A stretch of DNA of 64,000 nt, taken from the NCBI RefSeq assembly GCF_036365525.1, contig NC_090404.1:6882001-6946000 (forward strand), read 5' to 3'. This DNA is from Heterodontus francisci. Lineage: Eukaryota. The notes under the pieces are model-generated. The model saw nothing but the letters and a program-made list of their open reading frames with translations. It was not told the origin of the DNA and did no database searches. This document shows positions 1 through 64,000 of the stretch, piece by piece. Each line of letters begins with the position of its first letter. Position 1 is the stretch's first letter. The position numbers were made by a program, and so were the translations under genes.

Positions 1-3000
1 CCACGCAGAGGGAATACAATTGGCTGGACATGGGGCACCCCTGACGCACTCCACTCCCAAAGTGAAGGAGCACCGTCAAAGGCCCGTTACCTTTGACCAG
101 ACACTCTGCAGCAGTGTATAAAGTCAGACCCGGGCCACAAAATGCGACCTGAGTCTGAATGTGCGCAGAGTCCCGAAAAGGTATTCGTGATCCAGCCTGT
201 CGAACGCCTTCTCCTGATTGAGGGAGAGAAAGGCGACCGACAGACCAGTCCTCTGGGAAAGATGGATCAGGTCCCGGACCAGGTGGATGTTGTTCTGCAT
301 GCATCGGCCTGGTACCATGTATGACTGGTCGGGGTGGATCAGGTGGGCCAGCAATAAGCACAGGCGGGTAGTCATAGCCCCGGCTAAGATCATCTATCCC
401 ACGCTGAGGAGGGAGACCGGACAGCGGTTTTTAAGCAAGCAGAGATCGCCCCACTTCGGCAGCAAGACAATGACTGCCCTGCACCATGAGAGGGGCATCC
501 CCCGGGTCACCAGGCTTTCCCCCAGGACCCGCATGTAATTATCCCCCAGGACGTCCCAGAGTGCTCTGAGGAACTTCATAGTCCACCCGTCCAGCCCCGC
601 GGATTTGTCCCTCGAGAGCTGGTGGAGGGCGTCGATCAGCTCTGCCAATGTGAACGGAGTCTCCAATCTTCGGCACCCTGCAGACTGACCTTCGGCGCGT
701 CCTCCCACAAAACCCTGTGCACGTCCTCGATGGACCATTCCAGACGAACAACACACCATAACAGGTATGGACCAGGATGCCCATTCGTTCCAGGTCCGTG
801 ATGGAGGATCTGTTGTCGGCCAGCACACCATCATTTTACCAGCGAAGGGAGAGGCGCAGTCCAAATCTTCCAGGACCTGGATCCGTGACCTCACGTACAT
901 GCCCTGGGACAGAATGAGCTGCAGGTCCCTCAGCGCACCCTTCTTCTCTTTGTACGCCTGCTACAGGGCCAGGTCCACAAAGGCATGACCGAGGTGGAAC
1001 TCCAAGGCGAGCACTTCCCTCTCTCGGCACCCGATCTCGGCTTCCCGCCTCTTGGTCGACCCCTTCGAGTACTCCTAACAGAAGACATGGATGTGAGTCT
1101 TGCCCACATCACCCAATGTCTCAAGGAGAGGAAGCCCCCCTGCTTCCTTCTCCAGTCGGCCTAGAATCGATGGAACGAGTCATGGAATCGCTCGTCCTCC
1201 AGCAACCAGTTGTTAAAGTGCCAGTTCGCGGACCCCGCCCGCGTGCGGAGCGGAGTGTATTCCGCCCACACCAGGCGGTGATCCGAGCACGGCACCAGCC
1301 GCATGGAGGCCGCTGAGACGCGGGAGACATCCGCCTGTGAAAAGTAGAGGTGGTCGATTCGGGACCATCCACCTCCAGATCTCCATGTGAAGGCGCTGCA
1401 GTCGTGATGGAGATTCCACCAGACGTCCACCACGTTGAGGGAGCTGATCAGCGATGCCCTACCTCGAGGGTGCAGTTACAATTCCCCGCGAGGTTGATGC
1501 ACTCACCCCTATTGATGGAGCTCAAGAGAGAGGACACTTCTTCGAAGAAGCGCGCTTACAATGCACCGGCTTTGGGCACGTACACGTTCACAAAGTGGAA
1601 CGACACACTACCCGGGTGAATGGCGAGCTGGAGCAAGCGGCCCAGCACGAGCTGCTTGACACCCAAGATCACCGGTTGAAAAGTCGGAGACAACAGGATA
1701 GCCACCCCACTAGAAATAGGGGTGAGGTGACTCATGTAGACCCCACCCTGCCACTCCAGGAGCCAGGTGGCTTCGTCCCCTGGTACGATGTGGGATTCCT
1801 GCAGTAAGCCCACTGCATATCTCCCTTCCCTGAGGACTGAGAGATTGTGAAATCTGCAGTGAGACCCCCTGCTGCCATTGATGTTGAAGCTGGCTATCGT
1901 TATCTTCATGTCAAAGGTACTTCAAAACCGACACCAACACCTCACTGTGACTAGGGAGCAGAATTGCACCTGGCCTTCCAATCCCCCAGCAACCCATTGA
2001 AGAACGCATTAAATCAGCGCCTCTCAACCAGTTTCACGCCCACACCCTTGCCCGCTTTCCTGAGGGCGGCACGGACGGACTGGATGATCAGCGCCAGAGT
2101 CGACCAATGGCCGAGGGCCAGCTGAACTTTATTATGGCAACCCCTGCATGCCACGAGGAAATCCCAGAGCTCTGCTGTGGGGAAAAGAGGAGACTCAGTG
2201 GGAGGCAAGAGGGACTCATCCACCTCACTGGCGATGGAATCAAGCTCATCCTCCGTGCTCCACATCGAGTACCCATCCTCCTCCGGTTCGTCACCGCCAG
2301 CGGCCGACACACCCACCACACACTGTGGGGCGGACGACCCTGCCACGCCAGCTGGTCCCGCCTCAGTCATGATCCCACCCCCAGCATCGATGGCAGAGGA
2401 GTCCTCTCTGGGTTCTAAGATGGAACTGGAGCCTACGGGCGCCAGCAGTTCAGGAGCCCCCTTCACCTCCGTCCCCAGGCCAATGTGTGGTCCAGGGGAG
2501 ATGGAAATTCCCGAGTGGAAATCCAGCTGGAGCCGAGACCGCAGGCGGAGAGAGGAGGCAAACTCCCGCCCTTTCAGCGCCAACAGGCCCAGCAGACAGG
2601 GAATTACACAAATTTGCATCTGGGTCTGGTACATCCCGGTGGCAGTGTCAAACTGTTGGGAGGGCGGACTCTCACAGGTCTCGCCCCCACCCAGGACACC
2701 TGACCCATCAACCAAAGGAACGATTTCTCCCATGGGGTTCACAGGCTCCCCAACCAAGGGCGGTTCCCCCACCTCAGGAGTTGACAAGATTACAGGGGCA
2801 TCTACCCCCGCCACCTCCGTTCCGAGGTGTGGAGGGTTCCCGCCCAGTGCTCGAGGCCCTGCTCGTGCTGGTGGCAGGGGAAGCCTGAGGATCCACGCCA
2901 GGAGATGGACTCCGTGGTTCAGGGCCTTCTTCAGAGGCGGGACGTCTCCTCCTCTTTCATCGGGAGGGGCGGGGAGACTCAGAGACCTCCATGTCATCAG

Positions 3001-4410
3001 GGGCCACTGCCTCCACACCCTCCTTTTGCCTGGTCACCTTGGGCCTGAGCGCAGCCTTGGGGCAGGTGGATTCCACGGGACCGGGCCTTGGGCTGAGCAA
3101 CGGCTCAGGTTGTGCCACGGTGTCCAGGGGACATGCCTCTTGTGGTTTATTTTTCTTCTGCGTTCTCCTTCCACTTGGACGGGCAGCCGCCCTCCCCACT
3201 TTAGGCCGTGAAAACCATAGCCTCCAGAACAGATGGAGTGGTGACTGTTGAAGGTGTAGGGACAGTGGGAGGAGGTGCATTGGCGCCACCCTGGGCTGCT
3301 AAGGTGGAGTTAGCGGACGGGAGGGTGGGGCAGTTCTTACAAATGTGCCGCACCCCCTTGCAGAAAAAGCACTGCATCCTGTCCGAGGTCCAGAAGATGC
3401 GGTAGGCCATCCCCCGGAACGTTACATTGAAATGGCCGTCTGTGACCTCCTCCGGTGCCAGCTGCATAAATAGCCAGCGGCGGAAGGAGGAGAAATGTCG
3501 GAGGCCATTTTCCCGAAGACCAAGCAGGACTGGGGTGATCCCCGCCCTCACCTCCCCAAGATGGGACGTGTGGGGAGGAGGAGCTCATTGGGAATGAAAG
3601 GTGGGAGATTTGAGAACATTATCCGCTGTGGGGTTACCCCCAGAGGGTCCAACGACAGGAAGGTCCAGCCCCCACCCCCATAGTGAGCCCCGTATTCAGG
3701 GCCACGGCCACTGCGTACTCGGTCTTCAGGAAGAACATAGTCTTCCCATACATCTTTGAGCCTGCCCCAATGGCCGAGGGGCCGACAAGCTCGGCCATTA
3801 CATTTACACAGGCCCCGATAGACATATTGGGTGGGGATAGCTCTTTAACCCATGGCTAGATGTAATCAATTTAAATGCTGACAGGGTCACGCGGATGGCC
3901 ACAGAGGCTACAGCTGCTTCGGTATGAGAGGACCCTGGCACCGGTGCTGATTGGCTTTCCATGCGTTCAAGAGCCAAACACGCCCCAAATTGTAGGCAAA
4001 CAAATGAAAAACAAACAAACAAACAAAAGTTTCCAAAAAATTATGTCTAAAAGCTAGTAGCCTTGGGGAGAGGCTGAGGGTAGACAGGAAAAGGGGAAAT
4101 TCAGGCTGTGAGCGATGACTTTGCTTTGTTTTTTTTTCCCTTTAAGAGTGGTACTCAGAGAATTGTAAACACTCCTGGTCTTCTGATCTTCTGGTCTTCT
4201 GGTTGTGGGAGGGGTCTTCTCCTGGGTCAGCCAAAAGCTGCTCGGGCACTAGCGAGATTCTTCTGTCACTTTAGCCAGGCAGCATCAGCTGACCCAAGCT
4301 GGGCAACTAGAGTGGGGACGGAGCTTTCTTGTGTCGTCAATGCAAATGCACAGCTCCCTCTAGAATTGTACAGCCCCCACCCCTTGTTGTTCAGGCCTCT
4401 TCCACCTCCT
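1..4410 (-). mobile_element. Tx1/L1-clade non-LTR retrotransposon, copy A, degenerate (ORF1 with zinc knuckle, ORF2 APE endonuclease-RT); runs off the left edge
   Basis: ORF2 starts at 1909 (MKITIASFNINGS...LQESH, then SRIDHLY, SDH: APE motifs). RT motifs further down: AFLSLNQEKAFDR, GVRQGCP near 30-50. ORF1 fragments 2014-3960 include CFFCKGVRHICKNC (CCHC). Multiple frameshifts and stops. 4100-4410 matches the 5' UTR of copy B at about 37730-37950. Confidence 0.92.
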
Positions 4411-7062
4411 GCGGGAGGACATCTCAGAGAGATCATGCAGCGAGGCAACATGGGTGGAGCTCAGGAAAAGAAGGGTGCAGTCACGATGTTGCGGGTTTAC
4501 TACAGGCTTCCCAACAGCCAGCAGGAGGTAGAGGAGCAGATATGTAGTCAGATTTTGGAAAGATGTAAAGGTAACAGGGTTGCAGTGGTGGGTGATTTTA
4601 ACTTCCCCAATATTGACTGGGAGTCACTTAGTGCTAGGAGCTTGGATGGGGCAGAATTTGTCAGGAGCATCCAGGAGGGCTTCTTGAAACAGTATGTAGA
4701 AAGTCCAACTAGGGATGAGGCCATTCTGGACCTGGTATTGGGGAATGAGCCCGGCCAGGTGGTCGATGTTTCAGTGGGGGAGCATTTCGGGAGCAGTGAC
4801 CATAATTCCATAAGTTTTAAGGTACTTGTGGATAAGGATAAGAGTAGTCCTCGGGTGAAGGTGCTAAATTGGGGGAAGGCTAATTATAACAATATTAGGC
4901 AGGAACTGGAGAATTTAGACTGGGGGCGGCTGTTTGAGGGTAAATCAACATCTGACATGTGGGAGTCTTTCAAACGTCAGCTGATTAGAATCCAGGACCA
5001 ACATGTTCCTGTGAGGAAGAAAGACAAGTTTGGCAAGTTTCGGGAAGCTTGGATAACCCGGGATATTGTGAGCCTAGCCAAAAAGAAAAAGGAAGCATAT
5101 GTAAGGGCTGGAAGGCTAGGAACAGATGAAGCACTTGAGGAATATAAAGACAGTAGGAAAGAACTTAAGCAAGGAGTTAGGAGGGCTAAAAGGGGTCATG
5201 AAAAGTCATTGGCAAACAGGATTAAGGAAAATCCCAAGGCATTTTATACATATATAAAGAGCAAGAGGGTAACCAGGGAAAGGGTTGGCCCACTCAAGGA
5301 CAGAGATGGGAATCTATGCGTGTAGCCAGAGGAAATGGGTGAGGTGCTAAATGAGTACTTTGCATCAGTATTCACCAAGGAGAAGGACTTGGTGAATGAT
5401 GAGCCGAGGGAAGGGAGTGCAGATAGTCTCAGTCATCTCATTAGCAAAAAGGAGGAGGTGTTGGGTGTCTTGCAAAGCAATAAGGTAGATAAGTCCCCAG
5501 GGCCTGATGACATCTACCCTAGAATACTGAGGGAGGCAAGGGAAGAAATTGCTGGGGCCTTGACAGAAATCTTTGCATCCTCATTGGCTACAGGTGAGGT
5601 CCCAGAGGCCTGGAGAATAGCTAATGTTGTTCCTTTGTTTAAGAAGGGTGGTAAGGATAATCCAGGAAATTATAGGCTGGTGAGCCTTATGTCAGTGGTA
5701 GGGAAACTATTTGAGAGGATTGTTCGGGGCAGGATTTACTCCCATTTGGAAACAAACGAACTTATTAGCGAGAGACAGCATGGTTTTGTGAAGGGGAGGT
5801 CGTGTCTTACTAATTTGATTGAGTTTTTTGAGGAAGTGACGAAGATGATTGATGAGGGAAGGGCGGTGGATGTTGTCTATATGGACTTTAGTAAAGCCTT
5901 TGACAAGGTCCCGCATGGCAGACTGGTGCAAAAGGTGAAGTCACACGGGATCAGAGGTGGAATGGCAAGATGGATACAGAACTGGCTCAGTCACAGAAGA
6001 CAGAGTGTTACAGTGGATGGGTGTTTTTCTGAATGGAGGATTGTGACTAGTGGTGTTCCGCAGGGATCAGTGCTGGGACCTTTGCTCTTTGTAGTATACA
6101 TAAATGATTTGGAGGAAAATGTAGCTCGTCTGATTAGTAAGTTTGAGGACGACACAAAGGTTGGTGCAGTTGCGGATAATGATGAGGCTTGTCAGAGGAT
6201 ACAGCAGGATATAGATCGGTTGGAGACTTGGGCGGAGAAATGGCAGATGGAGTTTAATCCGGACAAATGTGAGGTAATGCATTTTGGGAGGTCTAATGCA
6301 GGTGGGAGGTATACAGTAAATGGCAGAACCCTTAGGACTATTGACAGGCAGAGAAATCTGGGCGTACAGGTCCACAGGTCACTGAAAGTGGCAACGCAGG
6401 TGGATAAGGTAGTCAAGAAGGCATACGGCATGCTTGCCTTCATTGGTCGGGGCATAGAGTATTCAAATTGGCAGGTCATGTTCCAGCTGTACCGAATCTT
6501 AGTTAGGCCACACTTAGAATATTGCGTGCAATTCTGGTCACCACACTACCAGAAGGGCGTGGAAGCTTTGGAGAGGGCACAGAGGAGGTTTACCAGGATG
6601 TTGCCTGGTCTGGAGGGCATTAGCTATGAGGAGAGGTTGTAAATGCTCGGATTGTTTTCACTGGAACGACGGAGGTGGAGGGGCGACATGATAGATGTTT
6701 ACAAAGTTATGAGTGGCATGGACAGAGTGCATAGTCAGAAGCTTTTTCCCAGGGTGGAAGAGTCAGTTACTAGGGGACTCAGGTTTAAGGTGTGAGGGGC
6801 AAAGTTTAGAGGGGATGTGCGAGGCAAGTTTTTTCCACAGCGGGTGGTGCGTGCCTGGAACCTGCTGCCAGGGGAGGTGGTGGAAGCAGATACGATAGCG
6901 ACGTTTAAGAGACATCTTGACAAATATATGAATAGGAAGGGAATAGAGGGATATGGGCCCCGGAAGTGCAGAATGTGTTAGTTTCGGCAGGCATCAAGAT
7001 CGGCGCAGGCTTGGAGGACCGAATGGCCTGTTCCTGTGCTGTACTGTTCTTTCTTCTTTGTT
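4411..7062 (+). mobile_element. CR1 LINE, 5'-truncated ORF2 (endonuclease + RT) with 3' tail, nested in the Tx1 5' UTR
   Basis: GDFNFP, LDLVL and SDH endonuclease motifs; RT with YMDFSKAFDKVPH, GVPQGSVLGP and KFEDD (5335-6642); in-frame stops at 5323 and 6640; typical CR1 3' end GAATGGCCTGTTCCTGTGCTGTACTGTTCT; candidate TSD CTCCT at 4406-4410 and 7063-7067. Confidence 0.93.
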
Positions 7063-7282
7063 CTCCTACAACAGTCCAAATCAAGCAACTGGCTGGTGCT
7101 CTACCACTCACCTCCAAATACAGCTTTATTCCAAAAGCCTCTTCCGCCTTTGCAGCAAATGTTGTCCAAAATGTCTTGCAGTTCCCTCTTCAGCTTTCTC
7201 TTTCCAGCAGCACCTCCAGCACTGTCAGCTGCACCTCTTTGCTGCAATCAGCACTCAGTTTCCCAATCAGAGAGCAGCCAAT
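7063..7282 (-). mobile_element. 5'-terminal part of Tx1 copy A (5' UTR)
   Basis: Its reverse complement (ATTGGCTG...GCACCAG...TTTGGACTG) aligns with 37465-37730 of copy B and continues into 4410 once the CR1 is removed. Confidence 0.75.
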
Positions 7283-8533
7283 CCCGTGCTGTACCTGCCC
7301 CGGGCGTGTTTGATGGGATAGTATCCTTCCATACCATACTGTACCAGACTGTGTGGGAGCAGAGCTCTGCTCTTTAATATCACCCAGCATGTGACTGTGA
7401 TAGACCATAAGATTGCAGAAGTCAGCGAGGTGCTCCTGGTCTCTATCTCTGGGCATTGGCATAATGAGGCAGAGGGAAAGACGTCTACTCTGATCGGTCT
7501 ATGAATGGCGCAGCAGCTGCTTCACTGAAGGGCATTGGGTTCAAATACAACCCAGACAGAACTGGTGAAAAATAGTTGGCAAGGAAATGCGGAAACGTGG
7601 AATAGGGAGCATGGAACTGTGTGGGCATGGGAACAAGCAATTCAGCAAGTCCAAGTTAGTCCATTTGTTATTCAAGATTTATTAACAATTTCAAAGGGAA
7701 CATTTTACAGAGAAGTCTTTTTTTTTAAATGTCGAAACTGAATGTAACAACTGTGTGATAAACTGAGAACAGAAAACATGTGGTCTGAGCTGCCAGCTGT
7801 CTGTAAAACTGTAACAAGACCAGAGAGGCAAAAAAAAGGCTCAACATAAAGGGAATAAAACAATTGTGTATAAGGAATATTTACTTATTTACACATGAAG
7901 TTCAAACAATCGAAGATGCATTTACATTATAGCCACGATTGTCTCAAACATTTCAAACAGAAAAACGGAAATAATGTTTCTGATTTTCTCAGCTGCAGAT
8001 TTGGAATAATCAACTGAAGGAATTTTACCTTTACAGTTTGTTTGGTAATACAGAGGGTTAATAAACTGCCATTTTTCCTCCTTCTGATGGGAGATTTTGG
8101 TATACTTGGTTTTGGTGTGTGGCTCTCCCTTCAGTTCCCAGTGATTCTTCTGCTGCAACTTAAAACTGACACCAATTCTCAAGGGGTTGAGAACACGTGA
8201 AACAGAGATACTGAGATCTAAATGCCTGCATTTGTTTGTTAGAGAAGGGAAAATTTCAGACTTCCCCTAACAGGGGATACGTTGCTGAAGTTACTCAACG
8301 GAATCCTCTAATAAATTAGCTTTCCTCTGCAGCTAACCTGTGGTGCATCTGTGCTGGGAGCACTGGTTCGAAAAGACTTGAGCCCGAGATCCGCAAATAT
8401 CCTACTTTAGATGAATAGACCTACACTTAGCAAACGTGGCAACCAAAAATAATTGAGCGGTTGTGTATTTAAATTGCGATTGGAAGTACAGGGTCTTTAT
8501 TAGTTTTTATTTCAGATTGAAATCGAGAAATTC

Positions 8534-8925
8534 TCATTGACATGAATTGACGGTGCCCAACAGGACAACGGAAATGTTCACAAAACTTGGTTCACCGCTG
8601 GATTTATTAACTGTTCTGTTGATGATCGTCGAGGGGATCACTTCATGTCCCACCACACAGAAGTAAGAAGCGCCGCTGACCCACTCCTCCGCTGCAATGG
8701 ATAACATGCTGTAGATGAAGAAGGAGCTATTCTCGTTCTCTGCCATCACCTCGGTGTTCTTGTAGTTTCCAGGATTCACCGACTTGTCATTGACGGTCCA
8801 CTTGACGAAGATCTCTCGGGGGGAGCAACCGCTCACTGAGCAAGTGAGGGAGAGGAAGCTCTGAGCGGAGACATCTTCTGCTGGGGGCAGGAGGACAGAC
8901 ACGGACGGTACCCGCAGATCATTAT
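8534..8925 (-). pseudogene. IGHM: Orphan IgM Cmu4 exon with secretory tailpiece (copy 1), reading frame intact
   Basis: 392-nt exon, same length as the copy 3 exon. Acceptor ttttctgcag at 8926. Encodes ...[19 protein letters not shown]...YFCVVGHE...[24 protein letters not shown]. Two AATAAA at 8496-8501 and 8506-8511. No Cmu1-3 upstream and no TM exons downstream. Confidence 0.9.
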
Positions 8926-9224
8926 CTGCAGAAAAAATAAAATAAATGTCAATGAACGGGATAATTCCAGAGAGAATAAAACCGGTGGGTTAGATGTGAA
9001 AGGAATGTGCTTTGTGCGAGATTTTAAAGGTTTTCCTTTTACTCTCTGGGGCCTGTCCTGTTTTCCACTCTGGAGCAATCCTTCTCGCCGAGAATTTGAG
9101 CGATTAGACTGGGAAATTATGTAGAATTTACAGCACAGGAACAGGCTATTCTGCCCAACTAATCTGTACAATTCCTAATGCTGCACACAAAACGCCTCCC
9201 TTCTCCTCCTTCCATCATTTCACG

Positions 9225-10088
9225 GCAAGATGGATACAGAACTGCCTCCGTCATGGAAGACAGGCTGGCAGTGGAAGGGTGCTTTTCTGAATGGAGGGCT
9301 GTGACTAGTGGTGTTCCACAGGGATCAGTGCTGGGACCTTTTCTCTTTGCAGTATATATAAATGATTTGGAGGAAAATGCAGCTCGTCTGATTATTATGT
9401 TTGTGGATGACACAAAGGTTGGTGGAGTTGCGGATAGTGATGAGGATAGTCAGAGGATACAGCAGGATGTAAATCGGTTGGAGACTTGGGTGGAGAAATG
9501 GCAGATTGATGTTAACCTGGACAAATGTGAGGTAATGCATTTTGGAAGATCTAATGCAGGTGGGAAGTATACAGTGAATGGCAGAACCCTTAGGAGTATT
9601 GACAGGCAGAGAGATGTGGGCATACAGGTCCACAGGTCACTGAAAGTGGCAATGCAGGTGGATAAGGTAGTCAAGAAGGAATACGGCATGCTTGGCTTCA
9701 TCGGTCGGGGCATAGAGTATAAAAATTGGCAAGTCATGCTGCAGCTGTAAAGAAATTTATTTAGGCCACACTTGGAATATTGCGTGAAATTCTGCTCGCC
9801 ACACTACCAGAAGGACGTGGAGGCTTTGGAGAGGGTACAGAGGAGGTTTACAAGGATGTTGCCTGGTCTGGAGTGCATTCGATGTGAGGAGAGGTTGGAT
9901 AAACTCGGATTGTTTTCACTGGAACGACGGAGGTGGAGGGGCGACATGATGGAGGTTTACAAAGTTATGAGCGGCATGGACAGAGTGGATAGTCAGAAGC
10001 TATTTCCCAGGGTGGAAGAGTCAGTTACAAGGGAACATAGGTTTAAGGTCCGAGGTGCAAAGTTTAGAAGGGATGTGCGAGGCAAATG
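9225..10088 (+). mobile_element. CR1 RT fragment (same family as 4411-7062) at the upstream breakpoint of the orphan Cmu4
   Basis: GVPQGSVLGP...MFVDDTK; very similar to about 5965-6828. Cmu3-Cmu4 intron homology stops where it begins. Confidence 0.9.
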
Positions 10089-10654
10089 ATATATCTTAAT
10101 ATTTTTGCTCTTCATCGTGTTTCCCAAACATTACATATTTCTAATCCGTTGATTGTTCCAATCTATTGATAGATCCACTACCATCAACTTTCTCAAACAA
10201 TTGATAGCTGGCAACTGATTGATGTCTCTCGATCTGTCAATGATTCCCAACCCTTTCACCATTCCCAGAAGATTGATGGTTCTCAATCTATTAATGATCA
10301 CCAATTCTTTAACGATTCACAGTCCATTCCAGTTTCGTTTGTGGAAAATGACAGACTGAGTCCACATAACCTTTGGTTTACTTTGCACTTCTGGGTTACC
10401 TACTAAATGGTGGAATGATGCAGTACAATTTCCAGAATGGCAGAGCTATTCTGGAGTTGGATTTAAGGTCACACGCAGGGATAGTGTCAGTATTACCGGC
10501 TATACTGTACATTGCAGGGGAATACATGAGAGTTTCGGACTCTATCTGGTTTAACACTGTATCCCGATCGGAAGTTGAACAGTTGAATGCCTGGAGTTCC
10601 ATTTACCTATGCCTCCTTGATCTGCATTTCAATTAGCAACAACCTCTGATCGTC

Positions 10655-10810
10655 AGCAGTGGCTTGGTTGGTAGCACTCGTCCCTCTGACTTAGTTGGTT
10701 CCAGTTTCAAGTTCTCCTCCAGGGTATGAGCACAACAAATATGCTGGCACTCCAGTGGAGTGCTGCACTAGCCGAGATACCGTCTTTCACATTGGACATG
10801 AAACGAAGAT
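10655..10810 (+). mobile_element. Degenerate tRNA-derived SINE fragment
   Basis: A-box-like GTGGCTTGGTTGGTAGCACTC and B-box-like GTTTCAAGT, followed by a SINE-like body. Confidence 0.45.
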
Positions 10811-10934
10811 TCCATTTGAAATATTTAATGAATTCCCTTTTATTATTCAATCTGCATCCACCACCCTTTCAGGCAGTGCATTCCAGAGCATAACAGTTCG
10901 CTCTGTCATTTATCTTCTCCCTCATATCATCTCG

Positions 10935-12235
10935 TGTCATAGAGTTATAGAGTCATTCATGGCACAGAGGAGGACATTCAGCCCATCGAGTCCATGCTGG
11001 ATCGCCACAGAGCTATTCAGTTAGTCCCACTCCCCCTGCTCGATCCTCATAGCCCTCCAAATCTATTTCCTTCAGTGGCCATCCAATTTTCTTTTGAAGT
11101 CATTCATTGTCTCCGCTTCCACCAACCTCGTGGGAAGTGAGGTCCAGGTCATTACCACCCGCTGGATAAAAAAATTCTTCCTCATATTCCTCCTGCAGCT
11201 CTTGCCACAAACCTTCAATCTGTGTCTCCTAGTCCTTGTGCCATCAGTTAATATAAACAGTTTTGCCTTGTCTAACTTACCTAAGCCTGTCATTATCTTG
11301 CATATTTCTATGAAATCTACCCGTCCCCCAATTTCCTTTGTTCTGAGGAGAATAACTCCAGTTTTCCCAGCCTAAACTTGTAACTAAATTTCTCCAACCC
11401 TGGAACCAGGTTTCTCTCAAGTGCCTTCACATTATTCCTCCGCGTGGTGTACCAAACTGGGCGCAATACTCCAGTTCGGGCCTAACCGCAGCTTTATAAA
11501 GGTGCAGCATAACTTCCATGTTTTTGTACTCAATGCCTCTGTATATGAAGGCCATGGCCACATATGCTTTACTAACCACTCTATGGATGCTCCCTCACCT
11601 TCAAAGATCGATGCACATCCACTCCAATGTCCCTCAGTTCCTGCACAGTATTTAGAACTGGGCCATTAAGTATATATTGCCTCTCCCTATTCCTTCTGCC
11701 AAAAATGCATTACCTCACACTTGTCAGCATTACATTGCATCTGCCACTTGTCTGCACCCTCCGCTAGCCTATCTATGTCCAATTGCAGGCGGTTCATGTC
11801 ATCCTCACTGTTTACCACAGCTCCAAGTTTGGTGTCATCGATAAACTTTGAGATTGTATACTGTATTCCAAGATCCAACTCATTTATATGTATCCTTTGG
11901 TTACTTTTCTATTTCCCTTGAATCTGTGCCGAATCTGGTTACCGACCCTTCTGTCACTGAAAATATTTTCAGCGTATTTACTCTCTCAAAATGTCATGAT
12001 TTTGAACGACTCTGTGAAACTACCTTTTAAACTTCTCTGCTCTCAGCAGAACAACCTCGGCTTCTTCAGTCCCTCCACATAACTGAAATCTTTCATTTCT
12101 GGTCCCATTTTAGAAAATCCCTTCTGGACTCTCTCCAAGGCCTCGATGTCCTTCTGAAAATTTGGCACCCAGTATTGTACACAAGACTCCAGCTGAGGCC
12201 TACTGGTGATTTGTACAAGTTTATCATAATATTAT
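10935..12235 (-). mobile_element. Old CR1 3' fragments
   Basis: SKFIDDTKLG...DIDRL...KCEVMHF on the minus strand; CR1-type tail at about 10935-11000. Confidence 0.8.
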
Positions 12236-12658
12236 TTTTTCTACTGCAATTGTCTATGGCCTAGTGCAATGAGAACTGAGGTAATGGTTCATGTAATATA
12301 AACAGATAGATGATGCAGTGTAATATTAACTGAGACTGGACCTAGTACAATATAGACTGACACATTGTGCAATGCAATAATAAAAGCGATAATATCTCGT
12401 GTAATATAGGTAGAGGCATGGCATCATGTAATATAAACAGAAAAACTGTCTTGTGAAATAAATTTACAGCCTTGGTCAAATGTATTAAATGATCTGCACT
12501 TACGTTTTGAATAGAAGGAAATAAAATGCTAAAACATAATTTGTGAAGATCATCACCTATCTTTGTCGAATCCACTTGTAAATAATAATAATGACATGCT
12601 TTCTACACAAACATACATAGAGACACACATTATATATGTACACAGGTATATACGCACA

Positions 12659-12661
<3 letters not shown>

Positions 12662-12738
<77 letters not shown>
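12662..12738. repeat. (GT)n microsatellite
   Basis: About 38 GT units with one interruption. Confidence 0.97.
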
Positions 12739-12740
<2 letters not shown>

Positions 12741-12779
12741 CGATTAGTTTTCGGCTGTTCAAATCTAGCAGCTGAGAGC

Positions 12780-14300
12780 TATTGCATTGGCTGGACTTTT
12801 GGACCCTGCGGCAGCCCATACGCCTGTGATGTGTGGTCAAGGTTCCAAACTCCGTCTGACACAATCAGTCGGTCAGCCGAAAGCTAAATAGAAAATCCTG
12901 CGGGACAAACAATCCTTAACAATAAAGGGAAACTGTGGGCAAACATCAGAGTACAACACACGTGGTAATTAGTAAACTTTAACAAAACAGTTTGTCACTA
13001 AATAGTGTAAAGTGTATTGCACTATTGTTCACCTTTCGTGCTGTCCCTCAATCCCAGTTCATCTCTGGGATATTGTTGCAGGATTTACCCCATCCTTTCA
13101 ATACAAATAATACCCACATAATACCAGAGCCATTAGAAATTCAACAGGACTGCTGATAGCTCTTAACAAGATTAAATGTATTATTCCAACCAACAATGCC
13201 CGCATCCACACAGAGCCATATATTTTCATTTATATTCATATGCATCTCTCCATAGAACATTGAAATGGTCTGGTGCCGTAAAATAGCTGAGACATGGCCT
13301 CGTATAATGTAAACAAGACGCAGTTAAACAGAATTATGATCTAATGTGATATTCAATTTCCGTTTATTGATGATAATTGGATATGGTGGATTCGTATAGA
13401 GATGAGGTGGCCAAGAGATATATACCTACATACTCCGTTAGGGAGTTAAAATCCTTCCGAGTAGATCCCACAATCATAAAACTCTTCCATACGGTTATAG
13501 TTAAGAGTGATATCCTTTTTGGATGTCTCTCCTGGTACTATTGTCTTCGGAATGGAGATTCTTTGAAGGTACAGAGATTTCTGAACCAGGCGGGAAAGGT
13601 GGTGATGAGCTGATCTTTCTTGACAAAATCTGCTGTCAAATAATTTTGATGAAAGAGTATTGTGAAAAGTGACAATCAACCCTTGTCTCAGTATTATTGC
13701 TCATTGCTTTCAGGGAAAAGGCTAAGATCCCATAAATGCAGGGAAAATCAGTTCTTGTAGACGTTCGTGCCTTTCTCGAAAATAAGTTTTTAACAGGAGC
13801 TTGATGAATGGATGAGGGTATGCACTCATGATGGGACACATCGACTGATTAGTTTAATGTGCTGGAATTAGTTTTTAACAGATCTATTTAATCAAGTAAG
13901 ACTTTTTGTGGTAGGGTAATTTTCTTTCTTTTAGTTTTGTTATTCATATGTAATTTTAATGAATGAACAATATTGTTCAGGTAAAGCAGCTGACAGTTAT
14001 GTCAGTCGGTGTTTGGTAGGACCCGGCAGAAGACCATCTACCGGTGCTGTGTGGTCATGGTTCCAGACTCTGTCTGGCAGTCAGTCGGTCAGATGAAAGT
14101 CAAATAGAAAATCCTGCAAGAACAAGTCCCTTAACAATAAAAAGTAACTGTGAGCAATTATCACAGTACAACACCACACTGAATTAGTAAACTTCAACTC
14201 AACTGATTTTGTCACTAAGTTGTGTCAAGTGCGGTGTACTATTGCTCACCTTGAGTCTTGTCTCTCAATTCCAGTTCATCTCTGGGAGATTGTTGCTTTA
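12780..14300 (+). repeat. Two direct copies (about 12780-13090 and 14000-14300) of a ~300-bp dispersed repeat; inverted copy at about 25330-25640, partial copy near 42270
   Basis: Shared blocks such as AAATAGAAAATCCTGC, CTTAACAATAAA, AATTAGTAAACTT, CCAGTTCATCTCTGGGA. Confidence 0.7.
13377..13613 (+). mobile_element. Rex1/Babar-like LINE RT C-terminal remnant
   Basis: LKSFRVDPTIIKLFHTVIVKSDILFGCLSWY...KVQRFLNQAGKVV resembles the C-terminal region of Rex1-type RT. Confidence 0.55.
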
Positions 14301-14715
14301 TTCCAGTTGAAGCATACCACTGCTTTGTAAAGGTTCAGCATAATCATTATTTTTCTATTCGAGTAGTCTGTGACCTAGTGCAGTGAGAACTAATAAAATG
14401 TCTAATGTAATAAAAATATATACATGGCCCTGTAGTGCACATGACAATGCGCTTGACATATTTGTGGCCATGTATCAGTTTTAAGTGCAGAATAGTGTGC
14501 TTTTTAGAATACTATACAAGATTTTTTCTCAGTTATTACTGCACTAGACCATCTCTCCCTCTCCCTCTCTATCCCTCTCTCTCTATGTTTATGTAGCACT
14601 ACCTCCTCCCTCTGTTTTTATAGTCTCTTTTTCCAATGTATTGGATCATCCCTCAGTTGGCATTCAACAAAATCAAGTCTCCGCTGATATTTAACTAGAC
14701 CCTCTATGTTTATGT

Positions 14716-16952
14716 TACATAGAACATAGAACATAGAACAGTACAGCACAGTACAGGCCCTTCGGCCCACCATGTTGTGCCGAACCTTTAACCTACTCGA
14801 AGATCAAACTATCTACCTACCCTTCATTCTACTATCATCCATGTACCTATCCAAGAGTCGCTTAAATGCCCCTAATGTATCTGCTTCTACTACCACCGCT
14901 GGCAGCGCATTCCACGCACCCACCACTCTCTGTGTAAAGAAACCACCTCTGACATCTCCCCGAAACCTTCCTCCAATCATCTTAAAATTATGCTCCCTGG
15001 TGATAGCCCTTTCCACCCTGGGAAAAAGTCTCTGACTATCCACTCGATCTATGCCTCTCATCATCTTGTACCCCTCTATCAAGTCACCTCTCATCCTTCT
15101 TCGCTCCAATGACAAAAGCCCTAGCTCCCTCAATCGTTCTTCGTAGGATGTGCCCTCCAGTCCAGGCAGCATCCTGGTAAATCTCCTCTGCCATCTCTAA
15201 AGCTTCCACATCCTTCCTATAATGAGGCGACCAGAACTGAACACAATATTCCAAGTGTGGTCGAAACAGGGCCTTATAGATTTGCAGCATATCCTCGCGG
15301 ATCTTCAGCTCAATCCCCCTGTTAATGAAAGCCAACACACTATACGCCTTCTTAACAACCCTATCAACTTGGGTGGCAACTTTGAGCGATATATGGACAT
15401 GGACCCCTATATCCCTCTGTTCCTCCATACTACCAAGAATCCTGTCTTTAAGCCTGTATTCCGCATTCAAATTCGACCTTCCAAAATGAATCACTTCACA
15501 CTTTTCCAGGTTGAACTCCATCTGCCACTTCTCAGCCCAGCTCTGCAACCTGTCAATGTCCCATTGCAACCTACAACAGCCTTCCACATTAACCACAACT
15601 CCAGCAACCTTCGTGTCATTGGCAAACGTGCTAACCCAGCCTTCCACTTCCTCATCCAAGTCATTTATAAAAATCACAAAGAGCAGAGGTCCCAGAACAG
15701 ATCCTTGTGGAACACCACTAGTCACCGAGCTCCATGCTGAATACTTTCCATCTACTACCACCCTCTGACTTCCATGGGCCAGCCAATTTTGTATCCACAC
15801 AGCCAACTTTCCCGGTATCCCATGCCTCCTTACTTTCTGAATGAGCCTACCATGGGGAACCTTATCAAACGCCTTGCTAAAATCGATATACACCACATCT
15901 ACTGCTCTTCCTTCATCAATGAGTTTTGTCACTTCTTCAAAGAATTCAATAAGACTTGTGAGGCATGACCTGCCCCTCACAAAGCCATGCTGACTGTCTC
16001 TAATCAAACCATGCTTTTCCAAATAATCACAAATCCTGTCTCTCAGAATCCTCTCCAATAATTTGCCCATAACCGATGTAAGACTGACTGGTCTATAATT
16101 CCCAGGGTTATCCCTATTCCCTTTCTTGAACAACGGAACAACATTTGCCACCCTCCAATCATCCCGTACTACTCCAGTGGACAGTGAAGACGCAAAGATC
16201 ATCGCCAAAGGTGCAGCAATCTCTTCCCTCGCTTCCCGTAATATCCTTGGGTATATCCCGTCTGGCCCCGGGGACTTATCTGTCCTCATATCATTCAAAA
16301 TTTCCAGCACATCCTCCCTCTTAACCTCAACCTCTTCGAGCATATCAGCCTGTTCCACGTGTCCTCACAAATGACCAGGTCCCTCTCTCTAGTGAATACT
16401 GAAGCAAAGTATGCATTTAGGACCTCCCCTACCTCCTCCGACTCCAGGCACTCGTTCCCTCCACTATCCCTGATCGGCCCTACCCTCACTCTGGCCATCC
16501 TCTTGTTCCTTGGGATTTTACTTAACCCTACCCGCCAAGACATTTTCATGTCCCCTTCTAGCTCTCCTAAGTCCATTCTTCATGTCCTTCCTGGCTACCT
16601 TGTAACCCTCTCGAGCCCTGTCTGATCCTTGCTTCCTCAAACTTAAGTAAGCTTCCTTCTTCCTCTTGACTAGCTGTTCCACATCTCTTGTCATCCAAGG
16701 TTCCTTCACTCTACCATCCCTTCCCTGCCTCATCGGGACAAACCTATCCAACAGTCGCAGTAAGTGCTCCCTAAACAACCTCCACATTTCTGTCGTGCAT
16801 TTCCCTGAGAACATTTGTTCCCAATTTATGCTCCCCAGTTCCTGCCTAATAGCATTGTAATTCCCACTCCCCCAATTAAATATTTTCCCATCCCGTCTGC
16901 TCCTGTCCCTCTCCATGACTATGTTAAAAGTCAGGGAGTTGTGATCACTATC
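14716..16952 (-). mobile_element. CR1 LINE ORF2, 5'-truncated
   Basis: RT ORF 15084-16358 (YIDFSKAFDKVPH, GVPQGSVLGP, TFAND); 3' tail (CATAGAA)n at 14716-14740. Confidence 0.93.
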
Positions 16953-17008
16953 ACAATTGAACCCCGGTCGCTGGAGCTGTGAGGCTGCGGTGCTAACCAC
17001 TGCGCCAC
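16953..17008 (-). mobile_element. 5' head of an HE1-like (V-SINE) element
   Basis: GTGGCGCAGTGGTTAGCACCGCAGCCTCACAGCTCCAGCGACCGGGGTTCAAT, nearly identical to 58557-58608. Confidence 0.75.
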
Positions 17009-17664
17009 TAGACATTATCTCTGTTGGTGCCATATTAAACCATCTCTTTGTTTAAATTGCACATGACCCATTCGATGGTTATTACTGCATTAGACCACGT
17101 ATCTGTTCATATTACACTCGGCGCTGTTTCACATATTTCAGCACTGGACCATCTCTCTGTTTCTATTACACGAGACACTGCCTTAGCTTACTACATTAGA
17201 CCATGTGCAGCTGTTAGTGCAGGAGACTATTTGCCTGCTTATAATACATTAGGCCTTTCTCAGTTATTACTGTAAGTAGGTCATGTCCCACTTATATTGC
17301 ACAAAGCTATGTTGCCTTTTTATATTATGCTAGGCCGTGTCTCAGTTATTGCTGCCCTCGGCCGTATCTCCATTTATATCACTAAACCATGTCATATCTT
17401 ATCATACATTAGTTTGTGTCTCAGGTATTAATCAACTGAGCCACACAAAAATTGGACGACGTCAGTGAAGGTAACAGGCTAAAAATGCAGTCTGTGGACA
17501 CAGAAATTATATGAAATTTACTGGAAAACAGCAAGTGTTTCACTCATTTGTAAATGAAAGAAATGATAAACCAGTCATTTACAGATTTATTAACTTCACA
17601 TCTGGTACATTTTTATTATCACTTTCACAAATCATCACACACGAGGCACGTAACGCCAGCTTCT

Positions 17665-18030
17665 TATTTTTATTCGTTCATGGGATGCAGGTGTCAGTGG
17701 CTAGGCCAACATTTACTGTCCATCCCTTGAATTGAAAGGTTTGCTCAGCCGTTGCAGAGGGCATTTACGGGTCAACAACATTTCTAAGTCTGGAGTCACG
17801 TGAAGGCCAGATTGGGTAAGGATGGCATATTTCCTTCCCTAAAGGGCATTAGTGAACCAGGTGCGTTTTTACAATAATCGACACAGTCACCCCTACACGA
17901 GCTTTAAATTCCAGATTTATTTATTGAACTCAAATTTCACCATCTGCTTTGGAGGAATTCTAACCAATGTCCTTCGAGCATTTGTCTGTTTCTTTGGATT
18001 ACTAGATCAGTGACATCATCACTACGTCAT
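17665..18030 (-). mobile_element. tRNA-derived SINE sharing its 3' tail with the CR1/L2-group LINE family
   Basis: Tail matches 19405-19470; body matches the SINE split at 42775-42997 and 44090-44245. Confidence 0.65.
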
Positions 18031-18539
18031 CCTTTCCTCTGTGTGCTGGTGAAGTGATCACTTCACTGCAAAGTATGGAGACTTGGGAGTAGCCGCTCAT
18101 TACCCACTGTCTGTAATTACATTTTGAATTAAATAAATGCTAAAAAAAAATTGGTGAAGATAATTATTTATATTTGTGGCATTGCAAACGATATGATTTG
18201 TTTTGTACCCATTCACACATGCATATATAACAAACACTTTGGTGGTTTTCCTTTGGTGAAAGAGTGAAACCAGAGGCTCTCTGGGCACTGTGCTAATGAA
18301 ACACCCCTGTTTGAATGTCTGGATTTAGAACACAATTTTGATTCTAATTGCTGATTACCATAATTGCACTTGTCTGGAGGTGCTAAACTAGAGAACAGCA
18401 GGTTCAGCACTCAAGTTCTGATTAACTGCAATTTTCTTGAAGCAGTCTATATGGGCTCCATGCATCCAACTCGACTGTAAGTGTAGGGTGACCGGGCTGA
18501 CACGTAGTGACTTTTTTCAGGATGGATCAGGAACCATTT

Positions 18540-18620
18540 GAGTGGGTGCACAGATTCTTAGACACAGCATTGTAGCTCCTGGTTGAGGAAATCCAGGGGA
18601 GGAGGTATGTCCTGTACCCT
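18540..18620 (+). mobile_element. Remnant of a Myb/SANT-like ORF, probably PIF/Harbinger-derived
   Basis: Translates as EWVHRFLDTAL*LLVEEIQGRRYVLYP, resembling the RFS..L..LV..V..RR.VL.P motif; short and degenerate. Confidence 0.4.
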
Positions 18621-19401
18621 CCTGTCTCACTATCCTGCAGCAGCTTGGGCTGCTCTGCCTGACCTCTTGTCCTCCCACCATGCGTCAAGCCAGAATGTTG
18701 CCGATGATCAAGTACTCCTTTTCTCCTGCTGACTCTTATAAGGTCAAGTCATAGAGCTCTTACACTTTTTGGGTGAAGCATTCAGAGAATTTCCAAGAAG
18801 AAATGTTGGTAGTGTCTCGGTGAAGTCGAAAAAGTGTCCCAGAAATTCTCCTGATGGGTTTCAAAAGTCCTCTTCATTCCTTCAGCAGCAAGTGGACAAT
18901 AAAATGTGATGTACATATAAGTAGCACATTGTCTGCCGCAACGTGTTTATTCTCAATCAGTTGTTTGCTGTTCAGAGAGAGGGTCTGTGAAGTGCTGGTT
19001 CGCAAATGGAGCGCCACCTCTTTCATGAGCGCTGACAGGCGATTTCAGTGGCAATCAGCTGCTGAATGGTCCTCTTGACAGGCCTTTCATAGCCCAGCAT
19101 CAACTCCTTTACCAATATGGCGTCGTCCGTAAACGTGAGATAAACTAATGCTTCAGCTTAAGATCCCATCTTGGCTCCATTGGAGGCTCGTTTAGCACTT
19201 AATGTATCGGACAAAATCGTCCCCACTGCCTTTCAGGTGATATCAGGAACCAATAATCTCTTCCCTTTCTCTTGTCTGTTGCCGTGGACATTAAGGCTCC
19301 CATGGTCCCCATACCGTGTCCTGGTCAGCACTACTCCTTTCAACCATGGTTTAGCATTGTTCCATCTATGAGAGATGATGGACATGAAACGAACAATCAA
19401 T

Positions 19402-21118
19402 GTATTCGTTCATGGGATGTCGACGTCACTGGCTAGGCCAGCATTTATTGCCCATCCCTAATTGCCCTTGATAAGTTGGTGCAGAACCACCTTCTTGAAT
19501 CACTGCAGTCTAGGTACACCAAAAGTGCTGTGAGGAAGGGAGTTCCAGGATTTTGACACAGCGACAATGAAGGTAAGGTGATAAACTTCCAGGTCAGGAA
19601 GGTGTGTGGCTTGGAGGAATCTTACAGGTGGTGGTGTCCCTTTGCATCTGCTGCCCTTGTCCTTCTAAGGGTTAGAGATCGCCGAATTGGAAGGTGCTGT
19701 AGAAGAAGCCTTGGTGAGTTGCTGCAGTGCATCTCATGGAAGGTAAAACTGCGTCACATTGCTTAGGTGGTGAAGAGAGTTAATGTTGAAGGTGGTGGAT
19801 AGGGTGCCAATCAAGCGGGCTGCTTTGCCCTGGATAGTGTCGAGTTTCTTGAGTGTTGGTGGAGCTGCACCCATCCAGGCAAGTGGAGAGTATTCCATCA
19901 CACTCCTGACTTGTGCCTTGTAGATTGTGGACAGGCATTGGGGAGTCAGTAGGTGGTTTACTTGTCGCAGAATTGCTAGCCTCTGACATGCTCTTGTAGC
20001 CACAGTATTTGTGTGGCTGGCCCAGTTCAGTTTCTGGTCAATGGTAACCACCTTGATGCTAACAGTATGGGAATCAGTGATGATAGTGTCATTGAACACC
20101 AAGGGGAGGTGGTTAGATCCTCTCTTGTTTGAGATCGTCATTGACTGGACTGGTGTGGCGCGAATGTTTCTTGCCTCCTATCAACCCAAACCTGGATTTT
20201 GTCCAGGTCTTGCTGCATCTGGACACAAGCTGCTTCACTGTCTGAGGAGGTGTGAATGGTGCTGAACATTGTGCAATTAGCAGCGAATATTCCCATTTAT
20301 AACATTATGATAGAGGGAAGGTCATTGATGAAACAACTGAAGACCGTTGGTCTAGGACACTACCCTGAGGAACTCCTGCAGTGATGCTTTGCGATGGAGA
20401 TGATTGAATTCCAACAAACACAACCATCTTTTTTGCTCGGTCTGACTCCAGCCAGCGGGGAAGTTTTCCCCTGATTGCCATTGACTCCAGTTTTGCCAGG
20501 GCTCCTTGATCTCATACTCGGTCAAATGCTGCCTTGATGTCAAGGGCAGTCATTATCACATCACCTCTTGAGTTCAGCTCTTTTGTCCGTGCTTGGACCA
20601 AGGCTGTAATGAGTGCAGGAGCTGAGTGGCCCTGGCGGATCCCAAAGCGAACCCAAACTGAACGTCAGTGAGCAAGTTCTTGCCGAACAAATGCCACTTG
20701 ATAGCACTGTCGACGACCCCTTCTATCACTTGCTGATGTTCAAGAGTAGCCTAATAGGGCGATAATTGGCCAAGTTGCATTTGTTCTGCTTTTTGCGGAC
20801 CGGATAATTGTGGAGCAATTTTCCACATTACCAGGTAGATGCCAGTGTTGTAGCTGTACTGGAGCAGCTTAGTTAGAGGTGCGGCTAGTTCTGGAGCACA
20901 AGTCGTTAGTCCTATTGCCGGAATGTTGTCAGGATGATAGCCTTTGCAGTTTCCTGTGGCTTCAGCCGTTTCTTGACATCACGTGGAGTGAATCGCATTG
21001 GCTGAAGACTAACTTCTGTGATGCTGGGAACCGCAGGAGGAGGCCGAAATGGATCATCCACTTGGCATTTCTGGCTGAAGATGAATGCAAATGCTTCAGC
21101 GTCGCCTGATGTGCTGGG
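19402..21118 (-). mobile_element. CR1/L2-group LINE (family B), degenerate RT and 3' end
   Basis: IYKAQVRSVMEYSPLAWMGA, DIKAAFD motifs; homologous to 47826-50165. Confidence 0.88.
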
Positions 21119-21499
21119 CTCATTTACGTGGGGTGGCTTCTCTTGGTACAGCTTTACTGATGGTTGTAAAGGCCAATCCTTAAGAGGCAGGTTGTGCTAC
21201 AAGTGCTGGAAACTCTTCAACCAAGATGAACAAGAATATATGAACAGGAGTTCAGCCCCTTTACACTATTACTGATGTTTTTGCGCGCAAATCGACTACG
21301 TTCATCTGGAATTAGTTGCACCTTATATGTTGGGAGCTCCCAGAGAATGTGATGAGCTGGTACATCAGTGAAAATTGCTTTTTGATACATTAATATCAGG
21401 AATAGTATCTGACATCGACTTTTTCACAATAGCAGCAATAGCCAAACATAGCCACCAGGTGTCAGTGAAAGCCCGATTGTTTACCTTACATGAAAAGGG

Positions 21500-24400
21500 T
21501 GCTGTTTCAGTTATTACTGCCCTAGACTTTGTCTCTGTCTATAATGTACTAGACCCTGTCTCTGTTTCTATTCTGCTAAACCCTCCTTTAGTTTATATTG
21601 CACTCAATGCTGTCTCTGCTTCTATTGCACTAGGTAGTTTTCCTATTTGTATTGCAACAAACGTTGTCCCTGGTCATATAAATACAGTCCATGCTGCAGT
21701 TATTTTCACCTTGACCCAATCTCAGGTGTTAATATACTGGATTATGTTTCTGCTTATATCACACAATGCCTGTCTCAGTTATTACTGCACTAGACCCAGT
21801 CTCTGTTTATATTACACTAGGTCCTGTCTCAGTTATTACTGCACTAGACCATTGTTTCTATTTATATCACACAATCCCCTTGCTCTGATCTTACTGTACT
21901 AAACTATCTTGCTGTTACTGCTACATGGAACCCTGTCTCACCTATTGCTGCACTTGTCCATTTCTCAGCTCAGAGAAATTGATGCCCTGTATCAGTAATT
22001 ACTACACTTAGTTCTTTATCAGTTTATATTGCACAACGTCCTCGAGCAGCACAAACTGCAGTGGACCTTGTCTCACTTTTTCTTATACTGCACCCTGTCT
22101 CAGGTATTACTACACTATACCATGTTCCTGTTATACTCCACTAAAATATGTTCCTGTTCATATTATACTGGGCCCGCTCTTCTGTTAATATTGTGCAAGA
22201 CCCTGTCTATGTTTATATTGCAGTAGACACTGTCACCGTTTATATTGGACTTGACCCTGCCTCTGCTTATATGACATTAGACCCTGTCCGTTTATATTAC
22301 ATTAGACCCTGTCTCTACTTAGATTATAATAGGCTCTTTCTCTGTTTATATTTAACTCGACCATGTCCTTGTTACTACTCCACTGAAACATGTTTCTGTT
22401 TATATTAAACTGGGCCCCCTCTTTAGTTAATATTGCTATAGATCCTGCTTTTGCTTAGGGTACATTAGATCCTGTCTCTGCAAATATTGCACTGGACCCT
22501 GTCTCTGTTTGTATTATATTTGACTCTATCTCTGTTTATATTACATTTGGCCCTCTCTCTTCATTACTATTGCAGTAGCCCCTTTTTTGTTAATATTGTA
22601 CTAGGGCCTGTCTCTGGTTATATCACACGAGACCCTGTCTCTGTTTATATTACACTAGGCTTTCTCCGTTTATCTTACATTAGACCATGTTCCTATTATT
22701 ACTCCACTAAGAGATGTTTCTGTTTATATTAAACTAGGCCCTCTCTTCTGTTAATATTGCGCTAGACACTGCCTCTATTTATATTGCACTACATCCTGTC
22801 TTTGTTAATATTACACTAGGCTCCTTCTCTGTATTACAGTGGACATGTCCCTTTTATTATTTCAATGAAACATGTCTCTATTTATATTAAACTGGACCGT
22901 CTCTCTCCGATAATATTGCGCTAGACCCTGACTTTGTTTATTTTACACTAGGCTCTGTTTCTTTTTGTATTACACTGGGCAATTTGTTCATATTGCACGT
23001 GACCATGGCCCTTTTGTCCATCCACTGAAACATGCTTTGTTTGTATTAAACAAGGCCCTCTCTCTGAGTTAATATAGCACCAGACCCTGTCTTTGTTTAT
23101 ATTGCACTAGACCCTGTCTCTGTTTATATTGCATGAGACCCTGTCTCTGTATATATTAAACGAGTCCATGTTTGTTATCATTACACTAGACCCAGTCAGA
23201 GGTTTTAGTGCACGAAACAATGTCTCAGTAATTACTGAACTGGACCACGTCTCAATTTATATGACGGTGCGGCCTGTATCAATAATTTGTGCACATGTTC
23301 CTGCCTCAGTTTTACTGCACCAGACCTGTTTCTAATACAACAGGGCATATCTATGACCATATTGCCCCAGTACCACCCTTTGTCTATATATATTACACTA
23401 GACCCCCGTCTCTGTATGTATTACACTCGACCCTGTTTTTATTTATATTACACTAGACCATGTCTCTGTACAATCGACGCTGCCTCTGTTTATATTACAC
23501 TAGGCACTTTCTGTGCTTATATTACACTAGACCATGTGCCTGTGTAGATTACACTGGACACTGTTTCTGTATACGTTAGACTAGGCCCTCTGTCTGTTTA
23601 TATTATATTAGGCCCTGCCTCTGTTTATATTACACTAGATCCTGTCTCTGTTTATATTATACTAGACCCTGTCTGTTTATATTGCACAAGGTCTTGTTTC
23701 TGCTTATATTGTACTACAGCCTGTCTCTATCAATATTACTCTAGGCCCTCTCTCTCCATTAATATTGAGTGAGACCCTTTTTTTGCGATATTGCACGAGG
23801 CCTTGTCTCTGTCTATGTTACACTGGACTCTGTCTCTGTTTATATTACACTGGACCCGGTCTCTGTTTATATTACACAAGGCCCTGTTTCTGTTTATATA
23901 GCACTGGGCCCTGTCTCTGTTTATCTTACATTGGGCATTGTGTCTGTTTATATTACACTCGGCCTTGTCCCTGTTTCTATTTCACTGGCTCCTGACTATG
24001 TTTATATTGAATTGACCCTGTCTCTGTTTATATTGCACTAGACCCTGTCTCTGTTTATATTGCAATCGACGCTGTCTATGTTTATATTACACTAGACGCT
24101 GTCTCTGTTTATATTGCAATATACGCTGTCTATGTTTATATTACACTAGACGCGGTCTCTGTTTAGATTGCACTAGACCCTGTCTCTGTTTATATTACAC
24201 TGCACCCTGTCTCTGCTTATGATGCACTATACCCCGTCTCTGTTTATATTACACTGGATTCTGTCTCTGTTTATATTGCACTGCACCCTGTCTCTGTTTA
24301 TATTGCACTAGACCTCGTCTCTGGTTATATTACACTAGAGCCTGTCTCTATTTATATTGCACTGCACCTTATCTCTGTTTACATTGCAGTCGTTCCTGTC

Positions 24401-24960
24401 TCTGTTTATATTGCACTGGACCCTCTCTCTTTCTATACTACACAAACCAATGTTTGTCATCATTACATTAGCGCAGTCAGAGTTTTTATTGCACGAGGCA
24501 ATGTCTCAGTAATTACCGAAATATACCCAGTCACATTTGATATTACTGGAGGTCCTGTGTCAAATTTTTGTGCACTAGTCCCTGCCTCAATTTTACTGCA
24601 CCAGACCCTGTCCCTGTTTGTACTACAATAGAGTGTGTGTCTGACCACATCACACCAGTCCCTCTGTCAGTTATTTCAGCACTAGACCCTGCCTCAGCTG
24701 CTACTGCACTGGACCCTGCCTCTATTTATATTACACTTGGTAAAATCTCCATTACTGCTGGACTAGACCATGTCTCTGTTTGTATTATATTAATCCCTTT
24801 CTCACTTATTTTTGCACTGGTCCCTGTCTCAGTTGGAATTCATTCAGGCCTTGTTATTCGTCATTACTGCATTGGGCACTGTCTTTGTTTAAATTGAACT
24901 GGACCATGTCTCTGTGTGCATTGCACTAGACCCTGTCTCGGTTATCACTGCAGTGGACGA
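21500..24960. repeat. Degenerate 27-bp tandem array (TATTACACTAGACCCTGTCTCTGTTTA); related units at about 14520-14715 and 17010-17420
   Basis: Most homogeneous at 23600-24420; gives spurious YITLDPVSV ORFs. Confidence 0.92.
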
Positions 24961-25004
24961 TGTTTCTCTGAGATGAAGGAATATTATTATCAATAAAAAT
25001 ATTC

Positions 25005-25185
25005 GGCTGAATTGGTCACAGGCGATCGCCCAAAACTAGCGCTATCTGATCAGCCGCCCATTCTACGCAACCCCTGAGATTCAGTTCCATTGCAGTCAAC
25101 AAAATTAAATCTCAGGTGTTGCCTATACTGGGCTGTCAAACCGATACTGCCCTTTCTGTGCCATTGCCTGAGACTAATTTCTACC
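25005..25185. mobile_element. Palindromic MITE-like element
   Basis: Imperfect inverted arms (GAATTGGTCACAGGCGAT / ATTGCCTGAGACTAATTTC; GCAACCCCTGAGATT / AATCTCAGGTGTTGC) around a central CCATTGCAGTCAA. Confidence 0.6.
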
Positions 25186-26246
25186 TCAAACATTTGTTTG
25201 TATGAGAGGGTGGAACCACAGTCTGTATGGAAGAATATGTTTCGTCCTCTTAATAGTTATCAATAGCTGCGTGCAGTTTCTCATTGCTCTAGTATTACGT
25301 GGTTAACACTTGTGTCGAAAGGATGGGGGGAATGTTGTAACAATCTCCCAAAGATGAGCTGGGTTTGAGGGAAAGAAGTAAAGGTGCGCAAGAATGCAAT
25401 GTGCCTTATACTACTTAATGACAAACTTTGTTGTGTTCAAGTTTACTAATTCACACTAGTGTTATACTGTGACAATTGCTTGCAGTTTTTAATGTTGAGG
25501 ATTGTTTTTGTTTCCTGCAGGATTTACCCAATGATCGTGTTAGATAAAGCCTGGAACAGTGATCTCACAGCACCGGATGATGAGTCCTGATATCCAGCAT
25601 TCATACTCATCTGGATAATAGGAAAAGCTGAAATGAGCGCACACAAAGTGTTATGTACACACGTGTGTGTGTGTTCGCGTGTGAGTGGATTTTGTTTTCA
25701 ACGCAATGTCGGGTTCCGTGTTGGGCATGGTGAGGGGGGCGGTGCAGTTGTTGGGGGGGGGGGCGCTGGGGTTGGAGAATTGGAGCAGTGGCGGCCGCCA
25801 CGGAACCCGATGCCGGGATTGCTGGGCCCGATCTTCCTGGCAGCAGGGAAGCTCCGTGCTGGCCCCTCCGCCGCTCTACCATGGGGCCCGAGTTAGTATA
25901 TTTGAATTACCTCTCTGAAATCATTTAAATGGAATTCTCCGGAATTCTACCAGCCGCTCCAATTTTGAGCTCGACGTGTGGCACTCAAGTGCCTTCACTT
26001 TCCTGTTCTTGAAAACCTGATGCCACCGAGGCGAGAGTTCTCGATTCTGTAAACATTGGTAAGTCATGCCCTGCTCGTATTCTTTTTGGTAGCGGACCCG
26101 GACGTTTGCAGGCAAGTGAACTCACCAGAAATAAGGGGGTTTGGAACTCTGAATCAGGCTTTTGTGTATCGGCAAGGGGAGGAGGAACGCGTCTACTCTG
26201 CAGTTGTCTGATGGCAAAGGAAGGGGGAAGAGGTCCACTCTTGTGC

Positions 26247-26537
26247 CCGTCTCCCAACACTTTATGGCCTGTGCTCCTGTGAACAACCCAACACCAGTGG
26301 CTCCGTGGGCTACGGCTGTTTGGTGATGGACTACATCCACGATATCAGCAGCGTTTCCTGGAAGAAAGATAAAGAGACGATCAACCACTGGATTAAAAAC
26401 TTACCCGTCAGTGCTGAACAAGAAGGGATCCTACACCCTGAGCAGCCAGTTAACCATCAACGAGTCAGAGGTGGGAAGCAGCAAAATCGACTGAGAGGTT
26501 CGACGTGGAGAGTCGCTCTGGATCAAGGTAATTCCAG
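26247..26537 (+). pseudogene. IGHM: IgM Cmu1 exon, copy 2, 5'-truncated pseudo-exon
   Basis: Aligns with 62170-62462. Acceptor replaced by unrelated DNA, frameshifts, conserved Cys codon changed to TGA (GACTGAGAG vs TACTGCGAG). Donor CCAG|gttagt retained. Confidence 0.9.
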
Positions 26538-26749
26538 GTTAGTGTTGTGGAAACTGTGTAAAAACAGAAAAGCTATCGTGATCTTGTGTTGAGCTTTGGC
26601 TATATCACATTTAGAGGATTGTGCACTGTTCTGATCCCAGGAAACTCCAGGTAGTGTCTGCTTGACAACAACTAACCTATTAAAATAAAAGAACAGTTTG
26701 TATAAGTTATTAATGTCTTCTCGAAATGTCTAAAATGTTTTTCTTCAAG

Positions 26750-27067
26750 ATTGTAAAGGTGACATCGTCCATCCAACTATTATCCTCACCCAGAGTTCCA
26801 GTGAAGAAATCACAAGCAGCAGATTTGCAACTGTTGTGTGTTCAATCATCGATTTCCATCCAGAGTCAATAACCGTGAGTTGGTTGAAGGATGGACAACC
26901 CATGGATTGGAGCTTCGTCACCTCTACCGCCTGTGAAGTCAACGGGAACTTCTCGGCGACCAGTCGGCTGACTATCCCCGCTGGGGAATGGTTCACCAAC
27001 ACGGTCTATACCTGCCAGGTCTCCCATCAAGGGGTCACCCAAAGTCGAAACATCACCGGATCGCAGG
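26750..27067 (+). pseudogene. IGHM: IgM Cmu2 exon, copy 2 (frame and splice sites intact)
   Basis: 318 nt; caag|ATTGTAAAGGT...CAGG|gtaaga; encodes [10 protein letters not shown]...[19 protein letters not shown]...YTCQVSHQ. Confidence 0.92.
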
Positions 27068-27804
27068 GTAAGACACAAAATCCCAGGAAGCTCCAGATCA
27101 TTCTGTGCTCCAATGATAATCAAATTCAGCAATTTACTGGAATTAGTACAAAGCACTAAATAATTTCCCTATTCGCCAGTTATATGCCTCATTCCGCTGT
27201 GAGTGCTGAATTAGAATTGCTCACGGTTCAACATGTCATCACATCACCAAAGAATGGCTCCCTTTGCTTTGATGTCATACAGGGAGCGAAGTGGCCTTGC
27301 TTTCAGTTTTGTCGTGATTTGGCCGATCATATTCAGAGTGGCAAAAGGTGTCTGGAACTCTTTACTAGTCACAACCTTGGGATCAAGTGCCAGAAAGAGC
27401 ATCTTCCCTAATTAGAAAACTGTGTTCAATTCTGGACTCATGAACTCAGGAAGAATATATTGGCATTGGGAGTGATGCAACACAAATTGAGTAGAATGAT
27501 AGCGGGGCTGAACGGGTTAAATAAGAAGACAGGTTTCATTGACCAAACTGGTATTATTTTGTGTTTAGAAGATTAAAGGGTGACCTACTTGAGGTGTTTA
27601 AGATGTTTACTGGAATTGATGGAATCGACGGAGAAAAATATTTCCTCTGGTGGGCGACTCCAGAACAAGGGGCATAACCTTCAAATTAGACCAATGTCAT
27701 TCAGGGATGATATCAGGAAAGCTATTCACACAGCGCTTGAAGTTTGTCATCAATTCAAAATTTTCACGTAGAGATTGACAGCTTGAATTGATTGGCAAGG
27801 GTAT

Positions 27805-28113
27805 TTTGATTTAGAGGTGCTGCACTGAACCAGGCCCTTTGTCCCACCAAGTCTGTGCCAACCAACAACCACCCTATTTATACTAACACTACAGTAATCC
27901 CAAATTCCCTACCACCTGCCTACACTGGGGGCATTTTCCAATAGCTAATTATCTATCACCTGCAAGGGTTTGGCTGTGGGAATAAACTGGAGCACAAGGC
28001 GAAAACCCACACGGTCACAGGGAAAACTTGCAAACTCGGTTCAGGCAGTGCCCAGAATCGAACCCAAGTCGCTGGAGTTGTGAAGCGGCGGTGCTAACCA
28101 TTGCGCCACTGCA
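27805..28113 (-). mobile_element. HE1-like V-SINE in the Cmu2-Cmu3 intron of copy 2
   Basis: tRNA-like head GTGGCGCAATGGTTAGCACC, V-SINE core GAGTTTGCAAGTTTTCCCTGTGACCGTGTGGGTTTT, CR1-like tail; absent at the paralogous site near 58900. Confidence 0.8.
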
Positions 28114-28962
28114 CCGACCATCAAGGCTTCCTGTGTGTAGACGGTATTAAGATACAGATCAGCCAGTGTTGGATGGCTGGACAGGCTCGAGGGGCAAAAC
28201 GGCCTATTCTTTTTCCGATGTTTCTCTTCCTGCCCTCTGGTCACATGGACTTCTGACTCCAGTTTGACATATGAGGAGTTCTCACTCATGACATATTTCA
28301 GAAAACTGCCTTTCACCGTTATTGCAAATTATTCCCCACCTCAAAAAGATTCCATAGAATTGCACTTTCCCGACTTTTCGCCCCTGCTCCGATTGGTTGC
28401 TGCATATTTTCATCCTCCCAAATATCGTGACAAGGCGCAGGAAAATTAACGTTCTTCCCTGTTAAGCGCAATATCCGGAATTCCATTTGACTCTCGTTTT
28501 GAGCCAGTGTGAATTGTATGCACAGCTCGTGTCCTTGGGTGACAGGCCCGTTATACTCAGCGGAGATGTCACCTGGTGCAAGGATCGATAGACGGCCAGA
28601 AATACGAACATGCGAACTGAGGAATTAGCAAAAGTAAGCTATTCGGCACTTCTCACCTGCTCCACCAGGATTTCGGGAAGAACTTTATTCAGTGCGAAAC
28701 GCAATTTCTCACTCAATTATTTGATTTTTAAGCTGGGTACTTGTTTCAAAGCCCATTGCAGGCTTCTTAGGGTGCAATTACACAGTATATGTTAAAGAAT
28801 CTCCCGGAAGCTTTTTCCAGTTGTTGTCCTTCCAATAAATGGTATTATTTGAGCAACAGCTTGAGGCTGAAATCTCGAAGTTGATTTATTTTCCGAGAGG
28901 CTGAACACTGGTGTCTGATTCTGAAGATGAATGTTGGTTTGATTTTCATTTCTGTTTTACAG

Positions 28963-29271
28963 TTCCTTGTTCCTGCAATGATCCAGTAATTAAACTACTG
29001 CCACCATCAATAGAATAGGTCTTACTGGAGGCGACGGTGACCTTAACCTGAGTCGTGTCGAATGCTCCTTATGGCGTCAACGTGCCCTGGACACAAGAAC
29101 AGAAGCCTTTGAAATCAGAGATTGCTGCCCTACCCGGAGAGGATCCCGACAGCGTGATCAGCACCATAAACATCTCGACACAAGCCTGGCTGAGTGGTGC
29201 TGAGTTCAACTGCGTGGTGAGCCATCAGGATCTGTTGACTCCTCTCAGAGATTTTATCTGCAAGGAAGAAG
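28963..29271 (+). pseudogene. IGHM: IgM Cmu3 exon, copy 2, with two nonsense codons
   Basis: 309 nt, aligns with 57394-57702; TAG at 29016-29018 and TGA (replacing the conserved Cys) at 29049-29051. Confidence 0.92.
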
Positions 29272-29751
29272 GTGAGCGGTGAGATTGAAGCAATAAGTGA
29301 GAGGTGCCCCGATTTCTTGTGATTGTGAAAGGGAAAATTCTTCTTAACAAGTGCTCTAATGAACAACCCCAATAATTTAATTGTAATTCCACTAACGGAA
29401 TCCACTGGAAGCAGAGGTGATGCATATCAGGGGAAGTTAAATCGCAGATGAGGGAGAAATGATAGAAGGAGGAGAAGGAAGGAGGATTGTGTGCAGCATA
29501 AGGAATCGTACAGACTAGTTGGGCAGAATGGCCTGTTCCTGTTCTGTAAATTCTATACAATTTCCCAGTCTAATACCTTAAGTTCTCAGCGAGAAGGATT
29601 GCTCCGGAGTCTAAAACAGGACAGGTCCCAGAGGGGAAAAGGAAAGCCTTTAAAATCTCGCACAAAGCACTATTCCTCTCACATCTAACCACCAGTTTTA
29701 TTCTCTCTGGAATTCTCCAGTTTATTGATATCTATTTTAATTTTTCTGTGG

Positions 29752-30136
29752 ATAAAGATCTGCGGGAACCGTCCGTGTCTGTCCTCCTGCCCCCGGAAGA
29801 CGATGTCTCCGCTCAGAGGTTCCTCTCCCTCACCTGCTTAGTGAGAGGTTTCTCCCCCCGAGAGATCTTCGTCAAGTGGACCGTCAATGACAAGTCGGTG
29901 AATCCCGGCCACTACAAAAATACCGAGGTGATGGCGGAGAACGACAATAGCTCCTTCTTCATCCATTATCCATTGCAGCGGAGGAGTGGGTCAGCGGCGC
30001 TTCTTACTCCTGTGTGGTGGGACATGAAGCGATCTCCTTGCAGATCATCAACAGAACTGTTAATAAATCCAGCGGTAAACCGAGTTTTGTGAACATTTCC
30101 TTTGCACTGTTGGACACTGTTAATTCATGTCAATGA
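29752..30136 (+). pseudogene. IGHM: IgM Cmu4 and secretory tail, copy 2, inactivated
   Basis: Acceptor is tctgtgg instead of tctgcag; net 7-nt deletion near 29963 (385 vs 392 nt) causes a frameshift; both downstream AATAAA deleted. Confidence 0.92.
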
Positions 30137-30754
30137 GAATCTCTCGATTGCATTTCAATCTTAAATACCTGTTCTTCCAATCGCGATTTAAATACACAAC
30201 CGCTTAATTATTTTTGCTTGCCACATTTGCTAGATGTAGGTCAATTCAACTAAAATAGGATATTTGCAGATCTCGGGCTCTAGTATTTTAGAACCAGTGC
30301 TCCCAGATACACCACAGGTTGGCTACAGAGCAAAGCTCATTCATTAGAGGATTCCGTTGAGTAACTTCGGCAACGTTTCCCCTGCTGGGGGAGGTCTGAA
30401 ATTTTCCCTTCTCTAACAAACAAATGCAGACATTTAGATCACAGTATCTCTGTTTCCCGTGTTGTCAGCCCCTTGAGAATTGGTGTCAGTTTTAAATTGC
30501 AGCAGAAGAAGCACTGGGAACTGAAGGGAGGGGCACAAACCAACAGCAAGTATACCAAAATCTCCCATCAGAAAGAGGAAAAAAGGCGATTTATTGACTC
30601 ACTGTATCCCTACTTTCTAAACATAAAGAAAGGAAAAGAACAATTGCTTCTCCACTGCAGCTCCACTTCTCCAATAGAGAGAAGGGAAAGGCAGTTGTCG
30701 CCCCTCTCCCCAATTTTTACAACAGAGAAAGGAGCAAAGCCATTTGTTAACCCA

Positions 30755-31665
30755 AAGTTTGCCGATGACATGAAGGTTGCTGGATTTGTGGATAGTGTGG
30801 AAGTCTGTTGTAGGTTGCAACTGGACATTGACAGGATGCAGAGCTGGGCTGAGAAGTGGCACATGGAGTTCAACCTGGAAAAGTGTGAAGTGATTCATTT
30901 TGGAAGGTCGAATTTGAATGTGGAATAGAGGCTTAAAGACAGGATTCTTGGTTGCGTGGAGGAACAGAGGGATCTTGGGGTCCATGTCCATAGATCGCTC
31001 AAAGTTGCCACCCAAGTTGATAGGGTTGTTAAGAAGGCGTCTGGCGTGTTGGCTTTCATTAACAGGGGGATTGAGTTTAAGAGCCGCGATGCTATGCTGC
31101 AGCTCTATAAGTCCCTGGTTCGACCACACTTGGAATATTGTGTTCAGTTCTGGTCGCCTCATTATAGGAAGAATGTGGAAGCTTTAGAGAGGGAGCCGAG
31201 GATATTTACCAGGATGCTGCCTGGACTGGAGGGCACGTTCTACGAAGGAAGATTGAGGGAGCTAGGGCTTTTCTCATTGGAGTGAAGAAGGATGAGAGGT
31301 GACTTGATAGAGGGGTCCACGATGATGAGAAACATAGATATAGTGGATAGTCAGAGACTTTTTCCCAGGGTGGAAAGAGCTATCACCAGGGGGCATAATT
31401 TTAAGGTGATTGGAGGAAGATTTCGGGGCGATGTCAGAGGTAGGTTCTTAACACAGAGAGTGGTGGGTGCGAGAAATGCGCTGCCAGCGGTGGTAGTAGA
31501 AGCAGATACATTCGGGGCATTTAAGCGACTCTTGGATTGGTACATGGATGATAGTAGAATGAAGGTAGGTAGTTAGTTTGATCTTAGAGTAGGTTAAAGA
31601 TTCAGCACAACATCGTGGGCCGAAGGGTCTGTACTGTGCTGTACTGTTCTATGTTCTTTGTTCTG
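30755..31665 (+). mobile_element. CR1 3' fragment (same family as 14716-16952)
   Basis: KFADD...LEYCVQFWSPH; tail GTACTGTGCTGTACTGTTCTATGTTCT. Confidence 0.9.
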
Positions 31666-32028
31666 TACACAAAACACGCTCTCTGCCTGTTAAGTTAGAC
31701 GCACACACATGCTCCACTTTTCTGGTATGCACATGCTGAATCTCTGCTTCCTACCTTTCTACTGTACCCGTGACCCCTGCTCCTCTGTCACCTGTTTTCC
31801 TGATGACCTTTAACTCTGCTCCGCTACATTCCCTCTGATACCATCTCCCTGAACACGCTGAACAGCACCCTAGGGATCCGCCATTAAGAAGCTGAATTGT
31901 TCTCTACCTCCTTCACAGACTCACCGGATGTTTTTGACGCCTCCCAGCCAAGGGAACATCTTCAGAGATTTCTGATCTGGTCCGAGGATCTTCCAAAATT
32001 TTCCTTCTAATGCGGAGCCGCATTTCCT

Positions 32029-32960
32029 CCATCTTCAGCTGCTTCATCAATGACCTTCCGACAATCATAAGCTGAGAAGTGGGGATGTTTGCTGCTGATG
32101 GCACAATGATCAGCACCTTTCGCAACTCCTCAGATACTGAGACTGTCCGTGTAGAAATACAACAAGACTTGAACAATATTCAGGCCTGGGCTGATAAGTG
32201 GCAAGTAACACTCATGCCACACAAGTGCCAGTCAATGAAGATCTCCAACAAGAGCGATTCTAACCATCTCATCCTGACATCCAAGGGAATTATGGTCGCT
32301 GAATCCTCCATTATCAACATTTTGGGCTTACTATTGACATGAAGCTGAACAGGAGTAGCCATAGAAATACCAAGGTTAGGAATTCTGCGGCGAGTAACTC
32401 ACCTCCTGACTCACCAAAGCCTGTCCACAATCTGCAAGGAAAAAATCAGGAGTGTGATGGAATATTCCCCAGTTGCCTGGATGGGTGCAGCTCCAATAAC
32501 CTTTAAGAAACTCGACGCCTTCCAGGACAAAGCAACCCGCTTAGATTGTCACCCCATCCACTAACATTCACTCCCTCCACCACCGACGCATAGTGGCAGC
32601 AGTGTGTACCATCTACAAGATGCACTGCAGCAACTCACCAAGGCTTCTTGGACAGCACGTTCCAAACCCGCGACCTCTACCAACTCGAAGGACAAGAGCA
32701 GCAGATGCATGGAAACACCACCAACTGCAAGTTCCCCTCCAAGCCACATGCCATCCTGTCTTGGAACTATATCGCCGTTTCTTCACTGTAACTGGATGAA
32801 AATCCTGGAACTCGCTTCCTAACAGCACTTTGGATGTACCGACACCAGAAGGACTGCAGCGGTTCAATAAGGCAGCTCATCACCAGCTTCTCGAGGGCAA
32901 TTAGGGATGGGCAATAAACACACACCTGACCAGCGATGCCCACATCCCATGAAGGAATTA
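32029..32960 (+). mobile_element. CR1/L2-group LINE (family B) 3' fragment
   Basis: FSCFINDLP...GMFAAD; 3' end GGGCAATTAGGGATGGGCAATAAA; absent from the paralogous region near 51700. Confidence 0.88.
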
Positions 32961-33239
32961 CAAAACAACTGATATTCAGGTGTCAGGTCTCCTGTGGGTG
33001 AATATGATATCAGGTTAAGGGAGGGAAGATTTAACGGCCCTTTGAAGGGCTCGGAATGATATTTGGGAATGGGTGGTGTTGATGCCTGAACTCTTTCTCT
33101 GTCCCAATCTCTCTGCTCCCTCATCCCCCACCACTATCATTTGGGGCCGTCCTGTCCTCTAAGCTACATTTATCTTGAATTGCCCTCATTGTCTCACTCT
33201 CTGTCCCTCTGACCTTTCCCCAGACTGGGTCAGTCTCAT

Positions 33240-33600
33240 TGGTGCACGGCCCCTTTAAGATGCTGGATAAACCTGCCATGAGTCAGAGATTACAGGGGCT
33301 GCGCGGAGGCTGGAGATGGCCGTGGCTCACTGACGCTCAATGAATTGGGAAAATAACCAATCATAGTGCGGTGACGTGATGTAACAATTGTTCCGCCATC
33401 CACAGCTGGTCCAACTGGCCTCCACCGTGGTTCTGAGACGGAAGCTCCACCATTTTTCCATGACGGACGCTCCGACACCTCTGTGTGGCGTACGGTCGGC
33501 CATGTTTCAGTGACGTCACAGGGTGTTTGGCGTTTATTAAAAAGAACAATTCGATTGAAAGGAAAACTGAATTCAGTTTCTATCAAAATTGTTGTTCCAT
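33240..33600. promoter_or_regulatory. CpG-containing promoter/enhancer-like element downstream of Cmu copy 2
   Basis: Full CRE TGACGTCA at about 33510, further TGACG half sites, CCAAT and AP-1 TGAGTCA; inverted paralog at about 51100-51450. Confidence 0.4.
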
Positions 33601-33844
33601 ATGCACCTATAAAAGTGAAGGTTTCGTCCGGTATCTCAATACATAAAGATGTGGATAAACAGTTGTCGTTGGGCACATGTGCTGTCCGGTCTCCCAGAGT
33701 ACAGCGCGACCCATCCTTTCGCAACTGCTGTGAATTGTGGGAGCGACAGCCCTCCATGGCCCAGTCATTAACTGAGTAAATCCAAACTCAACCACCCTTC
33801 CATCCGGGTATTGCCAGGGTTGTTATCCTGGACAGACTTAAAAG

Positions 33845-35830
33845 TGAGGTGGCAACCTGGTGAAGCAACAACAAAGGACTACATTCATGGTAAACAGTGA
33901 CAGTAGCATGCTAGAGTCAGAGGTAAGTGATACCACAACCAATGGATCAGATCAAAGCTCTGCGGACCTGCGACATGAACATGAAGCAAATAACCAAAGG
34001 AGGAGGCTCCAAAAAGATCCTCATCCTCAATGATGGGGAAGACCAGCATGTCACTGCAAAAGACAAGACAATTTACAACCATCTTCAGCCAGAAATGCTG
34101 AGTGGATGATTGCTCTCAGTCTCCTCCTGAGGTCCCCAGCATCGAGGATGCCAGTCTTCAGCTAATTCAAAGAACAAAGAACAGTACAGCACAGCCACAG
34201 GCCATTCGGCATTCCAAGCCTGCGCCGTATTGATGCCTGTCTAAACTAAAACCTTCGAAATTCAATTCACTCCACGTGATATCAACAAAACGGCTGATGG
34301 CACTGACATCCCAGCTGCAGTATCGAAGACCTGTGCTCCAGAACTGGCTTTACCGCGAGCCAAGTTGTTCCAGTACATTTACAGCACCTGCATCTACCCG
34401 GCAATGTGGAAAATTGTCCAGGTATGTCTTGTCCGCTAAAAGTAAGACAATTCAGCCCGGCTAATTACCACCCCATCAGTCCATTTTCAAACATTAGCAA
34501 AGTAATGGAAGGTTTCATTGGCAGTGATATCGACTGGCAGTTTCTCAGCAAAAACCAGCTCACCGATTCTCAGTTTAGGTTCAGCAAGGGCCACTTGACT
34601 CCAAACTTCATTACAGCCTGGGTATATACATGGACCAAGGAGCTGACTTCCAGGGCTGAGATGGGAGTGACTGCCTTTGACATCAAGGCAGCATTTGACT
34701 GAGTGTGGTAACAAAGACTCTCGCAAAATTGAAGTCAATGGGAATCAGGGAGAAAATACTGCACTGGCTGTAGTCAAACCTAGCACAAATGATTGTGGTT
34801 GTTCGAGGTCACTCACCACAGCCCCAGGAAATCAATGCAGGAGTTCCTCAGTGTAGTGTCCTCGGCCCAACCACCTTCAGCTGTTTCATCAATGATTTTC
34901 TCTCCATCATAAGGTCAGAGACTGGGATCTTCGTTGATGATTGTAGTGTTCAGTATCATTCATGTCTCCTCCAGATATGAAGCATTCTGCCCCTGCATGC
35001 ATCAAGATCTGGACAGCATTCAGTCTTACGTTGTTAAGTGACAAATAACGTTCGCGCCACCCAGGTGCCAGGCAAGGACCATCCCCAACAAGAGAGAATC
35101 TGACCATCTCCCATTCACGTTCAATTAAATGACCATCACTGTATTCCCCACCATCAACGTTCTGTGAATTAATATTAACAGGAAACTTAACTGGACAAGA
35201 CATATAAATACTGTGGCTACACGAGCAGGTCAGAGGCTAGGAATCCTGGGTCGAGGAACTCACCTCTTGACTTCCCAAAGCCTGTCCACCATTTAGAAGG
35301 TACATGTCAGGAGTGTGATGGAATACTCTCAACATTCCTGAATGACTGGGGCTCTAACAACACTCAAGAAGCTCGACACAATCCAGGACAAAGCAACCCG
35401 CTTCATCAGCACACCATACACAACATTAAACATTCATTCCCTCCACCACTGGCGCAGAGTGGCAGTAGTGTGTACCATCTACAAGATGCCCTGCAGCAAC
35501 TCATCTCGGCTCCTTCGCCGGGACTTTTCAAATCCGTGACCTCACCCTACCTAGAACTGCAAGGGCAGGAAACGCATGGGAACACCATCACCTGCAAATT
35601 CACTTTCAAGCCACACATCATCCTGACGTGGATCTACATTGCCGTTCCTTCACTCTTGCTGGGTCAAAAACCTGGAACTCCGTCCCTAACAACACCGTGG
35701 GTGTTACTATACACAATGGACTGCAGCGGTTAAGAAAGCTGCTCACCACCACCTTCTCAAGGACATTTAGGGATGGAAGACCAATGCTGACCTAGTCAGA
35801 GACTCTCATTTCCCATGAAATAATAAAAAA
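33845..35830 (+). mobile_element. CR1/L2-group LINE (family B), degenerate, with a short antisense CR1 tail inserted at 34171-34258
   Basis: FDIKAAFD, GVPQCSVLGP, IFVDD; nested tail flanked by AATTCAA at 34164-34170 and 34259-34265. Confidence 0.88.
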
Positions 35831-37134
35831 ACAGACTGCAGTGTCCTGCGGAGCGGAGAGAACCTCTGAGCAGATTGCAGACTGAATCCAGAACATCACA
35901 AAGGTGGTGTCTGCTCATCAACCAAACACGGATTGAAGCAAAGAAATGGAAATAGGAAACTCTGCTGATCCCCGTGGAAGCAGGATGACCATAAATGTAA
36001 CCCCGAGAGTGATATATCACACAGAAGAAGTAGTTTTACTTTATATAATAGAAAGGGAGAGACTTTAATTTATGTCGCACCTTTCACGGCATCAGGACGT
36101 CCAAAAGCGTCTTATAGTTAAGGAAAAACGTTTCAGGTGTAGTTACTGTTCCAATGCAGGTAATATTATTGACATAGAGTGAGGTCAGAATACTTTTACA
36201 GAACATTTTGTCAATCTGACCCTGGTGGATGTGAAGGGATTTGGAAATGCCGATACTTTCCCAATAATTCCAATTGATCATCAATAATAAAAACAATATC
36301 GGATCACAAAAAAAATCGATGCAATTGTCTGCCGGTCTGTCTGTTTATAACACATTGAAATACCGTTCCGAACGGAACAATTGTTATCCTTCTTCAGACT
36401 ATACAGTGACAATGGGTGAATGAAAAACATTGATTGCAGCACTTCACTGTTTCAGTCAACCGTGCCGTGACACCTGTGATTTAACCTTGCTGTCAATACA
36501 CCGCCCTGTGCAGTATTCCCATACAAAAGTAATGCCTGTAATCTCCAGCTGTCACCTGTGAAACCACGAAACTGACGGCTTTACGTTTGGCCAAAAATGA
36601 GGTGCTGGAGCGCCATCGAGTGGCGTCAGGCGGTAAATGAAATACTGACTGTGAAAAATGTGGATTCTCAATTTACTCACCAAACTGCTGCATTATCACG
36701 TTGAACTATTATTATGCTAGAGTTCTATAGTTGTCACTGTTTTATTTTTATTATCACTGTAACTGCTGTCATTTTATTGGTTTGCAGTTACTACCGTTGC
36801 TATTTTATAATAATTCTGAGATTTCTTGTCTCGGTTTACGGGTGTGATCATGTCACGAACACATTACACGCGCATTCGCAAACATTAGCAGAACTTAGCA
36901 TTAATAATTCCTCGGTTCATATGATTGGATTTCTAATTTGCTAGGACTAGAAGTCTTTCAACCTCTCGAATCATCAAATACGAAGATCAAGCAACATTCA
37001 GAAACTCCATGAAGCGAAGGTTATTAATATTTTGCTGTTGAGGTTTAATCTGTATGTTGAACCCAACACGATATAAAAATGTAAATCAATTTCATTGCAT
37101 ATCAAACAATTCCAGTTGGCATCATTAGGAGTTA

Positions 37135-37464
37135 AGAGAGCAAAGCTCTCTGTGAACTATCCAATCAGACACTCCGAGAGTCGGTACAACATGGGTTAGA
37201 TTCAGAGTAAAGCTCCCTCAACACTGTCCTTTCAAACACTGCCAACGGAGGTATAGCACGGGTTAGGAAGAGAGTAAAGCTGCCTCTGCGCTGCCCCATC
37301 AAACACTCCCAAGATGAGTACAACACGGGTTAGGTACAGAGTAAAGCTCCCTCTGCGCTGCCCCATCAAACACTCCCAGGGCAGGAACAGCACAGGTTAA
37401 ATATGGAGTGAAGCTCCCTCTGCGCTGCCCCATCAAACACTCCCAGGGCAGGTACAGCATTGGG
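37135..37464. repeat. 67-bp minisatellite, about 5 units (CCCATCAAACACTCCCAGGGCAGGTACAGCACGGGTTAG...GTAAAGCTCCCTCT)
   Basis: The A(A/G)ACACT core recurs at 37167, 37234, 37301, 37368 and 37435 (67-nt period). Confidence 0.92.
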
Positions 37465-39290
37465 ATTGGCTGGTCAATTTGGAGCACTTCCTGCCAGCAA
37501 TCAGGGGGAGCAGCTGCACCTGTGTTGCAGCAATTGCAGAGTGGAGAGTGGAGACTGCAACAACTGGGGAGAGGAGAGTGGAATAACTGCAAAGAGGTGA
37601 CTATAGAGTGGAGACAGCTGCATTTCCTGAGGAACTGTTGCACTTTTTCAAAGATTAAGAAGACCTGCAAATCATTTTGGAGAGGTGGTTGTTGCAGCAC
37701 CAGAGAACTGTTGGTTGTTTGGACTGCTGGGGGAGGGAGGAGGCACCGGAAGATCCAGAGGTGGGGCTGCCAAATTCTATAGGGAGCCCTTGTATTTGTT
37801 CTTGTGTTTATCTGCCATCCTGCACAGAAGGGGCTCCCTCCCCACCCCCAACTGTGTGGCTCGGGACGGCTGGAGCTGCCCGGCTGAAGACTAGCTTAAT
37901 ACAACAACAGAAAAGGGAGAGAACCGGGCGGCTCTAGCCGACCCGGGCGAAGAGCCCTCCCCTAACTGGAAGATTGAACTGTAGACTCTGCAGGAAGTTG
38001 CTGCAACCACCAAGTGAACTGTAACATCCTCGCAAGTGTTCTCTCTCTTCTATCACTCGGCCACCTATCCTCTCCTCTCCTTGTCCTTTTCAACCCTATC
38101 CTCCTCTACTCCCATCCTCACCTCCCCCATCATATTGTTTGTGTTTAAGAAAACTGTCATGTGCTTTGTTTCTTGGGGGTGGGCGTAGCTCTGCGACCCC
38201 ATGGTAAGCCCCTCTTCGCCGGTGGCGGGGCCTTCCCGTTCATATGCTGCTGCGGCTGCTGCAGCTGCAGCTGTTGCCCCGTCACCGTTTGCTTTATTAA
38301 CATCGAAGAATGGGGTCAAGAGCTACGTCCACCCGAACATGACTATCGAGACATGCGTGAAAGCAATGGCCAAGGTTGTCGGCCCGTCGGCCATTGTTGC
38401 AGCCTCTAAAATGTATGGGAAGGCAGTGTTGTGGAGGGCTAGGTGCACTTCCACTCCCTCCTCACAGTGAGGTGTTTGTGACGGATTTTAAGTACCTTTG
38501 ACATGAAGATAACCATAGCCAGCCTCAACATCAACGGCAGCAGAGGGGCTCACCGCAAATTTCACAATCTCTCAGTCCTTAGGGAAGGGAGATACACGGT
38601 GAGCTTTCTGCAGGAAACCCACACCGTTCCAGGAGACAAAGCCACCTGGCTCCTGGAGTGGCAGGGTGGGGTCTACATGAGTCACCTCGCCCCTATTTCT
38701 GGTGGCGTGGCTATCTTGTTGGCCCCGACTTTTCAGCCGGAGATCTTGGGGATCAAGTAGCTAGTGCCGGGCCACTTGCTCCACGTCGCCATTCACCTGG
38801 GTCGCGTGCCGCTCCACTTTGTGAACGTGTACGCGCCCAGGCCCGGCGCGTTGCAAGCGCGCTTCTTTGAAGAAGTGGCCGCTCTCTTGATCTCCATCGA
38901 TCGCGGCGAGTGCATCATCCTCGGGGGGGATTTTAACTGCACCCTCGAGGTGGGGGATCGCTCCGGTCCCCAGCGCGGCCAAGCGTCGGTGGAGAAGTTG
39001 AAGGGACTGATCAGCTCCCTTAACTTGGTGGATGTGTGGCGGAATGTCCATCCCGACTCCAGCGCCTTCACGTGGAGGTCTGGAGGAGTGGGGTCGCGAA
39101 TTGATCGCCTCTACATTTCGCAGGCGTACGTCTCCTGCATCTCGGCGGCCTCCATGCGGCTGGTGCCTTGCTCGGACCACCGCCTGGTGTGGGCGGAGTT
39201 CAGTCCACTCCGCACGCGGGTGGGGTCCGCGTACTGGCACTTTAACAACCGGCTGCTGGAGGACGTGCGATTTCGGGACTCGTTCTGTCG
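37465..39290 (+). mobile_element. Tx1-clade retrotransposon, copy B: 5' UTR, internally deleted ORF1, APE domain, 3' part missing
   Basis: ORF1 start 38201 (…GVKSYVHPNMTIETCV…SKMYGKAV), jump to ORF1 end at about 38430, ORF2 start 38503 (MKITIASLNINGS, LQETH, GGDFN, SRIDR, SDH) with a TAG at 38758; homology ends near 39290. Confidence 0.92.
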
Positions 39291-39995
39291 AAAAATACAG
39301 AGACATTTATCAACCCGACTGCAGGTCAGTGACTCTGCTTTCCCCCAATTTAGCAGAGGTTTGTTATTCAAACGGCGCTTTGGTCAGTCCAATGCCTCGC
39401 ACCTACCAAGTAACAGCTTTCTGTGTCACAGACCCCGCCAGTTATGGAAGAGTCCAAGAATAGTTGTCTGTGTCCAGGGTGAAGGTGTTGGTGGTGGTGA
39501 TGGGGCGTGCTGTTGCGTCTGTCACGTGGCAGTCTCCTGAATGTTCCTTCCCAGGTCTCTGTGAGGCCACTGCCTTTGAGAACTGAGTCTAAGGGCTTCC
39601 CTCTGGGGATCATCTTTTGACCATTACTTCCAGGCAGGTACTGAGCTGATCCAGCAAGGGAACCCGCACTCACCTGCACAGGGACTTTGAGCAGATCTTC
39701 CTTTCATCCAATCACTTGTATTATTCTAATTCACAAGAACAATTGTTTTATTTCAATTTGTTCTTTCTTTTTTTCTGTTACCTATCTGTTCTTTCAACTT
39801 CTCTTTCAAATGATTTTCTCCATCAGCTTTTTATGGCAATGGGGGTATCTGGGGATTGTGAAGGAAATTGGGGAGATGGGGAGAAAGGGATAAATGGAAA
39901 ATCGGAATGATGGGGATAAACATTAGTTAAAAACTTCGGACAAGGAGCAGAAAAAAAAGATGGTTAAAGTTATGAAAAAATTCAATGAAAGGAAG

Positions 39996-40640
39996 ATCTG
40001 AGCAATTTACCAGTGGAAGTGAGTGAGGCTTCCACGGGAGATCAGTTCTATATTTGTATGTCCTCAATGTTTAAAATCTGAACAACGTACCTGTGCAGGC
40101 GAGTAAGGTCATCTCTGTGCATTAACCCAGATCTGTCTGTATTCAATGGTTAAAATCTTAACAATGTAACTGTGCAGATGAGTGAGGCTCCCCACAGCAG
40201 ATCAGCTCAGTGTCTCTCAATTTTCAATGGTTAACACTACAGGTAATGTACCTGTGGAAGTGGAAGAGGCACCCTCTGTGCATTGACACAGTGCATGTCT
40301 GCTCTCAATTTTTAAAGTTTTTCATCAATGTCCCTGTGCAGATGGATGAAGCTCCCCTCGGTGGATCATCTCAGACCCTTTCTATACACCACAGTTAACT
40401 ATCTGAGCAATGCACTTTGTAGATGCGTGAAGCGCCTTACGATGGATCAGTTCAATGCCTGCCTGGTCTGAATTGTTCGAGATCTACGCCAATGCATCAG
40501 CACCATACCAGTCTGGTTCAATGATTGAAGACATGAGCAATTTCCTGTGCAGATGGATGAGGCGCATCAGTTCAGTGCCTGTCTGCTTTCAGTGGTTAAT
40601 TATTTGATCAGTAGTGCTGTGAATGCCTCCACCATAGATC
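39996..40640. repeat. Degenerate ~80-bp tandem repeat
   Basis: ATCTGAGCAAT...CTGTGCAGATG...GATCAG...CAATGGTTAA recurring at about 39996, 40076, 40155, 40238, 40320 and 40400. Confidence 0.8.
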
Positions 40641-41319
40641 TGCCCTGTGCCTGTCTGCATACCTTGACAGAGCTGCCAAATGAGGAACATCGATAAAGGA
40701 GAGACTGATCACAGTGATGATGACAGACACCAACAGAGGGCGAAAGATAAAGGTGAGACGGAGTACAGTAATACAACTTGCACTGATGTATCAGCTCATT
40801 ACCCTCTGCGGGAGTTACCAGCGTATTTGAAGTGTAACTAATTACAGATGAACGTGGCGATTTGTGCACATAAACATCGACAATAAAGCATAGTTTTCAA
40901 TTCCCGTTAATGTAATTTTTTTGATCTCGATTAAAGGGAGGAATGTTGACCAGGACACAGCATGGAAACATGGGAGCTTTAATGCCCACCTCAACAGAAA
41001 AGGGATAGTCGAAAGATTATTGTTTCACATTGTCCCTGGAAAGTTTGTGCCCTTTCAGCACTGCACCAACTGGAAACCTAGTTAGTATGCTCAGGTTCTG
41101 AATTTGAGGTGGAATCCACAATCTACTGATTCTGAAATCAGAATCAAATCACTTTATCCAAGCTGCTAGAAAAATGCTTAATGTATTCAGGTGCCATTTT
41201 ATATCTATAATTTTACATTAACATTATATGACGTCATTGCTGTTAAACTTCCAAATACTAATGTCACAAATCGCAACATCAGGAGCACAATTACAAAACT
41301 GATGCAATTGAAATTCACT

Positions 41320-41830
41320 GAATCATGGAATCTGACAGCACAGAAGGAGGCTATTGAGCCCACGGTGTCGATTCTTTGAAAGAGCTGTCCAATCAGTTCC
41401 ACTCTCCTGATCTTTCCACGAAGCCCAGAACATTTCCCTTTGTCAAGTAATTATCCTATCCCCATTTCGTAATTACTATTGAATCTGAATCAGGGAATTC
41501 ATTCCAGCTCATAACAACTCGATGCATAAAAGAAATTGCCTCATCCCCTCCCCTACCTTATTTACCATTCATATTAAATCTGTGTCCTCTGGTTACCGAC
41601 GTTGCTGCCAGTGGAAACACCATCTCATTAGCAACACTATCAAAATGTGCATAATTTTGAACACTGCTATTAAGTCTCAGTACAACCTTTCCTGCTCTAA
41701 GGAGAACAAACGCAGTTTCTTGAATCTTTCTATATAACTGAAGTCTCTCATCACTGATCCAATTCCACTAAATCTCCTCTGCAACGTCTCCAAGGCTTTA
41801 ACATCCTCCCTGAAGTATGGATGGAAATAA
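41320..41830 (-). mobile_element. Old CR1 3' fragment
   Basis: CR1-type tail (CAGCACAGAAGGAGGCTATTGAGCCCA) and degenerate 3' ORF sequence like 10935-11450. Confidence 0.6.
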
Positions 41831-42593
41831 ACTCAACCATTATTTTTGCTTCAGATTATATCTAAGGATTCATGGTCTCTTAAAATTTTTCTGTGCAGTG
41901 ATCTGAGTATAATTAATATTGATTAAAAGTAATATTCCTGGTTCTGACCGAACAGTCAGCGACCGATGTGCTTAACAACATCGGCCTCAGCAGGATCACT
42001 GACGCTACCTGCTGGTGGGACGTTTCATTATATTAACAGTGTTATATAAATCTCAGTTGTGGTTGTGGACATGAGGAACAACATTTTTATGCCATGCGCT
42101 GTTATGATCTGGAATGCACCACCTGATAGACCAGTAGAAGCGGATGTAATAGCAATATTCAGAAGCAAAAGGGAATTTGGTTCAATAATTGATGTGCAAA
42201 AATTATGTATAAAGCGAACAGTTTGTGTGTGCTCTTTAAAGTTGTTCCCATCAAGCAGATGAGAGTAAGAGATCTGAGTGGACATTAGGACTTTGCAGTA
42301 GCCCATCCGGCGGTGCTGTGAGGCCAATTAAACCATCGTCCTTGTAACTTATTGTCTGATATTCACCATCTCTCCCTACCACGCTGATGAATGAGTTGCT
42401 GAAAACGTTTTAATTCTTTCCTGGGATGTGTGCGTCGCTGGCAAGACCAGCATTTTTTGTCCATCCCTAGTGCAATGAAAACCTTAAACCACTGAAGGAT
42501 TTGGTAGTTTTGCAAAGCCACCGTTTGAACGAAAAATGCCTTAAATATGAAAATGTGGAATGGAGGGTACACCCATGGAGGTAGGACTGTAAC

Positions 42594-42747
42594 AAAAACA
42601 AGAAATGCTGGAATCACTCAGCAGGTCTGGCAGCATCTGTGGAAAGAGAAGCGGGTTAACAGATGCTGCCAGACCTGCTGAGTGATTCCAGCATTTCTTG
42701 TTTATGTTTCAGATTTCCAGCATCCGCAGTATTTTGCTTTTATTTTA
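42594..42747. mobile_element. Hairpin mini-element derived from the Penelope-like terminus, with 16-bp TSD
   Basis: About 50-bp near-perfect inverted arms (42591-42640 and 42659-42708); GAGGTAGGACTGTAAC duplicated at 42578-42593 and 42748-42763; arms match 44005-44085. Confidence 0.85.
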
Positions 42748-42997
42748 GAGGTAGGACTGTAACCTGGGTTAGGAATTTACCACTGCATTAGTAATCCAGA
42801 TGCTCAGGGTAATGGCCGAGAGACTTGAGTTCAAATCCCACCAAGGCAGCGGTTGGAATTTAAATTCAATTAATTAATACAAAATGAATTGAAAATCTGG
42901 AATTGAAAGCTAGTCTCAGTAATGGCGCCGTAAAAACTCTCATTGATTGTCGTAAAAACACATCTGGTTCACTAATGTCCTCCAGGGAAGGAAACCT

Positions 42998-44088
42998 ACC
43001 AAGGGTTCCCCTTGTCCTCACTTTCCACCCCACCAGCCTCCATATCCAAAGGATCATCCTCCGCCATTTCTGTCACGTCCAGCGTGATGCCACGACCAAA
43101 CACATCTTCCCCTCCCTTTTCCTGTCAGGATTCCAAAGGGATCATTCACTCTGCGGCACCCTCATCCACTCCTTCATTACCCCCCATCACCTCATCCCCT
43201 TCCCACAGCACCGACCCCTGCAATCACAGGAAGGGCAATACCTGTGCTTTGACCTCCTCTCTCCTCACTATCCAAGGCCGCAAGCACTTCTTTCAGGTGA
43301 AGCAGCTGTTTATTTGCACTTCTTTCAAATTAGTATACTTTATTCGCTGCTAACAAGGCGGTCTCCTCTACACTGGGGAGACCAAATGCAGATTGGTTGA
43401 CCACTTTGTGGAACGCCTCCGCTCAGTCCGTAAGCATGACCCCGAGCTTCCGCTTGCTTGCCATTTCAACACCCCACCCTCGCCCATTGCTCTCAAGCTC
43501 ACATCTCTCTCCTGGGATTACTGCAGCGTTCCAGTGAACATCAACGCGAGCTCGAGGAACAGCATCTCATTTACCGATTAGGCACACTACAGCCTGCCGG
43601 ACTGAACACTGAGTTCAATAATTTCAGAACATGACAGGCCCCTTTTTATTTTTAGTTATTTTTTCTTTTTTATTTGTTTATTTTATTTTAATTTGTTTCG
43701 TTTGTTTCTACTGTGTCTACCCTTTTTGTTTAATGTTTGTGCTTGGGCTGTTCATTTTCCAGTCAATTGACACCTTCTCTGTACCAACGCTTTGGCTTTC
43801 AGAACAGCATTAACATACCGTTTGCCTTTGATCCATGACCTTCTGGTCAGTTATTCTCTTTGACCTTGTCCTATCAACAACTTCTATTTTGTTATCTCTT
43901 GCCTCACCCCCGCTTTACTTGCCTATAACCTTTTACATTTCTAGTATTTGTCAGGTCTGATGAAGGGTCACTGACCTGAAACGTTAACTCTGCTTCTCTC
44001 TCCACAGATGCTGCCAGTCTTGCTGAGTATTTCCAGCATTTTTTGCTTTTATTTCAGATTTCAGCATCCGCAGTATTTTGGTTTTATG
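42998..44088 (+). mobile_element. Penelope-like element 3' fragment (GIY-YIG endonuclease and terminal repeat)
   Basis: RVPLVLTFHP, VYFIRC...LYTGETKCRLVDHFVERLRSV (GIY-YIG-type) and a terminal region containing a hammerhead motif. Confidence 0.85.
43952..43990 (+). ncRNA. Minimal type I hammerhead ribozyme motif
   Basis: CTGATGA (43957-43963), stem II AGGGTCACTGACCT, GAAAC (43978-43982), GTT, with a short stem I. This is the minimal architecture known from Penelope-like terminal repeats. Confidence 0.7.
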
Positions 44089-44950
44089 AACTTGCCATTC
44101 TTACCTGGTCTGGCCGACATGTGACTCCAGACCCGCAGCAATGTGGTTGACTCTTAGCTGCCCTCTGAACTCAATTTGTGGGCAATCTGGGATGTTCAGC
44201 AAATGCTGGCCTGCCTGCGACACAACATCCCATGAAAGAAGAAAAAAAAATATTTTCTCTATGTCACTTACCACCAGAATCCCAATCCTGATTAATTTCA
44301 GCACAGTGGGATGGTGCCTCCTGTTAGTTACACTCGGATATTATTCTCACAGGTTCAGTCGATATTTGGGAAACAGACTCATATTCCCCATCGGGAAATT
44401 AGCAACACTGTCAGATAACGGCGGTAAGATATTATCTCAAAGTGATAAAGGCAGGGTTTGAATGTAGATGAATGTGACTGAGGTGGTTGACGGGGGCCTG
44501 GTTTGATGAACCTTCCGTTGGGGACACACAAGGAGAAGATTTCTTCTGGTTTCGCTGTGGAAATCTCCTGTGAAAACTGGTTGAACGAAAACGCAAGCTC
44601 ATTCTTTTCAAATGTGATCACTGTTTTGCTAGAGATAGCGACCAGGGGAAATCTATCCGACAGAGGGGGTAGTTCAGTGTAAACAGGGTATGCGGATGAT
44701 AATGAAGTTGATGCTCTCGATGAACATAAACAAACACTCAGTGTGATTGATGTCGGCCTGTAAAGTATACCCAAACCTCAGGAAAGACGATGCTTTCCTC
44801 ACATCATGGACTGCACGCACTGACTCACTGACTCCACCATCAGATACTTCATTCAGTGGCTCAAAGGTGCTTTGACCCTCATTTAAGTCTCGTTTCAATA
44901 TATGGCGGGTGGATTGGACACTGCTTCAAGCCAGAGGAACAATGGGACCA

Positions 44951-45020
44951 GGAAGTGACGTTGAACCAATAGGAGCCTCTGACGGAATTGTTCCGGTGCA
45001 GGATTGGCCTTTTAAAGAGA
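44951..45020 (+). promoter_or_regulatory. TCR V-type promoter motifs
   Basis: GGAAGTGACGT (ETS plus CRE-like) at 44951-44961, CCAAT at 44966, TTTTAAA near 45010, all upstream of the leader ATG at 45042. Confidence 0.55.
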
Positions 45021-45041
45021 CCGACAGGTTCGGTCTCGGCA

Positions 45042-45477
45042 ATGGCCATGCGGATATTCAGCGCCTGGGTTGTGTGTGCGGTGTTTATACTTGGTAAGGA
45101 TGACTTCAATCATGTTGTCTCCAAATTACTGTGTTAATATTATTTCAGTAACGCCTTTTAATTCTCGATCTTGTCTTCGTCCTGAACGCATGTTACAGAT
45201 CAAAATGATGGCGATACTGTTACTCAGTCCCAGTCTTCAGAAAGCGGGAGAGAAGGTGAAGCAGTGACTATAAGATGTACCTATAGCACAGGTATTAGTT
45301 ATATTGGTACCGGCAACAAGCAGAAAAAGACTCTCAGTTTGTTGTGTGGAGATGGTCTGGGGATACACGACAATTGAAAGGAGAAGATGTTGGAATTCGT
45401 TTCTCTGCTGAGCTCCAGACCGCGACTAAATTCACCAGTTTAACTATCTCGGGTCTGCAGCTGACTGACTCTGCCGT
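45042..45477 (+). pseudogene. T-cell receptor V alpha/delta-like pseudogene 1 (leader 45042-45093, V exon 45199-45477)
   Basis: Leader MAMRIFSAWVVCAVFIL ends with G|gtaagg (phase 1); acceptor ttacag. V exon reads DQNDGDTVTQSQSSESGREGEAVTIRCTYSTGIS / frameshift / LYWYRQQAEKDSQFVVWRWSG...RFSAELQTATKFTSLTISGLQLTDSAV. YYC and RSS are missing. Confidence 0.88.
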
Positions 45478-45861
45478 TCTCCTTCCTTCACCATCAGTGG
45501 ATTAAAGTCATATTGCCTTTATTGCCAGTCTCCAATTACCCTGAGATGAAGACTCCAGCCCCAAACGGATGATGTAGACTTTTAATAGCTTTGTGTCATG
45601 GACCCGCAAGACGGGCAATTGTAAAAGTGCAAGTAAAAATGGAAAATAGATGCCATTCTTAACACCACCAACCAGGTCCGGGGACTGAATACAAAAAATC
45701 ACATGAGCCAATTCAACACCTGACTAACATCATCTCACACTGATCATTGCACCCGTTCTCCTTCCTTCACCATCAGTGGATTAAAGTCAAACAACATTCT
45801 CCGTGAAATCAGTGTGATACTTCACGAATATTGTACCGGGTGCTCTGCGTTTCAGATCTTC

Positions 45862-47010
45862 ACATTCAAGAACACAAAAAATAGGAGCAGGAGTAGACCA
45901 TGTGGCCCATCGAGCCTGCTCCGACATTCAATACAATCATGGTTGATCTTAGACTTCAACTCCACTTTCCTGTCCCTTGATTCCCTGAGAGACCAAAAAA
46001 CTGCCTATCCCAGTCTAAAAATTATTCAACGATGGAGCATCCACAACCCTCTGGGGGAGAGAATTCCAAAGAATAACAACCCTTTGAATGAAGTAATTTC
46101 TCCTCATCTCAGTCCTAAATGATCGTTGCCTTCTCCTTAGACTGTGTCCCCGTGTTTTAGATTCCTCGATCCACGAATACAATCTCACAGTTCCTATCCT
46201 ATTCAGCCCCGTCAGAATCTTGAATGTTTCAATGAGATCGCCTTTCATTCTTCTAAACTGCAGAGAACATAGGCCCAATGTACTCATTGTACTCTCATCA
46301 TTAGAAAATCCCCTCAACCTAGGGACCAGTTTAGTGACCCTTCGCTGTACCGCCTCCAGTGCAAGTATATTCTTTCTTCCATGTGGAGACCAAAACTGCA
46401 GCCAGTATTCCAGGTGCGGTCTGACCAAACCATGTACAATTTTAGTAAGACTTCTTTATTCCTGTACTCCAATCCCCTTTCAATGAAGGCCAACATGCCA
46501 TTTGCCTTCCTAATTGCTTGCTGTACCTGCATGTTAACTGTCTGTGTTCTTTGCACAAGTACACCCAAGTCTCTTTGAACATCAACACTTACAAGTTTCA
46601 CACCTTGAAAAAAATATTCTGCTTTTCTATTCTCACCGCCAAAGCGAATAACTTCACACTTCCCTACATTATATTGCATCTGCAATCTTGTTGCCCGCTC
46701 ACTTAACCCGTCTATATCTCTTTGCAGCCTCCCTGTATCCTCCCGACAGCTTACCTTTCCATCCATCTTTCTAGCAGCAGCAAACGTAGATACATTACCC
46801 TCTGTTCCTTCATCTATGTCATTGATATAGATTGTAAATAGCTGAGGCCCCAGAGCTTATCCTTGTGACACTCCACTATTCACTGCCTGCCAACTTGAAA
46901 ATGCCTTATTCATGGCCACTCTTTGCTTCCTGTACATAAACCAATCCTCTATCCAGGCTAATATATTAACCTAAACGCAATAAGCCCTTGTCTTGCCTAT
47001 TAACCTTTTA
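45862..47010 (-). mobile_element. CR1 3' fragment
   Basis: LQRDIDGL...KCEVIRFG...VRPHLEYWLQFWSPH; tail at about 45865-45930. Confidence 0.88.
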
Positions 47011-47340
47011 TTTGAATATTGAACTGCGGGGTCCCAGTGTGGGGATACTGCGGCCGTTATGGAGTTTGGGCTTTTCGCTTTCTGGGCTCCTCTGGTATTG
47101 TTGTTTGATTATTATATTTGTGTTTATTACTGCGACTTTCTGCACATTCCACTATTGATAGAACTGACGTACATTCATCGACCTCTAGTTCTATTAGCCT
47201 CTCTGTCTATCTATCTGCCTGTATTATTATATTTCCAACTATCCCACTCTTCCCCTGTTAGTCAATCAATTCATCTTCGGCTGCTTCCTTTGTCTCCGGA
47301 CCAAGGTTTCCTTAAAATGAGAAGCATATTATCTCTTCTA

Positions 47341-47345
47341 CCTAC

Positions 47346-47406
<61 letters not shown>

Positions 47407-47420
47407 GATCTATCGATCTC
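47341..47420. repeat. (CTAT)n microsatellite
   Basis: About 16-18 tetranucleotide units just upstream of the second V exon. Confidence 0.95.
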
Positions 47421-47476
47421 TCTGTCTATTATCTATTCGACGTTCTGCATCCACGGTTAACCAGGAATATTTTTAG

Positions 47477-47764
47477 CGGGAGTGAGTTCTGGTGACTCTG
47501 TCAGACAGTGGTCAACAGAAGCCCAATATTTGGAAGGAGTTTCGATGAGCATTAATTGTATCTATTCAAACTCCAATGTGAGCTCTTCTGTGCAGCTTTA
47601 TCGTCAGAGCCAGAACATGGCTTCCACTTTCGGAATTCAGGCATATCCCGATGGAATGTACGAAGTTAACGGTCATTCTGGAAACGTTCGCAATTCGAGC
47701 TTTTCTCATCGTGACTGGGCTGCAGCTCGTTGACAGCGCCCTGTACTACTGTGTCTTGAACCTA
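47477..47764 (+). pseudogene. T-cell receptor V alpha/delta-like pseudogene 2
   Basis: Acceptor tttttag. Reads GVSSGDSVRQWSTEAQYLEGVSMSINCIYSNS...VQLYRQ / frameshift / KLTVILETFAIRAFLIVTGLQLVDSALYYCVLNL, followed directly by an RSS. Leader not confidently located (candidate about 47059-47094). Confidence 0.8.
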
Positions 47765-47801
47765 CACAGAAAAAGACCTCGGGATACTTCGTACAAATAC
47801 C
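47765..47801 (+). other. Damaged 23-spacer recombination signal sequence
   Basis: CACAG at 47765-47769, 23 nt (47770-47792), then nonamer ACAAATACC at 47793-47801; consistent with loss of TG from CACAGTG. Confidence 0.75.
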
Positions 47802-47825
47802 GTGTTCTGTAAGGTCTTTGGTAGG

Positions 47826-50165
47826 CGGTGAAGGAACCAATAGGAGGGGAAAATATACTTGCCCTTGTCCTAACCAATCTGTCTGCCGCACATGCATCTG
47901 TCCATGACAATATTTGTACGAGTAACCACCGCACAGTCCTTGTGGAGACAAAGTCCCGTCTTCATCATGAGGATACCCTCCATCGTTGTGTGGCACGACC
48001 ACCGTGTTAAATGAGATAGATTTCGAACAGACATAGCAATGCAAAACTGAGCATCCATGAGGCGCTGTGGGCCATCAGCAGCAGCAAAACTTTACAACTG
48101 CAATCTGTAACCTCATGGCCCAGCATATTCCCCACTCTATCATTGTGAATCATCAGCGAACATCCCCACTTCTGATCTTATGATTGAAGGAAAGCCAGGG
48201 AACCAACCCTGGCTCAATGAAGAGTGCAGAAGGGCAAGCCAGAAGCAGCACCAGGCATACCTCAAAATGAGGTGTCAACCTGCTGAAGCTGCAACACATG
48301 ACTACTTGCTTGCCAAACAGCGTAAGCAGCATGCGATAGACAGAGCTAAACGATCCCATAACCAACGGATATGATCTAAGCTCTGCAGTCCTGCCACATC
48401 CAGCCATGAATGGTGGTGGACAATTAAACAACGAACCGAAAGAGGTGGCCACAAATATCCCCATCCTCAATGATGGGGGAGCACAGCACATCAGTGCAAA
48501 AGATAAGGCCAAATCAGTTGCAATAATCTTCAGCCAGAAATGCAGAGTGGATGATCCATCTCAGCCTCCTCCTGAAGTCCCCAGCATCACAGATGCCAGA
48601 CCGAAGGCACTGGATACTGCAAAGTGTATGGGACCTGACAACGTCCCAACAATTGTACTGACGACCTGTGCTCCAGAACTTGCTGCGCCCCAAGCCAAGC
48701 TGTTCCAGTACAACTACAACACTGGCATCTGCCCGGCAATGTGGAAAATTGCCCAGGCATGTCTGGTACTCTAAAAGCAGGACAAATCCAATCCGGCCAA
48801 TTACATGCGCCAAACCACCCCCCGCCCCCACCCCACCTCCCCACAAGTCCACGTTCAATCATCAGTAAAGTGATGAAAGGTGCCGTCGAAAGTGCTATCG
48901 TGCAGAATTTACTTAGCAATAACCTGCTCAGTGACGCTACGTTTGGGTTCCGCCAGGGCCACTCAGGGGCCGACCTCTTTACAGCCTTGGTTCAAGCATA
49001 GAAAAAAGAGCTGAACGCAAGAGGTGAGGCGAGAGTGACTGCCCTTTACATCAAGGCAACATTTGACCGAGAATGACAGCAAGGAACCCGAGCAAAACTG
49101 AGGTCAATGGGAAACAGGGGAAAACCCTCCACTGGTTGGAGTCGTACCTAGCGCAAAGGAAGATGGTTGTCGTTGTTGGAGGTCAATCATCTCAGCTCCA
49201 GGACATCACTGCAGGCGTTCCTCAGGGTAATGTCCTAGGCCCCACCATTTTCAGCTGCTTCATCAATGACCTTCCTTCAATCATAAGGTCGGAAGTGGGG
49301 ATGTTTGCTGATGATTGCACAATGTCCAGCACCATTCATGACTCCTCAGATACTGAAGCAGTCCGTGTAGAAATGCAGCAAGATCTGGACAATATCCAGG
49401 CTCGGGCTGATAAGCAGCAAATAACATTCGTGCCACACAAGTACCAGGCAATGACCATCTCCAACAAGAGAGAATCTAACCATCTCCCCTTGACATTCAA
49501 TGGCGTTACCATCGCTGAATCCCCCACTGTCAACATCCTGAGGGTCACCATTGACCAGAAACTGAACTGGAGTAGCCATATAAGAGCTACAAGAGCAGGT
49601 CAGATGCGAGGAATCCTGCGGCAAGTAACTCACCTCTTGACACTCCAAAGCCTGTCCACTATCTACAAGGCACAAATCAGGAGTGTGATAGAATACTCTC
49701 CACTAGCCAGGATGGGTGCAGCTCCAACAATACTCAAGAAGCTCGACACCATCCAAGACAAAGCAGCCTGCTTGATTGTCACCACATCCACAAACATTCA
49801 CTCCCTCCACCGCCGCACACAGTGGCAGCAGTGTGTACCACCTACAGGATGCACTGCAGCAGCGCACCAAGGCTCCTTCGACAGCACTTTCCAAACCCGC
49901 GGCCTCTACCAAATAGAAAGACAAGAGCAGCAAATGGTTGGGAACAACACCACCTGCAAGTTCCCCTCCAAGCCACACACCATCCCGATTTGGAACTATA
50001 TCACCATTCCTTTCCTGTCGCTGGGGGAAATCCTGGAACTGCCTGCCTAACAGCACTGTGGGTGTCCCTACCCCACATGGACTGCAGCGGTTCAAGAAGG
50101 CTACTCACCACCACCTTCTCAAGGGCAATTAGCGACGCCCACATCCCATCAATGAAATAAAAAGC
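47826..50165 (+). mobile_element. CR1/L2-group LINE (family B), 5'-truncated ORF2
   Basis: ILALVLTN, SNH endonuclease end; RT GVPQGNVLGPTIFSCFINDLP...GMFADD (49073-50050); 3' end at about 50160. Confidence 0.9.
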
Positions 50166-50169
50166 ACAT

Positions 50170-50620
50170 TCATCTGCTTTATTTGTATACTTACTTGCGT
50201 GTGATACGAAGAATAATCTGGAGATTACTACTTCTGAGCTCTGGCATACTAATTTCCTCCCTATCTCCCTAAATTCTGATGAAAGAGACCACATCCCCCT
50301 TTCTGCCGATGTCATTGATACCAATATGGACCACGACTGCTGGCTGTTTATGATCTCCCCATCAGGGTGCGCTGCAGACATTCGGTCACATGTTTGACCC
50401 TGGCACCAGGAAGGCAACACACCATCCTGGATTCACATCTGCATCCACAGAACGCTGTTTATTCCCCTAACGATCGAATCTCCTACCCATGTTGCTCTTG
50501 CAGTCTTCTTTTCGCCCTCTGCGCAGCTGAGCCAAGCGTGGTGCCATGGACATGGACCTGGCTGCACTTCCCAGATGAACCAAAACTTTTATTAGTATTC
50601 AGAACTGAATACTGATTGGA
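50170..50620 (-). mobile_element. CR1 ORF1 (esterase/SGNH-like) remnant
   Basis: Minus strand encodes FCGCRCESRMVCCLPGARVKHV and VVVHIGINDIGR, typical of CR1 ORF1. Confidence 0.7.
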
Positions 50621-51099
50621 GAGTGAGATGCACTTGGGTTGCAGACACTTCTGCGCCGTCTTTTGCTGGGCTCCCACGTCATTGAGGATGAGGGTGGTTT
50701 TGGAACCTATTTCTCCTGTCAGCTGTTTAATTGTCCAACATCGTTCATGGCTATATGTGGCAGGACTGTGGAGCTTTAATCTGATCCATTGGTTGTGGGA
50801 CTACTTCGCTCTGTGTATCACATGCTGCTTCCACTGTTTAGCATGTATGTAGTTCTGTGTTGTCGCCTCCTCAGATTGACACCGCATTTTTAAGTCTATG
50901 GAGACTAAAAATCCGGGCAGCTCCTGGCTGGAAGGAAGTTGGGTTTATACTCACTCTTGTAATGACTGGACCATTGAGGGCAGTGGGTCCCATAATTCAC
51001 AGCGGCTGAGAAAGGCCCCAATCTGTGGCACGGGCCACGTTACATTCTGAGACAACCCGCGACAAATGCGCACATCCGCAAACGGTTTAACCAAAGCTT

Positions 51100-51450
51100 T
51101 TTATATCCCCGCGTGGACAAACTTTCACTTTTATAGATTAAGATCGAGTGGTATTTTAATGGAAAGTGAAGTCGGTTTTCTTTTCAATCAGTTGCTCTTT
51201 TATATAAACGGCTAACATGGGCAGTATGTGACATCTCACAAACATGGCGGACGTCAGTTTGACTGGCAGTGGGTGACGTCACAATGCTTCCCCTCGTCAC
51301 CGCACTGTGATTTGCTGTTTCCAACATTTATTCAGGATCAGGGGTCACGAGCCATCTCCAGCCTCCTCTCAGCACCTGTGACCCCGAACTCAGAACTGTG
51401 ACCCCGAAGGGTTTCGTCTCGACATCTTAAAGGGGGCGTCACCAGTGAGA
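51100..51450. promoter_or_regulatory. Promoter/enhancer-like element downstream of Cmu copy 3 (inverted paralog of 33240-33600)
   Basis: TGACGTCA near 51274, YY1-like AACATGGCGG at 51241, TATATAAA at 51201. Confidence 0.4.
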
Positions 51451-52159
51451 CTGGTGCCTAGAAAAAGGACAGAAAGACCAAGAGACACTGCGAGGGAAGC
51501 GAAAGCTAAATATAGCTGAGAGGGCAGGACGGCCCAGAAGGATAGTGGTGGGGGAGGAGTGTGGGGAGAGATTGGAGCAGAGAAAGAGTTCAAGCATCAA
51601 CGCCACCCAGTCCCAAATATAATTCTGAGCCCTTAAGAAGGGTCGTTAATTCTTCTCTGCCTGAACCTGATTTGATATTCAACCACAGGAGACCTCGCGC
51701 CTGAACATCAGGAGTGCAGAGGAAAATGCATTCAAAAGACAATGTCGGAAGATACTGGGGTTGGAACAGAAAGCTCTGGTGATGTTCCCGTGACCGCGAG
51801 GTACCGAAAGAATCTGATGAGACAGTGACGAAGGAGGAGAGAAATTTCAGGTTGTGAAAGTGTGAGGTTCACTGACGGATCCCTGGGCTGATTTTTAGGG
51901 AGATGGTATAAGAGGGAATGGAGCAGGGAGAGAGGATCCCTGGTGTGATGTTCAGTGAGTTCAGGGAGATGGTATCAGATGGAATCGAGCAGAGAAGAGA
52001 GAAAGGTCATCAGAGAAACATGTGACAGAGGGGCAGGGGTAACAGGTATTGCAGAAAAGGTGAAGGCAGAAAGTTGGCGTGTGCATAACAGAAAAGTGGT
52101 CAGTGTATGTGAGACAGATTAGCTGGAGTGTGCGGGTTGTGTGAAGAACAGAAAATGTG

Positions 52160-52560
52160 AAGACAGAGTCTCTGTATCTGATAGACCTCAGTCTCCTGGA
52201 ATCATTCCTCCAATTTGTGCTCTCTTTTGTGTCAGATGTGTCCCAGGCTCTGGGAATCATCCCAGGGATTGTGCTCCCCTGTTTGTCAGATCGGCTTCAG
52301 GCTTTGGAAATTATTCCCAGGAATTGTCCTCCCCTGTTTGTCACATAGTCTTTGGGCATTGGAAATCATTACCCGGGGTCGTCCTCTCTGGTTCATTAGA
52401 TAGGCCCAAGGTTCTGGCATCATTCTTAGAATTTGTGCTCCTTGTCGTATCAGATAGACCCCGGCTCTTGAAATAATTCCCAGCATTTGTGTTCGATGGT
52501 ATATTGTGTCAGATACGCACCAGTCTCCAGAAATCATGCCAGGGTTTGTGCTCTCTCATG
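52160..52560. repeat. ~55-bp tandem repeat
   Basis: TCAGAT...GGCTCTGGGAATCATCCCAG...TTGTGCTC units at about 52232, 52286, 52341 and onward. Confidence 0.8.
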
Positions 52561-52569
52561 TGTTATATT

Positions 52570-52812
52570 TCTAACCTGTGCAGTACCTGTCCTGAGAATG
52601 TTTAAAGGAACAGTGCAGAGAGAGCTCCCCTGTGTAACTAACCTGTGCCGTGCCTGCCCTGGGAGTGTTTGATGGGACAGTGGGGACGGAGATTTACTCT
52701 GTTTCTAACCGGTGCTTTGCCTGTCCTGGGAGTGTTTTATGAGAGAGTGCAAAGCGAGCTTTATTCTCTATCAAACCTGTACCGTGCCTGTCCTGGAAAG
52801 GTTTGATGGGGC
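52570..52812. repeat. 67-bp minisatellite, about 4 units, opposite orientation to 37135-37464
   Basis: GGGAGTGTTT at 52661 and 52728 (67-nt period). Confidence 0.88.
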
Positions 52813-53607
52813 AGCATTCCTCCATGTATCAGAGTGCGATGGAGCAGAGCGCTGCTCTTCAATATAACCTGGCACATGACTGTGGCAGACCATAAGATGG
52901 GAGAATTCAGTGAGTTGCTCCTGGTCACTGTCCGGTCATTCAGCCACTGGGATTGGCAAGATACGGCAGAACGAAAGGTGTCTTTACTCTGAAGGGACTC
53001 TGGTTGGCACTGCAGCTCCTTCACCGAAGAGCCTTGGGATTAAACGCAACCCGGACAGGACTGTGGCAAAATAGCTGTCAGGAAAGTGAGGAAACGTGTA
53101 ATCGGGAAAAGGGAGCGGTGGTAGAGGGTCATTAGGGCAAGGAATTCAGTCAAGTCCAAGTTAGTCCATGTGTTACTCAATATTTATTAACAATTTTAAA
53201 AAAGAACATTTTACAGAGAGGATTTAAAGAAAGGTCCAAAATGAATATAACAACTTTACGTCACATTGAGTACAGAACACATACGATCTGAGCTGCCAGC
53301 TCTCTGTAAAACTGTAACAGAGCAGAGAGAGAAAACGGAGCTCAACATAAAAAGGGACCACTTGTGAATAAGGAATAGTTACTTATTTACACATGAAATT
53401 CAAACGAAGGTGAAACTCGAAGACGCATTTACATTAGAGCCACGATTATCCCACATATTTTAAAGAGGAAAACGGGAATACTATTTATGATTCTCTCAGC
53501 TACAGATTCAGAACTATAAATTGAAGGCATTTTACTGTTGGTGTTTTTCTGTTATGCAGAGATGTTTAAAAAACGAGGAAAATCCAGGGTGGCATAAATT
53601 CACTCGA

Positions 53608-53616
53608 TCACTTGAC
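53608..53616 (-). CDS. IGHM: IgM TM2 exon (VK-stop), copy 3
   Basis: cttttacag|GTC AAG TGA; candidate AATAAA at 53183-53188. Confidence 0.85.
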   Translation of the reverse strand, partial: VK

Positions 53617-53755
53617 CTGTAAAAGAGGGATAAAGGAGTGAAGCAGAGATTTCGTGGTTCGGGACATTCATCTCAAGGTTAAATTTATGAAACTTTTAGA
53701 GATTTGTGAAACAACTTCAGTTAAATTGAAGTGTGAGTGGATTGAATATTCTCAC

Positions 53756-53883
53756 CTTCACCAGAGTGACGGCAGCACTGTAGAAAATGCTCAGGAAGAA
53801 CAGGATGATGAATGTGGAAGCGGTTGTCCAGATGTTGCCGCTCTCTTCCTCATTGTCTTCAATCCAGATGTGGTCTGAGGAAT
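53756..53883 (-). CDS. IGHM: IgM TM1 exon, copy 3
   Basis: cgtag|AT... encodes DSSDHIWIEDNEEESGNIWTTASTFIILFFLSIFYSAAVTLVK|gtgag, the conserved antigen-receptor TM motif; phase matches the internal Cmu4 donor at 56563. Confidence 0.93.
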
Positions 53884-54479
53884 CTACGCGGATATAGAGG
53901 AGGAAATATCTTCAAATAGTTTATTAATCCAGCATATATTTTGCATTCGAATGTCTCTTCCTTCAGCTATTATTGGTTTTCTAATTTAATTTTCAATGTG
54001 TGGCTATTAAGTTAATCATGCTCAGTAATCTATCTCTGTTACCAACTCCACAATCATTCTTCCTTTATCATCGTCCTCCAGGCCTTATTGGAAAATGTGT
54101 CAGTTTTTTCTTCAGTGTCAGGCGCTTTTTTATTTTAGATGCAGTTGCGGTTTTTCTTAAGGGATTATTATGGTGAAATATGAGATATCGAGGGAGGTTT
54201 ACTGATCGATAACAATTATTTTGAAGATGGGTTCGGATATCTACTTATTTGGAGATTGTCAATTGTGCTGAGTAAGAGCTCGGATGCGAGTTCCAATCTT
54301 ATTTGTATGTGATGAATGTCGCTTGAAAATCATTTACATTCCTCAGTTTCTAAGTGAGAATTTTGCTTCGTTATCTTTTTAGGTCCACCGTGCATTCGGG
54401 AAGTTGTTGGAGATGGTGTCCATTCAATTAGTGCATTTGAATTCTACTTTCGTCAACAGCCTGGTGATTTTGTCTGCTC

Positions 54480-55420
54480 ATTTAGTGTTTGTGCAAATGT
54501 GTACGAGTATCTTCCTTTGCATCACTCTCTGTTTCCATGTGTACGTGTGTGTGTGTGAGTGTTAATGTGTGGGAACAATGTAGTTGTTTGGGTGCCCATG
54601 TGTGTGTCAATGCGCGTGTTTATATGTTAATGCCTATGTGTATGTGTCCATGTATGTTAGTGTGTTAATGTGCCAATGTGCATTGATTTGTGTAATCAAG
54701 TAGCCGTCTGTGTGTGTATGGTGTGTGTGTATGTGTGTGTTTGTGGTGTGTATATGTGTGTGTGTAAGTCTATATGTGTTGTGTTTCTTTATCCATCTTT
54801 GTTTATGAGCGGTTGATGTTTATTTATGTCGGTGTCTGTGTCCCGATGCATGTGTTAATATCTGTGTTTCTGTGTTGATGGATGTGTTTATGTTTCCCTG
54901 TGTTTCAATGTGTGTTTATATGTCCATGTGTGTGTGCTAATGTGTTATTTATGCCTGCTTGTGTCCCCATGAGTGTGCGAATGTATGTTTTTGTTGATGT
55001 CTACGTTTATGTATTAATGCATATATTAATGTGTGTTTATGTGTGCATGTGTGCTAATGTATGTGCTGATGTGCGCGCTTGTGTATCCATGTTAATATTG
55101 GTGTCTATTTGTTTGTGAGTGAGTGTGTTAATGTGTTAGTGTGTCTGTTTATCTGTGTGCATATGTACCCGAGTCTGTTAATATGCGAGTGTATGTGTCC
55201 ATGTATGTGTTAATGTGTGTGATAGTGTGTGCTTTTATGTCTAGGTTTCTGCTTTCGTGAGACTGTACTAACGTGTGCATTTATGTTCGTGTTTGCGTAT
55301 GTGACTGTGGGAATCTTTCTTTCAGCGTTTGGGTTTGTTTGTGTATGTAGATGCAAATGTGTGTTTGTACATGTGCGTGTGTTTATGTGTTTGTTTATGT
55401 CCGTGTGCCTGTACATTTTT
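54480..55420. repeat. Degenerate TG-rich low-complexity tract in the secretory-TM1 intron
   Basis: About 900 nt of interrupted (TG)n and TATGTG. Confidence 0.85.
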
Positions 55421-56456
55421 ATTATTAAACGAAATTTCAGAGAGCACAAATAACCACGTCTAGCCCTGACGGTGTGCACTGCAGAGAATATTCTTTATCG
55501 TTCTGTGCGTAAATCTATTCTGTGCGAGATGCAATATGACATCAGCTGGATGAATGCAACAATGAAAATGATGGGCCTCAGCACAACAGGAATAGTGGAT
55601 GATTAAATCACCAGTTAGATTTAGACTATTGGAATTTAATCTGTCAGGGAACGTGGCCAACAGGAAAATGTTTTAAGATATCATGTTGCATAAAGATATA
55701 TTTTGCAATATGTTTCCCATTTGGAATGTTTAAACCTTCGTACAGTGAACTGGAAGCCGACTTTGAACTGATGGCAATTGAATCCGATCATGAAGAGCAG
55801 TTGGCTTCCAATCTCTCTGCAGGGGGAGTGGGAGTATAGTGGGTTAACAAATGCCCTTACTCCTTTCTCTTTCGAGGAATTGGTGAGGGGTGGGGGGCCT
55901 ATTACAGTAGGTCCACAATTGCCTTCCTTCTCTATTGGTGAAGTGGAGTAACAGTGGATTAACAATTACCCTTTCCCCCTCTCTGTTTCGGATGTGGATC
56001 TACAGTAGATTAATAAATTGTACTTTCCCCTCTTTCTGATGGAGAATTGTGAGTGCAGATCGTACTTGTGTGTGGCCTTCGGTTCAGTTCCCAGAGCATG
56101 TGATGCTGAAACTGCAAACTGACCTCAATACCGAAGGGGTGGACAACACGAGAAGCAGGAATACCGATATCTAAATGCACTTCGTTTGTTCATTAGAAAA
56201 GGGAAATTTTCAGATATCCCCAGACAAGGCAGGAGGAAAGCTAAGTTGCTGGTGTTACCTTCCGGAATCCTGTAATGAATCAGTTTTCCTCTGTCGCTAA
56301 CCTGTGGGATCTGAGTTGGGAGCACTGATTGCACAAGATTTGGGCCCGAGACCTGCAAATATCCCACTTTAGATGAATAGATCTACCCTTAGAAAATGTG
56401 GGAAGCAGAATTAATTGAGCGCTTGTGTATTTGAATCGTGATTGGAGGAAAATGTC

Positions 56457-56472
56457 TTTATTGATTTTTATT
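56457..56472 (-). terminator. Two AATAAA polyadenylation signals for secreted mu mRNA
   Basis: TTTATT at 56457-56462 and 56467-56472, 30-45 nt after the stop codon. Confidence 0.8.
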
Positions 56473-56500
56473 TAAGAATTAAAATGCAATCGAGAGATTC

Positions 56501-56892
56501 TCATTGACATGAATTGACAGTATCCAACAGTGCAAGGGAAATGTTCACAAAACTCGGTTTACCGCTGGATTTATTAACTGTTCTGTTGATGATCTTCAAG
56601 GGGATCGCTTCATGTCCCACCACACAGGAGTATGAAGCGCCGCTGGCCCACTCCTCCGCTGCAATGGATAACAGGCTGTAGATGAAGTAGGAGCTCTTGT
56701 CGTTCTCCGCCATCACCTCGGTGTTCTTGTAGTTACCGGGATTCACCGACTTGTCATTGACGGTCCACTTGACGAAGATCTCTCGGGGGGAGAAACCTCT
56801 CACTAAGCAGGTGAGGGAGAGGAACCTCTGAGCGGAGACATCGTCTGCCGGGGGCAGGAGGACAGATACGGACGGTTCCCGCAGATCTTTAT
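56501..56892 (-). CDS. IGHM: IgM Cmu4 exon with secretory tailpiece, copy 3
   Basis: ttctgcag|ATAAAGATC; [17 protein letters not shown]...[11 protein letters not shown]...[23 protein letters not shown] (tailpiece NIS glycan site, penultimate Cys); internal donor AGCG|gtaaac. Confidence 0.96.
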
Positions 56893-57393
56893 CTGCAGAA
56901 AAATTAAAATCGACATCAATGAACTGGATAATTCCACAGATAATTAAACCGTTGGTTAGATGTGAGAGAAATGTGATTTGTGCTGAATTTTAAAGGTTTC
57001 CCTTTCCCCTCTGCGGCCTGTCCTGTTTCCCAGCCCGGAGCAGAGGCGGATGCAATCCCCTTCGCAGAGAACTTAAAGGATTAGACTGGAAAATTACATA
57101 GAAGTAAAAAGCACAGGAACAGGCCATTCAGCCCAGCTAGCCTGTGCTGGTGTTTATGCCGCCCACGAACCTCCTCCCACCTCACTTCATCTCTTTCTAA
57201 ACCTTTCTCCCTCATCTACTTATCTAGCTTCCCTGTAATTGCATCACCTCTGGTTCCAGAGCGTTTCGTTTGCAGAATTACAATTAAATTATCAGAATAA
57301 TCCATGAGAACACTTAATAGGACGAATTGTTCCTTGTACAAACACCGGAAATAAGCACAACCTCTCACTTATTGTTTCAATCTCACCGCTCAC

Positions 57394-57702
57394 TTTTTTC
57401 CTTGTGGATGAAATCTCTGAGAGGAGTCGGCAGATCCTGATGGCTCACCACACAGTAGAAATCAACCCCACTCAGCCAGGATTGTGCCGAGATGTCTACG
57501 GTGCTGATCACACTGTCGGAATCCTCTCCGGGTTGCACGGCAATCTCAGATTTCAAAGGCTTCTGTTCTTGTGTCCAGGACACGTTGACACCATAAGGAG
57601 CATTAGACACGAGGCAGGTTAAGGTCACCGTCGCCTCCAGTAAGACCTGTTCTATTGATGGTGGCAGTAGCTTAATTACTGGATCATTGCAGGAACAAGG
57701 AA
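57394..57702 (-). CDS. IGHM: IgM Cmu3 exon, copy 3
   Basis: 309 nt, open; [16 protein letters not shown]...LTCLVS...VSW...[13 protein letters not shown]; ttacag acceptor and gtgagc donor. Confidence 0.96.
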
Positions 57703-58267
57703 CTGTAAAACAGAAATGGCAATAAAACAAAGATTCATCTTCAGAATCAGACACCAATATTGAGCCTTCACTGTCTCTAGGAGAATAAATCAACTTCGAG
57801 ACATCGACCTCAGGCTGTTGCTTTATTAATATCGTTTATTGGAAGGACAACAACCTGAAAAAGCTTCCGGGAGATTCTGTAACATATACTGTGTACTTGC
57901 ACCCTAAAAAGCCTATAATGGGCTTTGAAGCAAGTACCCAGAGTAAAAATCGAATAATTGCGGGAGAAATTGTGTTACGCACTGAATAATGTTCTTCCCG
58001 AAATCCCTTCGGAGCAAGCTCGAAGGGCCGTATGGCCTACTCCTGTTCCTAATTCGGATGTTCGTTTGTTAGTATTTCCGCCCGTCTATCAGTCCTTGCA
58101 CCGGATCACATCTCCTCTAAATATAATGGCTCTGACACCCACGAGCTCTTTATCTAATTCACACTGGCTCATAACGAGAGTCAAATGAAATCCCGAATTT
58201 TAGGCCCAACAGGAAACAAACTTAATTTTCTGGCACCTTGTCACGGTATTTGGGGAGAGGAAAATAT

Positions 58268-58608
58268 TTAGATTTTAGATTTAGAGATACAGCACTGAAA
58301 CAGGCCCTTCGGCCCACCGAGTCTGTGCCGACCATTAACCACCCATTTATACTAATCCTACACTAATCCCATATTCCTGCCATTTCCTCACCTGTCCCTA
58401 TATTCCCCTCCCACCTACCTATACTAGGGGAAATTTATAATAGCCAATTTACCTATCAACCTGCAAGTCTTTTGGCTTGTGGGAGGAAACCGGAGCACCC
58501 GGAGAAAACCCACGCAGACACAGGGAGAACTTGCAAACTCCACACAGGCAGTACCCAGAATTGAACCCGGGTCGCTGGAGTTGTGAGGCTGCGGTGCTAA
58601 CCACTGCA
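58268..58608 (-). mobile_element. HE1-like V-SINE in the Cmu2-Cmu3 intron of copy 3
   Basis: tRNA head, V-SINE core GGAGTTTGCAAGTTCTCCCTGTGTCTGCGTGGGTTTTCTCCGGGTGCTCCGG, CR1-like tail with (TCTAAA)n; absent at about 28403 in copy 2. Confidence 0.85.
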
Positions 58609-59455
58609 TGTGAAGGAACCAATCGGAGGAGGGGTGAAAAATCGGGAAAATGCACTTCTGAGGAATCGCTTTGAGGTGCAGAATAACTTACAATAACGGT
58701 ATGAGGCAGTTTTCTTATATCTGTCATGAGTCAGAACGCCTCATATGTCAGTCTGCAGTCAGAAGGCGATCTGACAAGAGGGCAATAATAGAAACATAGG
58801 AAAAAGCGTAGGTCATTCAGCCCCTCCAGCCTGTTCTGCCATTCAAATAGGCAATGGCTGACCTGCATCTTAATCCCGTCTGCCCATATGCGATCCTTAA
58901 TAGTCTTGCTTTGCATAAATCTATCAATCTCAACATTAAAATTTCCAATTGATGCCAAACTTCAAGAGCGAGTTGAGGGAGAGAATACCAGATCACCGAT
59001 AGCCACTGCATAAATGTTAGCTTCCTGATATCATCCCTGAATAACCTTGGTCTCATTTGAAAGTTATGCCCCCTTGCTCTCGAGTCCCTCACCAGAGGAA
59101 ATATTTTTCTCCATCGACTCCATCAATTGCAGTAAACATCTTAAACACCTCAATTAGATCCCCCTTCAATCCTGAAAGCAATGCCAGTTTGGTCTGTGAA
59201 ATCTGTCCTCTTAATTTAACCCGTTCAGCCGCGTTACAATTCAAGTCAGTTTCTGTTGCACCACTCCCACGGCCAATAGATTCCTCCTGAACTCCGGAGT
59301 TCTGAATTGAACACAGTTTTCTAAATCGATGCTCTTTCTAGCGCTTGATCCCGAGGCTGTAACCAGGAAACGTCCAGCCACTTATTGCCGCTCTGAATAT
59401 AATCAGCCAACTCAAGATAAACCTGATATCAAGGCCACCTCATTCACTATGTGAC

Positions 59456-61433
59456 AACAATGAGATGTAAGACTGAGGATTGGGAGTGTTTTAGAAAGCA
59501 GCAAAGGACTACCAAAAAGTTGATAAAAAGGGAAAAAATAGAATTTGAGAGTAAACTAGCCATCAATATAAAAATAGTTTGGAAGATCTTTTATAAGTAC
59601 ATAAAAAGGAAAAGAGAAGCCAAAGTAGACGTTGGTCCCTTAGAGGCAGAGACAGGAGAAATCATCATGGGGAATGAGGAAATGGCAGAGGCATTGAACA
59701 AATATTTTGTGTCTGTCTTCACAGTAGAAGACACAAGTTCCATACCAGAAACAGGCAGTAACCTAGGGGCTAAAAAGAGTGAGAAAATTAAGGATATTGA
59801 TATCAGCCGAGAAAAAGTATTGGAGAAACTTGACAGAGTAAAATCTGACAAGTTCCCAGGACCTGATGGCTTACATCCTGGGGTTCTAAAAGAGATAACT
59901 GCAGAGATAGTGGATGTGATGGCTGTGACTTTCCAGAATTCCTTAGATTCAGGAATGGTCCCATCAGCCTGGATGTTATGGCAAATGTTATGCCGCTTTT
60001 CAAGAAAGGAGGTAGAGAGAAAACAAGGAACTACAATCCAGTTAGCCTGACGTCAGTCGTTGGAAAGATGCTGGAAACTATTATTCAAGAAGTCTTGACA
60101 TTACACTTGGAAAAGCATAGTATGATTAGAACAAGTCAGCGTGGTGTTACTAAAGGGAGATACTGTTTAACAAATGTATTAGAGATTTCTGAGGATGTAA
60201 CTAGTAGGGCAGATAAAGGGGAACGAGTAGATGCAGTGTACCTGGACTTTCAAAAGGCATTCAGTAAGGTGCCACATAAAAGAATAATAGGCAAGGTCAG
60301 GGCACATGGTGCTGGAGGTAGTATATCAGCGCGGACAAAGGATTGGTTAACAGACAGGAAGCAGAGAGTGGGCATAAATGAGGCATTTTTAAGTTGGAAG
60401 GCAGTGAATAGTGGGGTGCCGCAAGGATCAGTGCTGGTGTCTCAGCTATTTACACTCTATATTAATGACTTGGAAGAAAAGACAGAGAGTAATGTATCTA
60501 AGTTTGCTGATGATACAAAGTTCAGTGGAAAGGTAAGCTGTGGGGAGGATATATAGAGAGGCTGCAAAGAGATATAGACAGGTTAAGTGACTGACAAAAA
60601 GTTGGCAAATGGAGTATTATATAGGGAGTTCTGAAATTGTTCACTTTGGTCGTAAAAATAGAAAAGCCAAATATTTTGGTAGGAGTGAAAATGGTAAGTG
60701 TTAATGTTCCAAGAGACTTGGGGGTACTCGTGCAAGGAACACACAAAGTTACCATACAAGTGCATCCGGCTATTAGGAAGGTAAATGGCATGTTGGCCTT
60801 TTGTGCAAGGAGATTGGAGTACAGGAATAAAGAAGTCTTACCAAAATTGTACAGGGCTTTGGTGAGATCGCAAATGGAATACTGCGTGCAGTTTTGGCCT
60901 TCACATTGAAGAAAGGATGTCCTTTCACTTGAGGCAGTGCTGCGAAGATTTACTAAATTGGCCGCATTGGTTGATGGGCTTGTCCGGTGATGAGAGACTG
61001 AGTAAATTGGGCCTATATTCTCTGGTGTTTAGAAGAATGAAAGGCAATCTAATTGAGACACACGAGATTCTGAAAGGGCTTGATAGGGTAGAAGCTGAGA
61101 GATTGTTCCCATTGGTCAGGCAATCTAAAACACGGGGAAACAGCCTCAGGATAAGGAGCCAATAATTCAGGACTGAGATGAGAAGAAATTACTGCACTCA
61201 AAGAATTGTGAATCTTTGGAATTCTCCACCACAGAGGGTTGTGGATGCTCCATCATTGAATACATTTAAGGCTGGCATAGATAGATGTTTGGCCTCGCGG
61301 GTAATCAAGGGATATGGGGAGCGGGCAGGAAAGTGGAATTGAAGCCCAAGAACAGCCATGATCGTATTGAATGGCGAAGCAGGCTCGATGGGCCATATGG
61401 TCTACTTCTGATCCTATTTCTTGTGTTCTTGTA
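59456..61433 (+). mobile_element. CR1 LINE ORF2, 5'-truncated, antisense in the Cmu2-Cmu3 intron of copy 3
   Basis: YLDFQKAFSKVPH, GVPQGSVL, SKFADDTK; tail at about 61390-61433; copy 2 is uninterrupted at about 27273. Confidence 0.92.
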
Positions 61434-61648
61434 TCAAAGCAGAGGGAACCATTATTTGGTGATGCAATAACATGTTGAACTTTGAGCAAAACTAATTCAG
61501 CACTCACAGCAGAACAAAGCAAAATAAAACCTACATGATGGTAAATTAGAAATTATTCTGTGATTTGTACTAATTCCAATAATTTCCTGCCTTTGATATT
61601 CATCATAGAACAGAATGATCTGGAGCTTTCTCCATTTGTGTCTCTTAC

Positions 61649-61966
61649 CCTGAGATCCGGTGATGTTTCGGCTTTGGGTGACCGCTTGATGGGAGACCTG
61701 GCAGGTATAGACCGTGTTGGTGAACCATTCCCCAGCGGGGACTGTCAGCCGACTGGTCGCTGAGAAGTTTCCGTTCACTTCACAGGCGGGAGAGGTGACG
61801 AAGCCCGAATCCATGGATTGTCCATCCTTCAACCAACTCACGGTTATTGACTCTGGATGGAAATCGATGATTGAACACAAGACAGTTGCAAATCTGCTGC
61901 TTGTGATTTCTTCACTGGAAGTCTGGGTGAGGAGAACAGTTGGATGGACGATGTCGCCTTGACAAT
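61649..61966 (-). CDS. IGHM: IgM Cmu2 exon, copy 3
   Basis: 318 nt, open; [18 protein letters not shown]...[20 protein letters not shown]...YTCQVSHQ; gaag acceptor and gtaaga donor. Confidence 0.96.
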
Positions 61967-62169
61967 CTTCAAGAAAAACATGTTAGACATTTCTAGAAGA
62001 AATTAATAACTAATGCAAACTGTTCTTACATTTTAACAGATGTCAAGCAGACACTAACTGGAATCTCCAGGAATTAGAACAAAGCACAGTGCTCTAAATG
62101 TGATATAGCCAAAGCTCTACAAAAGATTATTATAGCTTTTGTGTTTTTCACAGTTTCCACAACACTAAC

Positions 62170-62466
62170 CTGGAATTTCCTTGATCCAGACTGACTCTCC
62201 GCGTCGAACCTCGCAGTAGATTTTGCTGCTTCCCACCTCTGATTCGGTGATGGTTAACTGGCTGCTCAGGGTGTAGGTTCCCTTCTTGTTCAGCACTGAT
62301 GGGTAAGTCTTCAGTCCAGTGGTGATCGTCTCTTGATCTTTCTTCCAGGAAACGCTGGTGATTTGGGGGATGTAGTCCATCGCCAAACAGCCGTAGGCAA
62401 CGGAGCCACCGGTGTTGGGTTGTTCACAGGAGCACAGACCATAAAGTGTTGGGGGAGACGGTGTCG
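62170..62466 (-). CDS. IGHM: IgM Cmu1 exon, copy 3
   Basis: 297 nt, open; [16 protein letters not shown]...YGCLAMDY...VSWKKD...IYCEVRRG; ttcccag acceptor and gttagt donor. Confidence 0.96.
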
Positions 62467-63204
62467 CTGGGAAACAATGGCAGATTGAACAAGTTAGACT
62501 CTGTGATTCTTGCTTATTAAGTAACCAGACACATCGGAATTTAACTCCAGCTAGAAACTGATTCCAATATTTTCCGATTAAAACCTTCAGCCGCATTTCA
62601 GCTTCATTTAGATCCATCGTTTGGTGATAATCGCCTGTCGTTCCCCTGGTTAGGAAAACACCTCTCTTTCAGGACCTGTCACATTACAAAATTAAGAGCC
62701 TTTTGAAGTCATCTCAATAAAGTACCCTCCATTGGACTGATCTGGAAGAGGAGATTCCCCACTATTTCAGCTAGTACTTATTTCTAAACCAACAGCACCT
62801 TGCCAAAAAAAAAGCACTCGGCATTTATTAATTGCAGTTTTTGGAAATTTACTCTCTGCAAATTGACTGCTGGGTTTCCCCACCCCTCCACATACCACCA
62901 CCACCCACCCCCCCCCACCCCTCCACCCCACGCCTACCCCCACCTCTCACCACCCCCAAATAGCGGCTACTCTTAAAAAGAGGCATCGCAATGTGTGCTT
63001 ATAAAACGAGTTTATAACCCGAAACTTGACTCCCAGGCAAAGTCCTTTCATTATTTCCCCATAAAAAAACCTACAACAAATCCTAGCATGTACATGACCC
63101 AGGATTATAAAATAATAGAAATGATAGCAGAGAAATAGGCCATTCGGTCCATCAAGCCTGTGAAAGATCACTCCAGCGATCCCGCTGACCTTCCAATTAC
63201 TAAT

Positions 63205-63371
63205 TTAAAGCAACATACTGCGGATGCTGGAAATCAGAAATAAAAACAAGAAATGCTGGAAATGCTCAGCAAGTCTGGCAGTATCTGTGGAGAGAGAAAC
63301 CGAGTTAACGTTTCAGGTCAGTGACCCTTCAACAGTGACCTGCTGAGTATTTCCAACATTTCTTGTTTTTA
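63205..63371. mobile_element. Second Penelope-terminus hairpin mini-element, in the J-C intron of copy 3
   Basis: Inverted arms AATAAAAACAAGAAATGCTGGAAATGCTCAGCA / TGCTGAGTATTTCCAACATTTCTTGTTTTTATT; near-perfect TSD TTCCAATT(A/C)CTAAT at 63191-63204 and 63372-63385. Confidence 0.8.
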
Positions 63372-64000
63372 TTCCAATTCCTAATCTTCTTTTCTAAAGT
63401 TCCATTTTATCCAGCTATGTTGGATTCTGTTGACAGCTCTCTTTCTGATAGGACATCCCAGATCCTAACAACCCCCTGTGTAGAAAAGTAGATTCATACC
63501 CTCTTCCTTCATTCTTTTGACGCTGATTTTAAATCAGTGCCCTCTACAGTCCAACTCACTGATCTGGGCAAATTGGTTTCGAAGTTTCTGGATAAAACAT
63601 TCATTATTCAAAACACCTCTACATGACTTCATTTTAATCTTCTATGTTCCCACAACAATAAAGAACTTTAACAATAAATAGTTGAAGTCTCCTTTGAAAC
63701 ATGGACTGAATCATTTAGTACACAGATTTCAGAGGGGAATTTTTACACAACCTAGTTTCTGGAATTAAAATTTTAGATGACTCGGCATTGACTCTAGACT
63801 ATCAGTTTCCTTCTCAGTACTTGAAGATTGTGATTTGTGTTCTAGCTTTACTGAATGGATCTCTCCCGAGTTTGCTGCTCCCTCCAGCTCAATTAATAAT
63901 CCGAAATAAATCCGATTCCTAAATATCGGTCATCTGGAATGATGTTCTTGAAATGGTCCATTTAATTTTCCAAAGTATCTTCCCACCCCTCGCCAGTGAG

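What the first reader, a model, noticed from the sequence alone, without database searches (positions are those of the whole stretch)
44940..47801. T-cell receptor V alpha/delta-like segments embedded between IgM constant-region clusters
Seen: two V pseudogenes split by frameshifts, so the ORF track shows neither as a V domain. They have TCR alpha/delta signatures (D(T/S)V(T/R)Q, EG..V.I.C.YS, WYRQ, SLTISGLQLTDSA, DSALYYC, 23-spacer RSS, ETS/CRE promoter) rather than VH ones (WVRQ, octamer or VH framework 1). They lie 6-8 kb from an intact Cmu gene and about 15 kb from a Cmu pseudogene. Established: shark TCR delta can use IgH V segments, and Ig-like V genes occur in the nurse shark TCR alpha/delta locus. 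Inference: this is a hybrid IgH/TCR region where a complete, apparently functional IgM constant gene sits among TCR V segments. It could give cis access of VH to TCR D-J-C, or of TCR V to IgH D-J-Cmu, or be an orphon block.
Basis: partly seen in the sequence, partly recalled or inferred. Interest (0 to 1): 0.85.

Follow-up and report, generated by a model that had tools for sequence, protein, structure and literature searches.

The report
Dead TCR V segments between IgM clusters
Two broken T-cell-receptor alpha/delta-type V gene segments really do lie between two back-to-back IgM antibody gene clusters in this (horn) shark chromosome. Both are dead relics, and this mixed antibody/T-cell-receptor layout was published for four other sharks and rays in 2025.

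Summary
At 44.9-47.8 kb (+ strand) there are two V gene segments, each split by one frameshift.

- **V1:** its leader and V exon are 73-83% identical to the V of a sawshark chain model. That model matches human TCR delta chains over its whole length.
- **V2:** much more diverged. In a tree it still falls with the TCR alpha/delta-type V domains, next to an elephant-shark V, and apart from lambda, VHH and VH-like V domains.
- **Setting:** the segments lie between a dead IgM constant gene (26.3-30.1 kb, +) and an open one (62.5-53.8 kb, -).

V1 has no YYC and no recombination signal. V2 has its leader overrun by a (TCTA)n repeat, Leu in place of Trp41, an 8-residue gap in FR3, heptamer CACAGAA and a 21-nt spacer rather than 23. 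Short-read unitigs of the same animal show no indel differences, so the frameshifts are real. Three probable RNA runs show no transcript of either V.

The "hybrid IgH/TCR region" reading is right as a description. Flajnik et al. 2025 (PMC12227049) already report TCR alpha/delta-type V exons between IgH clusters in four elasmobranchs. This scan has also noted the same layout at other places on this chromosome. These two V segments cannot make a functional chain.

The parts
44950..44975 (+). V1 promoter-like motifs: AGGAAGTGACGT (ETS core plus CRE half-site) and CCAATAGGAG
   Evidence: Read directly. The GTGA.G..GAACCAATAGGAG block recurs at 47840-47856, downstream of V2. Function was not tested.
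45042..45093 (+). V1 leader exon (MAMRIFSAWVVCAVFIL + 1 nt), donor GTAAGG
   Evidence: It resembles the leader MRIFSAWIVFAVFIMG of P0001.
45199..45479 (+). V1 V exon: TCR alpha/delta-type V, one frameshift near 45300 (CDR1), cut off after ...LTDSAV; no YYC, no RSS
   Evidence: It is 83% and 73% identical to P0001 in its two pieces. phmmer gives E = 3e-17. It falls in the P0001 family clade in the tree. A DNA unitig covering 45046-45442 shows no indel.
45474..45789 (+). Two exact 37-nt direct repeats (45474-45510 and 45753-45789) around 242 nt of single-copy DNA; the first repeat starts inside V1's last codons
   Evidence: Depth is about 44 over 45514-45717. The origin is unexplained.
45864..47014 (-). 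5'-truncated LINE fragment with reverse-transcriptase ORF pieces, very high copy number
   Evidence: RT-like ORFs at 46015-46766 on the minus strand. It is 80% identical over 1168 nt to 60273-61434. Depth is 10^3-10^5.
47317..47436 (+). Likely V2 leader start (ATG 47317, MRSILSLL...) running straight into a (TCTA)n microsatellite (47337-47436)
   Evidence: The leader assignment is an inference from similarity to MR(I/R)xS(I/A)W leaders of alpha/delta V segments.
47477..47764 (+). V2 V exon: diverged TCR alpha/delta-type V; Leu for Trp41, 8-residue gap in FR3, frameshift in the T run 47701-47704, then ...LQLVDSALYYCVLNL
   Evidence: The best local match is Callorhinchus P0033 domain 1 at 37%. 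The tree pairs it with that domain (95/89) inside the alpha/delta-type clade. The only PDB hits are weak TCR alpha chains. A DNA unitig covering 47430-47850 shows no indel.
47765..47801 (+). V2 recombination signal: heptamer CACAGAA, 21-nt spacer, nonamer ACAAATACC
47840..48014 (+). Possible relic of a third V: the same CCAATAGGAG promoter block (47847-47856) and a leader-like ORF from ATG 47967 (MRIPSIVVWHDHRVK, then a stop); no V exon follows
   Evidence: No further V exon is found in the window. This assignment is tentative.
53780..62465 (-). IgM constant gene copy 3: C-mu1 to C-mu4 and TM1 all open; VH-D-J lies beyond the window's end
   Evidence: C-mu4 plus tailpiece matches IgM heavy constant mu end to end, E about 1e-48.
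26254..30133 (+). IgM constant pseudogene copy 2: frameshifts in C-mu1 and C-mu4, no TM exon found
8537..8944 (-). Lone C-mu4 exon (copy 1) with a 3' flank homologous to that of copy 3

Best explanation
These are two decaying gene segments of the TCR alpha/delta V (TRAV/TRDV) type, with possibly the promoter and leader stump of a third. They lie in the spacer between two convergent, tail-to-tail IgM mini-clusters of a horn-shark-type genome. They belong to the large elasmobranch antigen-receptor complex in which IgM clusters and the TCR alpha/delta V array are interleaved on one chromosome. They have no present function. Each carries several independent disabling lesions, and no transcript of them was seen. 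They are leftovers of duplication, inversion and retroelement turnover in this region. Shown: their sequence class, their lesions and their position. Inferred: that they are non-functional, and how they arose.
For: - V1 is 73-83% identical, leader included, to the V of P0001 from Pristiophorus japonicus.
- P0001 aligns over its full length with human TCR delta chains, E = 1e-35 to 1e-37.
- The other hits are mostly shark and chimaera V segments of the same kind, among them two horn shark proteins.
- In the tree, V1 and V2 both sit inside a 54-row alpha/delta-type V clade (87/98). That clade is separate from lambda, VHH and the VH-like domains of P0003 and P0041.
- Lesions: frameshifts in both; V1 without YYC or RSS; V2 with Leu41, an FR3 gap, a microsatellite in the leader, heptamer CACAGAA and a 21-nt spacer.
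- The frameshifts are not assembly slips: unitigs from DNA reads show no indel there.
- The three probable RNA runs have zero depth over V1's 5' part and all of V2.
- The flanking IgM genes are confirmed.
- The same layout is published for four other elasmobranchs (PMC12227049).
Against: - The tree's reference set was collected with V1 as the query, so it is biased. It holds no shark light-chain, TCR beta or TCR gamma V, and its outgroups are tetrapod lambda, camelid VHH and bamboo-shark VH-like V.
- V2's placement rests on 36-37% identity to a truncated Callorhinchus model.
- The RNA runs are only guessed to be RNA, their tissue is unknown, and they are held as contigs, so silence is not shown.
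- No long read or contig spanning V to C-mu was available, so the adjacency rests on the assembly itself.
Confidence: 0.85

Rival explanations
1. The V segments, or intact alleles of them, are working TCR alpha/delta V segments used by long-range rearrangement to TCR D-J-C elsewhere on the chromosome.
For: - V1 keeps an intact-looking promoter, leader, splice sites and open reading pieces without stop codons.
- V2 keeps an RSS-like signal.
- The DNA unitig over V2 differs from the assembly at 5 bases, so a second allele probably exists.
Against: - The frameshifts are present in the read-derived unitigs too.
- V1 has no Cys104 and no RSS.
- V2 lacks Trp41 and part of FR3.
- No RNA was seen over either V.
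Confidence: 0.04
2. The V segments are placed 3' of an IgM constant gene in inverted orientation, like TRDV3 or TRBV30 in mammals. They are, or recently were, joined by inversion to that cluster's D-J to give TCR-V/C-mu chains.
For: - V1 and V2 are on the + strand, 6-9 kb beyond the 3' end of the open minus-strand C-mu copy.
- V2 carries a long-spacer (23-type) RSS remnant. From general knowledge of shark IgH clusters, not tested here, this would pair with a 12-spacer 5' D signal.
Against: - Both V segments are dead.
- The spacer is 21 nt and the heptamer is poor.
- The cluster's VH-D-J lies outside the window, so its signals could not be read.
- TCR-V/C-mu chains are not mentioned in the parts of PMC12227049 read here, which describe the reverse (VH joined to TCR delta).
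Confidence: 0.04
3. The two V segments are not TCR V segments but Ig light-chain V, VH/TAILV-type V or non-rearranging IgSF V domains.
For: - The FR3 motif SLTISGLQ also occurs in lambda V, and the single best PDB hit of V1b is an antibody light chain.
- Pfam can only say V-set, and weakly.
Against: - The nearest proteins in 1.8 billion are V segments joined to a TCR delta-like C.
- The tree separates them from lambda, VHH and VH-like V.
- V2 ends in YYC plus an RSS-like signal without a J motif, so it is a rearranging-type segment.
Confidence: 0.04
4. The adjacency of TCR V segments and IgM genes is an assembly artefact of a repeat-rich region.
For: - The region is full of LINE copies.
- No read or contig spanning V to C-mu could be laid.
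Against: - Unique stretches are tiled by unitigs at an even single-copy depth of about 40-48.
- The same layout is published for four chromosome-level assemblies of other species.
- First readers noted it at several other places on this chromosome (unchecked).
Confidence: 0.03

Closest known systems
Elasmobranch antigen-receptor complex (AgRC): IgM/IgW/IgNAR clusters linked to TCR alpha/delta, with TCR alpha/delta-type V exons between IgH clusters (Flajnik et al., Sci Adv 2025, PMC12227049)
   Same: TCR alpha/delta-type V exons lie between IgM mini-clusters on one chromosome, and there is no mixing with other isotypes inside a cluster.
   Different: [quoted passage not shown] Here the V segments are shown base by base to be pseudogenes, which the main text of the paper does not address.
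TRAV/TRDV gene segments of sharks, for example the V of the Pristiophorus japonicus 'T cell receptor alpha chain-like' model P0001 and the V of Heterodontus francisci XP_067869908
   Same: Split leader, framework motifs G-D-(S/T)-V-(T/R)-Q, EGE.VT..C.Y, WYRQ and SLTISGLQLTDSA; 73-83% identity for V1.
   Different: The two copies here are frameshifted. V1 lacks Cys104 and the RSS. V2 lacks Trp41 and has a 21-nt spacer.
TAILV and VH segments inside the shark TCR delta locus, and VH-to-TCR-delta trans-rearrangement (cited in PMC12227049)
   Same: All are part of the same Ig/TCR intermingling in cartilaginous fish.
   Different: Those are Ig-type V segments near or used by TCR delta. Here the reverse holds: TCR-type V segments sit among IgM clusters. 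In the tree they do not group with the VH-like domains of P0003 and P0041.
Inverted V segment 3' of the constant gene in TCR delta and TCR beta loci (TRDV3, TRBV30; mentioned in PMC12227049)
   Same: The V segments lie beyond the 3' end of a constant gene, in the opposite transcriptional orientation (relative to IgM copy 3).
   Different: The constant gene is C-mu, not a TCR C. The V segments are dead, and no inversional joining has been shown.

Membership tests
TCR alpha/delta V gene segment (TRAV/TRDV) | Nearest sequence relatives are V domains joined to a TCR alpha or delta constant region | tested here: met
   V1: the best hit of 1.8 billion proteins is P0001 (E = 3e-17, 73%; 83% for the first piece). 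P0001 matches human TCR delta chains over V and C. V2 is weaker: it is sister to a Callorhinchus V inside the alpha/delta-type clade, and its only PDB hits are TCR alpha chains at E about 0.5-1.
TCR alpha/delta V gene segment (TRAV/TRDV) | V-set fold landmarks: Cys23, Trp41, Cys104 | tested here: not met
   V1 has Cys23 and Trp41, but the exon ends before Cys104. V2 has Cys23 and Cys104 but Leu at position 41 and an 8-residue FR3 gap. These failures are what mark them as pseudogenes of the family.
TCR alpha/delta V gene segment (TRAV/TRDV) | Split leader, short intron, V exon | tested here: met
   V1: ATG 45042, donor GT at 45094, acceptor AG at 45197-45198. V2: the acceptor at 47475-47476 is present, and the leader is only inferred and is disrupted by (TCTA)n.
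TCR alpha/delta V gene segment (TRAV/TRDV) | Heptamer, 23-nt spacer and nonamer directly 3' of the coding end | tested here: not met
   V1 has none. V2 has CACAGAA, 21 nt, ACAAATACC.
TCR alpha/delta V gene segment (TRAV/TRDV) | Found rearranged to J or D-J and spliced to C alpha or C delta in transcripts | tested here: inconclusive
   Three probable RNA runs of the same animal show no contig on V1's 5' part or on V2. Tissue is unknown and only contigs are held.
Ig heavy-chain V (VH) / TAILV | Groups with VH-type frameworks | tested here: not met
   The two V segments are separated from camelid VHH and from the VH-like second domains of P0003 and P0041 in the tree. No canonical shark VH reference could be obtained (one search returned only 2 proteins).
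Ig light-chain V | Groups with VL | tested here: inconclusive
   The two V segments are separate from 7 tetrapod lambda V domains (95/85), but no shark sigma, kappa or lambda reference was available.
Elasmobranch AgRC layout (Flajnik et al. 2025) | TCR alpha/delta-type V exons located between IgH mini-clusters on the same chromosome | tested here: met
   V1 and V2 at 44.9-47.8 kb lie between C-mu copy 2 (26.3-30.1 kb) and copy 3 (53.8-62.5 kb). Linkage to TRAC/TRDC and PSMB5 is not testable from one window.

The most novel reading that the evidence does not exclude
TCR-type V segments sit just 3' of IgM constant genes in inverted orientation, the geometry of TRDV3 and TRBV30. That position could reflect a once-used, or elsewhere in this locus still-used, route of inversional joining of TCR alpha/delta V segments to IgM D-J, giving TCR-V/C-mu chains. 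V1 and V2 would then be dead witnesses of that route.
Probability: 0.05. Interest if true: 0.7.

Novelty: new member of a known kind. Interest (0 to 1): 0.2.

Why it matters
It adds one more species, and a base-level example, to the recently published picture that IgH clusters and the TCR alpha/delta V array share one chromosomal complex in sharks and rays. That complex is thought to explain VH-TCR delta trans-rearrangement, NARTCR and TCR hypermutation.

The two V segments here are non-functional, so this window teaches nothing new about receptor function. Its modest value is as a record of how such V segments decay (frameshift, 3' truncation, microsatellite and LINE invasion). It is also a reminder to look at the intact V segments that other windows of this chromosome report in the same inverted position 3' of C-mu.

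Tried and rejected
- **The search for homologous proteins with V2a:** no word-sharing candidate, which says only that no close relative exists.
- **ESM Atlas for V2a:** no usable hit; scores were at most 0.88, to unrelated arthropod clusters.
- **Pfam:** V-set below the cut-off for the pieces, and it cannot separate V classes.
- **PDB searches of the pieces:** a mixture of TCR and light chains for V1b and only weak TCR alpha for V2a, so not decisive alone.
- **Search for shark VH references through the VH-like domain of P0003:** returned only 2 proteins, so the tree lacks canonical shark VH and all shark IgL, TRBV and TRGV.
- **V1's missing 3' end:** a VYYC at 47118-47132 was considered and rejected. 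The preceding sequence has no FR3 resemblance and no credible RSS follows.
- **LINE as the agent that cut V1:** rejected as shown, because about 385 nt of single-copy DNA separate V1's end from the LINE.
- **Joined C-mu protein:** the spliced C-mu exons were searched exon by exon only.
- **V1 and V2 read-through:** they were read through with X at the frameshift only inside a script, for the tree.
Full report
**What is in the sequence**

The stretch 44.9-47.8 kb (+ strand) holds two V gene segments.

V1:
- Its upstream region has AGGAAGTGACGT (44950-44961) and CCAATAGGAG (44966-44975).
- The leader exon is 45042-45093 (MAMRIFSAWVVCAVFIL), with donor GTAAGG and a 105-nt intron.
- The V exon starts at 45199 and reads DQNDGDTVTQSQSSESGREGEAVTIRCTYSTGIS.
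- It then changes frame near 45300, in CDR1, and continues YWYRQQAEKDSQFVVWRWSGDTRQLKGEDVGIRFSAELQTATKFTSLTISGLQLTDSAV.
- The V sequence stops there, at 45479. No YYC and no recombination signal follows, and none is found elsewhere in the window.

V2:
- The V exon starts at 47477 behind an AG acceptor.
- It reads GVSSGDSVRQWSTEAQYLEGVSMSINCIYSNSNVSSSVQLYRQ... and shifts frame in a T run at 47701-47704.
- It ends ...FLIVTGLQLVDSALYYCVLNL.
- Directly after come CACAGAA, 21 nt and ACAAATACC (47765-47801; counted).

- The spacer is 21 nt, not 23.
- Only V1 has WYRQ.
- V1 has no 3' end at all.

**Is it more than chance?**
- V1's second piece alone scores E = 3e-17 against 1.84 billion representative proteins.
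- A relaxed heptamer/nonamer scan of both strands of the whole window gives two hits, one of them exactly behind V2's YYC.
- tblastn with 64 V domains finds V-like coding sequence only at these two places in the 64 kb.

**What class of V?**

The best hit of V1 is P0001, a Pristiophorus japonicus model named 'T cell receptor alpha chain-like'.
- Identity is 83% over the first piece and 73% over the second, and the leaders are alike.
- P0001 as a whole aligns end to end with human TCR delta chains in the PDB, E = 1e-35 to 1e-37. V1's family is thus one that is spliced to a TCR delta-like constant region.
- Further hits are mostly V segments of Heterodontus francisci, Chiloscyllium and Callorhinchus. 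A few lambda and VHH proteins of other vertebrates are also among them.

V2 is far more diverged.
- No word-sharing relative was found.
- The only PDB hits are weak TCR alpha chains.
- The best local match is 37% identity to the first V of Callorhinchus P0033.

I built a maximum-likelihood tree of 66 V domains, with V1 and V2 read through with X at the frameshift, inside a script only.
- Both fall inside a 54-row clade of alpha/delta-type V segments (support 87/98).
- V1 sits with the P0001 family. V2 is paired with P0033 domain 1 (95/89).
- Seven lambda V domains, camelid VHH and the VH-like second domains of bamboo-shark P0003 and P0041 are outside that clade.

The tree has limits. The reference set was gathered with V1 as the query, and it has no shark light-chain, TRBV or TRGV sequences. 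An attempt to collect shark VH failed. I take V1 as firmly TRAV/TRDV-type and V2 as probably so.

**State of the genes**

Both are pseudogenes with more lesions than the frameshifts. V1 lacks Cys104 and the RSS. An alignment shows the following for V2:
- Leu in place of Trp41. Its Callorhinchus partner shares this, so it may be old.
- An 8-residue gap where RFSAELQT stands in relatives.
- The frameshift.
- A poor heptamer and a short spacer.

V2's likely leader (ATG 47317, MRSILSLL...) runs straight into a (TCTA)n array at 47337-47436.

Laying public runs gave these results:
- Unitigs of a DNA run of the animal that holds the window cover V1 (45046-45442) and V2 (47430-47850) at single-copy depth of about 40-48, without any indel difference. 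The frameshifts are real.
- The stretch 45820-47043 has depths of 10^3-10^5. It is a 5'-truncated LINE on the minus strand, 80% identical to a copy in the C-mu2/C-mu3 intron of the neighbouring IgM gene.
- Three runs guessed to be RNA have zero depth on V1's 5' part and on all of V2.
- Only V1's conserved FR3 is touched, by a 1250-nt contig of a paralogue.

**Species**

The loose ends of that paralogue contig translate to YEDKADFAKN and VYYCAFRLTVM. These match Heterodontus francisci XP_067869908 (P0005). Other agents' notes on this genome also call it horn shark.

**Surroundings**

tblastn with the exons of the open copy shows three IgM constant-region copies.
- **Copy 1:** a lone C-mu4 at 8537-8944 (-).
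- **Copy 2:** 26254-30133 (+), with frameshifts in C-mu1 and C-mu4 and no TM exon.
- **Copy 3:** on the minus strand, with C-mu1 (from 62465), C-mu2, C-mu3, C-mu4 (to 56501) and TM1 (about 53.8 kb) all open.

C-mu4 with its tailpiece matches IgM heavy constant mu end to end, E about 1e-48.

Copies 2 and 3 are convergent. Their 3' flanks are homologous out to about 34 kb and about 50.7 kb. The V block lies in the spacer between them, 14.8 kb behind copy 2 in the same orientation and 6 kb behind copy 3 in the opposite orientation. No D, J, VH or TCR C element is in the window. The VH-D-J of copy 3 lies beyond 64 kb.

**Comparison with what is known**

Flajnik et al. [quoted passage not shown] Horn shark is not in that paper, and I found no horn-shark-specific account.

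Within this scan the same layout has been noted at several other places on this chromosome. One follow-up reached the same conclusion (s1-872043). I used that note only as a lead to the paper, which I then read myself.

**Most likely explanation**

V1, V2 and a possible third stump are dead TRAV/TRDV-type segments left in an inter-cluster spacer of the interleaved IgM/TCR alpha-delta complex. They are being eroded by indels, a 3' truncation, a microsatellite and LINE insertion. The stump is a promoter block at 47847-47856 and a leader-like ORF at 47967-48014. They do not work. The class, lesions and position are shown; the origin by duplication and inversion of the region is inferred.

**Rivals**
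- Working V segments: contradicted by the lesions in both assembly and reads.
- A different V class: contradicted by homology and the tree, with the reference-set caveat above.
- Mis-assembly: not testable with long reads here, but unlikely given even single-copy tiling and the published precedent.
- A past or present inversional route from TCR V to IgM D-J-C. The geometry relative to copy 3 mimics TRDV3 and TRBV30, but nothing here shows use.

**Verdict**

This is a new member (another species, another locus copy) of a known kind, and interest is low.

Noticed in passing
window 47840-48014 (+): Just behind V2's RSS the V1 promoter block recurs (GTGAAGGAACCAATAGGAG). About 110 nt further on is a leader-like ORF, MRIPSIVVWHDHRVK then a stop, resembling alpha/delta V leaders (MRxxSIWVVW). 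No V exon follows before a LINE begins. It is probably the stump of a third V.
   Followed up: partly
window 45474-45510 and 45753-45789: Two exact 37-nt direct repeats bracket 242 nt of single-copy DNA. The first copy begins inside V1's last codons (GCC GTT), so the V1 breakpoint itself was duplicated later. The mechanism is unclear: a very long target-site duplication, or a partial tandem duplication.
   Followed up: partly
window 47475-47585: The DNA unitig of the same animal differs from the assembly at 5 bases within 110 nt at the start of V2's exon (47475 A>T, 47481 A>T, 47489 C>A, 47512 T>C, 47585 C>A). 47475 is the A of the splice acceptor. It is probably the other haplotype of a freely drifting pseudogene.
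   Followed up: no
window 22154-24443: A 27-nt minisatellite of about 85 copies lies about 2 kb upstream of C-mu1 of the pseudogene copy 2, where the J-C intron should be. No VH, D or J was found upstream of this copy.
   Followed up: no
window 8537-8944 (-) and 7279-8522: A lone C-mu4 exon (85% identical to copy 3) has a 3' flank homologous to that of copy 3. No C-mu1 to C-mu3 lies beside it, and a LINE abuts it at 9178. It is a third, truncated IgM copy.
   Followed up: partly
window 37164-37459 and 52570-52814: The same 67-nt minisatellite occurs behind both IgM copies 2 and 3, in opposite orientation.
   Followed up: no
P0002 (Heterodontus francisci XP_067869829): This RefSeq model fuses two alpha/delta-type V segments with retroelement-derived sequence directly after ...QLTDAA. 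That is the same FR3 position at which V1 here is cut off, and the element is of the same family as the one at 48.1-48.8 kb of the window. FR3 truncation of V segments with retroelement sequence nearby may be recurrent in this genome.
   Followed up: no
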